Shown: in pieces, positions 1-53,752 of the stretch
How positions within the stretch are numbered: the first letter of the stretch is position 1
How the letters are laid out: every line of letters begins with the position of its first letter
Assembly: GCA_023132875.1 (NCBI GenBank)
Contig: JAGLXN010000008.1
Location: 1-53,752, forward strand
Direction: 5' to 3'
Length of the DNA: 53,752 nt
Source of the DNA: Candidatus Parcubacteria bacterium
GTDB lineage: Bacteria; Patescibacteriota; Minisyncoccia; JAHIHE01; JAGLIN01
Position numbers and translations under genes: made by a program
The notes under the pieces: generated by a model
Databases searched by the model: none
Seen by the model: the letters and a program-made list of their open reading frames with translations, nothing else
What the model was told of the DNA's origin: nothing

Positions 1-169
1 GCCAATTGTTATAATGTCATACATAGATTTTATTTTATAGTAAGTATTTATACTTTTATTTTAACCTATTTTCAATATTTTTTCAAATTTATAAAACAGA
101 CACATTATTTTAATAAATGCGTCTATTTTGGGAAATGATTTGTGATTTATTGCAAGCATACCAGTATTT

Positions 170-1321
170 TTACGTCTTAACTTCATATTCTTTTCCTTTA
201 AATTTCGTCGTTATTTTCCCATCGGGAGAAATATTAATATCAAGACTTTCATTATAATCAGGAACATAATTCTCCACATCTTTACCCGCTTTTAATTGAT
301 GTTGAAGAAAAGAACGGATCAATTCCATATGACTAATCATCCAAATAACTAGATTTCTTTCCTGATCTTCTTTTTTTATTTTGTTATTGTATAACTCCAT
401 CATTTTTATGACCAATTTAAATCTTTCAGCAAGATCTTTTGGTCCTTCGGCTTTTGTCTCCTTTCTTAAGTCCTCAAGCTCTTCAACAATATTATAATAA
501 GGCTCCCACCAATCTTCCTTGCCAAACTTTTCATGCAATGCTTTTATGTAAGCTTTTGGATTTGGCGCATCAAAAATATAAAAAATATCTAACTCCCTTA
601 ATTTTTCATTTGGTCCAATTCCCGTAATCCGTATATTTTCTTTGATTTTTTTTCCTAATTCCGTATTTTCTTTCATCTCAGAAGAAATTGTATCTAAAAT
701 TACTTTTGTCGTCTCCTTTCCGCGGCCTCCAAAACCCTTAGCAAATCCTTGCTCGTCTCGCCAATCCATCCATTCAGTAGGACTATAAAGAAAAATTACA
801 TCAGCCGGCTTGTTCTCTGCGGTAATTTCTTTTAATCTTTCCAGTGTCGCTTCTTTGGTTAATTCTTTACCTTTGTCAGTAAGCGAACCAGCATCACTTT
901 CTTTTTTTACTTCGTTAAAATTTCTATTATTATCTATATAATCTTTAAACATTTCCTTGGCTTTCTCTGAATTTTCAGCAAATTCAATTTCTACAAGAAA
1001 ATTCAAGAAATCTTCTTCTTCCGGAGAATTTAATAATTTTCCATCATCTACAAGCTTTATCAACTCATCTTCAATAAATTCTGAGTTTTCTATTTTTTCT
1101 CGATCTTCTTCTTCAATAACATTTTTCTTTATCAGAAAATTTATTAAATCTTGTTTCTTCTCACCTGTGATTTCAATCCTCCAATAACATTCATCTCTCG
1201 GATCCTTTTTATATTCACTGTGCCGTTGAAAAATAATTTTTGTATCCCACGGCTCTTCTTTTTCTTTCTGTTCTGTTTGAGATTCTGTTAAAATTTCAGA
1301 TCCTATTTTCTCTTGATTCAT
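170..1321 (-). CDS. Histidine phosphatase superfamily protein with a large acidic insertion
   Basis: IIFQRHS resembles the RHG motif; GSLTDKG, YSP..R..ET and ISHMELIRSFL match the later branch-1 motifs. About 100 acidic residues separate RH from LTxxG. Confidence 0.6.
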   Translation of the reverse strand: MNQEKIGSEILTESQTEQKEKEEPWDTKIIFQRHSEYKKDPRDECYWRIEITGEKKQDLINFLIKKNVIEEEDREKIENSEFIEDELIKLVDDGKLLNSPEEEDFLNFLVEIEFAENSEKAKEMFKDYIDNNRNFNEVKKESDAGSLTDKGKELTKEATLERLKEITAENKPADVIFLYSPTEWMDWRDEQGFAKGFGGRGKETTKVILDTISSEMKENTELGKKIKENIRITGIGPNEKLRELDIFYIFDAPNPKAYIKALHEKFGKEDWWEPYYNIVEELEDLRKETKAEGPKDLAERFKLVIKMMELYNNKIKKEDQERNLVIWMISHMELIRSFLQHQLKAGKDVENYVPDYNESLDINISPDGKITTKFKGKEYEVKT

Positions 1322-1359
1322 AATTTTTCCTTTTTAATTATAAATTACTAATTATTTTC

Positions 1360-2451
1360 TCATCCAATAAAATCATTTCTTGGATCAAAAAGTTTCATAA
1401 AAAAGTTTATTGACACTTTTTCGCTATTTTTATATTGATTCCAAAATTTTAAACCCCAATTATCAATTCTGTCGTATACTTCCTGTGAAGGTCTCCAATC
1501 TTCTTTATAATATTTGAAAAAATCTCTATTTGAATAATAATATATCTCTGCTCCTTTTTTTATAATTTTTTGAGGTGTAAGTTTATTGACTTTCTGCGAT
1601 TGACTTTCTGTCAAAATAGAAAAATATTTAAATAGAGAATTAATCTCTGACAAAGAAACTACATTTTTCCCATCAACTAATATTGAAAAAGAAATTAGCT
1701 CTTTTCCAAGCGATTTGGAAGAATTAACTTGATCAATAAAATTTATTTTAATTCCAATATTTTTAGGATATTTTAGATATATTTTAACTGATGAATATTT
1801 GTTTTTGATTAGCCAAATTTCTTTGGGATTTATATCAAAATAATCTCTGATTAAAATATAATAATTACCAACTAAATATGGACCGTGAATTTCACTTCCT
1901 GCAGATCTATATGGATCAAAATATAACGACCAAATTAAACTATCCAAAGAAACAATCAAACTACCTATTTCTTTTTTTGCCGTTAAATCTGAAGACTTAG
2001 TCCATATTAAATTTTTATTTATTTCCTTTATTTCTTTATTGTCTAATATTTTATAGTTTTCATTTAAGCAAAATAACTTTTCTTTTGATTTCTTCTTGGC
2101 AACATTAAGCATAAAAACTATAAAATCAACTATTTCTTTTTGAGTTATAGGATAATTTTCAAATCTCTTAAGCACTTTTAATCCTGCAACCTTTGAATGA
2201 TGCAACATATTATGTATAGCAAACATTCTGAGTGTATTTAACGCTTTTTCAAATTCCTTTGGATTATTTTTAAATTTTTCAAAAAATATTTTTGAATAAA
2301 TATCACTAAAATAAGCTTCTATCTGAGAAACATTAGCAGGCCAAACTGTTCTTGTGTCTATTGTTGAAATACAATTTTTGTTAGCTAAAAGAAAATTATC
2401 TATAATTTCATTTTGTTTTTTGCTTATTTTATAAGATTGATTTTTAATCAT
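1360..2451 (-). CDS. Hypothetical protein, coupled to the upstream swivel-domain gene
   Basis: Long ORF. Start at 2451 (MIKNQ) is preferred because it lies 4 bp after the upstream stop, whereas the track start at 2490 overlaps that gene. No motif recognised. Confidence 0.75.
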   Translation of the reverse strand: MIKNQSYKISKKQNEIIDNFLLANKNCISTIDTRTVWPANVSQIEAYFSDIYSKIFFEKFKNNPKEFEKALNTLRMFAIHNMLHHSKVAGLKVLKRFENYPITQKEIVDFIVFMLNVAKKKSKEKLFCLNENYKILDNKEIKEINKNLIWTKSSDLTAKKEIGSLIVSLDSLIWSLYFDPYRSAGSEIHGPYLVGNYYILIRDYFDINPKEIWLIKNKYSSVKIYLKYPKNIGIKINFIDQVNSSKSLGKELISFSILVDGKNVVSLSEINSLFKYFSILTESQSQKVNKLTPQKIIKKGAEIYYYSNRDFFKYYKEDWRPSQEVYDRIDNWGLKFWNQYKNSEKVSINFFMKLFDPRNDFIG

Positions 2452-2455
2452 TTTT

Positions 2456-2797
2456 CTAAATTTTATAAATAACGCCCTTTTTTCCATCAACTCTAATTTT
2501 CATCCCATCTTTTAAAACTTTAGTCGCTTTTTCTGTTCCAACCACACAAGGAATCCCAAGCTCACGAGAAACGATCGAGGGATGCGAAGTCAGACCTCCT
2601 ATGTCAGTAACAATAGCGGCAGCTTTTGTTATTATCATTATCATTGAAGGATTTGTGATTCTAGTCACTAAAATATCACCTTCTTTGAATTCAGCAGAAG
2701 AGAAATCTAAATCTTTTACAACTTTTACCACTCCCTCAACTTCCCCCACACTTGCACCGGTCCCCTTTAGAATAATTTTAGATTCTTTTGTTTTCAT
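2456..2797 (-). CDS. Stand-alone PEP-utilising enzyme mobile (swivel phosphohistidine) domain
   Basis: GDILVTRITNPS and GGLTSHPSIVSRELGIPCVVG match the PEP-utiliser mobile domain with its phospho-acceptor His; only 113 aa. Confidence 0.9.
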   Translation of the reverse strand: MKTKESKIILKGTGASVGEVEGVVKVVKDLDFSSAEFKEGDILVTRITNPSMIMIITKAAAIVTDIGGLTSHPSIVSRELGIPCVVGTEKATKVLKDGMKIRVDGKKGVIYKI

Positions 2798-2901
2798 AAT
2801 TCTGCTTTTTTATATTTATAAATTCCTTCCCGCGCCCAAAAAACACAAGATGTTAAACACAAAGAGAAAATTAAACCGCAAAAAGATCATAGCGTATTGA
2901 T

Positions 2902-2956
2902 AATAAAAGAGTAGTGTCTTTTGTAACGGCCGTTGCAAAGGACACTACGCTTTATT
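2902..2956 (-). terminator. Long hairpin downstream of gpmI, probable intrinsic terminator
   Basis: Near-perfect inverted repeat GTAGTGTC..AACGG/CCGTT..GACACTAC centred on CGGCCG, with T-rich flanks. Confidence 0.55.
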
Positions 2957-3005
2957 ATTGTCATTTTGAACCCGATAAATAATAACAATATAACAATATA
3001 ACAAT

Positions 3006-4562
3006 TTACTTCTCAATCAAACTTCCTAAAACCATGTCTTTCGGTTTTTCAATATTCAAAGCATCAAGCAATGTCGGAGCTACATTTCCCAAAATTCCGT
3101 TGCGCCTTAATTTGCATTTCTCCGGACTGTATCCATTTTTAGCTATGATAAACGGAACTGGATTTTTGCTGTGCATTGTCATAACCTCCTTTGTTTTTAA
3201 ATCAATCATTTCATCAGCATTGCCGTGATCAGCTGTAATAATCGCTGTCCCTCCGCTTTCTAAAATCTTTTCAATTACCTGTTTTAAACATTTGTCTAAA
3301 AATTCTACCGCTGTTATAGTCGCCTTTAAATTGCCGGTATGCCCAACCATATCAGCGTTCGCGTAATTTACGGCTATAAAATCATACACGCTGTACTCTA
3401 TATTTGAAGTTATAACTTTTGTAATATCATTTGCCGACATTTCAGGCTGTTGGTCATAAGAAAAAACATTTGGTGATGGAATTTTTTCTCTGTCTTCCTT
3501 ATCAACAAGATTTTTATGCCCGCCATTTAAAAAATATGTTATGTGGGGATATTTTTCCGATTCAGAAATATAAAGCTGCTTCAAATTTTTCAACACAGAT
3601 GGAATGGTATTTTTAATCTCTTGAGAAGAATAAGCCACTTGCACAGGAAGATCCGGGCCAAAATCAGTCAGCGTGCAAGCAAAAATATCTTTAAGCTTAT
3701 GCGGCCTGTTTTCGTACCCAATCACATCATCAAGAACAAATAATTTTGTGAACTGTCTTGCCCTGTCTCCGCGAACATTGAAAAATATTATCGCATCATT
3801 ATCCTTTATCTTTGCCATGGGTTTGTTTTTTTTGTCCATAATAACCGTTGGAACAATAAATTCATCAGTTAAGCCCTGTTTGTAAGAGCTTTCAATTGCC
3901 TCTTCCGCTGAATTGCTTTTAGCTCCATCTCCCAAAACCATTACATCATACGCTCTTTGCAATCTATCCCAGTGCTTAACCCTGTCCATGCCATAATATC
4001 TGCCGCCTATAGTAGCAATTTTGCCAATTCCTATTTCTTCTATTTTATTATTTAAATCCTTTAAAAAAGAAAAGGCTTTTTTTCTATAAGTATCTCTTCC
4101 GTCCGTGAAAAGATGCAGATAAACCTGTTTTATTCTTTTTTGTTTCGCAAGCTTTAAAAGAGCGTAAAGATGATCAGGATCACTGTGCGGACTGTCAAGT
4201 TCAGATAAAAGTCCGATGAAATGAAGATTCTTTTTTTTCACTAATGCATGGTTTATAGTTCTTAAAATTTTCGGGTTTTTGAAAAATTTTCCCGACTCAA
4301 TATCTTCTCTTATGATTTGCGAGTCCTGTTCTATAATCCTTCCAGCACCTATATTAAAATGCCCCGCCTCGCTTCCGCTTCTTTCATTCTCGCTAAGTCC
4401 CACAGCAAGCCCAGTCGCGTTAAGCATTGTAGAAGGATATTTTCTTACTAAATTATCAAAAAAGGGCTTCTTCGCCAATTCAATGGCATTACCCCTATTT
4501 TTCGGAGCAACTCCCCAGCCATCAAGGATTATTAGAATGTTTGTTGGTTTTTTCATAAACAA
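3006..4562 (-). CDS. gpmI: 2,3-bisphosphoglycerate-independent phosphoglycerate mutase
   Basis: LIILDGWG, SEAGHFNIGAGR, HLFTDGRD, NADMVGHTG and TADHGNAD motifs. Confidence 0.97.
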   Translation of the reverse strand: MFMKKPTNILIILDGWGVAPKNRGNAIELAKKPFFDNLVRKYPSTMLNATGLAVGLSENERSGSEAGHFNIGAGRIIEQDSQIIREDIESGKFFKNPKILRTINHALVKKKNLHFIGLLSELDSPHSDPDHLYALLKLAKQKRIKQVYLHLFTDGRDTYRKKAFSFLKDLNNKIEEIGIGKIATIGGRYYGMDRVKHWDRLQRAYDVMVLGDGAKSNSAEEAIESSYKQGLTDEFIVPTVIMDKKNKPMAKIKDNDAIIFFNVRGDRARQFTKLFVLDDVIGYENRPHKLKDIFACTLTDFGPDLPVQVAYSSQEIKNTIPSVLKNLKQLYISESEKYPHITYFLNGGHKNLVDKEDREKIPSPNVFSYDQQPEMSANDITKVITSNIEYSVYDFIAVNYANADMVGHTGNLKATITAVEFLDKCLKQVIEKILESGGTAIITADHGNADEMIDLKTKEVMTMHSKNPVPFIIAKNGYSPEKCKLRRNGILGNVAPTLLDALNIEKPKDMVLGSLIEK

Positions 4563-4584
4563 TAATTTTTAATTTTGTAATTTT

Positions 4585-4788
4585 CCAGCCAGAGGCTGGT
4601 CCGCCTTGGGCGGGTAATTTTGTAAATAAATCTTAATTTTTAATTTTTAAAACCATCATTCCTGGAACGAGTTTGCCAACCTGTCCGGCAGGCAGGCAGC
4701 TCGTTTCTTTTGTTTTGAGGTTTCAATGATTTTGTTTTATCGTAACCATTGAAAGATTCTGATCCGCCAGCTGGCGGACAGAATGACA
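4585..4788. repeat. Composite of short palindromic elements between eno and gpmI
   Basis: CCAGCCAGAGGCTGGTCCGCCTTGGGCGG (4585-4613), CCTGTCCGGCAGGCAGG (4680-4696) and AGATTCTGATCCGCCAGCTGGCGGACAGAATGACA (4754-4788); each has relatives elsewhere in the window. Confidence 0.85.
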
Positions 4789-4888
4789 AGTTAAAATGAC
4801 AATTCAACAATTTGGCAATAGAACAATACGGTAATTATTACTACAATCAAACATTCTAAATTTCTATAATATTTTTCACAATAATCAC

Positions 4889-6157
4889 TTATCCCAATTC
4901 ATTTTCAATCTCCATCAGCCGATTATATTTCGCCAGTCTTTCTCCTCGCGATAATGATCCCGCTTTCAAAAAATCCGCTCCGACGGCAACAGCTAAATCC
5001 GTAATGAAGTCATCGCAGGTTTCGCCAGATCTATGCGAAACAATAATTTTCCATTTAGCTTTTTGCGCCATTTTAACGCACTCTATTGTTTTAGATAAAG
5101 TTCCGATTTGATTAAGCTTAATAATAATCGCATTAGCGCAATCATTATCAATTGCCTTTTGCAATCTTTTTGTGTTCGTCACGGTTAAATCGTCCGCTAC
5201 GATCATTAAATTACTGTTTTCTGCAATTAATTTCTTCTTCATTTCTTTCCACTCATTCCAATCTTCCTCGTTCAATCCATCTTCAATCGAAAATAATGGA
5301 TACTTTTTAATCCATTCCAAATATAATGCTATTAATCTTTGATAATCCAAAGAAATGTTTTCGGGCTTTAAAATATATTTATTATCATCCAAAGAAAAAA
5401 ATGAATTTGTGGCAGCATCTATAGCAATAAAAACATCTTTTCTTAATTCATAATTTGATTTTTTAACAGCACTGCTTATCAAATCAAAGGTTTGAGCATG
5501 GCTATCCAACTTGGGAGCAAAACCTCCTTCATCGCCAACCCCAGTTGAATACCCATTTGCAGAAAGAATGCTTTTAAGATTATGGAAAATTTCACTTCCA
5601 GCTCTTATTTTTTCCTTAGTTGTTTTTATACCTTTCGGCACAATCATAAATTCCTGAATCGAAAGTCCGCTATCCACGTGCTTGCCGCCATTTAGAATGT
5701 TAAACATAGGGATTGGTAATTGGTAATTGGTAATTGGTAATTGGTAAGTTTTTGCAATGTATTTATATAATGGTTTATTCGTCACCGCGGCTCCGACTCT
5801 GGCACAGGCAAGAGATACCCCCAAAATCGCGTTTGCTCCTAAATTTGATTTATTTTCAGTACCGTCAAGATCAAGCATAATTTTATCAATTTTTTTCTGC
5901 GCAGTAACTGGCTGTCCTTTCAAAGCTTTTGCAATTTCTTTATTAACATTCTCACAAGCTTTCAAAACGCCTTTGCCGCTATATCTTGACTTATCTCCAT
6001 CCCGCAATTCCAAAGCTTCGAATTCCCCCGTTGACGCTCCGGAAGGAACGGCGGCAACAGCTTTAATCTTATTTTCCAAAACAACTTCAACCTCAACAGT
6101 CGGATTCCCGCGAGAATCAAGAATTTCCCGCGCTTTTATTTTTTTGATTTTATTCAT
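4889..6157 (-). CDS. eno: Enolase
   Basis: DSRGNPTVE, VPSGASTG, GDEGGFAP, SHRSGET and RGERLAKYNRL motifs. Confidence 0.98.
   Translation of the reverse strand: MNKIKKIKAREILDSRGNPTVEVEVVLENKIKAVAAVPSGASTGEFEALELRDGDKSRYSGKGVLKACENVNKEIAKALKGQPVTAQKKIDKIMLDLDGTENKSNLGANAILGVSLACARVGAAVTNKPLYKYIAKTYQLPITNYQLPIPMFNILNGGKHVDSGLSIQEFMIVPKGIKTTKEKIRAGSEIFHNLKSILSANGYSTGVGDEGGFAPKLDSHAQTFDLISSAVKKSNYELRKDVFIAIDAATNSFFSLDDNKYILKPENISLDYQRLIALYLEWIKKYPLFSIEDGLNEEDWNEWKEMKKKLIAENSNLMIVADDLTVTNTKRLQKAIDNDCANAIIIKLNQIGTLSKTIECVKMAQKAKWKIIVSHRSGETCDDFITDLAVAVGADFLKAGSLSRGERLAKYNRLMEIENELG
5712..5746. repeat. (ATTGGTA)x5 tandem array inside eno
   Basis: Five perfect 7-bp units, translated as YQLPITNYQLPI. 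Confidence 0.95.
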
Positions 6158-6169
6158 TATTTTTAATTC

Positions 6170-6727
6170 TTAATTCTTAATTCGTTCTTCCACCTCAAAC
6201 TCATTTGAATAAAAAGTTTCAAAACTTCTGCATGTATCGTAACCAGGTTTTCCACAGTTATAATATACATTAACAACAGTTCTATAAACACCTTTGCCTG
6301 ATTGCGGCAAATCTATTTCACATTTGATAACGCTATTTTTTTTATCAAAAGCATGTTCGTCATAGATTTTATTGCTTATAATTTTATTTTCTGCAACCCA
6401 CTTTCCATTTATTTTTTTCTCAAAATTATTCAAATATTCACAAGGCTCAAAATACACAGGTTCTCCTGAATTATTTTTAACAATTAAAACAATTTCGTCA
6501 TTTAAGTTATAAATATTCTTATCAGTTAATATTTTCACATCTTTACTGTCTTTTAGATAATGCTCCTTGTAAATTTTATTTGTTCCAAAAACAGAAAGAA
6601 CAAAAAAAGAAAAAAGCGGAATAAGAATTATCATTAAAATTACTTCAAAATAAATATTCCCATTCAGGCGCTTTTGCTGCTTCTTTTTTTGTTTTGTTAT
6701 TTTTGTTTTGCTTATTTGCTTTTTCAT
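6170..6727 (-). CDS. Membrane-anchored protein with a probable Ig-like beta-sandwich domain
   Basis: Basic N-terminus, one hydrophobic helix, then beta-rich TDKNIYNLNDEIVLIVKNNS and GVYRTVV..FYSNEFEV segments. Confidence 0.6.
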   Translation of the reverse strand: MKKQISKTKITKQKKKQQKRLNGNIYFEVILMIILIPLFSFFVLSVFGTNKIYKEHYLKDSKDVKILTDKNIYNLNDEIVLIVKNNSGEPVYFEPCEYLNNFEKKINGKWVAENKIISNKIYDEHAFDKKNSVIKCEIDLPQSGKGVYRTVVNVYYNCGKPGYDTCRSFETFYSNEFEVEERIKN

Positions 6728-6838
6728 AATATTTTTTATGAATTAATTTTTATACTTGTTTAATGATTGCTTTGATTCTCTGAATCTTGTGCTTGTTCCA
6801 TATATTTTAGTTATTATATTTGAAAGCTTGCATTCTGG

Positions 6839-6867
6839 GTTCCACAGCCCTATCGGGACTATGAAAC
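6839..6867. repeat. 29-bp palindromic element, intergenic copy
   Basis: Reverse complement GTTTCATAGTCCCGATAGGGCTGTGGAAC matches 53130-53158 at 26 of 29 positions. Confidence 0.85.
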
Positions 6868-6891
6868 CATCAATAATTCCGACGCGATAAA

Positions 6892-7938
6892 CTATTTAAA
6901 ATTATAATTTAACCACCTTATATACAGCCCGCTTCCGATCATAATTGGCAAAGGCAAAACTGTTAAAGTAAACATTCCCCAAAGTCCACTGATTAAAACA
7001 ACTAATACGGCTCCAGAGAGCATTAAGAAGTAACTCCACAAATTTCTGATTCTTTTAACAGCAAATAAGCAGATACCGATCAAAAATATTGGATAAAGAA
7101 AAAATAAGTTAGTAAGAAGAAAAATCGGCAAATTTTCCATATTAAACCCATATCTGAATATTGTATAAAGCTGGTTTAGGGAAGAACTCCAATAAGTATT
7201 ATCTTCATTAAATATTACCCAAGCTTTTTCAACATACGGAACTGTCATAGACTCATAAAATTTTATGCCCATCTCATCACTTGTGTCATTTAAAATACTG
7301 TTTCGAACTTCAGAAGAACTGGCGTTTTCTTCATATATTCTCAGCCAAGCATGCGTTCCGCCGGCAAACCCTCCTGTTATATATACATTATACCCTAGAT
7401 TCTTCAAAATTGCATACCCTACCAAAGCCCGTCCGCGGCAATCAGATGACATAAGATTCATAACTCTATCCGTTGTTGGATAATAAAAACTAGAAATATG
7501 ATAAGGTATTTGATTATGAACATAACTTTCAATTTCATCCGCGACATAAGATAAATTACTTGAATTATTAGAATAATTCTTAAAATCCTCCGTCATTCTA
7601 ATAATTTCTGGATGATTTCTGTCAATAATCAACTCTGGATTGTTCATCTTATACTTTTCCATTGCATTTCCAACAATTATCGGAGAAGATATAATCCCAA
7701 TAATAAAAAGAATTAAAACCATTTTCTTCAATGATCCAAAAATATCTTTGAAGCTAAAAAAACCGATAAACAGCGGCACAGCGGTAATAATCAAAACCAT
7801 ACCGAATAAAACAGGTGATAAATATAAAAATAATATTACAAGAACAAGCAAAAAAACTGACATTAAGTAAATATTTCTTTCTAACTTTTTGATAAATTTA
7901 AAAATCATTTTATAATACAAGTTAGATTTTACAAACAC
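6892..7938 (-). CDS. Membrane protein with a transglutaminase-like extracytoplasmic domain
   Basis: N- and C-terminal TM helices; SDCRGRA..YAILKNLG and THAWL resemble the transglutaminase-like Cys/His motifs. The real start may be downstream of 7938. Confidence 0.6.
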   Translation of the reverse strand: MFVKSNLYYKMIFKFIKKLERNIYLMSVFLLVLVILFLYLSPVLFGMVLIITAVPLFIGFFSFKDIFGSLKKMVLILFIIGIISSPIIVGNAMEKYKMNNPELIIDRNHPEIIRMTEDFKNYSNNSSNLSYVADEIESYVHNQIPYHISSFYYPTTDRVMNLMSSDCRGRALVGYAILKNLGYNVYITGGFAGGTHAWLRIYEENASSSEVRNSILNDTSDEMGIKFYESMTVPYVEKAWVIFNEDNTYWSSSLNQLYTIFRYGFNMENLPIFLLTNLFFLYPIFLIGICLFAVKRIRNLWSYFLMLSGAVLVVLISGLWGMFTLTVLPLPIMIGSGLYIRWLNYNFK

Positions 7939-7945
7939 ATTTATT

Positions 7946-8093
7946 TCCCCCTGATAAGGGGGATTAAGGGGGATTGGATACTGGCAGAGTCATAACTACA
8001 AAAGAAAATTGAGAAGATATTTTAACTTTTCAATTTTAAATTATAATTCTGTGATTCTCCAAACCCCTCCTAGCCTCCCCTTATCAGGGGAGA
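7946..8093. repeat. MITE/REP-like element with CCCCTGATAAGGGG inverted ends
   Basis: Left end TCCCCCTGATAAGGGGGATTAAGGGGGATT; right end is the reverse complement of TTCTCCCCTGATAAGGGGAGGCTAGGAGGGGTT. Related to the murD insertion. Confidence 0.75.
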
Positions 8094-8119
8094 AAGTACA
8101 TATTGAAATCCATAATAAA

Positions 8120-9295
8120 TTATTCCAGCGCTTCCAATCCTGGCAATTTTTCTCCTGCCAAAAATTCAAGCATCGCGCCGCCGCCCGTACAAATATAATC
8201 CATTTTATTTAAATAACCAAGCTGGTCAAGCGCCATAATTGTATCTCCTCCTCCTATTATAGTATATCCGTCTGATTCTACAACAGCTTTTGCGATTTCC
8301 CTTGTGCCAAAAGAAAAATTTTTGTCTTCAAACATTCCCATCGGCCCGTTCCAGATTATAGTTTTAGAATCAGATATTATTTTTGAATACAAATTTGCGC
8401 TTTCCGTTCCAATGTCAAGTATTTTATTATCTCCGACTTTTCCTATTGCCTGCAAAGAAATTTTTTTGCTTTTAGAATTGTAAACAACCGCATCAACTGG
8501 AACATATAATTTATTGCTTCCAAGATTTATTTCTCTTACCTCCTTAATATCTATCCCATCCATTAAAGATTTTCCGGTATCAATCCCCTTTGCTTTTAAT
8601 ATCACATTTGCCACAACTCCTCCGACCAAAATATGATCAACTTTATTCATTAAATATTCGATTACGGGCACTTTTGTTTTTACCTTTGCTCCACCGATAA
8701 TAACGGTAACTGGCCCTTTTGAATTGTTTATCGCGTCAGATAATATTTTTACTTCTTTTCCCAAAAGTAATCCAGCGTAAGACGGCAAGAATTTTGTAAT
8801 AGCTGAAATAGAAGCGTGAGCGCGGTGCGAAACAGAAAAAGCATCGTTTACATAAATATCTGCGAGTTTAGATAGTTCTTTCGCAAATTTTTCGCCATTA
8901 TTTTTCTCTTCTTTATAAAATCTTAAATTTTCCAACAAAATAATTTCTCCTGCCCGCATTTTTTCAACAGCATCTTTTGCCTTATCCCCAACACAATCAT
9001 CAATAAATTTTATTTTACAATCCAACAGTTCTTCAAGCCGTTCTGCTACAGGTCTTAGACTATATTCTTGATTCTTAATTCTTAATTCTTGATTCCCTTC
9101 CGGTCTTCCCAAATGACTTATCAAAATAATCTTCGCTTCTTTTTCCAATAAATACTCTATCGTCGGCAACGCCGCTTTAATTCTCCAATCTTCTTTATTA
9201 TCCACAATTCCATCATCCCCAACTGGCACATTAAAATCAACCCTAATGAGAATTTTTTTATTTTTTAAATTTTTAATTTTTTTAATTAATTTCAT
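8120..9295 (-). CDS. pgk: Phosphoglycerate kinase
   Basis: IRVDFNVP, SHLGRP, LLENLRF, NDAFSVSHRAHAS, WNGPMG, GGGDT and TGGGAMLEFL motifs. Confidence 0.98.
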   Translation of the reverse strand: MKLIKKIKNLKNKKILIRVDFNVPVGDDGIVDNKEDWRIKAALPTIEYLLEKEAKIILISHLGRPEGNQELRIKNQEYSLRPVAERLEELLDCKIKFIDDCVGDKAKDAVEKMRAGEIILLENLRFYKEEKNNGEKFAKELSKLADIYVNDAFSVSHRAHASISAITKFLPSYAGLLLGKEVKILSDAINNSKGPVTVIIGGAKVKTKVPVIEYLMNKVDHILVGGVVANVILKAKGIDTGKSLMDGIDIKEVREINLGSNKLYVPVDAVVYNSKSKKISLQAIGKVGDNKILDIGTESANLYSKIISDSKTIIWNGPMGMFEDKNFSFGTREIAKAVVESDGYTIIGGGDTIMALDQLGYLNKMDYICTGGGAMLEFLAGEKLPGLEALE

Positions 9296-9304
9296 AAACC
9301 AAAA

Positions 9305-9475
9305 TTATTCTAATCCTTTTGTCATCTTAAATTTAACAGTGTAAACCATGTACAAAGTTAACAATAAAAACAAAACTCCAATCACAAGAAACATTTTACC
9401 ATAATTTTCTTTTCTTTTATAAATTCCTATCAAGGTAAGTAAAAGACCTATAACAGGAATAATAGCAAAACCCAT
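9305..9475 (-). CDS. Small two-helix membrane protein, 56 aa (not in ORF track)
   Basis: Translated by hand: MGFAIIPVIGLLLTLIGIYKRKENYGKMFLVIGVLFLLLTLYMVYTVKFKMTKGLE; fills the gap between co-oriented genes. Confidence 0.65.
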   Translation of the reverse strand: MGFAIIPVIGLLLTLIGIYKRKENYGKMFLVIGVLFLLLTLYMVYTVKFKMTKGLE

Positions 9476-9520
9476 ATTTATCTTCTTTATAAAATTAATT
9501 AAGCTAAGATTAAAATTGAT

Positions 9521-9952
9521 TTAAGTTGAAATTACCTCAAACTCAATCTTATCTCCGTTATCATCCTTTAACTCCCCCCAAACAAAAACCACTTTCACTT
9601 CCGGATATTTTTCCAGAATTACTTCTTTAACTTTTTTCATATCCTCAAACTGCTTTTCTTTTTCTTCTTCTAAAGAACTAAATTTATAATCCAACGCGTA
9701 AGCGCCGCAGTCGCTGTGGTGGAAAAGAATAATTTTCTTCGCTTGATGAATGTCAACAGAAATACCAATCTGCTTCATTAAATTATTTTTTACTTCTTCG
9801 CTTCCGTCAACCAATTCCTTGCCAGCCCCGGCAATTGAAATAACATCAAATCCGCCCTCAAATAAATCCGATTCGGCAATCCATTTTTTAGTTTTTTTAT
9901 AAAGCCGAAAATCCATACAGCGAATTAAAAGATTTTTGCATGTGTGTGGCAT
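9521..9952 (-). CDS. Putative beta-class carbonic anhydrase
   Basis: Zn-ligand pattern CMDFR ... HHSDCGAY (CxDxR, HxxC). Confidence 0.8.
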   Translation of the reverse strand: MPHTCKNLLIRCMDFRLYKKTKKWIAESDLFEGGFDVISIAGAGKELVDGSEEVKNNLMKQIGISVDIHQAKKIILFHHSDCGAYALDYKFSSLEEEKEKQFEDMKKVKEVILEKYPEVKVVFVWGELKDDNGDKIEFEVIST

Positions 9953-10000
9953 AAATATAAGTTAAAAGTTAAAAAGTTTATAAAGTTGAAAGTTGTAAAT

Positions 10001-10441
10001 CTAATTCAGATAAACTTCTTTTCTGAATGTTTCAAATGTTTCAGATCCTACTTTATGTAGTTCTAATATATATCTATCATTTTTTAAAGGCGCTATTTCT
10101 CCTTTTATATTATAACATTTAATACTCCAACGACAGATTTCTCCTTGCAATAAAAGCTTTATTAGATTTCTATCTTTTTCCATTTGAAGTTTATTATTAT
10201 CACAGTTTGTAGCCACATAATCAATATCAAAAGATATTTTATTATTATATGCTTCCACTATTTCATTTTTTGGTTCAGACTCTTCGCAAACAGAGATAGT
10301 ATAAGTTAAGTTTGGCGTCCCCATTTCTTCTTGCTGATTGTTCAATTTTTGGCTATTTAGAAAAATCCACCAAGCTCCAACTAAGACAACGCAAAGCGCA
10401 ACTAAACAAATCAACCCGATTTTTAATTTTTTATCCATCAT
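10001..10441 (-). CDS. Hypothetical membrane-anchored or secreted protein
   Basis: N-terminal hydrophobic helix and a Cys-containing soluble domain. Confidence 0.7.
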   Translation of the reverse strand: MMDKKLKIGLICLVALCVVLVGAWWIFLNSQKLNNQQEEMGTPNLTYTISVCEESEPKNEIVEAYNNKISFDIDYVATNCDNNKLQMEKDRNLIKLLLQGEICRWSIKCYNIKGEIAPLKNDRYILELHKVGSETFETFRKEVYLN

Positions 10442-10499
10442 AATTTAATATCTTCTTTCTTTATTAAATATATTATGTTTTATAAAATATCTTATCTGC

Positions 10500-11084
10500 T
10501 TAATACTCCTCGCACTCAACCTCAAAATAACTCTGCGGATGATTGCAAGACGGGCATTTCTCTGGCGCTTCGTTAGCCTCAGAAACATAACCGCATTTTC
10601 GGCAAACCCAATAAACTTTCTTCTCTTTTTTAAATACTGTATTTTCTTCAACTTCTTTCAGTAATTTTCTAAATCTTTCCTCGTGATGTTTTTCCGCAAT
10701 CGCAATCGCTCTTATTTGCGCGGCGATTTTCGTAAACCCTTCTTCTTCCGCCATATCGGCAAACTCCGGATACATTTTCGTTTGCTCAAAATTTTCTCCG
10801 GCAATTGCCGCTTTCAAATTTTCCGCCGTATCGCCCAGCGTTGTCGGCACATCCGCTTCTATTTTTATTTCATCTAAATTTTCATCGCTCTTCTTTTTTA
10901 ATTCATTAATTAAACGAAAAAGCCACTTAGCATGCTCTCTCTCATTTTCCGCAGTAAGCAGAAAAATTTCCGAAATTTGCTCAAACCCTTCTTTCTGGGC
11001 AATTTTAGCGTAGAATGTATACCTATTCCTTACCTGACTCTCGCCAACAAAAGCTTTGGTGAGGTTTTGGATTGTGTTTTTCAT
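10500..11084 (-). CDS. rbr: Rubrerythrin
   Basis: AFVGES..RNRY, ENEREH and EKHHEER diiron motifs plus a C-terminal CRKCG/CPSC rubredoxin domain. Confidence 0.95.
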
Positions 11085-11110
11085 GGTTTTTTTGCTAATT
11101 ATTTAATGGC

Positions 11111-11206
11111 ACACTGATAACACTGACTAAAGGCACAGATGAACACTGATTATTTTTAATTTCCTATCTGTGTTAGTCTGCGCCTTTAGTCTGTGTTCTT
11201 CTGTGT
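11111..11206. repeat. Inverted-repeat element built from about 9-bp ACAC(T/A)GA subunits
   Basis: Left arm ACACTGATAACACTGACTAAAGGCACAGAT is mirrored by ATCTGTGTTAGTCTGCGCCTTTAGTCTGTGT. Confidence 0.7.
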
Positions 11207-11210
11207 CGAA

Positions 11211-12212
11211 TTATTTCCCTCCCACAAACTCCGCCATTTCCACTAATCGGCAAGTATAACCATATTCATTATCGTACCAAGCGCAAATTTTGACCAGATT
11301 TTCATTGACCATTGTTAATGGCAAATCAACAATAGAGGAGAATCTATTGCCTTTGAAATCCATTGAAACCAATTCCTCTTCCGAGACCGCCAAAACATTT
11401 TTGAGATTATTTTCTGCCGCTTCCTTGAATAAATTATTTACTTCATTTGCGTTTGTAGATTTTTTCAAAGTAGCCACAAAGTCAACAATAGAAACAATTG
11501 GAGTTGGTATTCTCATTGCTATCCCATTTAACTTTCCTTCTAATTCGGGAAGAGTTTTGATAACCGCTTTCGCTGCTCCTGTAGTTGTTGGAATAATCGA
11601 CATTGCCGCCGCTCGCGCTCGGCGTAAATCGCCTTCGTAAGGCAGATCTAAAATTTTCTGGTCATTAGTGTAGCTATGCACTGTGGTCATAAATCCCCTT
11701 TCAATCCCCAAATTGTCATTTAATACTTTTACCACTGGCGCCAAACAATTTGTCGTGCAGGAAGCGTTGGAGATTATATTGTCTTTTTCTGGATTATATT
11801 TTTCTTCGTTGACGCCTAACACAAAAGTGTTAATCTCTTCGCTTTTCGCTGGAGCGGAGATGATCACTTTCTTTGCTCCCGCCTTCAAATGTTTTCCCGC
11901 GCCTTCACTATCCCTAAAAAATCCCGTGCATTCTAAAACTACATCCACCTCCAAATCTTTCCATGGCAAAAGCTCTGGATCTTTCTGCGCGAATACTTTA
12001 ATCTTTTTTCCGTCTATTATAATATGCTCTTCGTCATAACTCACATCTTTTTCATAAATCCCATAATTGGAATCGTACTTCAGAAGATGCGCCAAAGTTT
12101 TTGTGTCAGTTAAATCATTAACTGCAACAACTTCCAAATTAGAATTCTCCAACGCGATTTTCAACGCTGGCCGCCCAATCCGACCAAAACCATTAATTGC
12201 AATTTTTGTCAT
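11211..12212 (-). CDS. gap: Type I glyceraldehyde-3-phosphate dehydrogenase
   Basis: INGFGRIGR, NASCTTNCLAP, IIPTTTGAAKA and WYDNEYGY motifs. Confidence 0.98.
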   Translation of the reverse strand: MTKIAINGFGRIGRPALKIALENSNLEVVAVNDLTDTKTLAHLLKYDSNYGIYEKDVSYDEEHIIIDGKKIKVFAQKDPELLPWKDLEVDVVLECTGFFRDSEGAGKHLKAGAKKVIISAPAKSEEINTFVLGVNEEKYNPEKDNIISNASCTTNCLAPVVKVLNDNLGIERGFMTTVHSYTNDQKILDLPYEGDLRRARAAAMSIIPTTTGAAKAVIKTLPELEGKLNGIAMRIPTPIVSIVDFVATLKKSTNANEVNNLFKEAAENNLKNVLAVSEEELVSMDFKGNRFSSIVDLPLTMVNENLVKICAWYDNEYGYTCRLVEMAEFVGGK

Positions 12213-12232
12213 AGTTTTTTGTTAATTAATAA

Positions 12233-12442
12233 TTATTGTTTTATCTGCCTCCCAAAATCAGTTAAATTCCACAGCCTCTCATGAATATAATAAAATATTG
12301 TTTTCAAGGCATTTGCGACCAAGCCAGAGCCAAGAGCAATAGACCAATTGTCGGTCCAAAGATAAATCACAATCACCGTAGTCAAAGTCGCGATCATCCT
12401 CCAGGTAATTGTTTTAACTATTGTTCTCTTGTGTGTATCCAT
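12233..12442 (-). CDS. DUF2061-like small membrane protein
   Basis: RTIVKTITWRMIA ... KTIFYYIHERLW family pattern. Confidence 0.8.
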   Translation of the reverse strand: MDTHKRTIVKTITWRMIATLTTVIVIYLWTDNWSIALGSGLVANALKTIFYYIHERLWNLTDFGRQIKQ

Positions 12443-12977
12443 AATTTTTTATTTTAATTTTATTCCAAACCCCCCAAGCAATTACTCCCCCAATCACCGC
12501 TGTATAAAATTGCGGCCAGCTCATCATTTGGGCGATTTTTATTGCCAGCTCCTGCTTGATTAAAAGCCCGCTGATCATATTGACGCTTAAAAACAAAAAT
12601 AAGAATTTCAAAGCGGCTCCGACTATTATGCCTATCCAATATCCTTTTGTTTTATCTTTAAAATTATTATAGAACCAATCCACGCATAGAATTAAGATCA
12701 TATTGCCGATCATAATAAAAGGAACGACTGGCGCTAGAATTGCCGGAAGAAGTCCGCCAGATAGAGCCATTAAACTTGGAACTACCGCAATAGCAATCGC
12801 ATTACGAAATCCGAATTTAAGCAAAGTTAAAATTAAAATTGCATTAACGATTGGTCCCGTTATCCATTGGATATGGATCAAATATGGCAAAAATATTGCC
12901 ATACTCGCCAATCCCGCGAACTGCGTGATAGAACTGATATTAATTTGTTCAAATGTTTTTTCTTTTAGATATTGCAT
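12414..12977 (-). CDS. ECF transporter S-component-like membrane protein
   Basis: About six hydrophobic helices; QWITGPIVNAIL, PFIMIGN, KFLFL and SWPQFYTA fit the S-component pattern. Confidence 0.65.
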   Translation of the reverse strand: MQYLKEKTFEQINISSITQFAGLASMAIFLPYLIHIQWITGPIVNAILILTLLKFGFRNAIAIAVVPSLMALSGGLLPAILAPVVPFIMIGNMILILCVDWFYNNFKDKTKGYWIGIIVGAALKFLFLFLSVNMISGLLIKQELAIKIAQMMSWPQFYTAVIGGVIAWGVWNKIKIKNYGYTQENNS

Positions 12978-13008
12978 AGTTGTAAATTAAAAATAAAAAG
13001 TTATAATC

Positions 13009-13148
13009 TGTCATTGCGAAGAGACTGAATGAACGCAGTGAATGAAATGGCGACGAAGCAATCCCGTGATTAAATTCTTCGTGCATAGTTGCGGGATTGC
13101 TTTGTCGTTCCACTACGCTATCGCTCCATTCCATTTCTCGCAATGACA
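13009..13148. repeat. TGTCATTGCGA...TCGCAATGACA palindromic (REP/MITE-like) element
   Basis: Terminal inverted repeats with an internal GCAATCCCG/CGGGATTGC stem; second copy at 37890-38010. Confidence 0.9.
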
Positions 13149-13156
13149 TTCACAAG

Positions 13157-14926
13157 TTACTTCCTTTCTTTATATTCCGTATGCAAAACGCTATACTCTA
13201 ACTTCCCCTGTTTCTTCAGCCATTCCAAAACTTCTAAAACTCCTTTATTTCGATGCGCTTCTCTTATTTTTTTATTCTTGTCAATTTTATACAGCGCTGC
13301 TATTCTTTTCTTTCTTATTTCATCTGTTGTTGGAATTGGCTGGCCGCCGCCGCCAATGCACCCTCCGGGACACGCCATTACTTCAATATAATCGTAGCTA
13401 TTTAATTTTTCCAGCACTTGCTCAATATTGCCGATACCGTTGACAACAGCAACGCGCAATTTAGCACCAGATACAGAGACGGCTGTTTCTTTCACGTTAT
13501 CAAGTCCGCGGACAGATTTAAAGTCCAGATTTAATTTGCATATTTTATTTTCCTTTTTCTTATCGCCAGCGCAAGCAAAAAACCGCGCGCTTCGCAAAGC
13601 TGATTCCATTACTCCCCCGCTTCCGCCATAAATAGCTGCCGCGCCGCTATATTCTCCCAGTGGATGATCCGCTTGTTCTCCTTTTATTTTAGCGAAATTA
13701 ACACACCCTCTTTTTATCATCCACGCAAATTCTCTAGTGGTTAAAACATAATCAACGGGGAACATTCCTTTTATTTTCATTTCTTTTCTTGAGGACTCAA
13801 ATTTTTTGGCTGTGCAAGGCATAATAGAAACAACTACTATATTTTTTGGATCTACATTCATTTTCTCCGCCCAATATGTTTTGATAATTCCGCCCAAATG
13901 AATATGCGGTGATCTAGCAGTTGTTAAATTCGGAATTAATTCCGGATGGTAAAATTCAACATATTTCACCCAAGCGGGACAGCAAGAAGTTATCATCGGA
14001 AGTTTTGACTTTGCGCTTTTTTTGTCGGAATTATTCAATCTTCCTAATAATTCTTTCGCCTCAACCACTGTCGTCACATCAGCGCCGAAGTTAACATCAA
14101 AAATATGATCAAAACCGAGTTTTCTTAATCCCGCAACAACTTGGCCAGTCGCGATTTTACCGTAGGGCAGGCCGAATTCTTCTCCAATGCTGACCCTAAT
14201 TGAGGGAGCAAACTGCGCGATGACAATTTTACTTTTGTCATATAAAACCTTTTCAACTTCTTCCCAATGACTTTGCTCTTGCGCTGCACCAACAGGACAA
14301 TGAACAGCACACTGCCCGCAATAAATACAGTCAACCTTGCCATCCCCTCTGACAAGGGGGGATAGAGAAGAATTATTTTTTTTATTTTCCACAATTTCTT
14401 GATCAACTCCTTTTCCTTTTAATTTCAAATAATTTATATTCTGTAAAACAGAACAAGCATCAAGACAATTACGGCAGTCAATGCATTGAGATCCGTCAAT
14501 TTCAACAGCATTGGCAAATTTATATGTTTTTCTTTCACTTTTTCTATCTTTAAACCGCTTGATTTTAATATCATATTTTTCGGCCAATTTTAATAATCCG
14601 CAATTGACATTCCAAATGCAATCGGGACATTTTTCAATATGTTCGGCAAATATTAATTCAATATTCAAATTGCGGACTTTTTTCACCCGTTCTGTATTTG
14701 TATAAATTTCCATCCCGCCTTGAACTTTAGTTGAACAAGATGTCATCAACTTTTTCATTCCCTTAATTTCCACTACGCAAATCCGGCAATTCGCTTTCGG
14801 CGAAAAATCAGGATGATTACAAAGTCCCGGGATTTCTATTCCATTTCCTTTCGCCGCTTCCATAATTGTTTTATCTGAAGAGCAAGTTATTGCCCTATCG
14901 TCAATTTTAATCTTTACTTTCTTCAC
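13157..14926 (-). CDS. hydA: [FeFe]-hydrogenase group A catalytic subunit
   Basis: H-cluster motifs TSCCPAW, MPCTAKKFE and EVMACPGGCIGGGGQP; N-terminal 2Fe-2S domain, HxxxCxxCxxxxxC cluster and two CxxCxxCxxxC ferredoxin motifs. Confidence 0.96.
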   Translation of the reverse strand: MKKVKIKIDDRAITCSSDKTIMEAAKGNGIEIPGLCNHPDFSPKANCRICVVEIKGMKKLMTSCSTKVQGGMEIYTNTERVKKVRNLNIELIFAEHIEKCPDCIWNVNCGLLKLAEKYDIKIKRFKDRKSERKTYKFANAVEIDGSQCIDCRNCLDACSVLQNINYLKLKGKGVDQEIVENKKNNSSLSPLVRGDGKVDCIYCGQCAVHCPVGAAQEQSHWEEVEKVLYDKSKIVIAQFAPSIRVSIGEEFGLPYGKIATGQVVAGLRKLGFDHIFDVNFGADVTTVVEAKELLGRLNNSDKKSAKSKLPMITSCCPAWVKYVEFYHPELIPNLTTARSPHIHLGGIIKTYWAEKMNVDPKNIVVVSIMPCTAKKFESSRKEMKIKGMFPVDYVLTTREFAWMIKRGCVNFAKIKGEQADHPLGEYSGAAAIYGGSGGVMESALRSARFFACAGDKKKENKICKLNLDFKSVRGLDNVKETAVSVSGAKLRVAVVNGIGNIEQVLEKLNSYDYIEVMACPGGCIGGGGQPIPTTDEIRKKRIAALYKIDKNKKIREAHRNKGVLEVLEWLKKQGKLEYSVLHTEYKERK

Positions 14927-14962
14927 CTATTGTAGATTATAAAATTATTAATTTTAGTTTAC

Positions 14963-15030
14963 TTCGTGTGAATATTAGTTTATTTAGTGTTTATTATAGA
15001 AGCCACTAATAAAACCAATATTCGCACTAA
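14963..15030. repeat. TTCGTG..TATTAGT repeat element
   Basis: About 30 bp nearly identical to the start of 19712-19788. Confidence 0.7.
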
Positions 15031-15041
15031 AAAAACTAAGA

Positions 15042-16046
15042 TTAGAATTTCAATATATTCTTCCGATATGATCTAATTGGCACCGGCACGACGCTTCCTA
15101 ACCCGCAAAAAGACGCTTCGTCCAAATTATTCAACAATTCTTCCAGTAATTTCCAATTTATATCAGAAGAATTTATTATTTCATTTAAACGATAAACCCC
15201 TTCTCGGCACGGCGTGCATTGCCCGCAAGACTCATTAACAAAAAAACTAATCCATTTTCTTAATATTTCTTTCGGTTTATATTTTTTGGAATTATAAATG
15301 GTGATTGATCCTGCGCTACTAGCGGGTCTGTCTAATTGCTTGCTATTCAGCACTTCTCCACTGGCATCTCCGCCAACCTGAACGAAAAAATCAAATTTAG
15401 GATAATTATTTGTTTTTTTTAATATTTTTTCTATCGTTAAATTATCAGACAATTCATAAACACCGACAGATATACAATCTCCGCTAACAGTATAAAATCT
15501 GTTCTTTTGATATTCATTGCTAGCAGCTAAACTAACATTATAAAATGTTTCTACATTGTTTACTAAAGTCGGGCAATTCCATAAACCGTTAGTTGTTGGA
15601 AATGGAGGGCGTAATCGCGGTTCAACTCTTTTTCCTTCTATCGCGTTTAAAATTGACGTTTCCTCGCCGCCAATATATCCAGAACCATCTGGCTTGATGA
15701 AAAGTTCTATTTTATATTTTTTGTCGTTAGCTATAATTTTATTTAATTTCTTACCGAAATTTTTGTAATATTCGTGATTGATAAAAATGTATCCTTTTAT
15801 ACCACATTTATTTCTAGCAGACAAAAAATCTATCGCAATCTTTATCCCGTCTATCGCCCTCTCTCCAAAATTTTCCAAAATATATCCGTCTTTTTTAACG
15901 CCAGGCTCTCCTTCGGAAGCATTACAAACCACATATTTTTGATTTCCTGCCGCTTTTTTTACCATCTCCCATTTCATCGCGGTAGGAAAACACCCGCCAC
16001 CCCGTCCGACAAGATTCGCTTTTTTTATTTTGTTTATTATGTTCAT
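15042..16046 (-). CDS. Minimal NuoF/HydB-like NADH-binding flavoprotein subunit
   Basis: LVGRGGGCFPT, VCNASEGEPG, GYIGGEETS, NNVET and ESCGQCTPCREG..FCGLG; only 334 aa. Confidence 0.9.
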   Translation of the reverse strand: MNIINKIKKANLVGRGGGCFPTAMKWEMVKKAAGNQKYVVCNASEGEPGVKKDGYILENFGERAIDGIKIAIDFLSARNKCGIKGYIFINHEYYKNFGKKLNKIIANDKKYKIELFIKPDGSGYIGGEETSILNAIEGKRVEPRLRPPFPTTNGLWNCPTLVNNVETFYNVSLAASNEYQKNRFYTVSGDCISVGVYELSDNLTIEKILKKTNNYPKFDFFVQVGGDASGEVLNSKQLDRPASSAGSITIYNSKKYKPKEILRKWISFFVNESCGQCTPCREGVYRLNEIINSSDINWKLLEELLNNLDEASFCGLGSVVPVPIRSYRKNILKF

Positions 16047-16226
16047 AATATTTAAAATAAATTCTATCTGTTTTACCAGAATATTTTATAAAAATGTAAG
16101 TAGAGCATGAATAACAATTGCCAAACTGTTAAATTGCCATCCTACTTATTTTGGCAATTTGGCAATTTGACAATATTTTTTCTAAAAATCTCCGATAAAA
16201 TAAAAGTTTAAAACAATTTTTTGCAA

Positions 16227-17084
16227 TTATTTCCCACATCTAAATAACTCTATCTTCTCTTCAACCTTTTTTTGAACTGAATCACGCGCTATAGACAAAA
16301 CCTTTCTCGGATCAGTTACCATCTGTCCGCTAACACAAAAATCGCTTATCGCCGACATAAAAGCAACTCTGATTTCCGTATCAATATTTACATTGACTAT
16401 TCCATAATTAGATATAGCTTTTTTTATGTCTTCTGACGGCGTTCCGGACCCGCCATGAAGAATAAAAGGTGTTGAAACTTTTTCTCTTAATTTTTTGAAT
16501 AAATCTAAATCTAAATTAGGATTCCCCTCTGGTTTATACATCCCATGTATATTTCCTGCGATTACTGCAACAGTGTCAACTTTGGTTTTTTTAATAAATT
16601 CTTCTAGTTCGTCTGGATCAGTTTTTTCCATTTGTTTAAGAGTTGTTCCTATTTCCGTACTATTTTTCATTCTCGGAATTTTTCCAAGCTCAGCTTGAAC
16701 AATAACTCCCTTTTTATGCGCGTAATCAACAATATTTTTTGTAATTTCTATATTTTTTTCCAACTCATACATAGAAGCATCTATCATAATAGATTTGAAT
16801 CCCTCATCTACGCATTTTTTGATAAATTTTGGATCTTTTCCGTGATCAAGATGTAAAACTAGATCCGCTTTTGACTCTGCTATAATTCCTTTTACTAAAT
16901 TCATCAATGGTAAAAACCCGGCGTACTCCGCAGCTGTTTCTGTTACACCGATCATCGCGGGCATATTCTTTGCCTCTGCTGCTCTCGCAATCCCTTGCGC
17001 CACTTCTAAATTGGAAGTGTCAAAAGTTCCAAAAGCATATTTTCCTTTTTGCGCTTCTTTAATTATTTCTTTAATTAGTGACAT
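16227..17084 (-). CDS. fba: Class II fructose-bisphosphate aldolase
   Basis: LHLDHG, SIMIDAS, VQAELG, GNIHG, LHGGSG and NVNIDT motifs. Start at MSLIK (17084) is preferred over the track start at 17138. Confidence 0.93.
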   Translation of the reverse strand: MSLIKEIIKEAQKGKYAFGTFDTSNLEVAQGIARAAEAKNMPAMIGVTETAAEYAGFLPLMNLVKGIIAESKADLVLHLDHGKDPKFIKKCVDEGFKSIMIDASMYELEKNIEITKNIVDYAHKKGVIVQAELGKIPRMKNSTEIGTTLKQMEKTDPDELEEFIKKTKVDTVAVIAGNIHGMYKPEGNPNLDLDLFKKLREKVSTPFILHGGSGTPSEDIKKAISNYGIVNVNIDTEIRVAFMSAISDFCVSGQMVTDPRKVLSIARDSVQKKVEEKIELFRCGK

Positions 17085-17132
17085 GGATTTTATTGTTAAA
17101 TTGTTAAATTGTTGTACTGCTATATTAAAATT

Positions 17133-17160
17133 TGTCATTCTGAAGCAAGTTCAGAATGAC
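17133..17160. repeat. Solo GTCATTCTGAA..TTCAGAATGAC hairpin
   Basis: Perfect inverted repeat of the same family as 32325, 33987 and 52569. Confidence 0.8.
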
Positions 17161-17177
17161 GGAAAAAAATTATTTTT

Positions 17178-17945
17178 TTACACAAACAAGTTCACAATCC
17201 TTACAAACTCGCTTCCATTCAGTGACGCGCCTCCTATTAACAATCCATCCATTCCCGTCTTATCAATAAAATCAAACGCGTTTTTGCTATTAACACTACC
17301 ACCGTATAAAATCGGAATTTTCTCCGCTGTTTCACGGCCATAAAGATTGGAAATAGTTTTTTTAATCAAAAGACAGGCACTCATTATTTCATTTGCAGAC
17401 GGTGTTTCTCCGGTGCCGATCGCCCATATTGGCTCATAAGCAATTTGTAAGTTACAATTTAAAACTTGTAATTCAACATTTTTCAAAGCTTCTTCTAATT
17501 GGGTGATGATTACTTCACTTGTCCGATCTTGTTGTTTTTCTTTTATTGTTTCACCGATACATAAAATAGAAATAAGATTATTTTTTATCACCGATTGGAC
17601 TTTCAGATTAACCATTTCATCCGTTTCGTTTAAATATTTTCTTCTTTCAGAATGTCCTATTATAATATGATTCACCTTTAAATTTTTTACCATCATCGCT
17701 GAAATTTCTCCTGTATAAGCTCCCTTATCTTCCCAAAAGATATTTTGAACGCCCAATTCAAAATCTGAATTAACTTTAATTTTTGAAAGATAAACGGTAG
17801 GCGGACAAATCACAACACTAATACTATCAGATTTTTTAATTCCTTTTTTAATTGTCTTAATCAGATTATCCGCCTCATCAAAACTAACCGGATTCATTTT
17901 CCAGTTAGCAACAATATACTTCAACTTACTATTATCAGTCAACAT
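17178..17945 (-). CDS. tpiA: Triosephosphate isomerase
   Basis: ANWKMN, GAYTGEIS, IGHSERR, AYEPIWAIGTG, LYGGSV and LIGGASL motifs. Confidence 0.98.
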   Translation of the reverse strand: MLTDNSKLKYIVANWKMNPVSFDEADNLIKTIKKGIKKSDSISVVICPPTVYLSKIKVNSDFELGVQNIFWEDKGAYTGEISAMMVKNLKVNHIIIGHSERRKYLNETDEMVNLKVQSVIKNNLISILCIGETIKEKQQDRTSEVIITQLEEALKNVELQVLNCNLQIAYEPIWAIGTGETPSANEIMSACLLIKKTISNLYGRETAEKIPILYGGSVNSKNAFDFIDKTGMDGLLIGGASLNGSEFVRIVNLFV

Positions 17946-18037
17946 TTTTATGTAAAAAATAAATCAAAATATAAAATGATAAAAAATAATTCTTAATTTT
18001 ATAATTTTTAAAAATTTTAACATCAAGAATTATAAAA

Positions 18038-18952
18038 TTACTTTTTTTTCAAATACTTATAAATACTCGTCGCGGCAATCGCTCCCTCTGAAACAGCGGT
18101 TACAATTTGGCGAAGTCCATTGGAACCATTTGTGATATCCCCCGCCGCGTAAATACCTTCTATGTTAGTAGAGCCGCTTGCTTCTATAATAATACAACCG
18201 CTTTTGTCAATTTTAACTCCCAGTCCTTTTGCTAAATCCACAAAAGGAATAGAGCCAACCTCGATAAACAATCCGTCTAATTTTATTTTATTGCCACCGT
18301 TATATTTATTATTAATTTCAATCAATTCAACTTTTTTATCGCCTGACACTTTTGTTATATTTGTATTGTAAATAATTTCTATTTTAGAGTTTTTTTCTAA
18401 TCTTTCTAAAATGACCGGCTCGCACCTCATCGACTGTTTTCTGTAAATTACATATACTTTTTTCGCGCATTCGGAAAGCATTTCTGCCGCCATTGCCGCT
18501 GAATCACTGCCACCGGCAACTGCTACTGTTTTGTCTTTAAAAAACGCGCCATCGCAAACAGCGCAGTAGCTTACGCCTTTTCCTAAAAACTTTTTCTCGC
18601 CCGAAATATTAAGTTTTCTGTGTTTTGTCCCAAGAGTAATCAAAATTGCTTTTGATTTATAGACTTTACTCAAATTAGTTTTTATGATAAATATGCTATC
18701 ATCTTTGCTAATTTCTACAACTTCTTCCTGTATAATTTCTAATCCTAAACTTTTGGCGTGATCATAAAATTTCATAATTAAATCAGAACCTTTTATTGAT
18801 TTTTCTCCCGGCCAGTTTTCAATTTTATGCGCTTTTGAAAGTGATCCATCAAAAACATTACCAACTACTATGTGGTTAATTTTATACCTTGAAGCATAAA
18901 TTGACGCCGATAATCCAGCAGGACCAGCGCCTAAAACTATAAGATCATACAT
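18038..18952 (-). CDS. trxB: Thioredoxin reductase
   Basis: GAGPAG, GVSYCAVCDG (CxxC) and GIYAAGD motifs. Confidence 0.9.
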   Translation of the reverse strand: MYDLIVLGAGPAGLSASIYASRYKINHIVVGNVFDGSLSKAHKIENWPGEKSIKGSDLIMKFYDHAKSLGLEIIQEEVVEISKDDSIFIIKTNLSKVYKSKAILITLGTKHRKLNISGEKKFLGKGVSYCAVCDGAFFKDKTVAVAGGSDSAAMAAEMLSECAKKVYVIYRKQSMRCEPVILERLEKNSKIEIIYNTNITKVSGDKKVELIEINNKYNGGNKIKLDGLFIEVGSIPFVDLAKGLGVKIDKSGCIIIEASGSTNIEGIYAAGDITNGSNGLRQIVTAVSEGAIAATSIYKYLKKK

Positions 18953-19046
18953 TGTTTATATTGCTAAATTGCTAAATTGCTTTATCCGTCATATTATTGT
19001 TTATCGCACAACAATTTGACAATTTAGCAATTTGACAATTTGACAA

Positions 19047-19238
19047 TTATTTTTCTATTTTTATCGCCCCAACCGGACAACTATTTATTGCTATTTCACA
19101 ATCGCATTTTTTACTCTCGTCTTTATTTACAACATTAACTTTTCCATCATCTTGCAGTTCAAACGCGTCAGGACACAAATTAACACAAGCTCCGCACCCA
19201 ATACAGAGTTCTTGATCAACTTTAATTTTTTTTGCCAT
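19047..19238 (-). CDS. fdx: Monocluster ferredoxin
   Basis: CIGCGACVNLCP ... CPVGAI in 63 aa. Confidence 0.92.
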   Translation of the reverse strand: MAKKIKVDQELCIGCGACVNLCPDAFELQDDGKVNVVNKDESKKCDCEIAINSCPVGAIKIEK

Positions 19239-19246
19239 AATTTTTC

Positions 19247-19573
19247 TTAGTTATTTTTTATCAAGTTATTTATTTTCTCTATTAAAATTTCTTTTGGCTG
19301 AAGTCCTATCATTTCTTCAACAACTTCTCCTTTTTTAAACACTTTCAGCGTTGGGATGCTTAAAATTTCATATTCTCCTGCAATATTTGGATTTTCATCC
19401 ACATTAAGTTTTCTTATCTTTATTTTTCCATCAAATTCTTTGGAAAGTTCCTCAATAACAGGACTCATCATTTGGCACGGACCGCACCATGGAGCCCAAA
19501 AATCAACCAAAACAAGTATTTCGGACTTTCTTACTTCATCCTTAAAATTTTGGTCAGTTAGTTCAATATCCAT
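19247..19573 (-). CDS. trxA: Thioredoxin
   Basis: VDFWAPWCGPC and SIPTL; start at MDIEL (19573) preferred. Confidence 0.96.
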   Translation of the reverse strand: MDIELTDQNFKDEVRKSEILVLVDFWAPWCGPCQMMSPVIEELSKEFDGKIKIRKLNVDENPNIAGEYEILSIPTLKVFKKGEVVEEMIGLQPKEILIEKINNLIKNN

Positions 19574-19711
19574 AGGATATATACTCCTTTCTTTTTTGTT
19601 AAATCTTGGCATTTTCTTTTACTCTGCAGTTAAAAAAATAACCAGAATTACACTTTATTTCTTATTAATGTTATACTTACCTTGGACTACGAAATTCTAT
19701 TTTTAGTTATC

Positions 19712-19788
19712 TTCGTGTAAATATTAGTTTTATTAGTGTTTCTTATAATAAACGCTAATTGAACTAATATTCACGCTAAACAGACGAA
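19712..19788. repeat. TTCGTG..TATTAGT inverted-repeat element
   Basis: TTCGT/ACGAA ends and AATATTAGTT/AACTAATATT inner arms; relative at 14963. Confidence 0.65.
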
Positions 19789-19849
19789 TTATAAAAGTTT
19801 TGTAATTCAAAGTACTTATAATATTAATAATATAACAAAAACAAAAGAA

Positions 19850-20878
19850 ATGCAAACTAAAAATGTGATAATCATTGGCGCGGGTCCAGCCGGTCTTGCG
19901 ACTGCGATAGAATTAAAAAAAATAAGCCGATATAATATTATTATTCTCGAAAAAAACCCTGAAATAAGCTATAAAATATGTGCCGGCGGAATTGATCCTA
20001 ATGTTTCTGAAATTGGCATACCAGAAAAGATTATAGACAGAAAATTTAATAAAATAAAACTGTTTACAGCAAAACAATCAATAACAATCCAAGAAAACAA
20101 ATCAATAATCGCGACAACAAACAGAAAAACATTACATGAGATTATGGCAAATAGGGCGCGTAAAATGGGAATAAAGATATTATTTAACAAGCAGGTTAAA
20201 GAAATGGATGATAATTCGGTTATAACTTCTTTAGGTGAAACATTTAATTTTGATTATCTCGTTGGAGCAGATGGAAGCACTTCAACAGTAAGAAAAAAAA
20301 TAGGAATCAAAACTAAAAAAGTATTAATAGCCTTTCAATATATTATTCCGGGAGAATATTCTGATATTGAATTTTATATTGATTTTAAAAAATTTGGATT
20401 TTCATACGCTTGGATTTTTCCGCAAAAAAATGTAATTTCAGTTGGAACTGGCTATGATTCTAGTTTATCTAATAATAATTTTAAGATTAAAGAACTTCGT
20501 GAAAATTTTGACAGCTGGTGCAAAGAAAAATTCAATCTTGAAAATGCAAAATTTGAAGCATTTTCAATAAACTACGACTATCAAGGTTTTGAATTTGGAA
20601 ATATATTTCTCGCTGGAGACGCAGCAGGATTTGCTTCCGGCCTTACAGGAGAAGGAATAAAATTTGCTATCCTCTCCGGAAAAGATATTGCCAGAAAAAT
20701 AGTTAATTCAAATTATAGGTGCAAAGAAATTGAAAATATTTTGAAAATAAAAAAACGCGGAGAAAATTTCATCCGTTTTCTCTCGCTTAATAAAACTGTC
20801 GGAAAAATTACTGTTGAGCTTTTCGCATTTTTTATACAAACTCCGATTGGAAAAAAGATGTCTGAGAAGATGTTTTAA
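19850..20878 (+). CDS. Geranylgeranyl-reductase-family FAD-dependent oxidoreductase
   Basis: GAGPAG, ICAGGI, LVGADG, YAWIFP and LAGDAAGF..LTGEGI motifs. Confidence 0.85.
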   Translation: MQTKNVIIIGAGPAGLATAIELKKISRYNIIILEKNPEISYKICAGGIDPNVSEIGIPEKIIDRKFNKIKLFTAKQSITIQENKSIIATTNRKTLHEIMANRARKMGIKILFNKQVKEMDDNSVITSLGETFNFDYLVGADGSTSTVRKKIGIKTKKVLIAFQYIIPGEYSDIEFYIDFKKFGFSYAWIFPQKNVISVGTGYDSSLSNNNFKIKELRENFDSWCKEKFNLENAKFEAFSINYDYQGFEFGNIFLAGDAAGFASGLTGEGIKFAILSGKDIARKIVNSNYRCKEIENILKIKKRGENFIRFLSLNKTVGKITVELFAFFIQTPIGKKMSEKMF

Positions 20879-20991
20879 AAAAATCTTATTCGGCTCCCTT
20901 CAAACAATTTTACAGGCAAAGATAATCTCATTCAGCTGGAGTCTCTAATAAGGACTCCGGCAAGAAATACTATTTATTTATCTTTCTTTCG

Positions 20992-21022
20992 CGTCGGAGT
21001 CCTCTGCTGAGAGATTCCGACG
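20992..21022. terminator. Hairpin between convergent genes, possible bidirectional terminator
   Basis: CGTCGGAGTC..GATTCCGACG inverted repeat. Confidence 0.45.
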
Positions 21023-21053
21023 AGGCGAAATAACAATATAGCAATAAAATAAT

Positions 21054-21959
21054 TTATTCAAACAAATCAGTGCTTAAATACCTTTCTCCGTTATCTGGCA
21101 AAATTACTACTATCGTTTTGCCTTTTTTTAGTTCTCTTGCTTTTTGAAGAGCAATATACATAGCAGCACCAGAACTCATTCCAGCTAAAATCCCCTCCTT
21201 TTGAGCTAGCATTTTTGAAACAGTAAAAGTTTCCGGCACTTCCTCTTTTGATATTTTAATAATCTCGTCAAAAGCATTATTTTGAAAAAGGTCTGTTTGC
21301 TTAAGCTCTTCAGAATTTCTAAGTCCTTGAATACGCGCGCCTATCTCAGGCATAACTCCAATAACTTTAATCTTTGAATTATATTCTTTTAAACACTTTG
21401 AAACTCCAACTCCCGTGCCAGCAGTTCCTATGCCTATAACAACCATATCAACTTTACTTTTAGTCTGCTTTAGAATTTCTTTGCCTGTAATCTTATAATG
21501 AGCCATTACATTAGCTGGATTTCTAAATTGATCAAGATCCGCGTATTTTTTCGAGTTTTCAGTTAATATCTTTTTTTTTACTTCAGTCGCGCCGTCCGTA
21601 CCCTTTGCGCTTGAAGATAAAAATAATTCTGCTCCATACGCTTTGATTAATTTTCTACGCTCAATGCTTACCGATTCCGGAATAATGATTGTAATTCTAT
21701 ATCCTTTAACCGCGGCAACTATTGCCATAGCAATGCCAGTATTGCCAGAACTTGCCTCTATTATAACTTTGTCCTTGGTCAATTTGCCTGACTTCTCGGC
21801 AGCTTCAATCATATAAAGAGCCATTACACTTTTTATAGATCCTCCTATATTATATTCCTCTAGTTTTGCCAAAACCGTAGCATCGCATGGATTTGTAAGT
21901 TTGTTTATTTTTACTATCGGCGTATTGCCGATCAGACTTAAAACATTCTCATGAATCAT
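21054..21959 (-). CDS. cysK: Cysteine synthase family PLP enzyme
   Basis: IGNTPIV, AKLE..N.GGSIK, EASSGNTGI, GTAGT and GMSSGA motifs; CysK versus CysM not resolvable by eye. Confidence 0.85.
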   Translation of the reverse strand: MIHENVLSLIGNTPIVKINKLTNPCDATVLAKLEEYNIGGSIKSVMALYMIEAAEKSGKLTKDKVIIEASSGNTGIAMAIVAAVKGYRITIIIPESVSIERRKLIKAYGAELFLSSSAKGTDGATEVKKKILTENSKKYADLDQFRNPANVMAHYKITGKEILKQTKSKVDMVVIGIGTAGTGVGVSKCLKEYNSKIKVIGVMPEIGARIQGLRNSEELKQTDLFQNNAFDEIIKISKEEVPETFTVSKMLAQKEGILAGMSSGAAMYIALQKARELKKGKTIVVILPDNGERYLSTDLFE

Positions 21960-21994
21960 TTTTTCTGGTTAACTTTAATTATAATTAAACTTTA

Positions 21995-22029
21995 CAAACA
22001 AAAACCAACCTTCACGGGTTGATTTTTTT
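21995..22029 (-). terminator. Attenuator terminator of the cysK leader
   Basis: Minus strand AAUCAACC-CGUGAA-GGUUGGUU followed by UUUGUUUGU, about 36 nt before the cysK start. Confidence 0.8.
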
Positions 22030-22074
22030 ATCAATATATAAACAAAAAATTAAATACTTAAAAACCAACCTGAC

Positions 22075-22125
22075 CTACAACTCGCAACAGCAACAACAAA
22101 TCAATTGATTTTTAAATGTTTTCAT
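22075..22125 (-). CDS. Poly-cysteine leader peptide MKTFKNQLICCCCCEL (not in ORF track)
   Basis: ATG AAA ACA TTT AAA AAT CAA TTG ATT TGT TGT TGC TGT TGC GAG TTG TAG, between a promoter and the terminator preceding cysK. Confidence 0.85.
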   Translation of the reverse strand: MKTFKNQLICCCCCEL

Positions 22126-22158
22126 AGATAATCTAAGTTATATTCTTTTATTAATTCA

Positions 22159-22186
22159 ATTCTACCATATTAAAAACTTTTGTCAA
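22159..22186 (-). promoter_or_regulatory. Sigma70-type promoter of the cysK leader
   Basis: TTGACA-16 bp-TAGAAT with TG immediately upstream (extended -10). Confidence 0.75.
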
Positions 22187-22208
22187 ACATTTCCACCTTG
22201 CTTGACCG

Positions 22209-24041
22209 CTAAAACTTCACAACTTCGCCTTCTTTAATTTCTAAATTTTTGCCTTTGGACAAGTCTTTATAATTAGACCGATTCATTTTCTCTACACTAA
22301 CATTTTTTCGAATAGGATCACCTTTTATTATTGCATTAGACGACTTTTCGGAAACTTCCTTATTTTTTTGTATTTGAAAATTATTAGAAATAGAGAAAGA
22401 TTTTTCTTTTCTTTCATCAACATCTCGCCCGACAAAACTATTTTTGGAATCAGTTGCTTTAATTTCCTTTTTTTTTATTTGGTAAATTTTCTTTTCTTCT
22501 TCTTTTTTTTCAAAATCAACTTTATCAACTTTATTATTTTTTACTGATTCTGCCGCTTGCTTTCTAACCTCTGCGAGACAATTCTTGCAATAAGTTGATC
22601 TTCCCGGATCCGGCTTAAATGGAACTTTTATCTTTTCTCCACACATCTCGCATACCGCGTCCCACATTTCTTTTTCTTCCATTTCATTTATATTATTTTT
22701 TGATCCTATTTCTTTAGACTCTTTACTTTTTTTGTTATTATTATTTTCTATTTTTTTATCTTCATTATCCATTCCTGACCACCTTGAAATTTTTTCTTCT
22801 ACAACTTCCCTTTTATTTGCATATCTTTCTCTTGAGACTTTTATTATTTTTTCTACATTGCTTTGTTCTGTCACTCCTAACGGTGGCAAAGTCGTTGCAC
22901 TAAAAGCATCTCCAGTAACTCCATCTATCATTAGCTTTAAATATATGTCGTACTTTGTAAGATTAACTAAATCGTTCATCATAAACACAGGCTCAAATTC
23001 TTTTTCCAAAAACTCAGCATCCGCGGCTCCTACTCTAAATGTAACAATAGTCCCAACATTTCCAAATATAGCATCGCGAACTTCTTCTTCAAGCTGTCCA
23101 ATATATTGATGAGCAACGATCAAATTCAATTTATATTTTCTTGCTTCCGAAAGAATACCTGCAAATGATTCTGTGGCAAAATTTTGAAATTCGTCAACAT
23201 AAAGATAAAAATCTTTTCGTTCTTCTTCTGGAATATCAGATCTACCCATGGCTGCCAGCTGAACTTTAGTAATAAGCATTGCCCCTAAAAGAGCGCTGTA
23301 ATCTTCGCCGATTTTTCCTTTAGCCAAATTTATGATAAGTATTTTTTTATTATCCATTATTTCCCTCATATCAATAGTAGAATGAGTTTGAGAAATAATA
23401 TTTCTAACAAGAGAACTGGAGAGAAACTGTCCAACCTTATTTTGAATTGGAGAAATGGCATCAACTGTAAACTGGCTTGAGTATTTTGTAAATTCATTAA
23501 GCCAGAAAGCTTTTACAACAGGATCAGAAACCTTATTTACCACCTTTTTTCTATAATCTTTATCAATGAACATTCTCGGCACTCCCAAAAGAGTGCTTCC
23601 GGGATATTCCAGAAGAGCTAAAATCACATTTCTAAGCAAATATTCTAATCGCGGTCCCCATGAATCAGCCCATATTTTTTTAAATACTCCAATCAATCCA
23701 GAAGCAACCAAATGCCTATATTTTGGATTAACATGCTCCATAACATTAAAAGCAATCGGATAGTCTGCGTCTGCCGGATTAAAATAGATAACATCATTGA
23801 TCCTTGATGCCGGAATAAAATTTAATATTTTTTCAGCCAAATCTCCATGAGGGTCAACAACAGCAACTCCGTTTCCAGCTCTGATATCAGAAATTATCAT
23901 AGTTTCCAAAAGATTTGTCTTTCCCATTCCAGTTTTTCCGATTACATAAACATGCCTTCTACGATCATCTTTCTTTACGCCAAAAACATACTCCTTTTCC
24001 CTGAAGTTAGTTTTCGCAAAATATGTAATATTTTCTGTCAT
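22209..24041 (-). CDS. VirD4/TraD/HerA-like P-loop ATPase with a C-terminal CxxC-x17-CxxC zinc ribbon
   Basis: Walker A GKTGMGKT, VVDPHGDL, Walker B LYVDEFQNF, SEARKY and AHQY; CEMC..VPFKP..YCKNC domain. Confidence 0.85.
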   Translation of the reverse strand: MTENITYFAKTNFREKEYVFGVKKDDRRRHVYVIGKTGMGKTNLLETMIISDIRAGNGVAVVDPHGDLAEKILNFIPASRINDVIYFNPADADYPIAFNVMEHVNPKYRHLVASGLIGVFKKIWADSWGPRLEYLLRNVILALLEYPGSTLLGVPRMFIDKDYRKKVVNKVSDPVVKAFWLNEFTKYSSQFTVDAISPIQNKVGQFLSSSLVRNIISQTHSTIDMREIMDNKKILIINLAKGKIGEDYSALLGAMLITKVQLAAMGRSDIPEEERKDFYLYVDEFQNFATESFAGILSEARKYKLNLIVAHQYIGQLEEEVRDAIFGNVGTIVTFRVGAADAEFLEKEFEPVFMMNDLVNLTKYDIYLKLMIDGVTGDAFSATTLPPLGVTEQSNVEKIIKVSRERYANKREVVEEKISRWSGMDNEDKKIENNNNKKSKESKEIGSKNNINEMEEKEMWDAVCEMCGEKIKVPFKPDPGRSTYCKNCLAEVRKQAAESVKNNKVDKVDFEKKEEEKKIYQIKKKEIKATDSKNSFVGRDVDERKEKSFSISNNFQIQKNKEVSEKSSNAIIKGDPIRKNVSVEKMNRSNYKDLSKGKNLEIKEGEVVKF

Positions 24042-24100
24042 AACATTAGTATTTAGTATTTAGTATTTAGTATTCCAGCTATATACTGCATACTAAATAC

Positions 24101-25393
24101 TCATATTGGTAATTCCGCAGGCGGCTTGCCTTTCTTAGCTTCAACCCTAGGAGCTACAGGAGCCTTAACTTCAATGGTTGGAAAGTGAAACAATGTTGCT
24201 AATTCTTCTGTATTTAAAACATAGCTTCTTTGATCAAATTCTCTTTTTTTATATCTTCTAAGAATTTTTCTCTTTTTCAAAGCTTTCCTGTATTCAGTAA
24301 GAAAATAATAGGCGCTTGTTTTAGTTTTTCCATCGGGAGCAAAACTATTTAAATCTTGAGAACCAAATTGAGAAAAATAGGAAAACGCTATGGCATTCCC
24401 TTTTGTTTTGTCAAAAATATCTCTCTTTGATAAATAAATCCAACGAATATCTGTTTCAAATCCCGGTCTTCTTGTATTGTTTTCTATAGCGGTAACTACG
24501 TCCTTTTCTCCCGGAGAAAGATGAAGCATCATGCTTATTTCTTCTTTTTTTTCTTTTTTATCTTCCTTTTCTATTAAACTCTGCGGTGAAAAAAAACCAA
24601 GAATCGTATACCTTCCAAGATCAACTATTTCACTTACAATAAGCGAAAAAAATCCTTCTCCTTTTTTATTTTTGTTATCTTTTCTCCCAATAAGCTTAAG
24701 CACTAAAGAATCAGCTTCCTTTTTCCAATCATCACCAACTGCTCTAATGAGAATTTGAATCCAAAGTTGCTCTCCTTTCTGCAATTTACTGACCCCTTCA
24801 ACAATATTTGAAATCGGATCAACAAATTCTCCTGACGCTGGATCTTCAAACTCTTTATAGATTCTCAGCGGATAAGCATCTTCTTTGTTTAATTTCATAT
24901 CAGCTCCCCACAATTCATAATCTTTACTCGGTATATCATCAGGAACATCAGTTACATAATCCTCAACTTCTTTTATCTCAGCTTCCGGATATTGCGCATA
25001 TATCTGAGATTCTACCATCTCTAAGGATTTAACCGGGGTTCTAATATAAAAATGAATATCACCTTCTATGCTTACAATTTCCAAGCTAAACCATATATCC
25101 ACAATACCTTCTAAATAAACATCATATAAAGTATCTATTATAACATCAAAGGTGCTGTATATGGCCGAAAAAAACTCTTCCATTGTTTTTGGCCTCTTTT
25201 CTATTTCTTTAGGAATTTTTACTTCTAATAATTTCCATTTGATATTCCTTATATGTTTTTCCTGCACATAACTAATCCATGCAAGTTCAAAAATAGGCCA
25301 CAAAACCAGTGGCGTAAAAAACCACCACCACTCACGATAAAAAATAAGAGCTTCCTTAAGCGATTCTGCTATTACAAAAGAAGATGTTAGCAT
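24101..25393 (-). CDS. Membrane-anchored partner protein of the ATPase
   Basis: N-terminal TM segment; FSLEIVS, QIYAQYPEAEI and ELATLFHFP pattern typical of proteins preceding such ATPases in CPR genomes (recalled, not searched). Confidence 0.7.
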   Translation of the reverse strand: MLTSSFVIAESLKEALIFYREWWWFFTPLVLWPIFELAWISYVQEKHIRNIKWKLLEVKIPKEIEKRPKTMEEFFSAIYSTFDVIIDTLYDVYLEGIVDIWFSLEIVSIEGDIHFYIRTPVKSLEMVESQIYAQYPEAEIKEVEDYVTDVPDDIPSKDYELWGADMKLNKEDAYPLRIYKEFEDPASGEFVDPISNIVEGVSKLQKGEQLWIQILIRAVGDDWKKEADSLVLKLIGRKDNKNKKGEGFFSLIVSEIVDLGRYTILGFFSPQSLIEKEDKKEKKEEISMMLHLSPGEKDVVTAIENNTRRPGFETDIRWIYLSKRDIFDKTKGNAIAFSYFSQFGSQDLNSFAPDGKTKTSAYYFLTEYRKALKKRKILRRYKKREFDQRSYVLNTEELATLFHFPTIEVKAPVAPRVEAKKGKPPAELPI

Positions 25394-25555
25394 AATTTAT
25401 AAAAAATAATTTTTAATTTTGTAAATAATTTCTTAATTTTTAATTCAAAAAACTTTTTGTGTTTTGATTTTGAGAAGTTTAATGCTAATCAGAAACGGTT
25501 TAAAAATTAAAAATTTAATCATTATTTAAAAATTACAAAATTAAAAATTACAAAA

Positions 25556-26623
25556 TTATTTAATCCTATAAACTTTATTTGCCAATTTTTCAAAATATTT
25601 TTTGTTTTGTAGATTGAGAACAATCGTATTTTTTCTCACCTTTCTTTTCTCCAAAACTTTTTCAACTATCTCGTTCTGGCTCATTTCTTTGCCATCTTTA
25701 TTGAATATTTCCAATAAAACATCTAACACAGTTCCAGGCTTATATCCCCATTCAGCAAGAGCATAAATTCCCCTGCCTACGAGAACAAACCTTTTATCTT
25801 TTATTAATTCGTTGTGAACAGTTTGATTATTGGCTCTTTTTTTGTTTTTCCAAATTTCATTTATTTTATCCGCAATTTCTACAAAATGAAGAGGCTTTTT
25901 GATTTTTTTCAAGGCCAAATACGCCTTATCTCTGATACTTTTTGGATTAATATGAGGCCATTTTTGGTGTCCCCATTCGCCTATAACGCTTCGCAAAATA
26001 ATTTTATTGGATTCAAGATAAGATCTTATAGACATTTCAGAAAAATAAGAAAAATCTTTATCTTTCAATAAGTTTGATATTCTTTCAAAACTTAAATTTT
26101 CCTTGTTTTCTATTAAATATTTCTCTAATATCCCTATTATGTTTTTAAATTTCTCAAAATTTTCTTTTTCATAAAAATATATTTTTTTGTATGCCTTTGT
26201 TTCTTTGGCTACTTCAATTTTATCATCTAATGACAAAATCAGCAAAGAAACTTGCTTATTAATATTATCACGACTTTTATTTTTAAACAAATGCTTGATT
26301 ATTTCTTCCTCGCTCATAAGACCGCCATGATCTTCAATGGTTTTTCTTATGTTATTAAAAATTAAGCCGATATTATGCCTCTTGCCTATATGTTTAAGCC
26401 TTGTAATGGCTTCTGATTCAATCTGTCTTACTCTCTCCCTTGTTATTCCATATTCTTTCCCGATTTCATCAAGAGTTCGGACGCCCTTTTCATTAAGATT
26501 AAATCTCTTAGTGATAATACTTCCTGATCTTTCTGAGAGTTCATTGATTATATCAAAAATAAGACGATTTAAGTCCATCGCCACCAATTTATTTTCACCT
26601 GTTTTTTCTTTATTCTCTGCCAT
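25556..26623 (-). CDS. Sigma-70 region 4 HTH plus HARE-HTH (RNAP delta-like) DNA-binding protein
   Basis: RTLDEIGKEYGITRERVRQIE (sigma r4); KPLHFVEI..TVHNELIKDKRFVLVGRGIYALAEWGY (HARE-HTH-like). Confidence 0.8.
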   Translation of the reverse strand: MAENKEKTGENKLVAMDLNRLIFDIINELSERSGSIITKRFNLNEKGVRTLDEIGKEYGITRERVRQIESEAITRLKHIGKRHNIGLIFNNIRKTIEDHGGLMSEEEIIKHLFKNKSRDNINKQVSLLILSLDDKIEVAKETKAYKKIYFYEKENFEKFKNIIGILEKYLIENKENLSFERISNLLKDKDFSYFSEMSIRSYLESNKIILRSVIGEWGHQKWPHINPKSIRDKAYLALKKIKKPLHFVEIADKINEIWKNKKRANNQTVHNELIKDKRFVLVGRGIYALAEWGYKPGTVLDVLLEIFNKDGKEMSQNEIVEKVLEKRKVRKNTIVLNLQNKKYFEKLANKVYRIK

Positions 26624-26668
26624 AATTTCTAATTATTAATTTAGTTTTAATGTTTATATCGCTAAAAT

Positions 26669-26697
26669 AGTATATCATATTTAATAAAATATGTCAA
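26669..26697 (-). promoter_or_regulatory. Near-consensus sigma70 promoter
   Basis: TTGACA-17 bp-TATACT, 46 bp upstream of the HTH gene. Confidence 0.8.
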
Positions 26698-26824
26698 CTG
26701 CTTGCGCCTATATTCTACTCCGAAGTTCAACAAAAAAACTGATTACAAATCAGTTTCTATAATATAATACACTTTATTGCAGGAACTATTATTGTTTTTT
26801 TAATCACATTTTCAAGAAATATCT

Positions 26825-26929
26825 GGTTCAGGTCGGGAGACCTGAACCAACAAGAAGATTTTTGTTTATTTGGAAAATATTAGAAACTAATTACAAACCA
26901 GTTCCCGCGAAAGGGACCTGAACCAACAA
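26825..26929. repeat. Hairpin GGTTCAGGTC-GGGA-GACCTGAACC plus a partial second copy
   Basis: Perfect 10-bp stem; GACCTGAACCAACAA is repeated exactly at 26839-26853 and 26915-26929. Confidence 0.75.
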
Positions 26930-26936
26930 CAGAAAT

Positions 26937-27812
26937 TTATTTACAACAATCTGGCACAGAAGGTGATTTTGGCATTGTCCATATTTTTACTACTCCTTCG
27001 GTTGAAATTTTCGACATTATTTCTTTATCAATATCGATTTTTTTCTTACAATCATTTGCTAGCTCCCTTTCTTTGTCTATCTCTTTATACATATCAACTT
27101 CTATAAATTCTGGACAAGCTTCACAACCTATATGATAATATCGCATAGCCTCTTTATATCCCAAGTCTTCACATTTAACAATTTCTTTAAAAATTTCTTT
27201 TCTCTGTTCCTCGCTTAATCCAAAAAGATTTTCTTCTATTCTTTCTTTATCTATAAAGTCAGTAAATTCATAAGTTAGCTTTTGATCCTTTCCAATGTCA
27301 GCTTGGCTCCAATCACCATTAGGCGCCCATTCGGCTTTGGCTAATGTGTAAGCTCCGTCAATTTGACCTTTATCAAAGTAGAAAAAAATAGCCAATGCAT
27401 CTGCATTTTTTGCCTCATAATCATTAACTATTTTTTCACTAATTGCTTTAATTTGATTTTTAGTAGTGGGATTATTATTAACAACAACTCTGACTCTGTA
27501 TCGTTTAGCAAGAGCATGTGAAATATCTTCTTCTTCAACAATTTCATAATTAGTGGTATTTAAAATATCTTCTTTTTCTGTTTGTTCGCTCTTTAATTCT
27601 GAAGTTTCATTATTTGAATCTAACAAGACTATCATTACAAAAAAAAGAATTAAAATCGTTAATATAATTTTAACAAATTTATTCCAGTTTGTTTTTTTCC
27701 AAATATACCAAATAGCTACAAATGGTAAAAATATGAGAATAATTAAAATTCCCCACCATTTTTTATACCACTTTTTATGTTTAACTTGCTCTTGTTTTTG
27801 TTCTTCTTGCAT
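26937..27812 (-). CDS. Hypothetical membrane-anchored protein
   Basis: KKWYKKWWG followed by two hydrophobic helices and a Cys-containing extracytoplasmic part. Confidence 0.75.
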   Translation of the reverse strand: MQEEQKQEQVKHKKWYKKWWGILIILIFLPFVAIWYIWKKTNWNKFVKIILTILILFFVMIVLLDSNNETSELKSEQTEKEDILNTTNYEIVEEEDISHALAKRYRVRVVVNNNPTTKNQIKAISEKIVNDYEAKNADALAIFFYFDKGQIDGAYTLAKAEWAPNGDWSQADIGKDQKLTYEFTDFIDKERIEENLFGLSEEQRKEIFKEIVKCEDLGYKEAMRYYHIGCEACPEFIEVDMYKEIDKERELANDCKKKIDIDKEIMSKISTEGVVKIWTMPKSPSVPDCCK

Positions 27813-27834
27813 ATATTTATGTTAAAAAATTAAT

Positions 27835-29403
27835 TTAATATGACCACGATGACGATTCACACGGAACACCGTTATTATCGCCATCAAGTTTATGAATATC
27901 ATTATTAATTCCACCGCAAATATCAAAAATTCTTTGAGCATCTACTTGATTTCCAAAATCAGAACAATTATAAAAATCATAAGAACAAATCACATAATTC
28001 CCAAAATCCACTCCATTAATCGTATAAACCAAATCCAAATCATAACCAATAGTTGACTCTAACAAAACCTTAGTTCCAACATCGCCATTTGGTACAAGCT
28101 GATAAATATCTATTTGTCCATCCACTCTTACCAAATCAGAAACAATAAAAGAATCCATTTCACTTTGGCTAACCGTCAAAATATCTTCCCATTTCAAATG
28201 ACCATAGCTTTCAAAAACTTGCGGATTCAGAACTAATCTTTTAAATTGTTTTCCGTTTTTATATTTTACAATATAAACATCCGGATTGTTGCCAGTTTTT
28301 ATTACTGCCCCTTCTGGAATTGGACTATTAGGATTATTTTCATTTGTTTCGGACTCGTGTTGTGTCGTAGTTTCTGTATTATCTTTATCGTTAGTTTCAA
28401 CTTGACATGATTGACTTAGGACAGGATTGCCGTCAATACAATTATCAGGAGAAAATGAAATAATAGATCTTGTTTGTTTCTCGTCTATGCATTCGCTCCA
28501 GTTTGAATATATCCATGAAGTGCAAATAGTAAAAGTTGGTGTATCGGGATGAGGTTCAGTTAAAATCGGTAAATAATTTATATAATTTTCTACGGTAATG
28601 TCATCATTTTTGTCATAAATCGTTGAATCAATAACATTTACATCTTGAGTGTCCCAATAATTTTCAGAAGCTGAAAAAGTATTAATGCTATCAGATCCTA
28701 ATTTTAAAACTATATCATTCATATTAATAAAGGAATTATATTTGATTATGACTTCTGATGAATCTTGACTCTCAACTATTATGTAGAAATTCCAGTAGCC
28801 TGTATTGTTAACTGAATGTCCTTTGTAGAAAAAATTATTTTTTATGTTAACCTTGATATTATTGTCAATATATATTCTAAAACCATAAGTATTTATAAAC
28901 TTATTATAACTAATATCAATATTATCAGTAGGAAACCAAATCGTTGATTGTTCAGCTAAATTAGCAAGTTCAGAATATTGCAAATAGAAATGTCCACTAC
29001 GATTACCACCTGGCCAAAACATAAGTCCATTTTTAACTGTACAATACTTTAAATCTAAAAATGCATTTTCATATCCAGTAACATTAAAAAAATCAGAATT
29101 ACTCCCACCATCAAAAATAATTTTATTGTCGACAACTCCATGGGCATAAATTATTCCATTCAATAAAAACATGTCGCCATTCGTAGGTTTATTGATAGTC
29201 ACACCCGACTCAATTGTCAATGTAACTCCTGTTGGAATTTGAACTGTATCTATTACAATATAAGGACTATTATTTAATGTCCAAGTTGTGTTAGAATTAA
29301 TAATTCCGCTAACTTCTGTTTCTGCGTTTGCTTGTCCTGCTAACATAAAACAATTAAATACTGCTAAAACCAAAATTGATAAAAATGTAAATTGTTTTTT
29401 CAT
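27835..29403 (-). CDS. Secreted modular protein: beta-helix-like region, Cys repeat and Excalibur Ca-binding domain
   Basis: Signal peptide; TTWTLNNSPY..VQIPTGVTLTIESGV beta-helix opening; CTSWIYSNWSEC; C-terminal YNCSDF..DIHKLDGDNNGVPCES. Confidence 0.75.
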   Translation of the reverse strand: MKKQFTFLSILVLAVFNCFMLAGQANAETEVSGIINSNTTWTLNNSPYIVIDTVQIPTGVTLTIESGVTINKPTNGDMFLLNGIIYAHGVVDNKIIFDGGSNSDFFNVTGYENAFLDLKYCTVKNGLMFWPGGNRSGHFYLQYSELANLAEQSTIWFPTDNIDISYNKFINTYGFRIYIDNNIKVNIKNNFFYKGHSVNNTGYWNFYIIVESQDSSEVIIKYNSFINMNDIVLKLGSDSINTFSASENYWDTQDVNVIDSTIYDKNDDITVENYINYLPILTEPHPDTPTFTICTSWIYSNWSECIDEKQTRSIISFSPDNCIDGNPVLSQSCQVETNDKDNTETTTQHESETNENNPNSPIPEGAVIKTGNNPDVYIVKYKNGKQFKRLVLNPQVFESYGHLKWEDILTVSQSEMDSFIVSDLVRVDGQIDIYQLVPNGDVGTKVLLESTIGYDLDLVYTINGVDFGNYVICSYDFYNCSDFGNQVDAQRIFDICGGINNDIHKLDGDNNGVPCESSSWSY

Positions 29404-29428
29404 AAATTTATTTATATTAAAAAATTAA

Positions 29429-30628
29429 TTAATTACTACTCAATTCTAGCTGACTTATTATAAAATTTAATCTTCTAAGTAAGTCGTCATAAGTCAAAAT
29501 ATCAATAACATTTTTATATTTTCTTCTGACAACTTCAAAGTCGTTTTTTTGATCTTTACTAAGTCCGGCATCTCTTCCTATAATAATCAAACCGCATGGA
29601 TTAATTATTTTTATACTAAATTTTTTTGGTAGACTATCTTTGTATTTATTCGTTAAATATTTCTCTCCATTTTCACCCCATCTATTTAAGTTAAATATAT
29701 ATTTTTCAACTTGCATCACTGTTCCAGATAAATCTCTTAATGGTATATAATTATTTCTGTATAGACCTTTTGTAATTATTAGATTTTTCCCAGGTAGCTT
29801 TATTTCTACTATGTCAATATTTCCTCCAGCATCTACCAATAAATAATCTAATCTCTTGTTTTTCTTGTGGCTAGATTTTACTGGAGCTTCATCAAAGACA
29901 TCTATATATTTAGGATATAAAAGTAAAATTATCTTGTGCATTTCTTTTTGCCATTGTCTTTCATTATATTTATCTTCGTTTTTTAACATTTCTTTTAATT
30001 CTTCGTGGACAATTCTATATTTTTCTAATTCTCCTTTTTGTAATAGCTTAGATATGTCGTTACCTTTTGTACTGATTTTTTTATTCATATAGTCTTTGTA
30101 TTTTTCTTCACCATCAATTGTTGTATCAAAATAATTTTTCAAGACAATGCTAAGCCGAGCATTAACATACTTTTCGAGTTCACCTTTTTTTGGAAAGTCA
30201 TCTAGCATTTTGTTAAATTCTTCTTTTGGAATATGATTATCTTTTTCTCCTCCAATATAAATATCTTCGTTGAGTAGTTTATCAATTTTTCTAAAAATTG
30301 ACACTCCTCTTGATGCAATAAAAAATTTCCAAGTAATCTTAATATCTTTGTAAATAAATACATCTTTGCTTATATCCAACTTATTTCTATCAATTTTATA
30401 ATAATTATCTTCTACTAGTTTGCCAAAAATGAATCTAGCTTGTCCGTCGTAATCTTCCTCTAAATTTTTATCTAAACTTTGTTCAAATAAATCTTTTCTT
30501 TTGAATACAAAAGTTTTCTTTATCGGTATTGCTTCTTGTTTTCTTAGTTTTTTAAAAATCCACTCAGGATTACCGACAGGTTCGTAAATAAGTATCAACA
30601 GATTATTTTCTACTCTAAATTCAATCAT
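29429..30628 (-). CDS. sduA: Shedu anti-phage nuclease (DUF4263)
   Basis: NERQWQ..LLLYP, DYLLVDAGGNIDIVEIK (PD-(D/E)xK-like), LSGTVMQVEKY, GLIIIGR and IDILTYDDLL motifs. Confidence 0.85.
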   Translation of the reverse strand: MIEFRVENNLLILIYEPVGNPEWIFKKLRKQEAIPIKKTFVFKRKDLFEQSLDKNLEEDYDGQARFIFGKLVEDNYYKIDRNKLDISKDVFIYKDIKITWKFFIASRGVSIFRKIDKLLNEDIYIGGEKDNHIPKEEFNKMLDDFPKKGELEKYVNARLSIVLKNYFDTTIDGEEKYKDYMNKKISTKGNDISKLLQKGELEKYRIVHEELKEMLKNEDKYNERQWQKEMHKIILLLYPKYIDVFDEAPVKSSHKKNKRLDYLLVDAGGNIDIVEIKLPGKNLIITKGLYRNNYIPLRDLSGTVMQVEKYIFNLNRWGENGEKYLTNKYKDSLPKKFSIKIINPCGLIIIGRDAGLSKDQKNDFEVVRRKYKNVIDILTYDDLLRRLNFIISQLELSSN

Positions 30629-30663
30629 ACTTTTTAAAATTATCTTTAAAATATTACTCTCAC

Positions 30664-30839
30664 AAAAAAAGCTTTCCGCCAGCTAATAGCCCCTTTCGGT
30701 GCTATCACTATACCCTTTCGAGTATAGACTCGTCCTACAAAGTACTGGCTAGAAAGCCATTTCTATATAGGACGAGATTTAAACCATACTCCAAGCAAAA
30801 AGCCCAAAGGTTAGGTTACTAAATTGTTACTCATTTTCT
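30664..30839 (-). ncRNA. Candidate structured leader RNA upstream of sduA
   Basis: Closing stem GCUUUUUGC/GCGGAAAGC, 9-bp CUCGUCCUA/UAGGACGAG stem, two GAAA-capped hairpins and a U7 tail; G-U wobbles favour the minus strand. Confidence 0.6.
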
Positions 30840-30845
30840 ATTAAA

Positions 30846-30873
30846 ATAATATCACACCAAACAAAGAAGTCAA
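30846..30873 (-). promoter_or_regulatory. Sigma70-type promoter for the leader RNA and sduA
   Basis: TTGACT-16 bp-TATTAT with extended TG. Confidence 0.65.
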
Positions 30874-30900
30874 TCAAAAATAAATATAAAACATAGAAAA

Positions 30901-30950
30901 ATAGCTATAGCCTCTTTCAGTGCGGCCGCATCAAAAGAGGCTATAGCTAT
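30901..30950 (-). terminator. 17-bp perfect inverted repeat, probable terminator
   Basis: ATAGCTATAGCCTCTTT/AAAGAGGCTATAGCTAT with central TGCGGCCGCA; T-run follows on the minus strand. Confidence 0.6.
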
Positions 30951-31049
30951 AATTTGTATTAAGATTTACATGTTTGGAGTGTCAAACAAAGCGTGATAAG
31001 ATTGAAATGCGTAAATTCTATGTATATTAGAATTATTTAGAGAGATTAA

Positions 31050-31084
31050 ACAAAAGGCTCCAGTCAGGAGACTGGAGCCAACAA
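31050..31084 (-). terminator. Intrinsic terminator after secF
   Basis: GGCUCCAGUC-UCCU-GACUGGAGCC followed by UUUUGUUU. Confidence 0.75.
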
Positions 31085-31106
31085 ATAAAAAGTAATAAAT
31101 TTCCAA

Positions 31107-32267
31107 TTACTTTTGCCTTCTCAAGCTCCACTTTTGCCAAGTTACAAGAAGCGGGCTGGCAATGAATATAGATGAATAGGTTCCAGCGGTAATTCCGACT
31201 ATAAGAGCGACAATGAAATATTTTATAGTTTCTCCGCCGAATAAATAAAGAGTAATAAGAACTAGAAGCGTGGTAAATGAAGTGTTTAACGATCTTATTA
31301 AAGTTTCGTTCACGCTTTTGTTTACGACTTTTTCAAAATCATCAGATCCAGATCTTATTAGATTTTCACGAGTTCTGTCAAAGACAACAATCGTATCATT
31401 TACGGAATAACCAAGAATAGCAAGAAGCGCGGCCACAAAAGGAATGCCAACTTCAACGTTATATAAATGACCCAGAACAGCAAAAACGCCCAAAGTAATT
31501 ATGATATCATGAAAAAGGGTTATCGTCGCGATAATTCCATATTTAAAACTTGAAACCGGCCGCGACACTTTTCTGAAAGCCCATCCTATATAAAGAACAA
31601 TCGCGATTAAAGCTATGGCAATCGCGATTACGGCAGTTGACTTTAGTTCATTTCCAATTACGGGACCGATTGAATCAAATCTTTTTTCTTTAATGTTAGA
31701 ACTTTCTTCATTAGCCGCAATAGCGGATTCTAAATCAATCTCTTCGCTTTCAATATTTATTTCTTCGCCGGAATCCGTAATAACTTCAATTCCGCTTTCT
31801 TCAGCTTCATTTGTTTCATTTATTATTTCAACTTCATCCGCCGCCATTGCTTTTCTTATACCGCTAATCGGCTCGTTCTCAATACCTATATCTTCTTCAT
31901 TTATATCTTCGATGCTTCCTTCTGAATTATTACTATTTTCTTCTTCCCTGCCTTCTCCTAAAATTGCAAGATCCAGAGCCTTAATGATTTCCTGATGAGT
32001 ATTTTCATCAACATCTTTAAATCTTAATAGAACGCTATCATTGCCAGAGAATTGAACATTAACTTCTCCTAAATTCAAATCTTTCAGCGCCTCTTTTATT
32101 TCTTCGCTATTCAAAGTTTCCTCTTCAAAACTAAATTCCATCAGGGTTCCGCCAGTAAAATCAATTCCCAGTCTTAGCCCCCAAACCGAAAGAGCCGCAA
32201 TGCTTGCAGAAATTAAAATTAGTGAAAACGCAAACCAAATTTTTCTTCGTTGGATTATTTTTAGCAT
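31107..32267 (-). CDS. secF: Protein translocase subunit SecF
   Basis: GIDFTGGT, IGPVIG.EL, LFHDIII, GYSVNDTIVVFDR.RE and TYSSIFIASP motifs. Confidence 0.96.
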   Translation of the reverse strand: MLKIIQRRKIWFAFSLILISASIAALSVWGLRLGIDFTGGTLMEFSFEEETLNSEEIKEALKDLNLGEVNVQFSGNDSVLLRFKDVDENTHQEIIKALDLAILGEGREEENSNNSEGSIEDINEEDIGIENEPISGIRKAMAADEVEIINETNEAEESGIEVITDSGEEINIESEEIDLESAIAANEESSNIKEKRFDSIGPVIGNELKSTAVIAIAIALIAIVLYIGWAFRKVSRPVSSFKYGIIATITLFHDIIITLGVFAVLGHLYNVEVGIPFVAALLAILGYSVNDTIVVFDRTRENLIRSGSDDFEKVVNKSVNETLIRSLNTSFTTLLVLITLYLFGGETIKYFIVALIVGITAGTYSSIFIASPLLVTWQKWSLRRQK

Positions 32268-32324
32268 ATAAGTATTCTATAAATGAAATTAGTTGTATAG
32301 AAATTAGTAATAAAAAAAACATGG

Positions 32325-32525
32325 TGTCATCCTGAACTTGTTTCAGGATCTTTTGTATTTTAGATTTAATTTATATTATTTAGTATTATCTTTCATCTAA
32401 AACGCAAACACAATTATTTCTTTTCTATATAGTAATTGCATTTTCACACCAGTCAAAATGTCTGAAGATTTATGGGTCTGCTTATTATAATAGACGATAG
32501 ATTCTGAAATAAATTCAGAATGACA
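32325..32525. repeat. GTCAT..TGAA..TTCAG..ATGAC MITE-like element
   Basis: Two terminal hairpins; right end TAATAGAC.ATAGATTCTGAA.TAAATTCAGAATGACA is shared with 33987-34096 and 52569-52687. Confidence 0.85.
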
Positions 32526-32529
32526 ATTA

Positions 32530-33876
32530 TTACTTCTTTACCCCAAAAAGCCGCAGATTTTTCCTCAACTTTGTCATAGCTGTAATCTTTAAAAGAGTTT
32601 TTGTTATAAACATAGCGGAAAACATGCTGAGAACAACTCCAATTCCCAAGGTTATCGCGAATCCCTCAATTATGCTTGTGCCAAAATAGGCAAGAATTAT
32701 ACAAGTTATAATTGTTGAAACATTAGAATCAAAAATTGAACTCCATGCTCTGGCAAAACCTTCTTCAATGGCAATTGTTACAGGCTTTCCTTTTCTAATT
32801 TCTTCTTTTATCCTTTCAAAAATAAGAACATTAGCGTCAACTGCCATACCGATAGATAATATAAAGCCAGCTATGCCTGATAAAGTAAGCGTAACAGGAA
32901 TAAGTTTAAAAATAGATAAAACCAATAAAGCGTAAATGATCAAAGCAATGACAGCTATAATCCCCTGAATTCTATAATAAATAATCATAAACAAACTTAA
33001 CAGCGCGAATCCTATAAATGCCGCAATTATACTTTTTTCAATTGAATCTTTTCCCAGACTAGCGTCAACGGTTTGCTGGCTTATTAATTTTATGGGAACA
33101 GGCAAAGCTCCAGCGTTTAATCGTTGAACCAGAGTTTTGGCTTCGTCTATAGAAAAACTGCCGGAGATAACAGCTCTGCCGTCAGTTATTGGTTCATTTA
33201 CAACCGGAATGCTAATTGGCATTCCATCTAAATATATTGCCACCTTTTTTCCTACATTTCTTTCTGTAATTTCAGCAAATAGTTTTTTTCCTTCACTGTT
33301 AAATTGAAGCTGAACTTCAGGCTCATAAGTATTGGGATTAAAAATAACATCTGCCCGATCCAGCTGTTTTCCTCCAAGATCAGCGCCTTTATAAAAAAAC
33401 TGCGACAGATACTCTTCCGGGATGTTTGAATCTTTTAATTGTTCTCTGAGACTACTTTTTTCCTCTTCTGTCATTTCTTCTTTAAATTCCAAAAGAGGAG
33501 TCTCTCCGATCATTTCTATAGCTTGGTTTACATCTTTTATTCCTGCTAATTCAACTATAAGGCGGTCTTTTTTCGTAGTCTGAACAATCGGCTCAGAAAC
33601 TCCAAAAGCGTTAACTCTCCTCTCAATAACATCGCGAACTCCTTCCAAGGCTGTTGATTTTTCGTTTTCCTCAATCTGAGACAAGTCGGACTGATAAATA
33701 AGGTGAGTGCCTCCTTGCAAATCAAGACCTAAGCGAAATTTCAGATCATTAGAATAATTAATTCCGTAATCCTGAATTTCTATTCCTTGATTTTTTGGAT
33801 AAACAATATAGGCGGTTGTTACCGCCAAAAGTATTATGAGTATAAAATTTAGGAGAGTTTTTCTTTTACTGGACAT
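32530..33876 (-). CDS. secD: Protein translocase subunit SecD
   Basis: LGLDLQGG, RVNAFGVSEP, LNAGALP, GMAVDANVLIFERIKEE and DSNVST motifs. Confidence 0.97.
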   Translation of the reverse strand: MSSKRKTLLNFILIILLAVTTAYIVYPKNQGIEIQDYGINYSNDLKFRLGLDLQGGTHLIYQSDLSQIEENEKSTALEGVRDVIERRVNAFGVSEPIVQTTKKDRLIVELAGIKDVNQAIEMIGETPLLEFKEEMTEEEKSSLREQLKDSNIPEEYLSQFFYKGADLGGKQLDRADVIFNPNTYEPEVQLQFNSEGKKLFAEITERNVGKKVAIYLDGMPISIPVVNEPITDGRAVISGSFSIDEAKTLVQRLNAGALPVPIKLISQQTVDASLGKDSIEKSIIAAFIGFALLSLFMIIYYRIQGIIAVIALIIYALLVLSIFKLIPVTLTLSGIAGFILSIGMAVDANVLIFERIKEEIRKGKPVTIAIEEGFARAWSSIFDSNVSTIITCIILAYFGTSIIEGFAITLGIGVVLSMFSAMFITKTLLKITAMTKLRKNLRLFGVKK

Positions 33877-33986
33877 AGAACAGGGTTATAAAGTAAAAAG
33901 TTATAAAGTTTGTAAAGTAGAAAGTAATTATATACTATAAGATTAAATTTATATTAGAATTGTTTAATTGTCAAATATATATGTAT

Positions 33987-34096
33987 TGTCATTCTGAATT
34001 TACTTCAGAATCTTTTAAATTATAGGTTTTGCCTTAACTTGTTTCACAAGATTAAACATAATAGACAATAGATTCTGAACTAAATTCAGAATGACA
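33987..34096. repeat. GTCATTCTGAA MITE-like element
   Basis: TGTCATTCTGAATTTACTTCAGAATCT ... AGATTCTGAACTAAATTCAGAATGACA. Confidence 0.88.
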
Positions 34097-34138
34097 GATT
34101 TTTTGTTAGAATGTTTAGATGTTTATATGTTAAAATGA

Positions 34139-36784
34139 CTATTTCCCCATACAGCACTTTTTATATTTCTTCCCGCTTCCACAAGGACAGGGATCGTTTC
34201 GGCCAATTTTTTTAACAGTTTCCGGAGTTGACGCGCTAGATTCTTCTCCGCCTCCGCTTGTTGAAATATTTTTGCTTTCCATCGGAGATTCAACCTTTTT
34301 TACAACTTGAACCTTAAATATCGCGGAAAGTATATTTTCTTCAATTGCTCCGAGAAGAGATTGGAACATGCGATAGCTTTCTTTTTTGTATTCAACTAGA
34401 GGATCTTTCTGTCCGTAGCCCTGAAGGCTTATCCCATCCCTAAGACTGTCCATAGAATCAAGATGTTCCATCCAAAGCATATCAATGCTTCGAAGCATAA
34501 CCATTTTTTCTATCTGCCTTGCAGCCTCATAGCCAATCTCATCCTCTCTTTTATTATAAACATCAGACAAAACTCCAAAAATCAGTTCTGTAGCCAAACT
34601 TCTAGCCTCTTCATCCGGCTTATCTAAATTTACAATTTCTTTGATTTTATTTTCAAAACCGCTATTAACAGATACGATTTTATGAACTGCTTCTAGCATC
34701 CCTTTTATATCCCAAGCGCTTCTATTTTCAGCGCTATGTATTGAAACAATATATTGCGATTGATTTTCAAACATTTCCAGAATTTTATCCTTGAGCTTTA
34801 GAAGCTCTGGAAAATTATCTTTACTAATCTCTTTTTCCGCTTTTTCTATATTCTTTGTTACATCCAAAATTTCTCTTCGTTTTTTGTATATCACTTCCCT
34901 TTGCCTGTTCATTACATCGTCATAATCCAAAACATGTTTTCTAATATCAAAATTATATCCTTCAATTTTTCCCTGCGCACTCTCAATTGATTTGGAAATA
35001 AAAGAATTTTCAATTGGCATATCTTCATCAATACCAAGCTTGTCCATCATCATTTTCATTTTATCCGAACCGAAAACCCGCATCACATGATCTTCCATTG
35101 AAACAAAAAATCTCGTTTCTCCCGGTTCGCCCTGTCGTCCGGATCGGCCTCTTAACTGATTGTCAATTCTTCTCGCTTCATGCCTTTCAGTCCCAAAAAT
35201 ACACAGTCCTCCTGTTTTTTCAATTCCTTCTCCCAATTTTATATCCGTTCCACGTCCCGCCATATTAGTAGCAATCGTAACAGCATTTTTTTGTCCGGCA
35301 TTAGAAATAATAAGCGCTTCTTTTTCGTGGAATTTTGCATTTAAAACATTATGTTCAATACCCTCTCTTTTAAGCATATCGCTTAAAAGTTCTGACTTAT
35401 CAATAGCTATTGTTCCAACTAAAACAGGCTGTCCTTTTTTATGCCGTTCTTTTATTTCACGAATTAACGCTGTGAATTTTCCATTTTCTGTTTTATATAC
35501 CGAATCCACGCGATCCATTCTTGTTATAGGCTTGTTAGAAGGAATAATTATGACATTCAAATTATAAACTTTTGAAAATTCTTCGGCGTTAGTAACGGCC
35601 GTTCCCGTCATTCCCGCAAGTTTGCCGTAAATCCTAAAATAATTCTGAAAAGTTATAGTCGCCAGAGTCCTGCTCTCTCTTTGAACTTTTACGTTTTCTT
35701 TTGCTTCTATCGCCTGATGAAGCCCTTCGCTGAATCTTCTCCCCGGCATCATTCGTCCCGTAAATTCATCAACAATAATAACTTCTCCGTCTTTAACAAC
35801 ATAATCCTTGTCTCCTTTGAATAATATCTCCGCTTTCAACGCCTGCTCCAGATGATGAACAAACATTATTCCGCCTTCACTGTAAATATCTTTCATTCCA
35901 AGCATTCCCTCTACTTTTTCTATTCCCTCGTCGGTCAAGCTTACTGCTCTCATTTTCTCGTCAACCGTATAGTCTTTTTCATTCTCTAATCTCGGCACAA
36001 TCCGTGAAAATGTCTGGTACATTGTGTTTGATTCCGTATCCGGCGCGGAGATGATCAAAGGCGTTCTCGCTTCGTCAATCAAAATACTGTCCACCTCGTC
36101 AACAATCGCGTAATTCAACTCTCTCTGAACCATCTGGCTTTTATTAACCGCCATATTGTCGCGCAAATAATCAAAACCGAATTCATTGTTTGTTCCGTAG
36201 GTTATATCACACGCGTAAGCCTCTTTGCGTTGAATTTCTCTTAAATTCTCCATTTCAACTGTAACCTCATTTTCATCCGGTTTTGTTTGCGGATCAAATA
36301 GATATGACACATCATGCTGAATTACGCCAACACTTAATCCTAAAAAATGATAGATCGGCGCCATCCAATTCGCGTCTCTCTTGGATAAATAATCATTCAC
36401 AGTTACAAGATGAACTCCTTTTCCGGTAAGAGCATTCAAATATATAGGCAAAGTTGAAACAAGCGTTTTTCCCTCACCGGTTTTCATCTCGGAAATATTA
36501 CCTTGATGCAAAACAATTCCGCCAATAAGCTGAACATCGTAATGCCTTTGCCCCATAACCCTTTTGGAAACTTCTCGAACAACAGCGTAAGCTTCGGGCA
36601 AAATTTGATCAAGTGTTTCGCCTTTTTCTATTCTTTTTCTGAATATATCAGTTTGATTTTTTAATTCTTCATCAGAAAAAGACTGGAATTTTTCTTCCAG
36701 TTTATTAATCTCCTCAACAATCGGCTGGATTTTTTTTAACTCTTTCTCGTTTGGATCGCCAAAGATTTTGGTTAAGATACTCAT
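34139..36784 (-). CDS. secA: Protein translocase subunit SecA
   Basis: MKTGEGKT, VDEVDSILIDEARTPLIIS, TNMAGRGTDI, RRIDNQLRGRSGRQG and SEC-C motif GRNDPCPCGSGKKYKKCC. Confidence 0.99.
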   Translation of the reverse strand: MSILTKIFGDPNEKELKKIQPIVEEINKLEEKFQSFSDEELKNQTDIFRKRIEKGETLDQILPEAYAVVREVSKRVMGQRHYDVQLIGGIVLHQGNISEMKTGEGKTLVSTLPIYLNALTGKGVHLVTVNDYLSKRDANWMAPIYHFLGLSVGVIQHDVSYLFDPQTKPDENEVTVEMENLREIQRKEAYACDITYGTNNEFGFDYLRDNMAVNKSQMVQRELNYAIVDEVDSILIDEARTPLIISAPDTESNTMYQTFSRIVPRLENEKDYTVDEKMRAVSLTDEGIEKVEGMLGMKDIYSEGGIMFVHHLEQALKAEILFKGDKDYVVKDGEVIIVDEFTGRMMPGRRFSEGLHQAIEAKENVKVQRESRTLATITFQNYFRIYGKLAGMTGTAVTNAEEFSKVYNLNVIIIPSNKPITRMDRVDSVYKTENGKFTALIREIKERHKKGQPVLVGTIAIDKSELLSDMLKREGIEHNVLNAKFHEKEALIISNAGQKNAVTIATNMAGRGTDIKLGEGIEKTGGLCIFGTERHEARRIDNQLRGRSGRQGEPGETRFFVSMEDHVMRVFGSDKMKMMMDKLGIDEDMPIENSFISKSIESAQGKIEGYNFDIRKHVLDYDDVMNRQREVIYKKRREILDVTKNIEKAEKEISKDNFPELLKLKDKILEMFENQSQYIVSIHSAENRSAWDIKGMLEAVHKIVSVNSGFENKIKEIVNLDKPDEEARSLATELIFGVLSDVYNKREDEIGYEAARQIEKMVMLRSIDMLWMEHLDSMDSLRDGISLQGYGQKDPLVEYKKESYRMFQSLLGAIEENILSAIFKVQVVKKVESPMESKNISTSGGGEESSASTPETVKKIGRNDPCPCGSGKKYKKCCMGK

Positions 36785-36828
36785 TAGTTTAAAGTAAAAA
36801 GTTTATAAAGTTATAAAGCAACATTGCG

Positions 36829-36871
36829 AGAACTGTTTTGCCTGCCTGCCAGACAGGCTGGTAAACAGTTC
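36829..36871. repeat. Hairpin with CCTGCCTGCCAGACAGG in its loop
   Basis: AGAACTGTTT/AAACAGTTCT stem around a 17-mer that matches the reverse complement of 4680-4696 at 16 of 17 positions. Confidence 0.75.
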
Positions 36872-37043
36872 TTTTTGTTTTTAAATTTCGTTTTTCGTTT
36901 TTATAGAAAGGAGATTTATAATACAATTTTGTTTGTTTTCAAAACATTAGAAACGGATTATAAATCTGTTCCCACAATATTTATTCCTACCCCTTGACAA
37001 TTTTTAAAATCTGAGTTATTAAGAAGATAGGAGGGAAAAAATT

Positions 37044-37391
37044 ATGCTAGAAATAGACAGAGAGTTCATGTTTTTATTTCATAAAATATCTGGGAAATTT
37101 CCTCGTGGAACAAAAACAAACATAGAGCAAGAAACATTAACCTTCTTGCGATTCATAAAAAAACACGGGCTAAGAAAAAGAACATTAGAATTTTTAAAAT
37201 CTAAGAAAGAAATTGAGCTTACAGAAAAAACTATACGGCAGCTTACACCAACAGAATCAGACGAAAAAATAAAGGGTTATGAAAATATAGACATAATAAT
37301 CTTAGTTCTTAAAAAAATCATACCAATGGTTTTTAAAAGAAAAGGAATACAAGAAAAAATAAACTTTAAACAATTATTAAATGGACATTAA
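37044..37391 (+). CDS. Small basic hypothetical protein
   Basis: ORF with an AGGAGG RBS and TTGACA upstream; convergent with hpf. Confidence 0.7.
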   Translation: MLEIDREFMFLFHKISGKFPRGTKTNIEQETLTFLRFIKKHGLRKRTLEFLKSKKEIELTEKTIRQLTPTESDEKIKGYENIDIIILVLKKIIPMVFKRKGIQEKINFKQLLNGH

Positions 37392-37402
37392 TGTCCATTT
37401 TT

Positions 37403-37825
37403 TTATTTCCCCTTCCTAATCTTAAACTTCCTAAACTCGCCCTTTGCCCACGCTAAAGGAGAAATTCCTTTCAATTTTTTTATCATTCTTGCTCCCCTTC
37501 TTATTCTTGAGGTTCTTTCGTCTTTATAACTATTTATCATTTCTCTGAGCTCGTCTTTCACTTTATCAATTGATTTATAAATATCATCGCTTTCATCAAC
37601 ACTCCTAATCATTTTTCCCGGAAATTGTAAATTAACTTCCGCCTTATAAATATCTCCATGCCGATGATGTTGTGTGGTCTTTGCAAGTTCAACTCTGGCT
37701 ATTACACTATTCGTATCTATATTGTCATTTTCAATAAATTTTTTCAATCCACCGATTTTTTCATTAACATATTCTTTTAAATCATTATGAAGCTCCAAAT
37801 TAGTACCTTTGATGATGATATTCAT
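37403..37825 (-). CDS. hpf: Ribosome-associated translation inhibitor RaiA / hibernation factor
   Basis: MNIIIKGTNLEL..LKEYVNEKI, YKAEVNLQFPG and DIYKSID..KDEL..INSYK pattern. Confidence 0.88.
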   Translation of the reverse strand: MNIIIKGTNLELHNDLKEYVNEKIGGLKKFIENDNIDTNSVIARVELAKTTQHHRHGDIYKAEVNLQFPGKMIRSVDESDDIYKSIDKVKDELREMINSYKDERTSRIRRGARMIKKLKGISPLAWAKGEFRKFKIRKGK

Positions 37826-37889
37826 TGTTTTTATTTTAGTTAATTACATATCTTATAATAGCATATATTTTGAATTTATCAAGACCTAC

Positions 37890-38010
37890 TGTCATTGCGA
37901 GGAGTGAAGCGGAGCGATAGCGTAGCGGAATGACGAAGCAATCCCGTAACTAAGTTCCTCGCATATAGCCACGGGATTGCTTCGTCGGCTATCGCCTCCT
38001 CGCAATGACA
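37890..38010. repeat. TGTCATTGCGA...TCGCAATGACA element, copy 2
   Basis: Same ends and GACGAAGCAATCCCG/CGGGATTGCTTCGTC core as 13009-13148. Confidence 0.9.
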
Positions 38011-38012
38011 TT

Positions 38013-39263
38013 TCATAATTTATGATTCAATTTATAAAACCACGAAATCAATCCTAATAAAAACACAATTACCCCCGCAATCAAAAAAGTGTTTTGAAAT
38101 CCGATATAAAAAATCATAATGCCACCAAAAAGAGCGCCAATTGCAGGACCAAGGGTTGTTATAACTGTATCTATTGTTGACGCTTCTTCCTGATAATTTT
38201 TAAGCTTCTTGGAAAGCAAAGCGCTTTTTCCACTTTCCATTGTCAACGCGCTAAGTGAGCTAATTACCATTACAAAAAACATTCCTATTAAATTTACTAC
38301 ACTGGCAAAAGTTCCAAGCATAATGGTTATTAACCCCTCTAATGTCATTCCTCCACTAATAGTTTTTGCATCTCTAAATTTCTCAACTATTTTTATAACT
38401 ATTATTGAAAGCGGTAAATAAGCTATAGCAGCCAAAGAAATAAATCTAATAATTTCCTCTTGAGAAAAATGCAACTCTTTTAAAAATAAAACAAAAAAGG
38501 CGCGGTAAATCCCGACTAAAATTAAAGCTGCAAAGAGAGAAGTTAAAATTACAATGAAAGTTTTGTCGGGTTTTATGATATTAAAAATCTTGGTATAATT
38601 TTTTCTTATACTTATTGTGGATGATACTTCCGTAGGCGACACGTCAACGTGTCGCCTACGGGATGATGTCAAATTTCCATTCAACCTCGCATAAGCATAG
38701 ATTGTATTCGCGAACTGAATTATAACACTCAAAACAAAAACACCCGTAAAACCAAATTTCCAAATAACAATTCCTCCAATTACTGGAGCAAACGCCGCGG
38801 CATAATGAGGCATTGAATAAAACCATCCAAAACTTCGGCTATGGCTGTCTGTTTCAGACTTCATTAAAATTAATTTCAAAGATACCAGCCATGCCGCCGC
38901 GGAAAAACCAAGGATTATTTGAGCGATATAAAAAACTGTTAAATTATGGCTTACGATCATCAGTAACGCAAAAATCCCATACCCAAAAATTCCAAACGCC
39001 GCGACTTTTGACGGATTAAATTTGTGGATATAATAATTTATTATTACGGAAGAAATAGCAATAACAGAATAAGTAAGAAGATAAATGCTTCCCACATTCA
39101 TTATTGAAAATCCGATAGAAATTAAAAACAACGGATAATAGAGCGAGAAAAGCTTATATCCGAACATCAATAGAAAATGCACCAGTGAAACATCAAAGGT
39201 GGTTTTTTCCATTTTCGGAAACCAGGAATATAGATTTTGGTGGTTTTCAAGAAGACCAAACAT
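38013..39263 (-). CDS. MFS transporter
   Basis: About 12 hydrophobic helices in two halves; FAPVIGG and GPAIGALFGG motifs. Confidence 0.85.
   Translation of the reverse strand: MFGLLENHQNLYSWFPKMEKTTFDVSLVHFLLMFGYKLFSLYYPLFLISIGFSIMNVGSIYLLTYSVIAISSVIINYYIHKFNPSKVAAFGIFGYGIFALLMIVSHNLTVFYIAQIILGFSAAAWLVSLKLILMKSETDSHSRSFGWFYSMPHYAAAFAPVIGGIVIWKFGFTGVFVLSVIIQFANTIYAYARLNGNLTSSRRRHVDVSPTEVSSTISIRKNYTKIFNIIKPDKTFIVILTSLFAALILVGIYRAFFVLFLKELHFSQEEIIRFISLAAIAYLPLSIIVIKIVEKFRDAKTISGGMTLEGLITIMLGTFASVVNLIGMFFVMVISSLSALTMESGKSALLSKKLKNYQEEASTIDTVITTLGPAIGALFGGIMIFYIGFQNTFLIAGVIVFLLGLISWFYKLNHKL
38630..38661. repeat. GTAG-type palindrome in-frame in the MFS gene
   Basis: CCGTAGGCGACACGT-CA-ACGTGTCGCCTACGG, encoding SRRRHVDVSPT. 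Confidence 0.9.
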
Positions 39264-39289
39264 AGATTTTTTTTATCAGAGTTTTTACA

Positions 39290-39369
39290 GGAGTGACACA
39301 CGAGCGAAGCGGAGTATGTTATAAAACTTCAACAAATAACAAACTACGCTGTAGTTCGTTTGTCACTCC
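39290..39369. repeat. GGAGTGACA..TGTCACTCC inverted-repeat element
   Basis: 9-bp terminal inverted repeat with an internal AACTACGCTGTAGTT hairpin. Confidence 0.55.
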
Positions 39370-39454
39370 GCTTATTTTATCATTTTTCAGACAAAAAAAG
39401 AAGAGGCAACTCATTTGCGATTCACAAAGTCATTATTGCCTCATTAATAATCTC

Positions 39455-40195
39455 TTACTTCATCCTTTCCTCCAGTTTTTTTGTTGCTTCTCCGAGCCGA
39501 TTCCTTAGTCCTTCTAAATGTTTTTGAGATGGTTGATCTTCTCGAAGATAAAAAGATTTGGCTTCAAATAGGTCATTAATACCTCCGGTGACATCGAAAC
39601 CACTTCGAATTTTTGAGGTACCCATATTATTAATAATATTACCAGTATGCCTCAAATTTTCAGGTCGTTGTAGTTCTGTGTGTGAAAGTTTTCCAATCTC
39701 ACTAAAGATTTCCACAGCTTCAAGCCAATTTTTTTCCGCCATTTTCTTTAATCCTCTGGAGTTAATGTGCCGCAGGATTGAAGCGAGTGAAACTTTCTCG
39801 CTTGAGATAATCCTGTTCATCTTATCTATTAGTTGACCAGCTTGTTTTTGATCGTCTAATAGATTGCTCCAGATTACTGATTCTAAATAAAGCAGAGCTA
39901 CTTTATTGTCAGGGTCTGTAAGATAGGTATAGATACTCTCTATCTTAAACGCAAAGTCGTGCCTATCTTCATCTGCAGAGGAGGTCGGAAACTTCAGATG
40001 AAGATAATATTCCGCCCACCAAGAAGATAGCCGAGTTGATACTTTCATATCAGGATCTTCTCCTATCACAACTTTTATTTCCCCTCCTTCTTTGACGACC
40101 TTTTCATATTCTTCTTTTGTCGTTGCTTTTTCATAAAGCTCAGACAATTTATCAGCCAGTTCTTGTTCTTCTTTGTCTTTCTTCATTTCGTTCAC
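39455..40195 (-). CDS. Hypothetical alpha-helical (TPR-like) protein
   Basis: ORF with amphipathic helical patterns such as WLEAVEIFSEI and HTGNIINNMG. Confidence 0.7.
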   Translation of the reverse strand: MNEMKKDKEEQELADKLSELYEKATTKEEYEKVVKEGGEIKVVIGEDPDMKVSTRLSSWWAEYYLHLKFPTSSADEDRHDFAFKIESIYTYLTDPDNKVALLYLESVIWSNLLDDQKQAGQLIDKMNRIISSEKVSLASILRHINSRGLKKMAEKNWLEAVEIFSEIGKLSHTELQRPENLRHTGNIINNMGTSKIRSGFDVTGGINDLFEAKSFYLREDQPSQKHLEGLRNRLGEATKKLEERMK

Positions 40196-40235
40196 CCCAA
40201 ATTTCTATACTTATAATACCAGCAAATCCCTCTCG

Positions 40236-40379
40236 AATTCACCAGTCATGGAAATTTGTTATTGAAATTCTACCCTGTCTTGACAGGGGTTCATGCAAAA
40301 CTATTGATAAATCCCGCTTTCAAACCGCTCTCAAGAGAGCGTAGAATAAACAATACCAAGCTTTCATAACTGGTGAATT
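40236..40379. other. Branched structured element of unknown type
   Basis: Outer stem AATTCACCAGT/ACTGGTGAATT, inner stem TATTG..ATTCTAC/GTAGAAT..CAATA, hairpins at 40273-40288 and 40326-40341. Confidence 0.55.
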
Positions 40380-40411
40380 TTGTTTATTTTTAAAAGAACA
40401 TCTGATTTTGC

Positions 40412-40439
40412 ATTGTATATGAAATGAAAAATATGTCAA
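40412..40439 (-). promoter_or_regulatory. Sigma70-type promoter
   Basis: TTGACA-16 bp-TACAAT. Confidence 0.65.
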
Positions 40440-40534
40440 CCTCCTGTCATTTTAACATACTTAAAACTGTCCCATTCCAAAAGATTAAGCAGAAGATTTT
40501 GTTAAAATGTTAGTATGTTTACATGTTAAAATGA

Positions 40535-41509
40535 TTAGAACCCCACATACTCAATCTCTTCCCTCAACTGAATGCCAAATCTACTTCTAATTTTTTGTTT
40601 AATTAAACTTATCAAAATAACAACATCTTCCGCTTTGGCATTGCCAGTATTAACAATAAAATTACAATGCTTTTCTGAAATCATTGCTCCACCGATTTTT
40701 TTGCCTTTAAATCCTAATTCCTCTATCAGCCACCCAGTAGGAATGGTGTTGTTTTTAGCAATTTTATTTAGCTCTGGATATTCTTTTATTAATTTTGCCA
40801 AATGACTATCGTCAACAACAGGATTTTTAAACACGCTTCCAGCGTTTGGATATTCAAGCGGCTGTTTCTCTGTTCTTAATTTTAAATACTCTTTAATTAC
40901 TTTCCTGCTTTCTGCTTCATCTCCTTTGCTTAATTTTAAAACAGCGCTTAAAATAATATATTTTTTTTCTTCTTTAAAAATGCTACTACGATATTTAAAT
41001 TGACATTCTTTGTTGTTTAATTTTCCAGTTTCCAATTTCTCCGCCCAAGGCGGACCAGCCTCGGGCTGGCAATTTCCAATATCCAATATCTCCACTTCTT
41101 TCACAACATCCTTCATACATTTTCCAAAAGCCCCAACATTATCTACAATCGCCCCGCCTACTGTCCCCGGAATTCCCGCCAAACACTCTAATCCAGTTAA
41201 ATTATTTTTAACAGATTCGCCAATTAATTTTGCTAAAGACAATCCACTACCAACAATAATTCTATTATTCTTAATTCTTAATTCCTGATTCTTAATTCTT
41301 ATTACCAATCCATCAAATCCTTCATCTGAAATTAATAAATTACTCCCGCCACCCAGAACAAAAACATTTAATTTATTTTTCTCCGCGAACTCCAATACTT
41401 CTTTTATTTCATCGTTATTTTCCGCCACGCAAAAATACTTCGCCACTCCGCCGATTTTAAACGAAGTGTATTTTGATAATAAAATGTTTTTTTGAATTTT
41501 AATTGACAT
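40535..41509 (-). CDS. murB: UDP-N-acetylmuramate dehydrogenase
   Basis: TSFKIGG.A, LGGGSNLL, IPGTVGGA, YRSSIF, AGSVFKNP and HCNFIVN motifs; start at MSIKI (41509) preferred. Confidence 0.95.
   Translation of the reverse strand: MSIKIQKNILLSKYTSFKIGGVAKYFCVAENNDEIKEVLEFAEKNKLNVFVLGGGSNLLISDEGFDGLVIRIKNQELRIKNNRIIVGSGLSLAKLIGESVKNNLTGLECLAGIPGTVGGAIVDNVGAFGKCMKDVVKEVEILDIGNCQPEAGPPWAEKLETGKLNNKECQFKYRSSIFKEEKKYIILSAVLKLSKGDEAESRKVIKEYLKLRTEKQPLEYPNAGSVFKNPVVDDSHLAKLIKEYPELNKIAKNNTIPTGWLIEELGFKGKKIGGAMISEKHCNFIVNTGNAKAEDVVILISLIKQKIRSRFGIQLREEIEYVGF
41041..41069. repeat. 29-bp double-hairpin element in-frame in murB
   Basis: Reverse complement CCAGCCCGAGGCTGGTCCGCCTTGGGCGG matches 4585-4613 at 28 of 29 positions; encodes QPEAGPPWAE. 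Confidence 0.92.
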
Positions 41510-41699
41510 ATTTTTGATTTGTAATAAAATATTTATAAGAGGTGAAACAAATAATGTACGGAGATATTGGAACACGACGAGAAGGAATACTTGAAAGGGC
41601 AGAAAGACTTCGTAGAAACTTTCCTAATTGGGCATTTAATTGGAAAAAAGAAACAACAACTAAGAAAGGTACCTTTTAAATAAACCTTTCTTTTTTTAT

Positions 41700-41830
41700 T
41701 GTCATCCCAGAATTTTTTCTGGAATCCAGTTTATCTCACTTTATTAAAATTATACGAGAGATATTGTTTATTGAAACTTACTGGATTCCCGCCGGAGTTT
41801 ATGCTGAATTTATTTCAGTGCAAGAACGAC
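41700..41830. repeat. GTCATCCC..GGAATCCAG/CTGGATTCCC palindromic element
   Basis: GTCAT start, GGAATCCAG/CTGGATTCC stem and internal TGCTGAATTTATTTCAG hairpin. Confidence 0.7.
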
Positions 41831-41839
41831 AATATTTTT

Positions 41840-43591
41840 TTACCCATCGCTTTCTCCCAACGACTGCAATGTGAAGAGCTTATAATATAGCTCTTTATTT
41901 TTTATCAACTCTTCGTGCTTTCCTTCTTCCACAATCTCGCCTTTGTCAATTACTAAAATTTTATCCGCATGCATGATTGTGCTTAGGCGATGGGCGATAA
42001 CAAAAGTTGTTCTGCCGGTAATCAATCTTTTTAATGCCTGCTGGACTAACAATTCTGATTTAGAATCCAGCGCCGAAGTTGCTTCGTCTAAAATTAAAAT
42101 CTTCGGATCTTTCAAAATTGCGCGCGCGATTGCCACGCGCTGTTTTTGTCCGGTGGATAATTTTACTCCCCGTTCTCCCACCTCCTGATTTATTTTGTCT
42201 GGAAAATTATTTATAAACTCATCCGCGTTCGCCGCTCTGATAGCTTCATTTATTTCCTGATCAGTCGCATTTAATTTTCCATAAATAATATTATTTTTCA
42301 AAGTATCATTAAACAAACTCACTTCCTGCGGGACAATTGCGATATTTTGCCTTAAACTTCTCAAATCAATTTTTTGAATATCAATCCCGTCTAAAAATAT
42401 TTTTCCTGAAGTCGGAATATTATACCGTGAAATCAAATCCATCATCGTTGATTTCCCAACTCCGCTCTCGCCGACCAAAGCGACAACTTTTCCCGGATTT
42501 ATTTCAAAACTAATGTCTTTTAAAATACGCCTTGTTTCGTGATAACAAAAATTGATTTTCCGGAACTCCATCTCACCTTTTATATCTTTTAATTTTACCG
42601 CGCCTTTTTGATTATATGGTTCTGTTTCCTCGTCAAGCAATTCATAGCCGTGTCTTACAATTCCCATCCATCTTCTAAAGCGGTTTATATGTAGTCCTAA
42701 CTCTCTCATTGGAATACTCATCAGTCCCAAATAACCGACAACTGTTACAATTTGTCCCACCGTTATTACGCCATTTTTAAACATTACCATAACGGCAACA
42801 AATAAAACAAAAATTCCAATAGCCAAAGAAGCATCTTGGAAAAAGGAGGTTTTATTCAACACTAAAAGAAATTTCTTAAAATATTTTTGGGTTTTATTTT
42901 TAAAAACTTCCGAAACTTTTCTATTCTCATATTTTTCTCTTGAATTTGCTTTGACTAATTGGATATTAGAAATTGAGTCGTGAGTGAAACCAAAAGCATT
43001 TTCATACGATTTTTGTGTTTCAATAATTGAATCAGTGATAGGCTTTGAATATTTTAATGTAACAAGAATATAAACCAAGATATTTATCGCGATTATAAGA
43101 AAAAGAGACCAATGAACAAACACTGCCATAAACACCAGAATAAATAAAAGCATCAGTATACTGGGAATAAACCAGATTATTTCAAACAATATACTTTCCA
43201 AGGCATCAGACGCCTTAATATAACGAGAAGCCAATTTGCCGCTTTTTTGCTTTTTGTGATATTGCGGTTTTAATTTTAGCGTGTGTTCATTAAGAATTAA
43301 TACAAAATCATGCATACACTTTATTCCTACTCCCATCCCGTGAATAGAAACATACCTTTTTCCCAAATCCCTAATAAAACTTAGAATCAACCATAAAAAT
43401 AAAATCCAAAAAATCACAGACATTGCTTCACCAGTAATAATCAAATCAACAATTTTTCCATAAATATATGGAATTATTGCCTCAATCATAGAAGCAAAAA
43501 TCGCCACAACAAAAATAGCATAGACTTGCTTTTTATACTTTGACAAAAACCTCCAGATAATTTTCAGATCGTCAATAAATTCCATAAACAA
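41840..43591 (-). CDS. ABC exporter, fused permease/ATP-binding (MsbA-like)
   Basis: TM domain plus GESGVGKS, LSTGQKQR, ILDEATSALD and IAHRLST motifs. Confidence 0.93.
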   Translation of the reverse strand: MFMEFIDDLKIIWRFLSKYKKQVYAIFVVAIFASMIEAIIPYIYGKIVDLIITGEAMSVIFWILFLWLILSFIRDLGKRYVSIHGMGVGIKCMHDFVLILNEHTLKLKPQYHKKQKSGKLASRYIKASDALESILFEIIWFIPSILMLLFILVFMAVFVHWSLFLIIAINILVYILVTLKYSKPITDSIIETQKSYENAFGFTHDSISNIQLVKANSREKYENRKVSEVFKNKTQKYFKKFLLVLNKTSFFQDASLAIGIFVLFVAVMVMFKNGVITVGQIVTVVGYLGLMSIPMRELGLHINRFRRWMGIVRHGYELLDEETEPYNQKGAVKLKDIKGEMEFRKINFCYHETRRILKDISFEINPGKVVALVGESGVGKSTMMDLISRYNIPTSGKIFLDGIDIQKIDLRSLRQNIAIVPQEVSLFNDTLKNNIIYGKLNATDQEINEAIRAANADEFINNFPDKINQEVGERGVKLSTGQKQRVAIARAILKDPKILILDEATSALDSKSELLVQQALKRLITGRTTFVIAHRLSTIMHADKILVIDKGEIVEEGKHEELIKNKELYYKLFTLQSLGESDG

Positions 43592-43693
43592 TATAACATT
43601 TATTTTAATCTTAATACCATGTACAGTCTATGGTATTAATTGTCAATTTACTAAAATATTTTTATTTAAATATCTTATTATCGCATCTTATTT

Positions 43694-45151
43694 CTATCCT
43701 ACCAATACATCTGCTACTTTGTATATATCCCCCGCTCCCATAATTAATAATATATCATCTGGTTTTATTTTCTCATCAATTAATTTTCTTGTTTCTTCCA
43801 AATTTTCAGCGTAGAAAATTTCTCCAGAAGGCGACACGTCGACGTGTCGCCTTCGTTTTATATCTTCCACTAAATCTAAAGAACTAATATTTTGATCGTC
43901 GCTTTCTTCACGACCAGCTACATCAAATATTTCCGCTAAAATAACAACATCCGCCCCGTCAAAACTGTTTAAAAAATCTTTATATAATTTTTTAGTCCGA
44001 TTGTGCTGATGCGGTTGGAAGACAGTGAAGATTCTTTTATTGGGATAAAATTGCCTTGCCGCTTCTATCGTCGCTTTAACCGCCGTCGGATGGTGCGCGT
44101 AATCAGAAATCACTAAGGCATTTTTATATTTCCCTTTTATTTCAAACCGCCGCCAAATCCCTGAGAAATTTAACAATGATCTTTTTATAATTTCAACTGA
44201 AATATTTAGAGTAAATCCTAAAGCAATTACTCCCAAAACATTATAAACATTAAACAGCCCCGGCACTTTCAAAACAAACTCGCCCAGATCTTTATTATTA
44301 TAAACCACTTTAAATTTAGTTTCTCCATTTTTAAATTCAATGTCACAACCCCGCACATTATTATTTTTATTTAAACCAAAGGATAGTGTTTTGAATTTGT
44401 AATTTTGAATTTGTAATTTATTTGTTATTTGTAATTTTTTCGCCCAAGGCGGACCAGCTTCGGACTGGGAATTTGTAATTTCCTCATCATCGCCATTATA
44501 TATTAGCGTTCCATCTTCCGGCAAATGCGAGATAAATTCCCTGAACGCGTTTTTAAAATCTTTAATGTCTTTATAATAATCCGTATGATCAAGTTCTATA
44601 TTATTTAAAATAATTATTTTAGGATATAAATTTAAAAATGACCTTTCGTACTCGCACGCCTCAGCAACAAAATATTTGCTTTTTCCAACTCTTAAATTGC
44701 CATCATATTTTGGCATGATACTCCCCACAATAATAGACGGATCAATTCCGGCATCATCTAAAAGTAATCCCGCCATCGCAGAAACTGACGATTTTCCATG
44801 CGTCCCGCAAATTGCAATTCCGTATTTATCATTAAAAACAAGCCCAAGAGATTCAGGATAAGTGATTGTTTTTATTTTTAATTCTTTTGCTCTTCTTAAT
44901 TCAGGATTATCTTTTGGAACAGCAGTTGTATAAATTACCAAACCTGTATCTTGAGAAATATTTTCTTCCGACTGTCCTATATAAATTTTAACTCCCAATT
45001 TTTCTAATTTTTCCGTCATCAAAGAAGGGCTCATATCCGAGCCACTTACTTCTCTGCCCTTTTCTTTCATAAGTCTGGCAATCGCGCTTAGTCCTATTCC
45101 TCCGATACCTATAAAATGAATTTTTTTTATTTTATTTAAGTCTATATTCAT
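43694..45151 (-). CDS. murC: UDP-N-acetylmuramate--L-alanine ligase
   Basis: IHFIGIGGIGLSAIA, GTHGKSS, VAEACEY, ELDHTDYY, RRFE, DYAHHPT and FQPHQ motifs. Confidence 0.95.
   Translation of the reverse strand: MNIDLNKIKKIHFIGIGGIGLSAIARLMKEKGREVSGSDMSPSLMTEKLEKLGVKIYIGQSEENISQDTGLVIYTTAVPKDNPELRRAKELKIKTITYPESLGLVFNDKYGIAICGTHGKSSVSAMAGLLLDDAGIDPSIIVGSIMPKYDGNLRVGKSKYFVAEACEYERSFLNLYPKIIILNNIELDHTDYYKDIKDFKNAFREFISHLPEDGTLIYNGDDEEITNSQSEAGPPWAKKLQITNKLQIQNYKFKTLSFGLNKNNNVRGCDIEFKNGETKFKVVYNNKDLGEFVLKVPGLFNVYNVLGVIALGFTLNISVEIIKRSLLNFSGIWRRFEIKGKYKNALVISDYAHHPTAVKATIEAARQFYPNKRIFTVFQPHQHNRTKKLYKDFLNSFDGADVVILAEIFDVAGREESDDQNISSLDLVEDIKRRRHVDVSPSGEIFYAENLEETRKLIDEKIKPDDILLIMGAGDIYKVADVLVG
43827..43854. 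repeat. 28-bp perfect palindrome in-frame in murC
   Basis: GAAGGCGACACGTCGACGTGTCGCCTTC, encoding RRRHVDVSPS. Confidence 0.92.
44440..44468. repeat. 29-bp double-hairpin element in-frame in murC
   Basis: Reverse complement CCAGTCCGAAGCTGGTCCGCCTTGGGCGA, encoding QSEAGPPWA. Confidence 0.9.
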
Positions 45152-45181
45152 AATTCCTTATTCATGATTCATAATTCAATT

Positions 45182-46294
45182 CTATTTAGCTATTTTAATA
45201 ATTTCTTCCGCTATTTTTCTAGCAGCTTCTGGATGGGCTAATCGTCTGGCAGCTCTTTGCATTTCGATGGTCTTTAGATGGCTCTGGAAAATTTCATGTA
45301 TGACATTTAAAAGCAGATGGGGCTTAAGATTTTTCTCGCTTAACAAAATCGCTGCGCCAGATTCGGAATAATGGAACGCATTCTTTTTTTGCTTGTCGCT
45401 TATTGCTGACGCAAGAGGAATTAAAATACTTGGCTTTCCTACGGTCATAATTTCCGCGACAGTGTTTGCGCCCGCCCTGCTGATTACAAGATCACAAGCC
45501 GCGTAAGCATCGCCAGCCCTTTCTCTAAAAAATGGAAATAAATGATAATCATTTAAATTAGGAATGTTCATTTTTTCAACAATTGATTTTACTTTATCAT
45601 AATTAACAATACCGCATTGATGAATAATTTGGTAGCCTTTTAATAAATCGGGAAGAATTTCCAGCACAAGATTATTTATTTCTTCCGCTCCTTTGCTTCC
45701 TGCCATAATAAAAATAATTGGCTTTTCTTTGTTTAGAACAAAATTTTTCATGGATTTTTCTTTATTTCCTTGTGTGATAAAGCTTATTGTGGGATTGCCT
45801 GAAAAAAATACTTTCGGTGAAACATAAATTTCTTTACTATCGCTAAAAGAAACCGCCACCTTTTTCGCAAAACGAAACATAAATTTATCCATAGGGCTCG
45901 CGACTGCGTCAGATTCATGGATAAGTATAGGAATACGAAATATCCAGCCAACTATGATAACAGGCAGGGAAACATGACCGCCTTTTGAAAAAATAACATC
46001 CGGCATATAATTAAAAATATGAATTATAGACTGAAAAAAGCCAATAATAAACTTAAAAAAATCAATAAAAATCAAAGGAGAGAAAGAATTCCTCTGTTTC
46101 GCGGCCTGTATAACCTTATATGGAATTTCTGTTCCTTCAAGCATTTCTTGCAAGAAATGGCTCTTTGAGCTTATCAACATAACCTCTAGAGAATCAAAAT
46201 TAGATTCATCTGCGAGTTTTTTAAGTTTTTCATAAACTGCAATTATCGGATATAGATACCCTTTTAAAGATTCACCAGTAAATAAAATTCTCAT
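45182..46294 (-). CDS. murG: MurG-like glycosyltransferase (GT28)
   Basis: FSKGGHVSLP, IHESD, IHQCG, ISRAGANT and KPSILIPL; lies between ftsW and murC. N-terminal glycine loop is degenerate. Confidence 0.85.
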   Translation of the reverse strand: MRILFTGESLKGYLYPIIAVYEKLKKLADESNFDSLEVMLISSKSHFLQEMLEGTEIPYKVIQAAKQRNSFSPLIFIDFFKFIIGFFQSIIHIFNYMPDVIFSKGGHVSLPVIIVGWIFRIPILIHESDAVASPMDKFMFRFAKKVAVSFSDSKEIYVSPKVFFSGNPTISFITQGNKEKSMKNFVLNKEKPIIFIMAGSKGAEEINNLVLEILPDLLKGYQIIHQCGIVNYDKVKSIVEKMNIPNLNDYHLFPFFRERAGDAYAACDLVISRAGANTVAEIMTVGKPSILIPLASAISDKQKKNAFHYSESGAAILLSEKNLKPHLLLNVIHEIFQSHLKTIEMQRAARRLAHPEAARKIAEEIIKIAK

Positions 46295-46436
46295 ATATTT
46301 ATATTAAATTGTTATATTGTTATATTACCATTTTTTAAGCAAAAAAAGAAGGGGGTGTATTAAGTATTTAGTATTTAGTATCAAGTAAAATTGGTTAAAT
46401 GTTTCTGCTAAATACTAGATACTGTATACTGTATAT

Positions 46437-47531
46437 TCATTTCCCACGCCTTGAAATACTCAACAAAACACCTGCTCCTACTAGCGAGGTTATTAATGCT
46501 GATCCGCCATAGCTAATGAATGGTAGGGGTATTCCGGTCAAGGGAATTAGCGATGTAATAGCAGCCATATTAATTAACGCCTGAAAAGTAATCCAAGAAG
46601 TAATCCCGACAGCAACAAATTTTCCAAAATTATCAGGCGCCTTGCTTGCAATTTTAAATCCTTTCAAAGCAAAAATAAAAAATAAGGCCATAAGAATAAA
46701 CAATCCAATTATGCCAAGCTCTTCTCCTGTAATGGCAAAGATTGAATCGCCTATCGGTTCTGGAAGATAATTGAATTTTTGTCTGCTACGCCCAAACCCG
46801 AGACCTAAAATTCCACCTGAACCAAGCGCCAGCAGAGCTTGGTTTATTTGATATCCAATCCCTTGAGGATCAATTTCAGGATGCATAAATACCATAAATC
46901 TATTCATACGATATGGCGCAATTTGCACCAATAAAAATAATCCGGCAAGACCTCCCGCGACGAGAGCAAAAATATGGCTTATTTTCGTGCCTGATGCAAA
47001 ATACATAATCACAGCCGTTAGAACAATAATACTAAGAGTGCCAACATCAGGCTGCATTATTAACGGAATAGCTATAATTAAAACCACAACAATAAAAGGA
47101 ATTAGTAAATTTGAAAAGTCTTTTGCATTTTTCTTATTTTTCTCAAGCCAAGCGGCAAGATATAAAATAAAAGTCAGTTTGATAAATTCTGAAGGCTGAA
47201 AGCTTATGCCTGCAATATCTATCCATCTGTTAGCCCCCTTTAGTCCGAATCCCAAGCCGGGAATAAAAACTACCAATAAAAGAATTAATGTGATAATTAA
47301 AAAAAACAAGGCATGCTTTTTAAATAACCTATAATCAGTCTTTTGAATAAAAAATAAAAGAATAATTCCTGGCAAAAACCCGTATAGAAATTGATGAAAT
47401 AAATAATAATGATTATATCCAAAATTGTTATAACTCATAACTACGCTCGCGCTTGAAATAATAATCAAACCGAAGATTGACAATAGTAAAACTGTGATTA
47501 ATAAAGTTTTATCACAACCATAAAATTTCAT
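46437..47531 (-). CDS. ftsW: Cell division peptidoglycan polymerase FtsW (SEDS)
   Basis: GANRWI, FQPSEFIK, QPDVGT, GYQINQAL.ALGSGG and PLTGIPLPFISYGGS motifs. Confidence 0.95.
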   Translation of the reverse strand: MKFYGCDKTLLITVLLLSIFGLIIISSASVVMSYNNFGYNHYYLFHQFLYGFLPGIILLFFIQKTDYRLFKKHALFFLIITLILLLVVFIPGLGFGLKGANRWIDIAGISFQPSEFIKLTFILYLAAWLEKNKKNAKDFSNLLIPFIVVVLIIAIPLIMQPDVGTLSIIVLTAVIMYFASGTKISHIFALVAGGLAGLFLLVQIAPYRMNRFMVFMHPEIDPQGIGYQINQALLALGSGGILGLGFGRSRQKFNYLPEPIGDSIFAITGEELGIIGLFILMALFFIFALKGFKIASKAPDNFGKFVAVGITSWITFQALINMAAITSLIPLTGIPLPFISYGGSALITSLVGAGVLLSISRRGK

Positions 47532-47632
47532 AGATTATATTGTTATATTGTTGTACTGTTATATTGTCCTATTGTTAAATTGTTAGATATTTTTATTTTA
47601 ACAATAGAGCAATAGAGCAATAGAGCAATTAA

Positions 47633-49039
47633 TTATATCTTTATCTTGATATTTTTTAACACAAGATGAATTATTCTGTCAAAACAAAATTTAAATTGCC
47701 GATCGTTTTTCATTATTCCATATCCAACTTGAATATTTGTATATTCCATATCAGAATTTATTAAGCTTCCTTTTTTTACAGTTTGAATTAAAAATTCATT
47801 TTCTTTTAAATCTTTCGCGTAATAAGTTTTCTCTTTTAAAATTAGTTTATCTTTCTTTATTTTGTAAATGCCGGAAGTCATAGATTTCACAATTTTAACG
47901 CGATTCTCATTGGTATTTCTTAAGATTAACTGTGAAAAATTGAAACTCTTCTCCTTGTTCCATTTTACAAAAGAAAAATCAAATGGCAATGGCTCTGATC
48001 TACAACTAATATCAAAAAACTCCGCTAAATGCAAAAACAAAAACGGCACTTGCTTTCTTTGGATTTGAAGTTTTGTAAAAACTGGAATTGAACCAACAAA
48101 ACGAGGATTAATTTCTATAAGATCAGCATTATCGCCACTAACAATAAAATCAAGACCAAAAATCCCCCTGTATCCTATTTTTTTCATATAACTGCCAACT
48201 TTTTTTGTATAATTAAATATTTTCTTTTTTTCTTTGCTTTTCAATTTTTCGCCATACATATAATCATTTCCGCAAGTTCCCAGTTCATTTTTGTTATAAT
48301 CAACTAATCCTGTAATTTGAAATATGGGCTGGCTTATGATTATACCAAGCTCTCCGACATGGACATTTACCGTATATGTATCGCCTTTAATATATTTTGA
48401 AATTTTAACTTTTCTTCCTTTATATTTTTTTATAATTTTATCTAAATCCGTTTTGTTCTTGATTAAAAAAGTAGAGTTTCCCGAATATCCTCGCTGGAGC
48501 TGAATGACATATTTTTCTTTCAAATTAAACAAACCCTGAAACTTTTCATTATTTTCAATCTTTTTTATCTCACTTTTCGCGTTTGGAATCCTAAGCTTTT
48601 TTGTTATTTTGACAAATTCAACTTTGTCTTCTAATTTCCTGTTTAATTCCCACTTATTGCCCAAATACTTAAAATCATTATTATTACATAATCTTGCAAT
48701 TTTTGGACTTGGCTTGAAAGTTATAATATCAGTCATTTTGCCTTTTGACTTCCTTTTTATATAACTCAAAACTTTTTTATCTCCCAAAAGCTTTCCAGAA
48801 TTTTTTATATTATCATCATCAAGACATAAAACTGAAACTTTTTCTTTTTCCAGATAATCTATAATATCAGTTCTTTGAGAACAAATTATATGATAATTTT
48901 TTACTTCTTTTTCAATCCCAACAGCACGATTAGGATTTGGAGTAACAAAAAATATAGGACCAGTTTGTTTGGTATTTAATAATTCTTTGATTTTTTTATA
49001 ATTATTGATCATTTTATAAATAATATTAAATATGAGCAT
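47633..49039 (-). CDS. ATP-grasp domain protein
   Basis: LEDKVEF, YVIQLQRGYSGNST, ISKYIKG and GYRGIFGLDFI..LIEINPRF ATP-grasp motifs. Confidence 0.8.
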   Translation of the reverse strand: MLIFNIIYKMINNYKKIKELLNTKQTGPIFFVTPNPNRAVGIEKEVKNYHIICSQRTDIIDYLEKEKVSVLCLDDDNIKNSGKLLGDKKVLSYIKRKSKGKMTDIITFKPSPKIARLCNNNDFKYLGNKWELNRKLEDKVEFVKITKKLRIPNAKSEIKKIENNEKFQGLFNLKEKYVIQLQRGYSGNSTFLIKNKTDLDKIIKKYKGRKVKISKYIKGDTYTVNVHVGELGIIISQPIFQITGLVDYNKNELGTCGNDYMYGEKLKSKEKKKIFNYTKKVGSYMKKIGYRGIFGLDFIVSGDNADLIEINPRFVGSIPVFTKLQIQRKQVPFLFLHLAEFFDISCRSEPLPFDFSFVKWNKEKSFNFSQLILRNTNENRVKIVKSMTSGIYKIKKDKLILKEKTYYAKDLKENEFLIQTVKKGSLINSDMEYTNIQVGYGIMKNDRQFKFCFDRIIHLVLKNIKIKI

Positions 49040-49071
49040 TTGGTATTGAGTATTGAGTATTGAGCTTGATA

Positions 49072-50163
49072 CTAAATATTAGATACTGAATACTGAATAC
49101 TAGATACTATTTCATCCACCTCACCAAAATTTTCTGCTTTATAAATTTTGCTCTCGTCGATTTTACCAACCTCAACTCTTGCTTTTCCAGAAAGAATACA
49201 AACAGCTCTATTAAATTTATTTTTTCTACTAGCTTTTATAATTCCAGCAAAACTCGCACAACCCTCTGAAGATGTATTTATGTTATTTTTTTCAAGTAAT
49301 TTTGTCGCTTCTTGAATTTCTCTATCAGTAACATAAATTCCTTTTCCTTCGCTTAATTTTATAAGTTCAATGATCTCATTTTTTCTTTTTGTATTTTTTG
49401 CGCCTAGCTTACCAGTGTTTGATTCTTGTTTTTGAATTTTTTCAAATTCAGATGCAATTGAAAATATCTTTCCACTCTGAACAGCAAATAGCTTTGGCAA
49501 CTTTTTAATTCCACCGCTTTCTAAAAGATATTTATATGCTCTGCCAATCCCAATAAATGAACTTCCGCTTGTTACGAAAGTAAAAATCGCGTCCATTTCT
49601 CCTAAATTCTCAAATATTTCAAATGCGATTGACTTAAATCCTTCTATTGATGAATTATTAATAGAGGGTCTTAGATTTTCTATTTTATATTTTGCTGTTA
49701 AATAATTCGCCAGCCGAATTGCTCGTTTTGATTTTATTATTATCGGATTATATTTTTGCATTTTAACGGTCTTTGCTTTTTCAGTTTCTGGAGATATAAA
49801 AATATACAATTTTATTTTCGCCTTCTGGCAATATGCAGCCGCCGCAATCCCTGCGTTCCCGGAAGTTGAGATCACTAGTTTATTTTTGTTATTCTGTTTC
49901 GCCAGTGAAACCTGATAAGCAAGACTCCTGTCTTTGAGTGATCCTGTAATATTTTCGTCTTCCCGCTTGAAATATAAATGATTTATATTTGGTAAATCAA
50001 CTTTAGCAACATTGTTTTGCAGGCGACACGTCGACGTGTCGCCTTCATTTGGGGAATCATTTAAACTTAACCTATTTTCCGACTTTATAAATTCATCATA
50101 AAGTTTAGCATATCGCCAAATGCCTTTTTCTTTTTTGTTGATTTTATTTTGAAAATTTGACAT
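49072..50163 (-). CDS. Fold-type II PLP enzyme (threonine-synthase-like)
   Basis: YFKREDENITGSLKDR (PLP Lys), STSGNAG, VTSGSSF and CILSG motifs; substrate unknown. Confidence 0.85.
   Translation of the reverse strand: MSNFQNKINKKEKGIWRYAKLYDEFIKSENRLSLNDSPNEGDTSTCRLQNNVAKVDLPNINHLYFKREDENITGSLKDRSLAYQVSLAKQNNKNKLVISTSGNAGIAAAAYCQKAKIKLYIFISPETEKAKTVKMQKYNPIIIKSKRAIRLANYLTAKYKIENLRPSINNSSIEGFKSIAFEIFENLGEMDAIFTFVTSGSSFIGIGRAYKYLLESGGIKKLPKLFAVQSGKIFSIASEFEKIQKQESNTGKLGAKNTKRKNEIIELIKLSEGKGIYVTDREIQEATKLLEKNNINTSSEGCASFAGIIKASRKNKFNRAVCILSGKARVEVGKIDESKIYKAENFGEVDEIVSSIQYSVSNI
50021..50044. repeat. 24-bp perfect palindrome in-frame in the PLP enzyme gene
   Basis: AGGCGACACGTCGACGTGTCGCCT, read as GDTSTCRL. 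Confidence 0.92.
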
Positions 50164-50211
50164 AAAAAATCATTTTAATATTTCAATATTTAAACAACTT
50201 AATCTGGGATA

Positions 50212-50239
50212 TTGCATAAATATAAAAATAAACTATAAT
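50212..50239 (+). promoter_or_regulatory. Sigma70-type promoter for the rod-shaped RNA and lysW-like gene
   Basis: TTGCAT-16 bp-TATAAT. Confidence 0.7.
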
Positions 50240-50240
50240 T

Positions 50241-50403
50241 TAAGGAGTTGGAGGTAAATAACATTTCATAATTTCGTCAGAATGTGCGCCAGATGTGCTT
50301 TAAAAAAGATGAGGAATAGCTAAGCTATGCTGAAACTTTTTTAAAGCGCAGATGACGTACAGGCTGGATGAAATTTGGAAGATTATTTACTTCCAACTCC
50401 TTA
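50241..50403 (+). ncRNA. Rod-shaped ncRNA, 6S RNA candidate
   Basis: 21-bp closing stem (50241-50261/50383-50403), internal bubble, 14-bp stem (50295-50308/50336-50349) and apical AUAGC-UAA-GCUAU; G-U wobbles favour the plus strand. Confidence 0.55.
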
Positions 50404-50429
50404 GTAAAGTTAATCATTAATCTAATACT

Positions 50430-50582
50430 ATGACAAATTGCCAAGAATGCAACACTCCAATTCCAATTGAGGAGGAAATACCGGATATAGGAGCTATATT
50501 GGTTTGCCCGTCCTGTGGCGCCGAACACGAAGTTATTGCGACAGATCCGATTGAATTGGAACTTATCGAAGAGGAAAAGTAA
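50430..50582 (+). CDS. LysW/AmCP-like zinc-ribbon carrier protein, 50 aa (not in ORF track)
   Basis: MTNCQECNTPIPIEEEIPDIGAILVCPSCGAEHEVIATDPIELELIEEEK: two CxxC pairs and an acidic tail like LysW, but ending EEEK instead of EDWGE. Confidence 0.85.
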   Translation: MTNCQECNTPIPIEEEIPDIGAILVCPSCGAEHEVIATDPIELELIEEEK

Positions 50583-50680
50583 GGATTACATTGCTCTATT
50601 GTTATATTGTTCTATTGTTATGCGTAGCACGGCAATTTAACAATGGAACAATGCGACAGTATGATGACGCAATAGTTTTA

Positions 50681-52246
50681 CTATTTCATCAATTTAACCC
50701 ATTCTCTTAAATCCTTATTAGTATTCTCTACATATTTTGAATAAAAATGCGCTGCGCCGGGAGAAATTAAAACAACACTACCTTTTGAAAGACCGGTTTT
50801 TTTATAATATTTTTTCAAAATTTTAATCGCCTCTTGGAAATTCTTTACTTTTATAAAATCTATTTTGTTCTTATTAATCAGCTTTCCAATTTCATCTGAA
50901 GCGTCACCGGGAAATAAAACCAGAAATTTTACTTTATCATTTATTTTCTCTACCAATTTTTGATAATCCATTCTTTTATTATCTCCGCCTGCCAATAAGA
51001 TTATATCTTTATCAAAAGATTCAAGTCCGGCGATTGCCGCTTCTGGAGTAGTTGCTTGCGTATCGTCATAATATTTTATTCCATCTATATTGTAAAGCAG
51101 TTTTAATCTATGTTTTGTGCCGGTATATTCTGATACGCCTTTTTTTATTATCCTCGGCTCTATGCCATAAAGATAAGCAACAGAAACAGCCGCTAAAACA
51201 TTTTCCAAATTATGTTTCCCCGGAATTTTTATATTGTCAATATTACAAATAGTAACAAACTCAGAAGCTAAGCGTCCTATAAAACGCTTAGCTTCTTTTA
51301 TTTTCATTACTATTTTCCCATCTTTTACAAAACATCCTTCTTTTAATTTTTCTTTTCTACTAAATAAAAATATTTTTGATTTTTGATTTTTGATTTTTGA
51401 TTCATTGGCTATTTTTCTTGTTTCTTGATTATCATAATTCAAAACCGTCCAATCCCCTTTCTTCTGATACCTGATTAAATTCTTTTTCGCCTCAATATAA
51501 TTTTCGAAACTTCCATGATCATCAATATGATTTGAAGTAATATTTGTTATTACTCCAATGCGCGGACTTATTCCTGAATTTAACAATAGTTGCGTGCTGC
51601 TTGTTTCCAAAATTAAAACATCATCTTTAGTCATCTCACTAAGCTTATCTAAAACCTGAACATTCTGACGATCATTGCCGGCAAAATAAACTTTAATTCC
51701 CCAACCCTCCTTATCAGGGGGAGAATTTAGCCCCCCTGATAAGGAGGGTTGGGGAGTTTCTGTCCAAGCCTCAAAAATATTATTAATCAATCTTACCGTT
51801 GTTGTCTTACCGTTCGTCCCTGTTACAGAAATTATTTTGCATGGCGCTAGTTCAAAATATAAATTGGTTATAGTTTTAAAAGGAACTCCGCTATCTTTAA
51901 GCTTTTCTAAAATCGGCATATTTTGCGGATATTTAAACCAAACTTGCGAAACAAAAACTATATCCGCCTCTTCAACGCCTTCCAGATAATGATCTTTAAA
52001 ATTTATTCTGATCGGCAAATTCAAAAGATGATTTAAGTCCTCTTCTTTTTTTTTGGATTTTAAACTTAAATGGGTATTATAGTAGACTTTTTTAAAATCC
52101 GCCTTAGGAGAAAAATCATGTCCTGTTATTGATGAAATTCCATTTGCAACCAAAAACTCCGCAACAGCGCTTCCCTCCGCCCCGCCAATTCCGACAATGT
52201 GGATGTTTTTGTTTTTGTATTGATTGAGTTTTTCTGATATTGACAT
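50681..52246 (-). CDS. murD: UDP-N-acetylmuramoyl-L-alanine--D-glutamate ligase
   Basis: VTGTNGKTTT, LETSSTQL, NITSNHIDDHG, PGKHNLEN, HRL and YYDDTQAT motifs. Confidence 0.88.
   Translation of the reverse strand: MSISEKLNQYKNKNIHIVGIGGAEGSAVAEFLVANGISSITGHDFSPKADFKKVYYNTHLSLKSKKKEEDLNHLLNLPIRINFKDHYLEGVEEADIVFVSQVWFKYPQNMPILEKLKDSGVPFKTITNLYFELAPCKIISVTGTNGKTTTVRLINNIFEAWTETPQPSLSGGLNSPPDKEGWGIKVYFAGNDRQNVQVLDKLSEMTKDDVLILETSSTQLLLNSGISPRIGVITNITSNHIDDHGSFENYIEAKKNLIRYQKKGDWTVLNYDNQETRKIANESKIKNQKSKIFLFSRKEKLKEGCFVKDGKIVMKIKEAKRFIGRLASEFVTICNIDNIKIPGKHNLENVLAAVSVAYLYGIEPRIIKKGVSEYTGTKHRLKLLYNIDGIKYYDDTQATTPEAAIAGLESFDKDIILLAGGDNKRMDYQKLVEKINDKVKFLVLFPGDASDEIGKLINKNKIDFIKVKNFQEAIKILKKYYKKTGLSKGSVVLISPGAAHFYSKYVENTNKDLREWVKLMK
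51699..51754. repeat. 56-bp palindrome in-frame in murD
   Basis: 23-bp perfect arms CCCCAACCCTCCTTATCAGGGGG/CCCCCTGATAAGGAGGGTTGGGG, within the peptide TPQPSLSGGLNSPPDKEGWG. Confidence 0.92.
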
Positions 52247-52252
52247 AATATA

Positions 52253-52534
52253 TTAAAATAATTGCTTTATACCAAAAAGAAGCAACCCAAGTACTCCCAA
52301 AAATATAAATATTATAATTAAAAATGAAAAAACTTTCTTTACAACAGAAATATACTTTTCGAATCTAAGTTGACCAATGGCATCCTTAATATTTTCCTCT
52401 AGTTCACTATCTGTCCACTCCTTAATAAAATACCAATCAGAACTTAAGGAATTTTTCCAATGTAATTGTAATTCAGTTTCTTTTTCTATATAGAGTTTTT
52501 CTTTTCTTTCTCTTGAAAGTTTTTGAATATTCAT
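52253..52534 (-). CDS. Small hypothetical membrane protein
   Basis: C-terminal hydrophobic helix; abuts murD. Confidence 0.7.
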   Translation of the reverse strand: MNIQKLSRERKEKLYIEKETELQLHWKNSLSSDWYFIKEWTDSELEENIKDAIGQLRFEKYISVVKKVFSFLIIIFIFLGVLGLLLFGIKQLF

Positions 52535-52568
52535 AGATTTATTAATAATTATTCAAAATAGTTAAATT

Positions 52569-52687
52569 TGTCATTCTGTCCACCAGCTAGCGGATTCAGA
52601 ATCTGTTATGTGATAAGTATTGTTCGTCTTTATTTCATAAAACTAGATGTAATAGACAGTAGATTCTGAACTAAATTCAGAATGACA
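52569..52687. repeat. GTCATTCTG MITE-like element
   Basis: Right end nearly identical to that of 33987-34096; left hairpin carries a CCACCAGCTAGCGG variant also seen at 4754-4788. Confidence 0.88.
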
Positions 52688-52728
52688 AGTTAGATATAAC
52701 TTTATGGACTTTTGACTTTATAAACTTT

Positions 52729-53715
52729 TTACTCTACAATCCTTCTCGCCTCCATAAAATCATAATTCTCAAAAACTTTTTTCAGACTTTGCCTGATGAC
52801 TTTTTTCTTTTCTAGTGAAGCGTGAATTAAGCTTATATTGTGCTCCGCCACAGTCTCCGATAGGAACTGCGGCGACTTTATAACTTCAACAATCCCCACA
52901 TGTTTATGCGTGTTGCTTTTCTTTATTAAAAACACCAAATCCCCTGTTTTTGTATTTTTTAAATTTACTTTTTTTCCCATTTCTTTCTGATCCCATGAAT
53001 GCTTTGGCAGAATTATATTCAAAGAATTTTTATACACAACTTGAACTAGTCCCGAACAATCAATCCCTTTCTTGGACTTTCCGCCAAGAATATATTTCGC
53101 ATCTAAATATTTTTTCGCCTCAGATGTTAGTTCCATAGTCCCTTTAGGGCTGTGGAACTTTCTTGCAATTCTTTTATTAGTAATATTTATTACTTTACCC
53201 TTAACTGCATAATTTCCGTTCTTCCATTTTTTATACAATTTTTTTTTCTTAACAACTACCTCTTTTCTACTTACCCACCCCAAAGTCAGATCATTTTGCT
53301 GAACTAATAATTGATCTTCGTTTTTATATAAAACGCGCAATATCTCGCCTTTAAACGCCTGCGAGCACCTGATTCTTTTCAGTATTCTTTGATTTATTAT
53401 TTTATCAGAAACAAATCTTAATTTCAAATCCGCGATTGGACTTTTTACAACCACCCAGCTAATTTCATTTCTCGCATGTCCATCGCTTAAAATTTTCAGA
53501 TTTTCCTTTCTGATTTTTATTTTCTTTTCCCTAAAAGCATTTAATATATGATCTCTCTGATTTTCAGTCAAGGCACTTCCCTTTATTTCAACACTGCTTT
53601 CAAAATTTTTAATATCAATATTAAAAACAGCAATTCCATATTTTTGCTGATATAACTTTCTTAAATTCTCTATAATACTATTTATTTTATCGTCATTGCC
53701 CATAAAGATAATCAA
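52729..53715 (-). CDS. NlpC/P60 (C40) cell-wall peptidase
   Basis: YILGG..GIDCSGLVQ.VY, HVGI and IHAS form the Cys-His-His triad. Confidence 0.9.
   Translation of the reverse strand: MIIFMGNDDKINSIIENLRKLYQQKYGIAVFNIDIKNFESSVEIKGSALTENQRDHILNAFREKKIKIRKENLKILSDGHARNEISWVVVKSPIADLKLRFVSDKIINQRILKRIRCSQAFKGEILRVLYKNEDQLLVQQNDLTLGWVSRKEVVVKKKKLYKKWKNGNYAVKGKVINITNKRIARKFHSPKGTMELTSEAKKYLDAKYILGGKSKKGIDCSGLVQVVYKNSLNIILPKHSWDQKEMGKKVNLKNTKTGDLVFLIKKSNTHKHVGIVEVIKSPQFLSETVAEHNISLIHASLEKKKVIRQSLKKVFENYDFMEARRIVE
53130..53158. repeat. 29-bp palindrome in-frame in the NlpC/P60 gene
   Basis: GTTCCATAGTCCCTTTAGGGCTGTGGAAC, encoding FHSPKGTME; intergenic twin at 6839-6867. Confidence 0.85.
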
Positions 53716-53752
53716 ATAATTAGATTTCGCGCATTTCAGGAGCTTAGCTCCG

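Follow-up and report, generated by a model that had tools for sequence, protein, structure and literature searches.

A 30-nt double-hairpin element nested in short tandem arrays of a Parcubacteria genome, probably a solo copy of a small modular mobile element

Introduction

Why should a GC-rich double hairpin be found, three times over, inside short tandem repeats? The question is raised by a stretch of 53,752 nt from a Candidatus Parcubacteria bacterium (referred to below as the window), for which the original prediction had noted that a 29-bp double hairpin lies inside an array of 7/8-bp units in all three of its copies, each time splitting one unit, and had proposed a two-tier system in which the arrays act as landing pads for the element or both are made by the same mechanism. 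The window has a GC content of 0.33 and nearly all of its long ORFs are on the minus strand; its murB and murC region belongs to the bacterial dcw gene cluster, and the host is a Patescibacteria genome. The reading that we favor, and consider probable, is that we see here, in solo form, a small modular mobile element which prefers arrays and is moved in trans, likely by a GIY-YIG nuclease.

Results

The element and its copies in the window

The pattern CCAGCC-N3-GGCTGG-T-CCGCC-N3-GGCGG matches the window at 4585-4613(+), 41041-41069(-) and, with three mismatches, 44440-44468(-), and it has zero matches in 100 shuffles (0 expected by chance). Re-reading of the window sequence confirmed the positions and flanks of the three copies, but not the length of 29 bp; since GGCGG is followed by A in 106 of the 107 listed copies from other genomes with unique flanks, the full unit has 30 nt, and the window copies span 4585-4614, 41040-41069 and 44439-44468. 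The unit is built from two modules of 15 nt, A (CCAGCC-N3-GGCTGG) and B (TCCGCC-N3-GGCGGA), each a perfect palindrome. The modules can stand in either order (A-B or B-A) and, since the stems of a module read alike on both strands and only its loop does not, a "reverse strand" copy is simply a copy in the order B-A.

Copy 1 (4585-4614, plus strand, order A-B) reads CCAGCC-AGA-GGCTGG followed by TCCGCC-TTG-GGCGG-G, with G instead of A as the final base. It is intergenic, located upstream of the iPGM phosphoglycerate mutase gene (3006-4562, minus strand; assigned by Pfam) at ~25-30 nt from the gene start, and its flanks are TTTTGTAA-TTTT[element]GTAA-TTTTGTAA; TRF calls an array of TAATTTTG on the left (4563-4584), continued as TAATTTT(G)/TTAATTT on the right (4615-4650). 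Copy 2 (41040-41069, minus strand) lies within the ORF at 40535-41575(-), whose close homologues carry the MurB domains PF01565 and PF02873. In the order A-B on the gene strand it supplies residues 147-157 (CQPEAGPPWAE) and splits a Trp codon. Its flanks, TTCCAGT-TTCCAAT-TTCT[element]CAAT-TTCCAAT-ATCCAAT, correspond on the gene strand to the heptamers GAAATTG GAAACTG GAAAATT on one side (41023-41039) and GATATTG GATATTG GAAATTG on the other (41070-41090). Copy 3 (44439-44468, minus strand) is likewise A-B on the gene strand, within the ORF at 43694-45151(-) whose close homologues carry the MurC domains PF01225, PF08245 and PF02875; it supplies residues 228-238 (SQSEAGPPWAK), and with its three mismatches its stems are decayed. 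Here the flanks are TTGTAAT-TTTT[element]GAAT-TTGTAAT, with a TRF array of TTTGTAA / TTTTGAATTTGTAA, period 7/14, on one side (44389-44438), found without the element in homologue P0123, and a single extra unit (GAATTTGTAATTTC) on the other (44469-44482).

As single-stranded DNA, copies 1 and 2 are each predicted to form a pair of neighboring hairpins, with energies of -11.5 kcal/mol (z -4.2) for copy 1 and -12.4 kcal/mol (z -3.0) for copy 2; in copy 3 the first hairpin lacks two stem pairs and the second lacks one, and the z is -1.2. The same-genome sequence that was covered comprises the window and the adjacent 18 kb (~72 kb of an 831,018-bp cold-seep metagenome scaffold), and it includes a fourth, intergenic copy 18 kb outside the window (L209:19457-19486). 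Element k-mers occur at ~35x genome depth in the source sample, in agreement with the spacing of about 18 kb per copy in the sequence covered.

A modular family across phyla

A scan of one genome per species with CCAG-N7-CTGGTCCGCC-N3-GGCG gave at least 118 loci, a few matches in GC-rich genomes being due to chance; at least 113 are true copies in other genomes, and 107 of those listed have unique flanks. The listed copies were defined by a fixed-length pattern, so their invariance at most stem positions is partly by construction; the inner stem bases that the pattern leaves free are almost always CC/GG among them, and the loops vary (AGA, CGA, CAA and others; TTG, TTT, TCT and others). The hosts listed within the Patescibacteria include Parcubacteria, Moranbacteria, Saccharibacteria, Berkelbacteria, Daviesbacteria, Levybacteria, Doudnabacteria, Uhrbacteria and others, and further listed hosts are Omnitrophota, Planctomycetota, Lentisphaerales, a verrucomicrobial MAG, Bdellovibrionales and a Leptospira MAG. 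A flank logo of the 107 listed copies shows a pyrimidine at -2 (102/107), rarely A at -1, and R-A-A at +2 to +4, a preference that can be written ...Y(C/G/T)|(A/G)AA....

In addition to A-B copies, a B-B variant is present in the murB of homologue P0013. Solo B modules occur at L020, L083 and L091 and in the window itself, where a B-like module with a 4-nt loop, TCCGCC-AGCT-GGCGGA (4763-4778), is enclosed in a longer inverted repeat ATTCTGA..TCAGAAT; further module versions are TCAGCC-N3-GGCTGA and CCCGCC-N3-GGCGGG. These variants confirm the modularity of the element. We found no earlier description of it in the literature when searching by sequence, encoded peptide and topic, with a partial journal coverage that makes an earlier report possible. 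The family is thus apparently undescribed, its new aspects being the linkage to GIY-YIG genes and tRNAs and the preference for arrays.

The position of copy 1 just upstream of a gene start, and the fact that GC-rich hairpins are frequently RNA signals, could point to a motif with a function for the host, be it as terminator, as regulatory hairpin or as conserved peptide. However, a T-run after the hairpins is absent on both strands, no Rfam family matched the element at the gathering threshold, and each of the six frames is represented among the copies, as are tRNA fragments and spacers. An assembly artefact, for its part, is at odds with copies from many independent assemblies, with their variable loops and with the presence/absence alleles described below, and we hold either explanation to be highly improbable.

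Nesting in tandem arrays

Short tandem arrays abound in the window, and the array base rate therefore needed to be measured. TRF returned 107 rows, in which the periods 7, 8 and 9 dominate (17, 14 and 10 arrays, respectively), and most spacers between co-directional genes consist of tandem arrays without any hairpin. With the elements deleted, arrays of period 5-16 cover 2.55% of the coding and 12.1% of the non-coding window sequence, and the probability that three out of three junctions fall inside arrays is P ~ 0.121 x 0.0255 x 0.0255 = 8e-5. The nesting of all three copies in 7/8-bp arrays is therefore no accident of a repeat-rich background. The claim that the element splits an array unit stands as to its location in the array and fails as to the splitting, the 30-nt unit being placed between units (GAAATTG|GAAATTG in murB). 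The fourth copy is flanked by three weak heptamers, TAAATTT TAAATTC | AAAATTC, without a TRF call; since this repeat is too weak for TRF, three of the four copies in ~72 kb of the genome lie in callable arrays.

The same holds for the wider family. Among the listed copies, 26 of 119 junctions fall, with the element deleted, in TRF arrays of period 5-16, with period 7 dominant, compared to a 2.0% coverage of the same loci; for independent listed copies the count is 23/111 (~21%). In the coding class, 19/81 independent listed copies (23.5%) are in arrays vs 1.6% (p = 6e-17), and in the non-coding class 4/30 (13%) vs 4.3% (p = 0.04). With the 30 nt removed, the identity between the two flanks over all copies is in excess at lag 7 (z 5.6) and lag 14 (z 7.3), and no polarity of the arrays around the element was observed (13 vs 12).

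Three controls were applied. Sites with the simple flank motif are in arrays in 2.5% of cases, and PWM-matched sites, for which the matrix was built from non-array copies and the scores were those of real sites, in 3-4%; compared with 21% at real sites, these values led us to reject the target motif alone as the cause of the enrichment. The third control consisted of other perfect GC-rich hairpins (stem of at least 7, not A/B) in the same AT-rich loci. They lie in arrays in 0/37 coding and 1/42 non-coding cases (1/79 overall), against 13/44 and 7/31 for the A/B elements (Fisher p 1.5e-4 and 0.009, respectively), with the proviso that control hairpins are perhaps not all insertions. On the strength of these controls, the array association is real and specific to this hairpin family: among the listed copies in other genomes, flanking arrays are far commoner (~21%) than at background and motif-matched sites (2-4%). 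It is not obligatory, since ~80% of the listed copies elsewhere have no array.

An association of this kind could also arise if arrays and element were unrelated and simply survived together wherever extra sequence is harmless, as in surface loops and spacers, with no targeting at all. Hypervariable hot spots with arrays and at least three hairpin families do exist across relatives, in the murB loop and at the C-terminal site of murC; the enrichment given above is much stronger in coding sequence than in spacers, and that in coding sequence would be explicable if just 5-10% of coding positions tolerate insertions. However, the control hairpins of the same loci, although an imperfect control, hardly ever lie in arrays, three GGCGACACG hairpins in coding sequence of the window are all outside arrays, and the enrichment is also found in non-coding DNA. 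Shared tolerance without targeting is in our judgment unlikely, and an array preference of the mobile element is the reading that we retain.

Empty sites and allele series in murB and murC

The original prediction had called for empty sites in related genomes, and these were found, together with array-only sites, sites with array and element, and sites with the element and little array. Forty MurB homologues of 70-84% identity align perfectly except for one loop, and the murB allele series was read from the DNA of 8 of the 40. It comprises an empty allele (P0004, GAGATATTG|GAAACTGG), array-only alleles (P0039 with (GAAATTG)x4-5, P0029 similar), array plus A-B (the window, GATATTG GATATTG GAAATTG [30 nt] GAAATTG GAAACTG, P0007 similar), array plus B-B (P0013), and (GATATTG)x4 with other hairpins of the CCCCC-TTATCA-GGGGG type (P0026, P0055). 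When the 30 nt are removed from the window murB, the Trp codon is restored (...DIGNWKLETGKL...) and the sequence is collinear with the array-only alleles. In murC, homologue P0123, which reads GAAATTACAAATTC|AAAATTACAAAT... (also GAAATTACAAATTC|AAAATTACAAATAACAAATAAATTACAAAC...), has the same irregular array as the window and no element, and the window is longer by exactly 30 nt, which are placed at the bar. In P0129 this point is occupied by an intact element with no more than a short repeat after it, and most murC relatives have neither array nor element.

As the orthologous alleles show every state, the element has been cleanly inserted or excised as a unit of 30 nt, and the target site is not duplicated. 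Array lengths change in 21-nt steps and the element in one of 30 nt, and arrays and element are separable, each in frame alone, with the arrays arising independently of the element. One insertion point has either been hit twice or been vacated precisely. A second route of loss is documented by a contig from a second cold-seep sample (1/216 flank differences, ~99.5% identity), in which exactly 41031-41081 is missing. This 51-nt gap corresponds to the element plus three heptamers, has a 6-nt microhomology at the joint and restores the empty allele VEIL|ETGKL, so that the array repeats can also remove the element in frame. Presence/absence alleles could also stem from recombination between strains.

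These alleles bear on the second half of the two-tier proposal, namely that repeated nuclease cuts with error-prone repair produce 7/8-bp duplications and sometimes capture a hairpin, arrays and hairpins both being scars of a single machinery. Such a process would suit the dominance of periods 7, 8 and 9 among the arrays of this genome, the excess of flank identity at periods 7 and 14, flanking units that are identical in 7/7 positions in five cases, the several hairpin families beside (GATATTG)n arrays at one murB site and the long tandem duplications containing the element at tRNA genes (L083, 162 nt x2; L020, 133 nt x2). Identical flanking units, however, are trivial in a perfect array, and the lack of array polarity speaks against a common process, as do the insertion of exactly 30 nt relative to array-only alleles, the hairpin-free arrays that fill most spacers and the ~80% of copies that are array-free. 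We also tried target duplication with excision footprints as the origin of the arrays and rejected it on the exact 30-nt difference from the array-only alleles and because a 7-nt duplication would shift the frame. We rate the single machinery as distinctly improbable. The two-tier proposal is in this way favored in its landing-pad half, since the nesting is reproducible and specific to the family against background, PWM and hairpin controls, and disfavored in its same-mechanism half, given the exact 30-nt difference without target duplication, the arrays without element and elements without arrays at identical orthologous sites, and the hairpin-free arrays and array-free copies just mentioned. 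The 7/8-bp arrays are a separate and far commoner feature of the genome, expansions of local sequence with or without the element.

Copies read in frame within coding sequence

In murB and murC, two essential cell-wall genes, the copies share the gene strand and an identical frame and encode 10-residue inserts, QPEAGPPWAE and QSEAGPPWAK, respectively. In other genomes, 59 of 113 listed copies are within long ORFs, the only basis for coding status outside the window. Thirty-seven of these 59 are read as (F)SAxGGPAxGW and 10 as QPxAGPPxAE (12 with the two window copies), and the two Arg-rich frames together account for only 4/59. This shortage is the pattern expected from selection on a translated peptide, and we infer translation from the frame bias. 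A look for RNA runs containing the locus gave none. The ORFs remain open across the element in murB, murC and the other listed coding copies; its length of 10 stop-free codons is the reason why it keeps the frame in MurB, MurC and many other proteins. Several listed copies are located in the Gly/Phe-rich region of DnaJ-like proteins. An AlphaFold model of MurB (mean pLDDT 58, insert region <50) was too poor for placing the insert on a loop. Neither the in-frame reading of the murB and murC copies nor the cross-phylum family nor the link to GIY-YIG genes and tRNAs had been part of the original prediction.

tRNA fragments and GIY-YIG cassettes

Approximately 15% of the listed copies elsewhere are flanked by tRNA sequence, with insertion points in T-loops (55/56 or 56/57), D-loops and anticodon loops. 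Every tRNA-embedded copy examined lies in a partial duplicate beside an intact tRNA gene, and no sole tRNA gene is interrupted; long-period tandem duplications at tRNA genes, those of L020 and L083 cited above, include the element.

The tRNA loops are sites of archaeal tRNA introns, and mitochondrial 'byp' hairpins in coding genes are bypassed, so that an element acting at the RNA level, with the 30 nt as a mini-intron or a translational bypass signal that keeps host genes and tRNAs intact, has some parallel. A tRNA mini-intron, archaeal-type or group I, was rejected: the embedded copies lie in duplicates beside intact tRNAs, which rules out the intron reading, and ARAGORN detected no tRNA across the element-deletion junctions. 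As to proteins, the length is constantly 30 nt and stop-free in the frame used, the Arg-rich frames are depleted as expected under translation, and murC is still open though the stems of copy 3 are lost. Length variants are powerless as a test of RNA removal because, in all sequence examined, 148 of 149 double modules are exactly 30 nt, in ORFs or outside, and none of the 149 is an out-of-frame length variant in coding sequence. Action at the RNA level is, in our estimate, extremely unlikely, and we return to an element that is mobile as DNA.

A candidate partner is found at the element loci themselves. Five of the 8 GIY-YIG ORFs in listed element loci lie at most 42 bp from the element (L016, L024, L026, L053, L085), and in these five loci they have ~85 residues and match PF01541 with E values of 1e-13 to 1e-17. 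In the reverse test, 80 metagenome loci were fetched by similarity to the GIY-YIG protein alone, using three query sequences. A same-strand tRNA gene starts at most 200 nt after the GIY-YIG ORF in 52/80 loci, and at least one module YCMGCC-N3/4-GGCKGR is present within 150 nt upstream of the ORF in 55/73. Module density per kb at the GIY-YIG loci is 8.06 upstream, 2.13 just downstream, 0 in the ORF and 0.08 far away. An exact copy (at least 11 nt) of the 5' part of the downstream tRNA is found upstream of the ORF in 32/47 loci, and in 20 of these 32 a hairpin starts at most 3 nt from the end of that copy. The cassette thus has the order tRNA leader and tRNA 5' part, module(s), a few tRNA nt, GIY-YIG ORF and intact tRNA, with the modules arranged as B, B-A, A'-B, B-B or A-A.

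Because the GIY-YIG loci carry the same modules at the break of the tRNA 5' copy, the hairpin modules of the window are the conserved upstream border of tRNA-associated GIY-YIG cassettes, and the window copies are solo derivatives. The window and the adjacent 18 kb contain neither a GIY-YIG gene nor a tRNA, nor any other candidate for a mobilising gene. GIY-YIG genes have been predicted to pass horizontally from Patescibacteria into other bacteria (PMC12455944), which would fit the spread of the element across phyla.

Discussion

The comparison with known systems indicates where this family resembles and where it departs from them. Rickettsia palindromic elements (RPEs) are ~100-150 bp long and confined to Rickettsia. 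The present element resembles them in its in-frame insertion into coding genes with open reading through, translation being here deduced from the frame bias, and differs in its 30 nt, its Patescibacteria host, its unrelated sequence and its modular 15-mers; links to arrays, tRNA genes or a GIY-YIG gene are not known for RPEs. The DHEs of Allomyces and the GC clusters of yeast mitochondria are short GC-rich hairpins of AT-rich genomes, in spacers and coding sequence, which are considered mobile by a machinery that is unknown. The likeness lies in paired GC-rich hairpins that are spread over an AT-rich genome (window GC 0.33), coding sequence included, and the difference in the bacterial host, which is sufficient by itself, and, going by description, in size and sequence. 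We know of no description of a 15+15 nt architecture, cross-phylum spread, array nesting or a nuclease/tRNA cassette for these mitochondrial elements.

REP, BIME and REPIN sequences are high-copy, non-autonomous GC-rich palindromes of 20-40 bp, presumed to be moved in trans by RAYTs, and REPs are extragenic, tagged by GTAG or CGTC, arranged in inverted pairs as REPINs and species-specific (PMC3733652, PMC3337134). Small palindromes and the trans movement proposed here are common to both. On the other hand, 59/113 listed copies and two of the three window copies (murB, murC) are in ORFs, the modules start with CCAG or TCCG, the flank logo is without GTAG or CGTC, and here two unlike palindromes stand in tandem, with the same sequence across phyla.

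MITEs are non-autonomous miniature elements with terminal inverted repeats and target duplication. Here the murB and murC array-only alleles differ by exactly 30 nt, the two flanks, taken over all copies, are just slightly more alike than permuted pairs, and each module is palindromic in itself, so that the ends CCAGCC.. and ..GGCGGA are not mutually inverted. PATEs, derived from IS200/IS605, have hairpin ends, no target duplication, a short adjoining motif and TnpA-specific guide sequences. The element shows no duplication; the flank logo of the listed copies has a loose pattern, with Y at -2, a base other than A at -1 and then RAA, and contains no fixed target tetranucleotide. At 30 nt the element is far smaller than either MITEs or PATEs, the latter being several-fold longer. 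Free-standing GIY-YIG homing endonuclease genes are exemplified by the Seg proteins of the phage T4 tRNA region. Small GIY-YIG ORFs beside tRNA genes and an apparent horizontal spread are the points of likeness, and to our knowledge such genes have no hairpin-module border, broken target duplicate or dispersed solo derivatives.

Based on these results, we propose that the modules would be moved in trans, most likely by the accompanying GIY-YIG nuclease family or by an unseen partner, and that integration would prefer short-period tandem arrays. Arrays would offer the element reiterated weak target motifs (e.g., ATTG|GAAA), slipped or single-stranded structures and dispensable sequence; through their repeats the element could then be lost in frame along with entire units, for which the 51-nt deletion allele may serve as an example. 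The identity of the mobilising enzyme is the weakest link of this model, the GIY-YIG nuclease being a candidate. In a more specific version, which we put forward tentatively and with some doubt, the 15-nt GC-rich palindromes might be the DNA substrate of the ~85-residue stand-alone GIY-YIG nucleases, which would cut at extruded stem-loops, such as tRNA-gene arms or slipped repeats, and paste in 15 or 30 nt. If so, they would form a new minimal mobile system that crosses phyla and rewrites loops of essential proteins in frame, with arrays as its landing pads.

Modules and arrays break short-read assemblies and inflate apparent protein divergence, so that their recognition should lead to a better annotation of such genomes. 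If our reading is correct, the 15-nt module, used in pairs, would be among the smallest mobile DNA units known; it would have a candidate enzyme, its hosts among uncultivated bacteria would span an unusually wide range, and it would link tRNA-gene-targeting GIY-YIG cassettes with dispersed solo derivatives. It would also provide a partial explanation of the length variation in conserved Patescibacteria proteins, as at the hot spots of murB and murC, and represent a natural in-frame insertional diversification of essential genes.

Tandem arrays and hairpins in the spacers

Arrays of 7/8-bp units make up almost all of the spacers that separate co-directional genes in the window, for example at 2982-3005, 18960-18981, 19011-19048, 24046-24074, 46304-46326, 47535-47629, 49043-49109 and 50586-50621, and they frequently abut the start codon on its upstream side. 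The commonest array periods in the window are 7 (17 arrays), 8 (14) and 9 (10), and one unit, TTATATTG, was found again in three different spacers.

Two perfect spacer hairpins, GGCTCCAGTC-AGGA-GACTGGAGCC at 31056-31079 and GTTGGCTCCAGTC-TCCT-GACTGGAGCCAAC at 12312-12341 of L209, a locus of the same genome, are alike and may be terminators or one more repeat family. A LOOT RNA (RF03000) was matched by Rfam over its full length at 30685-30817 on the minus strand, scoring 68.7 bits where the gathering threshold is 46.4.

Element copies at GIY-YIG loci

In L016 (6485-6850), a locus of another genome, copies of the double-hairpin element lie on both sides of a GIY-YIG ORF with opposite module order (A-B, B-A), both are flanked by identical direct repeats, GGAAGGGTGGCC..GAGTGG, corresponding to a tRNA-Ser 5′ fragment, and an intact tRNA-Ser follows directly downstream. 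In two further GIY-YIG loci of other genomes, L024 (about 6950-7080) and L053 (about 4830-4900), a tRNA 5′ half is located 3′ of the ORF and is followed, in the anticodon region, by what may be a group I intron; ARAGORN called no tRNA in either of these two regions.

Hypervariable sites in murC and murB

Hairpins of a second family, (A)GGCGACACG-TCRA-CGTGTCGCC(T), occur three times in the window (38630-38661, 43823-43855 and 50021-50044), all within ORFs whose frame stays open through the hairpin, and none in an array. The one close to the MurC C-terminus reads RRRHVDVSPSG and marks a further hypervariable hot spot, where relatives carry LEIGNWKL-type arrays and other hairpins. Elsewhere in murC, k-mers of the TTTGTAA array (44381-44443) reached about 10 times genome depth in runs X1-X3, and in one of these runs an array of this type holds another double hairpin instead, TCAGCC-GGA-GGCTGA TCAGCC-TTT-GGCTAA. 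Such repeats are points where short-read contigs break.

A third family, CCCCC-TGATAA/TTATCA-GGGGG (and CCCCT-CTGACA-AGGGG), is present in the window at 7946-7963, 8075-8092 and 14344-14359, and in the MurB homologues P0026 and P0055 it occupies the murB hot spot, adjoining (GATATTG)x4.

Heptamer arrays also lie within coding sequence, at 5712-5747, 9064-9095, 51372-51402 and, in murB, 41257-41301, the last encoding the peptide RIKNQELRIKNN. At this murB position all relatives carry an array, with differing units (RIMNYELRIKNN, KIQNSKFKIQNS, KIQDTKYEIQTNN), and the homologue P0038 carries 21 additional nt. The units look to be undergoing concerted evolution.

What the first reader, a model, noticed from the sequence alone, without database searches (positions are those of the whole stretch)
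13157..16046. Minimal two-subunit NADH-linked [FeFe]-hydrogenase in a CPR-like genome
Seen: full HydA with all three H-cluster motifs, preceded by a 334-aa NuoF-like gene that has only the FMN/NADH, SLBB-like and one 4Fe-4S region. It has no N- or C-terminal extra FeS domains, and there is no HydC/NuoE gene. The flavin-site strings are EGEPGVKKD and GYIGGEE. Known: bifurcating HydB typically has EGDPGAFMD, AFVCGEE and extra C-terminal clusters, while NuoF and non-bifurcating enzymes have E..K and Y. Inference: a non-bifurcating, unusually stripped-down NADH-to-H2 enzyme.
Basis: partly seen in the sequence, partly recalled or inferred. Interest (0 to 1): 0.68.

Follow-up and report, generated by a model that had tools for sequence, protein, structure and literature searches.

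The report
NuoE-less two-subunit NADH [FeFe]-hydrogenase
A tiny cold-seep bacterium encodes a stripped-down hydrogen-making enzyme: a complete iron hydrogenase paired with a shortened NADH-reading subunit, lacking the third subunit found in every studied relative, and placed among glycolysis genes so that it can probably dispose of surplus NADH as hydrogen gas.

Summary
On the minus strand, a 334-aa NuoF-like flavoprotein (15042-16046) lies 115 nt upstream of a complete 589-aa M3-type [FeFe]-hydrogenase HydA (13157-14926). The NuoF-like protein has only the FMN/NADH domain, a ubiquitin-like middle domain and one N3-type [4Fe-4S] site. No NuoE/HydC gene or domain exists in the window or in 86 related loci. 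This is a large conserved family: at least 548 species-representative genomes, nearly all Patescibacteria. Synteny is GAPDH, NuoF-like, HydA, then a RibU-like membrane protein. Two natural NuoF-like::HydA fusion proteins lack NuoE, which shows that the two proteins make one enzyme. The pair keeps exactly the core wire of HydABC (FMN, B2, HydA clusters, H-cluster). It lacks every peripheral cofactor implicated in bifurcation, and it carries the non-bifurcating K and Y residues. The best reading is a non-bifurcating NAD(H)-linked hydrogenase that reoxidises glycolytic NADH, and it is a new variant, because all four characterized non-bifurcating enzymes retain NuoE. Activity was not tested. HydG, HydE and HydF are present in some family members but were not found for this genome. 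Interest 0.6.

The parts
15042..16046 (-). Short NuoF-like flavoprotein subunit (334 aa, a 'minimal HydB'). It has the FMN/NADH Rossmann domain, a ubiquitin-like middle domain and a four-helix N3-type [4Fe-4S] domain. It lacks the NuoF N-terminal ~50 residues, any NuoE-like domain, the N-terminal [2Fe-2S] and the C-terminal 2x[4Fe-4S].
   Evidence: Pfam Complex1_51K 2.1e-32 and NADH_4Fe-4S 3.8e-16 only. TIGR01959 nuoF_fam scores 199.9, far below its cutoff of 558.65. PDB alignments begin at NuoF residue ~53. AF2 pLDDT 86, TMq 0.85-0.89 to HydB/NuoF/HoxF/FdsB.
15993..16007 (-). GRGGG glycine-rich FMN-binding loop (residues 14-18)
   Evidence: Aligned to GRGGAGFPTG of NuoF/HydB. G14 and G17 are invariant in the 36-sequence family alignment. 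Coordinates checked.
15888..15914 (-). EGEPGVKKD NADH-site motif (residues 45-53). In T. maritima HydB numbering, position 232 is V and position 234 is K.
   Evidence: 77 of the 120 closest homologues have EGEPGVKKD, and nearly all keep the K. Under Losey's criteria K at 234 is the non-bifurcating state.
15660..15680 (-). GYIGGEE flavin-site motif (residues 123-129). Tyr sits at the F/Y diagnostic position; Gly replaces the usual Cys of CGEE.
   Evidence: [SA]GYIGGEE occurs in 108 of 120 homologues. The Tyr aligns with F308 of T. maritima HydB.
15105..15227 (-). The single [4Fe-4S] site (N3 / B2 equivalent): C274, C277, C280 and C314
   Evidence: The Cys are invariant or nearly invariant across the family.
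14927..15041 (-). 115-nt AT-rich spacer between the two genes. It has no terminator-like hairpin and one promoter-like match (14972..14944).
13157..14926 (-). HydA, a complete M3-type group A [FeFe]-hydrogenase catalytic subunit (589 aa). It contains an N-terminal [2Fe-2S] (C36/47/50/64), a His-ligated [4Fe-4S] (H96, C100/103/109), two ferredoxin-type [4Fe-4S] (C148-C158, C200-C210), the H-domain and a fused small-subunit-like tail.
   Evidence: The nearest solved relatives are HydA subunits of multimeric HydABC: T. kivui 8a6t_A at 473 bits and A. woodii 7q4v_A at 443 bits, against CpI at 402 bits.
13970..13990 (-). H-cluster motif L1, TSCCPAW (C315 proton relay, C316 cluster ligand)
   Evidence: C316 is conserved in 78 of 78 family HydAs and C315 in 76 of 78.
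13796..13822 (-). H-cluster motif L2, MPCTAKKFE
13337..13384 (-). H-cluster motif L3, EVMACPGGCIGGGGQP
12414..12977 (-). Conserved downstream neighbour: a 187-aa polytopic membrane protein with an ECF S-component fold, closest to RibU. It probably corresponds to the 'hyd6TM' protein noted next to group A [FeFe] hydrogenases. Possible flavin uptake (inference).
   Evidence: It lies downstream of HydA in 52 of 86 loci. Pfam ECF_trnsprt is weak, 21.5 bits against a cutoff of 30.7. AF2 pLDDT 79. Top Foldseek hits are T. maritima RibU 5kc0/5kbw (TMq 0.64-0.66), then S. aureus RibU and ThiT, all with E about 1e-2. Source names include 'riboflavin transporter', 'ECF transporter S component' and 'iron hydrogenase'. 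hyd6TM is described in PMC11216029.
11211..12212 (-). GAPDH, the likely physiological source of the NADH. It is the most conserved neighbour of the hydrogenase pair.
   Evidence: Pfam Gp_dh_N and Gp_dh_C. GAPDH is within reach in 75 of 86 loci, usually directly upstream of the NuoF-like gene.
16227..17945 (-). Class II fructose-bisphosphate aldolase and triose-phosphate isomerase, directly upstream and co-directional. Together with PGK (8120-9295), enolase (4889-6157) and iPGM (3006-4562) they form the glycolytic gene string that contains the hydrogenase.

Best explanation
The two genes encode a heteromeric, NuoE-less, NAD(H)-linked, non-bifurcating [FeFe]-hydrogenase.

Proposed mechanism: NADH, chiefly from the adjacent GAPDH step of glycolysis, transfers a hydride to FMN in the 334-aa NuoF-like subunit. 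Electrons leave one at a time through its single N3/B2-type [4Fe-4S] cluster (C274/277/280/314) and enter the N-terminal NuoG-like cluster chain of HydA. By homology with HydABC, that chain is the [2Fe-2S] followed by the two ferredoxin-type [4Fe-4S] clusters. The electrons then reach the H-cluster, which reduces protons to H2. The reaction is reversible. In the NADH-to-H2 direction it is favourable only at very low H2 pressure (below about 60 Pa according to Losey et al.). That condition suits a fermentative Patescibacteria cell living beside H2 consumers in cold-seep sediment.

Shown here: the gene pair, the domain and ligand inventory, family-wide conservation, synteny, natural fusions, and the absence of NuoE/HydC in all DNA examined.

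Inferred: complex formation in this organism, the electron path, NADH specificity, lack of bifurcation, and the physiological direction.
For: (1) Complete cofactor sites. HydA has all H-cluster motifs and 16 accessory-cluster ligands. The NuoF-like protein has the GRGGG loop, EGEPGVKKD, GYIGGEE and the four N3 Cys.

(2) Strong constraint. All 16 accessory ligands are invariant in 78 of 78 family HydAs, and the H-cluster Cys are present in every complete sequence. The FMN, NADH and N3 residues are invariant in the NuoF-like alignment.

(3) Functional coupling. HydA lies downstream of the NuoF-like gene in 79 of 86 loci. Two natural fusion proteins join NuoF-like to HydA: P0132 with a linker of at most 2 aa, and P0137 with about 9 aa, the latter seen in three sources on a 101 kb contig.

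(4) No NuoE/HydC. No Pfam PF01257 hit in the scanned window ORFs. No CX4C..CX3C ORF in 5865 frames. tblastn with a verified HydC gives best E = 0.13, while HydB and HydA from the same operon hit at 1e-49 and 1e-117. None of the 120 closest homologues has a NuoE or ferredoxin-type Cys motif. The NuoF N-terminus is missing.

(5) What remains equals the 'core electron transfer pathway' of T. maritima HydABC: FMN-B2-A1-A2-A3-H-cluster, with HydB bound directly to HydA. The absent parts (C1, B1, B3/B4, bridge domains) are those assigned to bifurcation (PMC9499530).

(6) Non-bifurcating signature. K at 234 and Y at the F/Y site. The nearest non-short relatives are EGEPGTFKD/GAYICGEE-type NuoE-NuoF fusions.

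(7) Precedent. NADH-dependent, ferredoxin-independent [FeFe]-hydrogenases are biochemically established in S. wolfei, S. aciditrophicus and C. churrovis.

(8) Metabolic logic. The pair sits inside a GAPDH/FBA/TIM/PGK/enolase/iPGM string, GAPDH is adjacent in 75 of 86 loci, and the habitat is anoxic cold seep.
Against: - There is no biochemical data for any member of this family.
- In every characterized NuoF-containing NADH-dependent hydrogenase a NuoE module is present, so the stability or function of a NuoE-less NuoF is unproven.
- Position 232 is Val, neither the T/S of non-bifurcating nor the A/E of bifurcating enzymes. The GGDASG segment resembles the bifurcation-associated GGPSG.
- By sequence score the best solved matches are bifurcating HydB subunits, although only marginally (162 against 153 bits for NuoF). 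HydA is also closest to the HydA of bifurcating complexes.
- Small ferredoxin genes lie nearby: 19047-19238 in the window, and directly after HydA in 7 loci.
- The maturases HydG, HydE and HydF were not found in the window. No HydF with at least about 45% identity to a Patescibacteria HydF maps to the 831 kb contig.
- Only 53.7 kb of the roughly 831 kb genome could be inspected for hydC.
Confidence: 0.62

Rival explanations
1. It is an electron-bifurcating or confurcating (group A3-like) hydrogenase that uses NADH plus ferredoxin. The missing parts would be supplied in trans (a hydC elsewhere, or a free ferredoxin docking on HydA), or bifurcation would work through a different geometry.
For: HydA is most similar to the HydA of bifurcating complexes (8a6t_A at 473 bits, 7q4v_A at 443 bits). 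The top sequence and fold hits of the NuoF-like protein are bifurcating HydB subunits, though by small margins. GGDASG resembles GGPSG. Ferredoxin genes lie nearby, in the window at 19047-19238 and directly after HydA in 7 loci. Metagenomic practice usually files HydA plus a NuoF-like neighbour as A3 (PMC5520028).
Against: All cofactors of the peripheral branch assigned to bifurcation are absent: HydC C1, HydB B1, B3/B4, and the HydA C-terminal bridge domain. No HydC is found in the window or in 86 loci. The fusion proteins contain no NuoE. The NuoF N-terminus is lost. The K234 and Y states are non-bifurcating. The nearest longer relatives carry the non-bifurcating signature.
Confidence: 0.1
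2. The two proteins do not form one enzyme. HydA would be an ordinary ferredoxin-dependent fermentative hydrogenase (A1-like, as in CpI). The NuoF-like protein would be a separate NADH:acceptor oxidoreductase, for example NADH:ferredoxin, that is merely co-transcribed.
For: M3-type HydA enzymes such as CpI work alone with ferredoxin (PMC9499530). Ferredoxins are encoded nearby. In 27 loci a gene for a membrane protein of about 250 aa separates the two genes.
Against: Natural head-to-tail fusions with linkers of 0-9 aa exist. Synteny is near-universal. HydA is closer to complex-forming HydAs than to CpI. In HydABC the NuoF homologue binds HydA directly. C. churrovis NuoEF could not reduce ferredoxin with NADH.
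Confidence: 0.08
3. The apparatus is the same but the physiological direction is H2 uptake. The enzyme would oxidise environmental H2 to make NADH for a cell with few other sources of reductant.
For: Non-bifurcating NADH-dependent enzymes are reversible and reduce NAD+ with H2 readily. Seep and subsurface habitats can be H2-rich (for a subsurface site; for the habitat).
Against: The tight linkage to GAPDH and the glycolytic gene string points to an NADH-producing pathway that needs a sink. No respiratory chain or CO2-fixation genes were seen in the window to consume NADH. The window is only about 6% of the genome.
Confidence: 0.1
4. In this genome HydA is not matured by the canonical route because HydE, HydF and HydG are absent. 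It would then be either inactive as a hydrogenase or matured by an unknown or partner-dependent pathway.
For: No HydG/E/F in the window or in 84 of 86 loci. The 120 best homologues of a Patescibacteria HydF reach down to 44-47% identity, yet none lies on the window's 831,018-bp contig or on the 301, 158, 144 or 102 kb contigs that carry the NuoF-like gene. Most archaeal [FeFe]-hydrogenase genomes also lack maturases (PMC11216029).
Against: HydG-HydE-HydF are embedded in the same operon in L010 and L011 and occur at separate loci in other genomes, so the family can use the canonical route. The H-cluster ligands are under strict conservation.
Confidence: 0.1

Closest known systems
[quoted passage not shown] 2020, PMC7311640)
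   Same: Two polypeptides: an M3-type HydA and a NuoF-like flavoprotein. The non-bifurcating residues K/S/A at 234 and Tyr at the flavin site are shared, and the extra HydB clusters are absent. It makes H2 from NADH without ferredoxin.
   Different: Its HydB is about 585 aa and is a fusion of a NuoE-like [2Fe-2S] domain (residues 15-152) with the NuoF-like part. The window protein is 334 aa, with no NuoE domain and no NuoF N-terminus. It has Val rather than Thr/Ser at position 232 and Gly rather than Cys in the CGEE motif.
Syntrophomonas wolfei Hyd1ABC and Caecomyces churrovis Hyd + NuoEF (non-bifurcating NADH-dependent complexes; PMC5626996, PMC13556243)
   Same: HydA plus a NuoF-type diaphorase, ferredoxin-independent NADH:H2 chemistry, and a role in reoxidising fermentative NADH at low H2.
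   Different: Both have a separate NuoE/HydC subunit that co-purifies with NuoF. No such gene is found here or in 86 related loci.
Electron-bifurcating HydABC (T. maritima 7P5H, A. woodii 7Q4V, T. kivui 8A6T)
   Same: These are the best structural and sequence templates. HydA is about 50% identical to T. kivui HydA1 over its full length. The NuoF-like fold matches HydB at TMq 0.85-0.87. The core pathway FMN-B2-HydA clusters-H-cluster is shared.
   Different: The window enzyme lacks HydC (C1), the HydB N-terminal [2Fe-2S] (B1), the HydB C-terminal 2x[4Fe-4S] (B3/B4) and the HydA C-terminal domain. It does not have the signature EGDPGAFM / GAFVCGEE / GGPSG.
Complex I NuoF/Nqo1 (51 kDa subunit)
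   Same: The FMN/NADH Rossmann domain, ubiquitin-like domain and N3 four-helix bundle are shared. So are the K and Y residues.
   Different: The window protein lacks the first ~50 residues and has no NuoE partner. It scores 199.9 against the TIGR01959 cutoff of 558.65. It is partnered with HydA rather than NuoG, and no other nuo genes were seen in the window.
DPANN archaeal group A [FeFe]-hydrogenase loci with 'hyd6TM' (Greening et al. 2024, PMC11216029)
   Same: Ultrasmall-genome fermenters. A small polytopic membrane protein is recurrently encoded next to group A HydA. Canonical maturases are frequently absent.
   Different: The archaeal A3 loci described there have HydB plus HydC, and their A1 enzymes are monomeric minimal HydA. 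The NuoE-less NuoF-HydA pair is not described in the passages I could read.

Membership tests
[FeFe]-hydrogenase, group A catalytic subunit (HydA) | H-cluster binding motifs L1 (TSCCPxW), L2 (MPCxxKxxE) and L3 (ExMxCxxGCxxGGGQP) | tested here: met
   All three are present at 13970-13990, 13796-13822 and 13337-13384. Pfam Fe_hyd_lg_C 2.9e-88.
[FeFe]-hydrogenase, group A catalytic subunit (HydA) | Score above the curated cutoff of the group A model | tested here: met
   TIGR02512 scores 447.8 bits against a cutoff of 405.95. The narrower model NF040763, 'NADH-dependent, group A6', scores 658 bits, below its cutoff of 765.
[FeFe]-hydrogenase, group A catalytic subunit (HydA) | Dedicated maturases HydE, HydF and HydG in the same genome | tested here: inconclusive
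   Absent from the window. Present in-operon in relatives L010 and L011 and at separate loci in L089 and L090. No HydF hit maps to the 831 kb contig.
Electron-bifurcating HydABC (group A3) | HydC / NuoE-like thioredoxin-fold [2Fe-2S] subunit | tested here: not met
   None in the window or in 86 loci: Pfam, motif scan, and tblastn with best E = 0.13. The rest of the genome was not testable.
Electron-bifurcating HydABC (group A3) | HydB with an N-terminal [2Fe-2S] and a C-terminal 2x[4Fe-4S] ferredoxin domain | tested here: not met
   The protein is 334 aa with only nine Cys, four of them in the N3 motif. There is no Fer2 or Fer4 Pfam hit.
Electron-bifurcating HydABC (group A3) | Losey signature: A/E at 232, M at 234, F at the flavin site, GGPSG | tested here: not met
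   The window protein has V, K, Y and GGDASG.
Non-bifurcating NADH-dependent [FeFe]-hydrogenase (S. wolfei / S. aciditrophicus type) | NuoF-like beta subunit with FMN and NADH motifs and one N3-type [4Fe-4S], without extra clusters | tested here: met
Non-bifurcating NADH-dependent [FeFe]-hydrogenase (S. wolfei / S. aciditrophicus type) | Losey signature: T/S at 232; K/S/A at 234; Y at the flavin site; no GGPSG | tested here: inconclusive
   K at 234 and Y are met. GGPSG is absent in the strict sense (GGDASG). Position 232 is V, which is neither class.
Non-bifurcating NADH-dependent [FeFe]-hydrogenase (S. wolfei / S. aciditrophicus type) | NuoE-like gamma subunit or fused NuoE-like domain | tested here: not met
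   For this reason it is filed as a variant that works like this family, not as a plain member.
Non-bifurcating NADH-dependent [FeFe]-hydrogenase (S. wolfei / S. aciditrophicus type) | Ferredoxin-independent NADH:H2 oxidoreductase activity | not testable with these tools
   Requires an enzyme assay.
Complex I NuoF (TIGR01959) | Full-length match above the curated cutoff, with the N-terminal domain and a NuoE partner | tested here: not met
   199.9 bits against a cutoff of 558.65. The match covers model positions 37-400 only. No NuoE was found.
ECF-transporter S component (RibU-like), for the neighbour at 12414-12977 | PF12822 match above cutoff; six-helix S-component fold | tested here: inconclusive
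   PF12822 scores 21.5 bits, below the cutoff of 30.7. There is no NCBIfam hit. The AF2 model's best matches are RibU 5kc0/5kbw at TMq 0.64-0.66 with E about 1e-2. The substrate is unknown.

The most novel reading that the evidence does not exclude
Patescibacteria run a previously uncharacterized minimal NADH:H2 module, FMN plus one [4Fe-4S] docked straight onto HydA. This would show that NuoE/N1a is dispensable for a working NuoF-type diaphorase. In most of these genomes, possibly including this one, the H-cluster would be built without HydE/F/G, by an alternative or partner-dependent route. The always-adjacent RibU-like 'hyd6TM' membrane protein would act as a dedicated cofactor or precursor importer.
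Probability: 0.2. Interest if true: 0.85.

Novelty: new variant of a known kind. Interest (0 to 1): 0.6.

Why it matters
Four reasons it would matter if true.

(1) It would define the smallest natural NADH-to-H2 wire: one flavin, one cluster, then HydA. It would also be a natural experiment on a long-standing question, namely what the NuoE/N1a module of complex-I-type diaphorases is for. Here evolution has deleted that module together with the NuoF N-terminus, and kept the result in hundreds of species and even as single-chain fusions.

(2) It changes how CPR hydrogen metabolism should be annotated. Survey pipelines that see HydA next to a NuoF-like gene tend to call it 'bifurcating group A3'. 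For this very widespread family that call is probably wrong. This matters for models of H2 flux and syntrophy in sediments and aquifers.

(3) The fixed GAPDH-hydrogenase linkage gives a simple, testable redox-balance scheme for obligate fermenters with tiny genomes.

(4) A compact two-gene or one-gene NADH-driven hydrogenase is an attractive part for engineering.

Tried and rejected
- Looked for a third subunit in the gaps between the NuoF-like gene and HydA. 27 loci hold a polytopic membrane protein of about 250 aa (weak UPF0259 match) and 3 hold DUF4186. Neither is redox-active or present in the window, so they were rejected as core subunits.
- Looked for NuoE by Pfam, by Cys-motif regex and by tblastn with a verified HydC. 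All were negative.
- Tried to settle the maturase status of the window's genome by matching contig lengths between homologue lists. The result was suggestive of absence on the 831 kb contig but not conclusive. The genome beyond the 53.7 kb window could not be fetched.
- Considered HydGEF adjacency as a proxy for presence. Rejected, because L089 and L090 carry the maturase cluster far from any hydrogenase gene.
- NCBIfam and a PDB sequence search gave nothing for the ECF-like neighbour. Only fold comparison gave a lead.
- Literature searches for a NuoE-less NuoF-HydA enzyme in CPR/Patescibacteria found no description. One search failed on syntax. Subscription-only papers are outside this library, for example Wrighton et al. 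2012, which I recall as discussing CPR hydrogenases.
- No RNA runs were listed for the locus, so in-situ expression could not be tested.
- A complex model could not be evaluated. The structure tool returns no coordinates and accepts only window or the search for homologous proteins sequences, so inter-cluster distances were not computed.
- The neighbour-joining tree has no support values and is used only to show that the short family is a separate clade.

Full report
**What is in the sequence**

Two co-directional minus-strand ORFs occupy the stated interval. The first, at 15042-16046, is 334 aa with an ATG start. The second, at 13157-14926, is 589 aa with a GTG start. They are separated by a 115-nt AT-rich spacer. 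The spacer has no terminator-like hairpin and one promoter-like match.

The downstream ORF is a complete M3-type [FeFe]-hydrogenase catalytic subunit.
- Pfam finds Fer2_4, NADH-G_4Fe-4S_3, two Fer4-type sites, Fe_hyd_lg_C (2.9e-88) and Fe_hyd_SSU.
- NCBIfam TIGR02512 ([FeFe] hydrogenase group A) is passed, 447.8 against a cutoff of 405.95.
- The narrower model 'NADH-dependent [FeFe] hydrogenase, group A6' is the top hit but falls below its cutoff, 658 against 765.
- The three H-cluster motifs and all accessory ligands are present: C36/47/50/64; H96, C100/103/109; C148-158; C200-210.

The upstream ORF matches only Complex1_51K and NADH_4Fe-4S.
- It has nine cysteines. Four form the N3 pattern (C274, C277, C280, C314) and there is no other cluster motif.
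- Alignments to solved NuoF and HydB chains start at about NuoF residue 53, or HydB residue 185. The first ~50 residues of NuoF are therefore missing, along with any N- or C-terminal extension.
- An AlphaFold2 model built on a 36-sequence family alignment is confident (pLDDT 86, pTM 0.86).
- The model superposes over its whole length on HydB, NfnB, FdsB, HoxF and NuoF (TMq 0.85-0.89). The ubiquitin-like middle domain is therefore kept as a fold, although Pfam SLBB does not match.

**It is a family, not an oddity**

- The 120 closest homologues are all 309-408 aa and carry the same two Pfam domains. Where they are named, they come from Patescibacteria, including Andersenbacteria, Falkowbacteria and Parcubacteria.
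Nearly all are labelled Patescibacteria.
- An exhaustive search of 50%-identity representatives separates a short-form family from ordinary HydB/NuoF. The short forms comprise about 27 clusters of 320-365 aa scoring at least 234 bits. Ordinary HydB/NuoF score at most about 221 bits and match only after N-terminal extensions of 100-350 aa.
- In a neighbour-joining tree of 120 representatives, the short forms make their own clade, and the midpoint root separates it from all others. The tree has no support values.
- The organism of the window occurs in cold-seep metagenomes from several studies.

**Gene context**

The window carries a one-strand glycolytic gene string:
- TIM (17178-17945) and class II aldolase (16227-17138);
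- the NuoF-like gene and HydA;
- an ECF-S-like membrane protein (12414-12977) and DUF2061;
- GAPDH (11211-12212) and rubrerythrin;
- PGK, enolase and iPGM.

Across 86 related loci, HydA follows the NuoF-like gene in 79. Most of the exceptions end at a contig edge. GAPDH is adjacent in 75 loci, and the ECF-S-like protein follows HydA in 52.

In 27 loci a polytopic membrane protein of about 250 aa is inserted between the two genes, and in 3 loci a DUF4186 protein. The window has neither.

**The two proteins make one enzyme**

Two representatives, P0132 (885 aa) and P0137 (918 aa), are head-to-tail fusions of the short NuoF-like module to a full HydA. Their linkers are at most 2 aa and about 9 aa, and neither contains a NuoE domain. 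P0137 was recovered from three sources on a 101 kb contig.

A third protein, P0135, fuses the same module to a [NiFe]-hydrogenase small-subunit domain. The short module therefore behaves as a portable minimal diaphorase.

**No NuoE/HydC**

- The window ORFs I scanned with Pfam have no PF01257 hit. Three ORFs of at least 100 aa beyond 49 kb were not scanned by Pfam, but the two six-frame searches below cover the whole window.
- No stop-to-stop frame in the window or in 86 loci carries the CX4C...CX3C signature (5865 frames examined). The exceptions are small ferredoxins and chance matches.
- tblastn with a Pfam-verified HydC from Cetobacterium somerae gives a best E of 0.13. HydB and HydA from the same operon hit at 1e-49 and 1e-117.
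- None of the 120 closest homologues has a NuoE-type or ferredoxin-type Cys motif.

The remaining roughly 94% of the genome could not be inspected.

**Bifurcating or not**

Losey et al. (PMC7311640) give sequence criteria in T. maritima HydB numbering.
- Bifurcating beta subunits have A/E at 232, M at 234, Phe at the flavin site, GGPSG at 427-431, and extra clusters.
- Non-bifurcating ones have T/S at 232, K/S/A at 234, Tyr, and no GGPSG.
- The paper prints position 367 for the Phe. By alignment the residue is F308 in GAFVCGEE.

The window protein has V232, K234, Tyr and GGDASG. These states are family-wide: EGEPGVKKD in 77 of 120, [SA]GYIGGEE in 108 of 120, and Q[VI]GGDASG in 75 of 120. Two of the residue criteria are therefore clearly non-bifurcating. 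One (V232) fits neither class. The GGPSG site is similar but not identical.

The closest non-short relatives are NuoE-NuoF fusions with EGEPGTFKD/GAYICGEE, the non-bifurcating type.

The cryo-EM analysis of T. maritima HydABC (PMC9499530) adds a structural argument.
- It distinguishes a core pathway, FMN-B2-A1-A2-A3-H-cluster, with HydB bound directly to HydA.
- It separates this from a peripheral set of cofactors (HydC C1, HydB B1, B3/B4 and the bridge domains), which it assigns to bifurcation.
- It notes that the complex-I equivalent of C1 (N1a) is not on the main catalytic path.

The window enzyme keeps every element of the core pathway and none of the peripheral set.

**Constraint**

- In 78 family HydAs, all 16 accessory ligands are invariant.
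- The H-cluster cysteines are present in every complete sequence.
- The proton-relay Cys is kept in 76 of 78. The exceptions are Ser in L025 and Asp in L080.

This argues for a working hydrogenase.

**Maturation**

The window has no HydE, HydF or HydG.

L010 and L011 carry the order GAPDH, NuoF-like, HydA, HydG, HydE, HydF, ECF-like.
- HydG scores 557 on TIGR03955, cutoff 312.
- HydE scores 319 on TIGR03956, cutoff 255.
- HydF scores 311 on TIGR03918, cutoff 326.

Other genomes carry HydG-HydE-HydF at separate loci. The family can therefore use the canonical route.

However, HydF relatives are much scarcer than the NuoF-like protein.
- Only about 33 clusters are at least 60% identical to the L010 HydF.
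- By rank 120 identity has fallen to 44-47%, and the labels include non-CPR phyla.
- None of the listed hits lies on the window's 831,018-bp contig, nor on the 301, 158, 144 or 102 kb contigs that carry the NuoF-like gene.

This evidence is indirect and unresolved. Greening et al. (PMC11216029) report the same pattern for archaea and propose an alternative maturation route.

**The membrane neighbour**

- The 187-aa protein downstream of HydA has 830 relatives. Where sources name them, the names include 'ECF transporter S component', 'riboflavin transporter' and even 'iron hydrogenase'.
- It matches PF12822 only weakly and has no NCBIfam or PDB sequence match.
- Its AF2 model (pLDDT 79) is closest to the riboflavin S-components: TmRibU at TMq 0.64-0.66 and SaRibU at 0.58. 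ThiT comes next. All E-values are about 1e-2 or weaker.
- It probably corresponds to the 'hyd6TM' protein noted beside group A hydrogenases, although I did not compare sequences.

Flavin supply for the FMN subunit is a reasonable but unproven role.

**Comparison with what is known**

- S. wolfei Hyd1ABC has it as a separate subunit.
- S. aciditrophicus HydAB has it fused to HydB.
- The Nyctotherus enzyme has all parts fused.
- C. churrovis Hyd works with NuoEF.

The window enzyme works like these by inference but fails the NuoE criterion. It fails three of the defining features of bifurcating HydABC and the NuoF equivalog cutoff.

I found no description of this architecture in the searchable literature. 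That library omits most subscription journals.

**Verdict**

This is a real, conserved and very widespread NuoE-less two-subunit (occasionally one-chain) NAD(H)-linked [FeFe]-hydrogenase of Patescibacteria. It is most likely non-bifurcating and coupled to glycolytic NADH. I rate it a new variant of a known kind.
- Confidence in the mechanism: 0.62.
- Interest: 0.6.

The open points are a hydC elsewhere in the genome, the maturase status of this genome, and all of the biochemistry.

Noticed in passing
L010:12910-16712 and L011:3572-7296: In two Patescibacteria loci the maturase genes hydG, hydE and hydF sit inside the operon, between hydA and the ECF-like gene. In the other 84 loci and in the window they are absent from the neighbourhood. 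HydF homologues appear much rarer than the NuoF-like/HydA pair, and none maps to the window's 831 kb contig.
   Followed up: partly
window 12414-12977 (-): A 187-aa six/seven-helix membrane protein is conserved downstream of HydA in 52 of 86 loci. Its fold is closest to the riboflavin S-component RibU. Some NCBI records name it 'iron hydrogenase'. It likely corresponds to the 'hyd6TM' of Greening et al. 2024.
   Followed up: partly
P0135 (702 aa; representative library): The same short NuoF-like module is fused to an Oxidored_q6 ([NiFe]-hydrogenase small subunit / NuoB-like) domain through a Ser/Pro/Thr-rich linker. This suggests the minimal diaphorase has also been recruited to a [NiFe] enzyme.
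   Followed up: no
family alignment A1, C-terminus (e.g. P0090, P0092, P0095): 39 of the 120 closest NuoF-like homologues carry a tail of about 20-25 aa ending '...KKxICECFK' (a CxC motif). The window protein and its nearest relatives lack it. Its function is unknown; a metal site or a contact with HydA is possible.
   Followed up: partly
L025 (HydA 2651-4360) and L080 (HydA 11802-13367): Two divergent family HydAs have natural substitutions of the proton-relay cysteine (window C315, CpI C299): Ser in L025 (TASCP) and Asp in L080 (TSDCP). L080 also has EVM changed to QIK in motif L3.
   Followed up: no
L026:13183-13413 and the equivalent positions in L028, L032, L034, L035, L044, L052: A ferredoxin-like ORF of about 75 aa (Fer4 hits, CxxCxC...CxxCxxCxxxC pattern) lies directly after HydA in 7 loci. 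The window instead has a 63-aa single-cluster-type ferredoxin at 19047-19238, next to thioredoxin and thioredoxin reductase.
   Followed up: partly
27 loci, e.g. L020:1949-2707: A polytopic membrane protein of about 250 aa (weak UPF0259 match) is inserted between the NuoF-like gene and hydA in about a third of the loci. Three other loci have DUF4186 at that position.
   Followed up: partly
window 10500-11084, 18038-18952, 19247-19612 (-): Rubrerythrin, thioredoxin reductase and thioredoxin flank the hydrogenase/glycolysis cluster. This is a plausible oxidative-stress kit beside an O2-sensitive enzyme.
   Followed up: no
window 29429-30628 (-) and 22209-24041 (-): A Shedu SduA_C-domain protein (2e-36), a candidate anti-phage defence gene, and a TrwB/VirD4-like coupling ATPase with a treble-clef zinc finger. 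Several neighbouring large ORFs (24101-25393, 26937-27812, 27835-29403) have no Pfam match.
   Followed up: no
window 170-2797 (-): A 113-aa ORF consisting only of a PEP-utilizers mobile domain (2456-2797) overlaps or abuts two ORFs of about 380 aa with no Pfam hits (1360-2490, 170-1321). This may be a split or highly divergent PEP synthase / PPDK at the end of the glycolytic string.
   Followed up: no
L068 and L066: Two loci with the same GAPDH-NuoF-like-HydA arrangement carry record titles of Woesearchaeota (archaeon) and Planctomycetota. Many others are titled 'uncultured Gammaproteobacteria' (binchicken MAGs). These could reflect mis-binning or placeholder labels, or lateral transfer to DPANN.
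   Followed up: no
L087 (Cetobacterium somerae plasmid p2, 4051-7876): A plasmid-borne hydC-hydB-hydA operon. Its HydB (531 aa) has the bifurcating signature (EGDPGAFMD, GAFVCGEE, GGPSGG) and an N-terminal extension but no C-terminal 2x[4Fe-4S] domain. NCBI names its HydA 'NADH-dependent [FeFe] hydrogenase, group A6'.
   Followed up: no

Follow-up and report, generated by a model that had tools for sequence, protein, structure and literature searches.

A conserved cysteine-codon leader upstream of a cysK-like gene in Candidatus Parcubacteria and its probable role as a ribosome-mediated transcription attenuator

INTRODUCTION

The classical ribosome-mediated attenuators of E. coli and Salmonella (trpL, hisL, pheL, leuL, thrL and ilvL) share a promoter-proximal short ORF rich in codons for the end product, four RNA segments giving the alternative helices 1:2, 2:3 and 3:4, regulatory codons at or beside segment 1, a stop codon just before or inside segment 2, and an intrinsic terminator with a U-run ahead of the first structural gene. 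Cysteine has so far been nearly missing among the amino acids under this type of control: the published Cys leaders act translationally in mycobacteria, and otherwise exist only as predictions for cysS. Of the latter, the Rhodobacterales motif uORFC-8-2 (Brewer et al. 2021, PMC8632094) is a predicted ribosome-mediated attenuator with tandem Cys codons and a terminator stem followed by a U-run, and in Deinococcus deserti a leaderless peptide that contains Cys and is encoded ahead of cysS is another predicted attenuator (PMC4007540). The mycobacterial polycysteine sORFs are leaderless, work by unmasking a Shine-Dalgarno (SD) sequence and were shown not to use transcription termination (Canestrari et al. 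2020, 10.1101/834739), and no terminators are present in the actinobacterial Cys leader peptides (Seliverstov 2005, PMC1262725). Cysteine genes of Firmicutes are under Cys-specific T-boxes (PMC2566862).

Here, we describe a leader upstream of a cysK-like gene in a 53,752-nt stretch of Candidatus Parcubacteria DNA (the window). All the classical features listed above recur in it with identical logic: at the sequence level it has the short ORF, the Cys enrichment, the terminator, the antiterminator, the 1:2 hairpin and the spacing. Unlike the classical attenuators, its amino acid is cysteine and its host belongs to a CPR/Patescibacteria lineage without SD sequences; it has no sequence similarity to them and matches no Rfam leader family, its segments 2 and 4 are an exact 12-nt repeat, and a subgroup of its relatives translates through segment 2. 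With the uORFC-8-2 and D. deserti leaders it shares tandem Cys codons and an attenuation that is so far a prediction, but those leaders precede a Cys-tRNA synthetase gene and not a biosynthetic one, have two Cys codons instead of 3-5, and come from different phyla with unrelated sequences. The description of uORFC-8-2 (cysS, two Cys codons near positions 14-15, a two-stem consensus) sets it apart from the cysK-like leader, whose Cys codons number 3-5 and occupy positions 9-14; nor does that description (PMC8632094) report the covarying antiterminator that is present here. Mycobacterial and actinobacterial Cys leaders are also upstream short ORFs with Cys runs before cysteine-metabolism genes, in which Cys-tRNA is sensed by stalling; however, they are leaderless and rely on SD unmasking, whereas the cysK leader has a predicted 5′ UTR of its own, no SD, no Cys tract pairing with an SD region, and a terminator/antiterminator pair. 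The T-boxes likewise respond to the charging of tRNA-Cys and choose between a terminator and an antiterminator in front of cysteine genes, but they do so by direct tRNA binding and with no ORF needed.

The initial annotation of this locus knew of no classical terminator/antiterminator Cys attenuator in CPR-type bacteria. Cys attenuators with intrinsic terminators had already been predicted for cysS (PMC8632094, PMC4007540), so the novelty is narrower than implied. Taken as a whole, and with its function predicted from sequence, the element is a real, conserved and previously undescribed member of the classical class of ribosome-mediated attenuators.

RESULTS

Organization of the leader

The promoter with its 16-nt spacer, the 16-codon ORF with five consecutive Cys codons, the segment 4 nt after the stop, the terminator with its CGUGAA loop, the exact 12-bp repeat and the 13-nt distance from the last Cys codon had all been reported in the initial annotation, and each was recovered on the minus strand, the promoter with an additional TG that makes an extended -10 (Table 1).

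Table 1. Positions of the leader elements and the downstream gene in the window
Feature	Position	Strand	Description
-35 hexamer	22181..22186	(-)	TTGACA; 16-nt spacer to -10
Extended -10 element	22159..22167	(-)	TGgTAGAAT; TG at 22167-22166, TAGAAT at 22164-22159
Leader ORF	22075..22125	(-)	MKTFKNQLICCCCCEL*; 16 codons + TAG; ATG at 22125, TAG at 22077-22075
Five consecutive Cys codons	22084..22098	(-)	UGU UGU UGC UGU UGC; proposed sensor
Segment 1	22097..22117	(-)	ACAUUUAAAAAUCAAUUGAUUUG; in ORF just 5′ of Cys codons; partner, segment 2
Segment 2	22056..22077	(-)	UAGGUCAGGUUGGUUUUUAAGU, core AGGUUGGUUUUU at 22071-22060; partner, segment 1 or 3
Segment 3	22017..22027	(-)	AAAAAUCAACC; terminator 5′ arm and antiterminator 3′ strand
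Terminator loop	22016-22011	(-)	CGUGAA
Segment 4 and U-run	21996..22010	(-)	GGUUGGUUUUU + UUUUUGUUU; terminator 3′ arm and proposed release site
CysK/CysM-family PLP enzyme gene	21054..21959	(-)	301 aa; proposed regulated gene; TIGR01136, PF00291 and PDB matches

The promoter fits 11 of 12 consensus positions and was the top promoter-like site in a 4-kb scan (20500-24500). The leader ATG lies 33 nt downstream of the end of the -10 on the minus strand, and transcription would start near 22152, about 7 nt past the -10, giving the leader ORF a 5′ UTR of roughly 25 nt. No SD sequence precedes this ORF, which is the norm in this genome, an SD being absent from 39 of the window's 41 genes. Cys makes up 31% of the residues of the leader versus 0.98% in the proteins of the window, no other run of at least four Cys codons occurs elsewhere in the window, and Markov-shuffling the window 300 times never produced a run of at least five, and gave runs of at least four 0.04 times per shuffle. 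Two small ORFs on the plus strand (21951-22022 and 22019-22108) were rejected as antisense artefacts of AT-rich and Cys-codon sequence.

After the stop codon come GUCA and then GGUUGGUUUUU at 22070-22060, and the terminator, AAAAAUCAACC-CGUGAA-GGUUGGUUUUU-GUUUG, lies between the leader ORF and cysK, with a 3:4 hairpin of -11.2 kcal/mol. The first terminator scan listed this hairpin on the plus strand only, as its greedy stem extension swallows the minus-strand U-run, and a separate terminator scan recovered it on the minus strand. The 12-nt repeat (22000-22011 and 22060-22071) has no further copy in the window even when one mismatch is allowed; shuffles contain a 12-mer occurring twice, with up to one mismatch, fairly often (28 of 100). 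Because segments 2 and 4 carry this exact repeat, the antiterminator and terminator helices are identical in the window copy. A further exact direct repeat, the 9-nt AAAAAUCAA, occurs inside the ORF (22113-22105) and in the terminator 5′ arm (22027-22019), and therefore segment 1 can pair with segment 2 in a 1:2 hairpin of 21 bp and -19.2 kcal/mol, compared with 11 bp and -10.2 kcal/mol for the 2:3 antiterminator. Segment 2 starts 25 nt past the first Cys codon, 13 nt past the last one and 4 nt past the stop. The element thus has the full trp/his-type layout, with a 1:2 anti-antiterminator, a 2:3 antiterminator and a 3:4 terminator; these elements, their spacing and their mutually exclusive pairings are read directly from the DNA. 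Three of the four segments were already part of the design in the initial annotation, which had overlooked segment 1 and the 1:2 hairpin that would hide segment 2 in an untranslated leader. As a whole, the window leader folds better than 200 of 200 shuffles (z = -3.3).

The downstream gene is monocistronic, with its ATG about 37 nt beyond the proposed release site. Its product matches PF00291, its best PDB matches are cysteine synthases (1e-67), and it scores 319 bits against TIGR01136 (cysKM), below the cutoff of 344; we refer to it as cysK-like. The enzyme also has a SIKSVMA motif.

Conservation in related loci

Poly-Cys leaders before cysK orthologues, which the initial annotation had suggested looking for, turned up in 20 other CPR loci, so that with the window a Cys-rich homologous leader is present in 21 of 24 informative CPR-type cysK loci (52-100% protein identity; L120 was left out as too short to judge). 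These 20 CPR loci (Patescibacteria, Paceibacteria-type) have a promoter, a Cys-rich ORF of 13-43 codons, a segment 2 and a hairpin with a U-run; the promoters, inspected by eye in 11 loci, have TTGACA, TTGACG or TTGCAA at 16-17 nt from the -10, ahead of the leader. Around 100 non-CPR cysK loci had no such leader, two unrelated short ORFs excepted. A metagenome scan with a CysK profile, which returned mostly distant non-CPR genes and one new leader (L034), served as a negative control. In 233 kb of CPR loci, read on both strands, 14 of the 16 short ATG-initiated ORFs with at least three consecutive Cys codons are this leader. An sORF from an 'archaeon' locus (L016, MTAKVCCC*) was discarded, its fold being no better than shuffles (z = -0.56).

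All 21 leaders keep their start codon, frame and stop, while TGT and TGC are swapped synonymously and TAA, TAG and TGA all serve as stops. Cys accounts for 22.6% of the residues over the 21 leaders, against the 0.98% given above. The peptides follow the pattern xFKNQxxCCCC (examples are MKIFKNQLVCCCCCKL, MFKNQSICCCCCGL, MKTFKDQAVCCCCTL, MNYQISQNYQNCCCNFF and MKIFKNLMMCCCKNI) and vary in length, in their C-terminus and in Cys number, from 2 to 6; L006 has just two Cys codons, which are not adjacent. In 20 leaders, measured automatically, 19-27 nt separate the first Cys nucleotide from the start of segment 2; L126 was aligned by eye and kept outside these measurements. The end of the stop codon falls -2 to +6 nt from segment 2 in 15 of 21 leaders. 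In six relatives (L008, L009, L010, L123, L124 and L125) the ORF runs through segment 2. Four of these six have a second Cys pair just past segment 2, where a stalled ribosome would mask the segment, so they are a poor fit to the simple logic.

An automated scan found the hairpin and U-run in 20 of 21 leaders, although for L118 and L125 it chose hairpins other than the homologous ones. By eye, the L126 stem and the homologous hairpin stem of L125 have 4 bp only, and several relatives have weak terminator stems with 4-5 G/C-containing pairs and about -4 kcal/mol. L118 has a rebuilt terminator with the homologous segment 3 in its loop, and the 2:3 pairing of this leader does not reach significance (p = 0.52).

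Covariation and folding

Covariation was computed on a sequence-only MAFFT alignment of the 21 sequences, and both it and the conservation above are direct observations on these loci. The 2:3 antiterminator pairs in 89.7% of cells, with 8 of 13 pairs showing compensatory changes and both sides altered in 17 cells, a level that 0 of 500 shuffles reached; registers slid along the alignment paired in 24-55%. The unconstrained RNAalifold consensus was the 2:3 helix exactly, with 8 of 10 pairs compensatory, and in L012 the pairing is kept despite an entirely different sequence (GAAGAGGCU / AGUCUCUUC). For the 1:2 helix, 84.7% of cells are paired and 7 of 14 pairs have double changes over the same 21 sequences, with weak pairing in L006, L008-L010 and L012. 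The non-Cys residues encoded by segment 1 shift together with segment 2, KNQL becoming KDQA where GGUUGG becomes GGCUGG.

Folding with and without ribosome masks had been proposed in the initial annotation. With segment 1 masked, 17 of 21 leaders had 2:3 as their minimum-energy fold through the U-run, mostly with a margin of 3-9 kcal/mol, and in all 21 leaders 9-14 of the 2:3 pairs form before segment 4 exists. Folded unmasked at full length, 12 leaders adopted 1:2 plus 3:4 and 8 adopted 2:3, suggesting that the system is bistable. In the window copy, the terminator was always the minimum-energy structure in equilibrium folding with ribosome masks, and therefore thermodynamics alone cannot tell its states apart, which the family-wide analysis does. 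With segment 2 free, the terminator state of the window copy is 1.6 kcal/mol more stable than the antiterminator (-12.6 versus -11.0), so the antiterminator would need to form first. The E. coli trp attenuator behaves in the same way.

DISCUSSION

We propose, with a probability of roughly 0.8, that the element is a ribosome-mediated transcription attenuator of the classical type that senses charged tRNA-Cys and controls the monocistronic cysK-like cysteine synthase gene. We infer that the ORF is translated, that ribosomes stall on it, that their footprint has the geometry described here and that transcription does terminate. When the leader is untranslated or the ribosome has gone, segment 1 (codons 3-10) would pair with segment 2 (the stop codon and the next 19 nt), and with segment 2 held in this way the 3:4 terminator would form and RNA polymerase would release at the U-run, around 22000-21996. 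A ribosome footprint extends about 12-15 nt beyond the stop codon. When Cys-tRNA is plentiful, a ribosome reaching the UAG would thus cover the GGUUGG of segment 2, leaving segment 3 free for segment 4 and leading to termination. When Cys-tRNA is scarce, the ribosome would stall with one of the five Cys codons in the A site, covering segment 1 and leaving segment 2 exposed; segment 2 would then pair with segment 3 on its emergence, no terminator would form, and cysK would be transcribed. That a stall frees the post-stop segment and arrival at the stop masks it was the mechanism of the initial annotation, and it gains support from the 20 further loci, the compensatory changes and the spacing of the stop codon.

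The leader could instead act on translation or mRNA stability, with stalling remodeling the RNA and exposing the cysK start region rather than preventing termination. We consider this quite improbable, even though it is the mode of the only experimentally studied Cys leaders, the mycobacterial poly-Cys sORFs (10.1101/834739), and the terminator stems of several relatives are weak. A U-run lies directly 3′ of the hairpin in 20 of 21 leaders by the automated scan, and in L126 by eye, and the covarying alternative helix competes with the terminator hairpin and not with the cysK start. Moreover, this genome has no SD sequence to occlude, 150-300 nt separate the switch from cysK in L001, L002, L008 and L123, and direct reading shows nothing complementary to the Cys tract around the cysK ATG.

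The covariation also bears on whether the small ORF encodes a functional Cys-rich micropeptide, for metal or redox binding or as the precursor of a modified peptide, with its own terminator and with cysK transcribed independently. The conserved peptide pattern would suit such a gene, but the non-Cys residues in it come from segment 1 and co-vary with segment 2, and the length, C-terminus and Cys number of the peptide are variable. A segment that covariation keeps complementary to the 5′ arm of the gene's own terminator would be needless for a free-standing peptide gene. A TATAAT at 21983-21978, between the terminator and cysK, was considered as an internal cysK promoter and rejected, as it lacks a -35 or TG partner, did not emerge from the promoter scan and is not kept in the relatives. 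For these reasons, we regard a micropeptide gene as less probable still.

Lower again we place a ligand-, tRNA- or protein-binding switch, T-box or riboswitch-like, in which the ORF would be incidental. The Firmicutes T-boxes offer a precedent for cysteine genes, but Rfam searches of 21500-22700 (E up to 10) and of eight relatives (gathering score) gave nothing relevant, and the T-box covariance model (RF00230) had no match in either search. A match to STnc370 was noise, at 26 bits against a cutoff of 54. RNAalifold found no conserved structured aptamer beyond three simple helices, and retention of the start codon, frame and stop in all 21 leaders, with synonymous changes among the Cys codons, argues against an incidental ORF. 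Finally, a chance arrangement in AT-rich intergenic DNA has next to no probability: at a genomic GC content of 33%, A/U runs readily pair, and repeated 12-mers occur in shuffles at the frequency given above, but the conservation over 21 loci, the covariation and a five-Cys run absent from shuffles refute it.

CPR/Patescibacteria make up a large share of bacterial diversity, nearly all of it uncultured and with next to nothing known of its gene regulation, and a conserved, covariation-supported attenuator would indicate that these bacteria use ribosome-coupled RNA switches. The switch of the proposed attenuator is also a functional clue, since a gene induced when Cys-tRNA is short would suggest that the divergent cysK-like gene supplies cysteine. 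If the attenuator operates as proposed, reduced-genome bacteria that are supposedly auxotrophic would produce their own cysteine on demand, transcription would be coupled to translation without SD sequences in CPR hosts, and tRNA-Cys may be under the same switch in some lineages (L012). Only tentatively, and with more doubt than confidence, do we suggest that this is the first CPR-specific amino-acid-responsive cis-regulatory RNA family, as well as the first attenuator of the classical terminator/antiterminator kind to control a gene of cysteine biosynthesis. At about 130 nt, the element is compact and suited to heterologous or cell-free testing.

The 1:2 hairpin nearly duplicates the terminator, sharing its arms and its U-run, and may therefore act as a programmed pause or a first terminator that is relieved solely by a translating ribosome.

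A four-segment leader upstream of cysK

The comparative evidence from 21 leaders (the window and 20 other loci) strongly supports the cysK leader as a new conserved instance of the textbook attenuator class, and we put the probability that it acts by cysteine-sensing attenuation at roughly 0.8. The initial annotation had proposed such an attenuator, and the promoter, ORF, Cys codons, post-stop segment and terminator that it described are all there in our reading of the minus strand. The promoter matches 11 of 12 consensus positions and is the sole site of such quality in the 4 kb scanned. The exact 12-nt direct repeat (22000-22011 and 22060-22071) was likewise confirmed, with no further copy in the window.

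Features of the cysK leader in the window
Feature	Position	Strand	Basis or remark
-35 hexamer TTGACA	22186-22181	-	minus-strand reading of 21700-22500
TG giving extended -10	22167-22166	-	sequence reading
-10 TAGAAT	22164-22159	-	16-nt spacer from -35
Leader ORF, product MKTFKNQLICCCCCEL then stop	ATG at 22125, TAG at 22077-22075	-	sequence reading
Five Cys codons	22098-22084	-	sequence reading
Post-stop GUCA, then GGUUGGUUUUU	GGUUGGUUUUU at 22070-22060	-	sequence reading
Terminator 5' arm AAAAAUCAACC	22027-22017	-	sequence reading, hairpin scan
Terminator loop CGUGAA	22016-22011	-	sequence reading
Terminator 3' arm GGUUGGUUUUU, then GUUUG	22010-22000	-	sequence reading

A repeat search revealed a second exact direct repeat, the 9-nt AAAAAUCAA, with one copy inside the ORF as codons Lys5-Asn6-Gln7 (22113-22105) and the other in the terminator 5' arm (22027-22019). 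In the minimum-energy fold, segment 1 (22117-22097) pairs with segment 2 (22077-22056) over 21 bp with one bulge, placing the Cys codons at the top of the hairpin and the stop codon within its 3' strand. Because this fold also contains the 3:4 terminator, the element is a four-segment device; segment 2, segment 3 and the terminator of the earlier layout stand, but its three-segment picture does not, having overlooked the 1:2 hairpin and the 9-nt repeat. The fold has a z-score of -3.3, with equally good folds in 0 of 200 shuffles, and the hairpin energies of the window copy are -19.2 (1:2, the anti-antiterminator), -10.2 (2:3, the antiterminator) and -11.2 kcal/mol (3:4). A standard terminator scan lists the hairpin on the plus strand only, as stem extension absorbs the U-run on the minus strand, where a purpose-written scan finds the hairpin and its tail. 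Chance does not explain the leader, as a run of at least five Cys codons occurred in none of 300 Markov shuffles of the window and Cys makes up 0.98% of residues across its 41 long ORFs.

In the proposed mechanism, scarce Cys-tRNA would stall the ribosome on the Cys codons (22098-22084), masking segment 1 and freeing segment 2, which would form the 2:3 helix, leave no terminator and let cysK be transcribed. With ample Cys-tRNA, the ribosome at the stop codon would mask segment 2, so that 3:4 would form and transcription would end. With no ribosome, or after its release, 1:2 and then 3:4 would form, ending transcription at ~22000-21996. As the 1:2 hairpin shares its 3' arm and U-run with the terminator, we speculate that it might also pause or stop the polymerase until a ribosome opens it.

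Conservation among relatives

A CysK protein scan of species-representative genomes gave 33 loci, the closest twelve at 52-90% identity. Eleven of these are CPR/Patescibacteria MAGs (labeled Paceibacterota, Moraniibacteriota, Parcubacteria or similar), and each has a short, Cys-rich ORF ahead of cysK, that of L006 read by eye. The peptides are MKIFKNQLVCCCCCKL (L001), MFKNQLICLCCCSL (L002), MKTFKDQAVCCCCTL (L003), MFKNQSICCCCCGL (L004), MFKSQSICCCCSL (L005), MKTFQNQFCLCYRL (L006), MKTFQNQSCLCCRL (L007), MKSIKSQLKCCYCKIRKIRLAFNCCRC (L008), MTKLRNQMTGCCCKTCGSRLVFRCC... (L009, start of peptide), MNKKHKNQIICCCRCLSGLVFGVCLSLY (L010) and MNYQISQNYQNCCCNFF (L012). One further leader (L034) came from a metagenome scan and eight from a protein search and ten contig look-ups (L114, L116, L118, L119, L123, L124, L125 and L126), so that Cys-rich leaders precede cysK in 20 CPR loci besides the window. 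In the 11 leader loci that were read, the leader is preceded by a TTGACA-like -35, a spacer of 16-17 nt and a -10. Across both strands of 233 kb of CPR loci there are 16 short ATG-ORFs with at least three consecutive Cys codons, and 14 of them are this leader; about 100 non-CPR cysK loci (up to 54% identity) showed no such leader.

The leader is absent at three CPR-type cysK loci: L011, which is the twelfth of the closest loci and labeled "archaeon"; L122, where a promoter lies directly upstream of cysK; and L121, where an Rrf2-family regulator gene, directly upstream of cysK, takes the leader's place. The L121 clade (65-66% identity) has the operon Rrf2-regulator, cysK, class-V aminotransferase (IscS-like) and NifU (L121:1109-3915), where the RNA switch seems to have given way to a protein regulator.

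The hairpin and U-run between ORF and cysK were found in 20 of 21 leaders by automated scan and in L126 by eye; the homologous terminator stems of L125 and L126 have only 4 bp. An automated duplex search paired the post-Cys segment with the terminator 5' arm in 18/21 leaders, at -12 to -19 kcal/mol, each duplex beating at least 96% of random windows from the same locus. Outside the clear cases, the duplex is good by eye in L125 and L126, marginal in L010 and ambiguous in L118, whose terminator has been rebuilt around the old segment 3. The sequences vary by lineage while the pairing is kept: GGUUGGUUUUU / AAAAAUCAACC in the window, and elsewhere CAGAUUGGUUUU / AAAACCAGUCUG, CAGGCUGG / CCCGCCUG, GGCUGGCUUUU / AAAGAGCCAACC, GCAAGUUGG / CCAACUUGC and, in L012, GAAGAGGCU / AGUCUCUUC.

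When the 21 leaders were aligned by MAFFT on sequence alone and pairs tallied per helix, 89.7% of 2:3 cells were paired, with double changes at 8 of 13 pairs (17 cells), a level reached by 0 of 500 shuffles and compared with 24-55% in slid registers. The 1:2 helix had 84.7% of cells paired (double changes at 7/14 pairs; slid registers 32-59%) and the 3:4 terminator 75.8% (4/11 pairs), the lower value being due to register shifts from differing loop lengths. On this alignment, RNAalifold returned the 2:3 helix unprompted as consensus, with 8 of 10 pairs compensatory. Leader, pairing and covariation together thus support the attenuator reading.

Folding and ribosome position

To mimic a ribosome stalled on the Cys codons, segment 1 was removed and each of the 21 transcripts folded through its U-run. 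In 17 of them the antiterminator had the lowest energy, usually 3-9 kcal/mol below the terminator-only state. Masked folding, which the initial annotation had proposed as a check, therefore agreed with it in most leaders but not in the window copy, whose terminator state is favored by 1.6 kcal/mol (-12.6 vs -11.0) because segments 2 and 4 are identical. There the antiterminator must win by forming first, as it does in the E. coli trp attenuator; before segment 4 exists, 9-14 of the 2:3 pairs are formed in 21/21 leaders. With nothing masked, 12 leaders folded at full length into 1:2 plus 3:4 and 8 into 2:3, the bistability that would be expected of a switch.

Segment 2 starts 19-27 nt past the first Cys nucleotide (20 leaders measured automatically), and in 15/21 leaders its distance from the end of the stop codon is -2 to +6 nt. 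Counted from the first P-site nucleotide, a ribosome covers about -15 to +14 nt. On this general footprint, a ribosome whose A site is occupied by any one of the five Cys codons would cover segment 1 wholly or partly and leave GGUUGGUUUUU free, and one with UAG in the A site would cover down to ~22066, the GGUUG of segment 2.

The ORF bears signs of being read as codons: the ATG and reading frame are kept across leaders, with TAA, TAG and TGA all used as stops, and Cys positions alternate between TGT and TGC (66 vs 24) and are never TGA or TGG; L006 has only two Cys codons left. The conserved residues other than Cys, FKNQ, have their codons in segment 1 and vary jointly with segment 2, so the RNA pairing explains the peptide conservation. 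In six relatives (L008, L009, L010, L123, L124 and L125) the ORF runs on through segment 2, reading RLVF, RLAF, GLVF, GWFW or SWFL, and four of them have Cys-Cys directly past it; stalling at those codons would put segment 2 under the ribosome, which our model does not explain. Readthrough of the window's TAG (22074-22017) would give VRLVFKYLIFCLYIDKKINP and a stop, ending in the terminator loop. Since the frame past the TAG would read VRLVF, the RLVF frame that the six relatives translate, the short ORF may derive from a longer ancestral one.

Relation to known attenuators

The classical trp, his, phe, leu, thr and ilv leaders have the same layout and logic, so the mechanism itself is not new; the notable points are the amino acid (Cys), the target (a biosynthetic gene) and the host lineage. 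No Rfam family matches the leader region or the relatives scanned. Mycobacterial poly-Cys sORFs are leaderless, translational and shown not to act via termination, and their authors considered uORF attenuation for cysteine previously undescribed (10.1101/834739); actinobacterial Cys leaders have no terminators (PMC1262725). Cys-specific attenuation has already been predicted elsewhere: Rhodobacterales uORFC-8-2 is a predicted Cys-codon leader with an intrinsic terminator upstream of cysS (PMC8632094), and cysS of Deinococcus deserti is predicted to be preceded by a two-Cys leaderless peptide (PMC4007540). The initial annotation was aware of no such attenuator in CPR-type bacteria, and we found nothing relevant in published full texts on Patescibacteria or candidate phyla radiation and leader peptides or attenuators; the cysS predictions come from other phyla.

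The cysK gene and its surroundings

The downstream product (21959-21054, minus strand) matches PF00291, scores 319 bits against TIGR01136, slightly below the cutoff of 344, and has cysteine synthases as its closest solved structures (E = 1e-67); it belongs to the CysK/CysM family. After the PLP-binding lysine, residues 39-47 of the CPR clade read GGSIKSVMA, vs SVKDR in cysteine synthases, with Ser-Val in place of Asp-Arg; G39, G40, S41, K43 and A47 do not vary among 10 CPR sequences. The next gene (19850-20878) lies on the plus strand, convergent with cysK, which is therefore monocistronic. Of 41 window genes, only 2, cysK not among them, have an SD-like motif 20 nt or less from the start, so a leader ORF without an SD sequence is normal here; the sequence ahead of gene starts is A/T-rich, often ...AAATTATG.

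The stretch 3' of the U-run (21961-21999), GUUUGUAAA-UUUAAUUA..., is alike in the window, L001, L004, L006, L007, L116 and L118, and may belong to the release site or to the region where cysK translation starts. Inserts of 150-300 nt separate terminator and cysK at L001:2730-2980, L002:2810-2980, L008:2840-2970 and L123:1230-1480; several have ends in common, for example TGTCATTTCGAA.../...GATGACA, or short tandem motifs, and they look like miniature mobile elements or repeats landed in the leader. In L012:440-768, a tRNA-Cys(GCA) gene occupies 646-718, downstream of the leader and terminator (440-566) and upstream of cysK (768); 2 nt separate the tRNA 5' end from the sole -10-like hexamer that precedes it, so attenuator control may extend to the tRNA by co-transcription. 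In L016 ("archaeon" MAG; cysK homologue at 48% identity), MTAKVCCC and a stop lie ~90 nt upstream of cysK, followed by CCAGGCUGUCUUCUGG and a U-run (2882-2960); this region folds no better than shuffles, and the ORF may be an independent Cys leader.

Upstream, the gene at 24041-22209 ends 22 nt before the -35 hexamer; its product is a TraD/VirD4-like ATPase that carries a CxxC zinc finger at its C-terminus. Synteny is kept around the leader-cysK unit (window 22209-24041 and 19047-20878): the window, L114, L124, L125 and L126 have the coupling ATPase upstream, its tail K/E-rich and its zinc finger of the form CxxC-x17-CxxC, and past cysK come thioredoxin, 4Fe-4S ferredoxin and FAD reductase-like genes.

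What the first reader, a model, noticed from the sequence alone, without database searches (positions are those of the whole stretch)
30664..30873. Promoter-driven multi-stem RNA with a 7-codon uORF directly upstream of a defence nuclease
Seen on the minus strand: promoter; uORF MSNNLVT (30811-30834); closing helix GCUUUUUGC (30795-30803)/GCGGAAAGC (30671-30679); helix CUCGUCCUA/UAGGACGAG; two GAAA-tetraloop hairpins (30709-30726, 30686-30705); a U7 tail ending about 35 nt before the sduA start. An internal GCCAGU can pair with the distal GCUGGC, giving a pseudoknot or switch that competes with the closing helix. It matches no riboswitch I recognise. Inference: an unannotated cis-regulator or antitoxin-like RNA controlling a toxic nuclease.
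Basis: partly seen in the sequence, partly recalled or inferred. Interest (0 to 1): 0.72.

Follow-up and report, generated by a model that had tools for sequence, protein, structure and literature searches.

The report
LOOT RNA leader before Shedu gene
The structured RNA upstream of the Shedu nuclease gene belongs to the already catalogued but uncharacterised LOOT RNA family, which a survey here indicates is a leader found across ultra-small CPR bacteria in front of many different accessory genes and built like a transcription on/off switch.

Summary
The RNA is real, but it is not a new family. Window 30685-30817 (-) matches Rfam RF03000 (LOOT RNA) over the full model, at 68.7 bits against a gathering score of 46.4.

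Not conserved, so rejected: the 7-codon uORF and the "closing helix".

The window comes from a Patescibacteria (CPR) genome. A strict pattern scan of species-representative genomes found about 117 LOOTs across many CPR lineages, several per genome.
- The gene downstream is co-oriented in 94 cases against 5. The median gap is 37 nt.
- The downstream genes are very heterogeneous: restriction-modification methylases, small membrane proteins, zinc ribbons, mobile-element genes. SduA appears only in this window.

Three features are absent from the Rfam model:
- a covarying 12-pair helix between upper P2 and a 3' tail, followed by a U-run, which looks like a terminator;
- a competing local hairpin that is also conserved;
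- in about 20% of members, complementarity between a P2 strand and the start-codon region.

P1 carries a motif resembling the 11-nt GAAA tetraloop receptor.

Best reading: a cis-acting attenuator leader with an unknown trigger. No transcript data could be obtained.

The parts
30846..30873 (-). Sigma-70-like promoter match: -35 TTGACT, 16-nt spacer, TG-extended -10 TATTAT
   Evidence: Consensus scan. Conserved in L003 and L004. No transcript data, so the transcription start is inferred.
30663..30817 (-). Complete LOOT RNA including the 3' tail helix and U-run (the extended model made here)
   Evidence: Model R1, 84.6 bits, E = 3e-17, full length. The Rfam RF03000 match covers 30685-30817 at 68.7 bits against a gathering score of 46.4.
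30782..30817 (-). P1 hairpin. Its internal loop, CCUAAC (30810-30815) / GUAUGG (30784-30789), resembles the 11-nt GAAA tetraloop receptor
   Evidence: Rfam alignment. The helices covary. The position 6/7 pair is A-C in 70, C-U in 33 and C-C in 11 of 114 sequences. The receptor consensus CCUAAG/UAUGG comes from PMC2615604 and bioRxiv 10.1101/2024.03.11.584472. Docking is inferred.
30777..30781 (-). A-rich linker between P1 and P2 (UAAAU; AAAA in the family consensus)
   Evidence: Rfam consensus. Linker counts.
30729..30776 (-). P2 long hairpin. Lower stem CUCGUCCUA/UAGGACGAG, apical hairpin GGCU-UUCU-AGCC
   Evidence: A G-C to A-U compensation is seen in L004. Family median is 11 consecutive pairs in the lower stem. 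The apical hairpin is maintained in 97% of members.
30744..30764 (-). Segment of upper P2 (AGAAA.GGCUUUCU.GCCAGU) that pairs with the 3' tail and U-run. It is mutually exclusive with the apical hairpin
   Evidence: Duplex energy -26.6 kcal/mol against -6.6 for the local hairpin. Constrained fold. 12 covarying pairs, 94.3% of cells paired.
30708..30727 (-). P3: 8-bp hairpin with a GAAA tetraloop
   Evidence: 96.6% of cells paired, and 7 of 8 pairs show changes on both sides.
30685..30706 (-). P4: hairpin with a GAAA loop (family: GCAA in 53, GAAA in 49)
30671..30684 (-). 3' tail AGCUGGCGGAAAGC, the partner of upper P2. It lies outside the Rfam model
30664..30670 (-). U7 tract directly after the tail helix. 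It can pair with AGAAA of P2 (the A-tract/U-tract layout of intrinsic terminators)
   Evidence: Sequence. U-run lengths in the family are 3-7. Termination itself has not been shown.
30629..30663 (-). 35-nt spacer to the sduA start codon, 100% identical in L004
   Evidence: Alignment A1. The scan found no promoter match in it.
29429..30628 (-). sduA (399 aa), the Shedu nuclease and first gene downstream
   Evidence: Pfam SduA_C, E = 2e-36. PADLOC SduA PDLC00388, E = 5e-150, full length.
27835..29403 (-). 522-aa gene that moves together with LOOT and sduA
   Evidence: Window 30954..27832 aligns with L004 5675..8778 at 84-87% identity, in a different genomic neighbourhood.
30901..30950 (-). 25-bp palindromic hairpin followed by a T-run at the upstream edge of the shared module (likely an insulating terminator)
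   Evidence: Inverted repeat I1. Conserved with compensatory changes in L004. Start of the shared block.
30811..30834 (-).
   Evidence: The ATG is deleted in L004, and the frame is broken by an insertion in L003.

Best explanation
The element (30663-30817, minus strand) belongs to the LOOT RNA family (Rfam RF03000) and serves as the 5' leader of the sduA operon.

Structure:
- A promoter about 25-30 nt upstream drives transcription.
- The RNA folds into four hairpins. P1 carries a motif like the 11-nt GAAA tetraloop receptor. P2 is long. P3 and P4 are capped by GAAA.
- A 3' tail follows that Rfam does not model.

Proposed mechanism:
- The tail and the U7 tract are complementary to the upper half of P2, including its A-rich 5' side.
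- When that long-range helix forms, it gives the A-tract / helix / U-tract layout of an intrinsic terminator, 35 nt before sduA.
- When upper P2 stays folded as its own small apical hairpin, the tail has only a 4-bp hairpin. In that case polymerase should read through into sduA.
- The leader therefore most likely acts in cis as a transcription attenuator or switch that sets how much sduA operon mRNA is made.

Other family members add or substitute a translational version. In these, the 3' strand of lower P2 can pair with the region just before the start codon.

Shown here: family membership, the helices and their covariation, the mutually exclusive conserved structures, and the position and orientation relative to genes.

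Inferred: termination and read-through, tetraloop docking, and the existence of any trigger. The trigger itself is unknown.
For: Membership:
- Rfam LOOT, 68.7 bits against a gathering score of 46.4, full model.
- All 18 pattern-found loci that were tested pass the Rfam threshold at 60-100 bits.

Tail helix:
- RNAalifold predicts it unprompted.
- 12 pairs, 94.3% of cells paired, and every pair shows changes on both sides. For example, columns 79-178 are CG in 50, UA in 49 and UG in 15 sequences, with none broken.
- For the whole structure, 94.1% of cells are paired against 70.5% when shuffled (0 of 500 shuffles reach it). With slid partners the figure is 37-48%.
- Frequent G-U pairs place the pairing on this RNA strand.
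- Duplex energy with the true partner averages -27.5 kcal/mol against -17.1 with mismatched partners, p = 3e-53.

Competing structure:
- The local apical hairpin is present in 97% of members, z = -1.9 against shuffles, with 80 distinct stem/loop combinations.
- The two nested conformers are nearly equal in energy, mean difference +3.7 kcal/mol.

Cis position:
- The downstream gene is co-oriented in 94 cases against 5. Upstream genes split 39 against 47.
- The median distance from the U-run to the start codon is 37 nt.
- The 3' strand of lower P2 pairs with a site ending 0-4 nt before an ATG in 22 of 112 true partners, against 1% of mismatched ones. This is rare when the U-run is 6 or longer.

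Linkage in the window:
- LOOT, sduA and the next gene move together into another genomic context, L004.
Against: - No transcript evidence of any kind could be obtained. There is no start site, no 3' end and no read-through data.
- The downstream genes share no pathway. That is unusual for a metabolite riboswitch and leaves the trigger unidentified.
- About 70% of members show neither pairing to the start-codon region nor an 'anti-tail'.
- The tail helix and lower P2 might coexist as a static pseudoknot. In that case the U-run would be a plain, possibly leaky, terminator of a stable small RNA. Pseudoknot energetics and geometry could not be computed.
- A terminator whose 'loop' holds about 60 nt with two hairpins is atypical.
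Conservation at the pattern positions is therefore by construction, and the sample is partial.
Confidence: 0.57

Rival explanations
1. LOOT is a stand-alone, trans-acting small RNA gene, which is how Rfam types it. It has its own promoter and terminator. The tail helix plus U-run simply ends the small RNA, and the adjacent gene is a neighbour or a target.
For: - Promoter-like site upstream and a helix plus U-run at the 3' end.
- Several copies per genome.
- Rfam type 'Gene; sRNA'.
- In the window the U7 tract and a 21-pair potential helix predict efficient termination.
Against: - An independent gene would not be expected to show a 94:5 co-orientation with the next gene while upstream genes split 39:47.
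- A median gap of 37 nt leaves no room for a separate promoter and leader. No promoter match was found in the window's 35-nt spacer.
- The complementarity is to the start-codon region of the gene in cis. It is specific to each locus and sits in a strand that is buried in an 11-bp stem.
Confidence: 0.15
2. LOOT is a constitutive structural leader. It folds into one compact shape (pseudoknot plus tetraloop-receptor contact) that stabilises or insulates the mRNA 5' end and dampens expression through a fixed, leaky terminator, without sensing anything.
For: - The downstream genes are heterogeneous and suggest no common ligand.
- Tertiary-contact motifs (a receptor-like loop and GNRA loops) point to a rigid fold.
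- If lower P2 and the tail helix coexist, the fold would be far more stable than either nested conformer.
Against: - Selection maintains a local apical hairpin that cannot coexist with the tail helix.
- Some members carry 'anti-tail' segments (energy at or below -16 kcal/mol in 20% of true partners against 7.6% of mismatched ones).
- Some members carry copies of the start-codon region within P2. These only make sense if pairings alternate.
Confidence: 0.2
3. One reading: a dedicated regulator or antitoxin-like RNA for the toxic Shedu nuclease, using a 7-codon uORF and a closing helix.
For: - LOOT sits directly upstream of sduA here and in the 80%-identical homologue (L004-L006), which lies in a different genomic context.
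- The spacer to the sduA ATG is 100% conserved between them.
Against: - Only 1 of 113 LOOT-downstream genes is SduA.
- SduA homologues at 63% and 54% identity lack LOOT.
- The window's closest LOOT relatives (L118, L093) precede unrelated secreted proteins.
- The uORF and the closing helix are not conserved.
- There are no repeats of the type III antitoxin kind.
Confidence: 0.03
4. LOOT marks a cassette junction of mobile elements. On this view it is a promoter-leader module that spreads in front of new genes, or a site downstream of which genes are exchanged, and the RNA structure is secondary to a DNA-level role.
For: - Near-identical LOOTs precede unrelated genes in related genomes (L113, L131, L161, L186).
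- The LOOT-sduA module sits in two different neighbourhoods.
- LOOT heads operons containing serine recombinases, a Rep protein, and superinfection-immunity, Ltp and RhuM genes.
- One RNA-labelled contig shares the 3' half of L125's LOOT up to the U-run and then diverges.
Against: - No recombinase is consistently adjacent, and there are no flanking target duplications.
- Covariation with abundant G-U pairs is strand-specific, so it is an RNA signature.
- Mobility of the module is compatible with the cis-regulator model rather than an alternative to it.
Confidence: 0.05

Closest known systems
LOOT RNA motif, Rfam RF03000 (from the 224-motif survey, Nucleic Acids Res 2017, PMC5737381)
   Same: - Full-length match above the curated threshold.
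- The same four hairpins, with GNRA loops on the last two.
- The same conserved CCUAA / GNAUGG / AAAA / GAAA positions.
   Different: - The Rfam model stops about 20 nt short. It lacks the tail helix and U-run and types the family as an sRNA, whereas position and orientation point to a 5' leader.
- My recollection that the family was known only from metagenomes and has no assigned function is from memory. The paper's supplement was not available, and no later functional paper was found in the library searched.
Riboswitch or attenuator expression platforms (terminator/antiterminator, and sequestration of the ribosome-binding site)
   Same: - A conserved structured domain upstream of co-oriented genes.
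- A helix plus U-run that competes with a local hairpin.
- A variable downstream part that pairs with the start-codon region in some members.
   Different: - No ligand or coherent regulon is known.
- The terminator's 5' arm lies inside the conserved domain, about 60 nt away, with two hairpins in between.
- No binding or switching has been demonstrated.
GAAA tetraloop / 11-nt receptor tertiary contact (group I introns, RNase P, some riboswitches; consensus CCUAAG/UAUGG, PMC2615604)
   Same: - The P1 internal loop is CCUAAC/UAUGG in the window, matching 10 of 11 positions.
- A GAAA hairpin (P3) is present in the same RNA.
   Different: - The G-U closing pair of the receptor is replaced by A-C (70), C-U (33) or C-C (11).
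- Whether docking occurs within one molecule, between molecules, or at all is untested.
GEMM-I c-di-GMP riboswitch (comparison from my own knowledge)
   Same: A leader RNA stabilised by a tetraloop-receptor contact that precedes a very diverse set of genes, including surface and mobile-element genes.
   Different: No sequence or model similarity: the E-value scan of the region returns only LOOT. The helix arrangement is different, and no second-messenger link is known.
hok-type mRNA fold-back control in type I toxin-antitoxin loci (comparison from my own knowledge)
   Same: Long-range, mutually exclusive pairings in one transcript that hide or expose the translation start. Many LOOT-downstream ORFs are small hydrophobic proteins (44 of 113 have an N-terminal hydrophobic stretch).
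   Different: No antisense RNA partner. The downstream genes also include 600-900-aa methylases. The conserved domain is 5' of the gene, not spread over the mRNA.

Membership tests
LOOT RNA (Rfam RF03000) | Covariance-model score at or above the curated gathering score, over the whole model | tested here: met
   68.7 bits against 46.4, model positions 1-121 of 121, E = 7e-11 in the whole window.
LOOT RNA (Rfam RF03000) | Four-hairpin architecture, with GNRA tetraloops on the 3' hairpins | tested here: met
   The Rfam alignment and an independent minimum-free-energy fold agree. P3 and P4 both carry GAAA.
LOOT RNA (Rfam RF03000) | Helices supported by covariation among homologues | tested here: met
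   In 114 sequences, P1 is 93.6/94.5% paired and P3 96.6% paired, with many changes on both sides. Shuffled and slid controls are far lower.
Riboswitch / cis-regulatory leader | Located in the 5' leader of co-oriented genes | tested here: met
   94 co-oriented against 5 opposite downstream, and 39 against 47 upstream. Median gap 37 nt.
Riboswitch / cis-regulatory leader | Mutually exclusive alternative structures that include a terminator or a mask over the ribosome-binding site | tested here: met
   The tail helix plus U-run competes with a conserved apical hairpin. Pairing to the start-codon region is found in about 20% of members. All of this is in silico.
Riboswitch / cis-regulatory leader | Functionally coherent set of regulated genes that points to a ligand | tested here: not met
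   57 Pfam families among 113 first genes, none in more than 4 of them. The theme is accessory, defence and mobile-element genes, not a pathway.
Riboswitch / cis-regulatory leader | Direct binding of a ligand or factor that shifts the structure | not testable with these tools
   Needs in-line probing, SHAPE or binding assays.
Intrinsic (Rho-independent) terminator | Stable G+C-containing helix immediately followed by a U-run | tested here: inconclusive
   The local hairpin before the U7 tract has only 4 bp, and the scan does not call it. The long-range helix with upper P2 is 12-21 pairs and abuts the U7 tract. Such a branched terminator is unusual.
Intrinsic (Rho-independent) terminator | RNA 3' ends at the U-run in vivo or in vitro | not testable with these tools
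   No usable RNA reads were found.
11-nt GAAA tetraloop receptor | Internal loop 5'-CCUAAG-3' / 5'-UAUGG-3' | tested here: inconclusive
   The window has CCUAAC/UAUGG, 10 of 11 positions. In the family the G-U position is A-C, C-U or C-C. The other receptor positions were fixed by my search pattern, but they are also upper-case in the Rfam consensus.
11-nt GAAA tetraloop receptor | A GAAA tetraloop partner that docks into it | not testable with these tools
   GAAA loops are present on P3 and P4. Docking needs structure determination or probing.
Leader-peptide (uORF) attenuation | Conserved short ORF in the leader | tested here: not met
   The ATG is deleted in L004, and the frame is interrupted in L003.
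Type III toxin-antitoxin antitoxin RNA | Tandem direct repeats upstream of the toxin gene | tested here: not met
   No direct repeats in 30550-31150.
Shedu defence (SduA), the downstream gene | DUF4263/SduA nuclease domain | tested here: met
   Pfam PF14082, E = 2e-36. PADLOC SduA, E = 5e-150 over residues 1-397.

The most novel reading that the evidence does not exclude
LOOT is a riboswitch-like leader class specific to Patescibacteria (CPR). It senses a still-unknown cellular signal or factor. Through a long-range pseudoknot or terminator helix, and in some members through masking of the start codon, it switches on a regulon of mobile-element-borne defence, restriction-modification, superinfection-exclusion and cell-surface genes, including this Shedu operon.
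Probability: 0.35. Interest if true: 0.8.

Novelty: new member of a known kind. Interest (0 to 1): 0.58.

Why it matters
Patescibacteria (CPR) make up a large share of bacterial diversity, yet almost nothing is known about how they regulate genes.

If LOOT is a cis-acting switch, it would be a widespread regulatory RNA specific to this lineage. It would govern accessory, defence and mobile-element genes, and it would be a ready marker of transcription-unit starts in these poorly annotated genomes.

In practical terms:
- The Rfam entry would need a 3' extension (the tail helix and U-run), and probably a change of type from sRNA to cis-regulatory.
- The extended model and the two competing helices make the function directly testable by termination assays with compensatory mutants.

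For this window specifically, the finding is not a new RNA family and not a Shedu-specific device.

Tried and rejected
- **uORF attenuation.** Rejected because the uORF is not conserved.
Rejected by comparing true with mismatched partners.
- **Antitoxin-type repeats.** None found.
- **Shedu-specific association.** Rejected.
- **Fixed transcription start at the LOOT 5' end.** I suspected a conserved TAcAAT -10 box 7-8 nt upstream. A position-by-position count showed only AT-richness. Hexamers resembling a -10 box were spread over 2-30 nt upstream: 30 of 118 fell in the expected slot against 23 in a control slot. I make no such claim.
- **Viral contigs.** Two pattern scans gave 75 loci, of which only L012 is a real LOOT.
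- **LOOT arrays.** The extended model finds one LOOT per 8-kb locus apart from L185, so there are no arrays.
- **Transcript evidence.** Four run searches and three read-layings gave nothing usable. The window sequence occurs only in cold-seep and marine-sediment DNA metagenomes.
- **Occurrence outside CPR.** Two pattern hits with non-CPR labels (Bacilli, Cognatishimia) are chance matches: P3 has 3-4 of 8 pairs and R1 gives no hit. For L133, one of the records labelled 'Gammaproteobacteria', the named homologues of a neighbouring protein are Levybacteria, WWE3 and Gottesmanbacteria. The label is therefore probably wrong. The other such labels were not checked.
- **U-run length against start-codon pairing.** With a cut at 4 or fewer U the split is not significant (p = 0.42). 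Only the depletion among U-runs of 6 or more is visible (1 of 17 against 38 of 95).
Full report
**1. What is at the coordinates.**

All coordinates are on the minus strand.
- A sigma-70-type promoter match lies at 30873..30846: TTGACT, 16 nt, TATTAT, with an upstream TG.
- A strongly structured segment follows. The 186-nt stretch 30660-30845 folds at -62.4 kcal/mol, z = -4.9, with 0 of 200 shuffles as good.
- The downstream gene is a full-length Shedu nuclease: Pfam SduA_C E = 2e-36 and PADLOC SduA E = 5e-150.

**2. It is a known RNA family.**

A scan of the whole window against Rfam 15 gives one hit above threshold. Window 30685-30817 (-) matches RF03000, LOOT RNA, at 68.7 bits against a gathering score of 46.4, over model positions 1-121 of 121.

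The family comes from the 224-motif survey (PMC5737381). Its supplement was not available here. No paper in the searched library assigns LOOT a function. One methods paper mentions only its unusual covariation pattern.

**3. Organism and local context.**
- The same protein and gene order are found on a MAG contig (GCA_030630745.1).
- The closest SduA homologues carry the names Pacebacteria, Staskawiczbacteria and Patescibacteria.
- The DNA is found only in cold-seep and marine-sediment metagenomes.
- The window is therefore a CPR/Patescibacteria genome, roughly 32% G+C.

LOOT lies between secF and a block of genes: sduA, a 522-aa gene, a 291-aa gene, a sigma70_r4/HARE-HTH protein, a DUF8128 protein and a TraG/TrwB-like ATPase.

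The unit 'hairpin - promoter - LOOT - sduA - 522-aa gene' (window 30954..27832) recurs at 84-87% identity in another genome, next to a zeta-toxin gene and a PIF1 helicase gene (L004-L006). The module is therefore mobile.

SduA homologues at 63% and 54% identity have only 28-57 nt upstream and no LOOT.

**4.
- *The uORF.* In L004 a 15-nt deletion removes its ATG. In L003 a ~157-nt insertion with terminal inverted repeats splits it. It is not conserved.
- *The 'closing helix'.* GCUUUUUGC/GCGGAAAGC is possible in the window (-14.8 kcal/mol). Across the family it is no better than mismatched partners: -6.7 against -6.1 kcal/mol.

**5. Family survey.**

A strict 22-base pattern was scanned over one genome per species. 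About 17 chance hits were expected.
- About 117 are genuine: P3 has 6-8 of 8 pairs in 117.
- All 18 loci tested against Rfam pass the threshold at 60-100 bits.
- The labels cover Levy-, Gottesman-, Curtiss-, Roizman-, Shapiro-, Doudna-, Yanofsky-, Falkow-, Magasanik-, Morani-, Nomura-, Staskawicz-, Taylor- and Harrisonbacteria, Saccharibacteria, Paceibacteria and Minisyncoccales.
- Some records are labelled 'Gammaproteobacteria'. For one of them, L133, the named homologues of a neighbouring protein are all CPR. The label is probably an artefact.
- Several genomes carry two copies on different contigs, and L185 has two copies 1.9 kb apart.
- The model built here finds no further copies within the 8-kb loci or in the window.
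- One real LOOT occurs in a viral-collection contig (L012). It sits in an element next to a tRNA gene that carries a serine recombinase, a terminase and a type I restriction-modification system.

**6. New structural features.**

*(a) A tail helix outside the Rfam model.*
- In every case the Rfam match ends about 20 nt before a conserved tail. The tail, together with the following U-run, is complementary to the upper half of P2.
- On a MAFFT alignment of 114 LOOTs, RNAalifold picks this helix unprompted.
- Counting gives 12 pairs, 94.3% of cells paired, with changes on both sides at all 12. For example, columns 79-178 are CG 50, UA 49 and UG 15 with none broken. Columns 76-181 are AU 64, GC 41 and GU 7.
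- For the whole structure, 94.1% of cells are paired against 70.5% in shuffles (0 of 500 reach it). With slid partners the figure is 37-48%.
- An alignment-free test agrees: duplex energy averages -27.5 kcal/mol with the true partner against -17.1 with mismatched partners, p = 3e-53.
- In the window the pairing is AGAAA.GGCUUUCU.GCCAGU with GCUGGC.GGAAAGC.UUUUU.

*(b) A competing local hairpin.* The same P2 segment also forms a local 4-6-bp apical hairpin.
- It is maintained in 97% of members, z = -1.9 against shuffles, p = 4e-21, with 80 different stem/loop versions.
- It cannot coexist with the tail helix.
- The two nested conformers differ by only +3.7 kcal/mol on average.

*(c) A receptor-like loop in P1.* The P1 internal loop CCUAA(A/C)...G(C/U)AUGG matches the 11-nt GAAA tetraloop receptor CCUAAG/UAUGG. 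The exception is the G-U position, which is A-C in 70, C-U in 33 and C-C in 11 sequences. P3 carries GAAA. Docking is inferred, not tested.

*(d) Variable downstream parts.*
- In 22 of 112 members the 3' strand of lower P2 is complementary (energy at or below -14 kcal/mol) to a site ending 0-4 nt before an ATG. Only 1% of mismatched partners reach this. Equivalently, an exact copy of 10 nt or more of the 5' strand of P2 sits at the start codon in 17 of 115 members, against 4 of 1114 mismatched pairs.
- In about 20% a segment just after the U-run is complementary to the tail.
- The window has neither feature, and it has the longest class of U-run, U7.

**7. Position relative to genes.**
- The gene 30-330 nt downstream is on the same strand in 94 cases against 5 (p = 2e-22). 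Upstream genes split 39 against 47.
- The median distance from the U-run to the start codon is 37 nt.
- This is the signature of a 5' leader. It is not what an independent small-RNA gene would show.

**8. What the leader precedes.**
- The first genes are short, with a median of 164 aa. 44 of 113 have an N-terminal hydrophobic stretch.
- They fall into 57 Pfam families, none with more than 4 members. These include DNA methylases of restriction-modification systems, DUF4352, zinc ribbons, DUF2726, trypsin-like proteases and SNase. SduA occurs only in the window.
- Co-oriented following genes include serine recombinases, type III restriction subunits, RadC, superinfection-immunity proteins, Ltp, RhuM and a rolling-circle Rep protein.
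- The common theme is accessory, defence and mobile-element genes, not a metabolic pathway.
- Near-identical LOOTs precede unrelated genes in related genomes.

**9. Most likely mechanism.**

LOOT is a cis-acting leader. The tail helix with its flanking A-rich and U-rich arms has the layout of an intrinsic terminator. The terminator's 5' arm lies inside the conserved domain, and the apical hairpin of P2 is the competing, antiterminator-like structure.

In the window the terminator-type platform would gate read-through into sduA. In other members, masking of the start codon by the 3' strand of P2 adds or replaces this.

- Shown: the helices, their covariation, their mutual exclusivity, and the gene-proximal orientation.
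- Inferred: actual termination or read-through, tetraloop docking, and any trigger.
- Confidence: I put about 0.57 on this.
- Main rival (about 0.2): a static, compact leader with a fixed leaky terminator.
- Rfam's reading, a trans-acting small RNA (about 0.15): it fits the promoter and the U-run but not the 94:5 orientation, the short gaps, or the locus-specific complementarity in cis.

**10. Limits.**
- No RNA data could be obtained.
- Pseudoknot energetics were not computed.
- Promoters outside the window's close relatives are not defined.

**11. Verdict.**

The element is a new member of a known but uncharacterised family.

The value lies in what the survey adds about LOOT: its distribution across CPR, a missing 3' helix, competing conserved structures, and a leader position in front of accessory and defence genes.

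Noticed in passing
L003:86-242 (a relative of window 30817-30823): A ~157-nt insertion sits between the promoter and LOOT in an otherwise identical locus. It has terminal inverted repeats (GGCTCAAGCAAAAATAAT / ATTATTTTTGCTTGATCC) and a duplicated TTAG. It looks like a miniature inverted-repeat transposable element.
   Followed up: partly
window:30901-30950: A 25-bp palindromic hairpin with a GCGGCCGC core, followed by a T-run. It is conserved with compensatory changes in L004 and marks the upstream edge of the mobile LOOT-sduA module. It is probably an insulating terminator.
   Followed up: partly
window:31028-31088 and L004:4390-4443, L004:5516-5576: The secF terminator hairpin (GGCTCCAGTC..GACTGGAGCC) recurs at 82-85% identity at two intergenic places in the unrelated locus L004. 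This suggests a dispersed hairpin repeat of the REP type.
   Followed up: no
window:32325-32435 and L004:3360-3469: A ~110-nt stretch of the 260-nt secD-secF intergenic region is 79% identical, in inverted orientation, to an intergenic stretch in L004. The fold is only mildly better than chance (z = -2.5) and there is no Rfam hit. It remains unexplained.
   Followed up: partly
window:22209-26623: Downstream of the Shedu block lie a sigma70_r4/HARE-HTH protein, a DUF8128 protein and a TraG/TrwB-like coupling ATPase with a zinc finger. This suggests that the region between secF and the PALP gene is an integrated mobile or defence island.
   Followed up: no
L150:1711-6170: LOOT heads a co-oriented run of four genes: a 215-aa gene, a 217-aa gene, a rolling-circle Rep (REP_ORF2-G2P) and a large serine recombinase. 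Here it leads the core genes of an integrative element.
   Followed up: partly
L012:41-11803: This is the only LOOT in the viral collection. It lies in an element next to a tRNA gene that carries a serine recombinase, a terminase and a ParB-methylase. It precedes a membrane-anchored trypsin-like protease, a Hypoth_Ymh protein and type I hsdM/hsdS genes.
   Followed up: partly
L185:63-212 and L185:1924-2074: Two LOOT copies lie 1.9 kb apart on one contig, each in front of its own ORF. Their P1, P3 and P4 are nearly identical, but their lower P2 stems differ.
   Followed up: no
L105, L124, L126, L129, L133 and other loci labelled 'uncultured Gammaproteobacteria' or 'Bdellovibrionales': About 20 LOOT-bearing MAGs from one bulk submission series carry non-CPR organism labels. 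For L133, the named homologues of a neighbouring protein are Levybacteria, WWE3 and Gottesmanbacteria, so the labels look wrong.
   Followed up: partly
L125:5176-5263 (run X11): A 203-nt contig from a wastewater run labelled as RNA matches the 3' half of this LOOT exactly, up to the end of the U-run. It then continues into unrelated sequence. This could be a sister locus with a different downstream gene or a read-through transcript. Depth is too low to tell.
   Followed up: no
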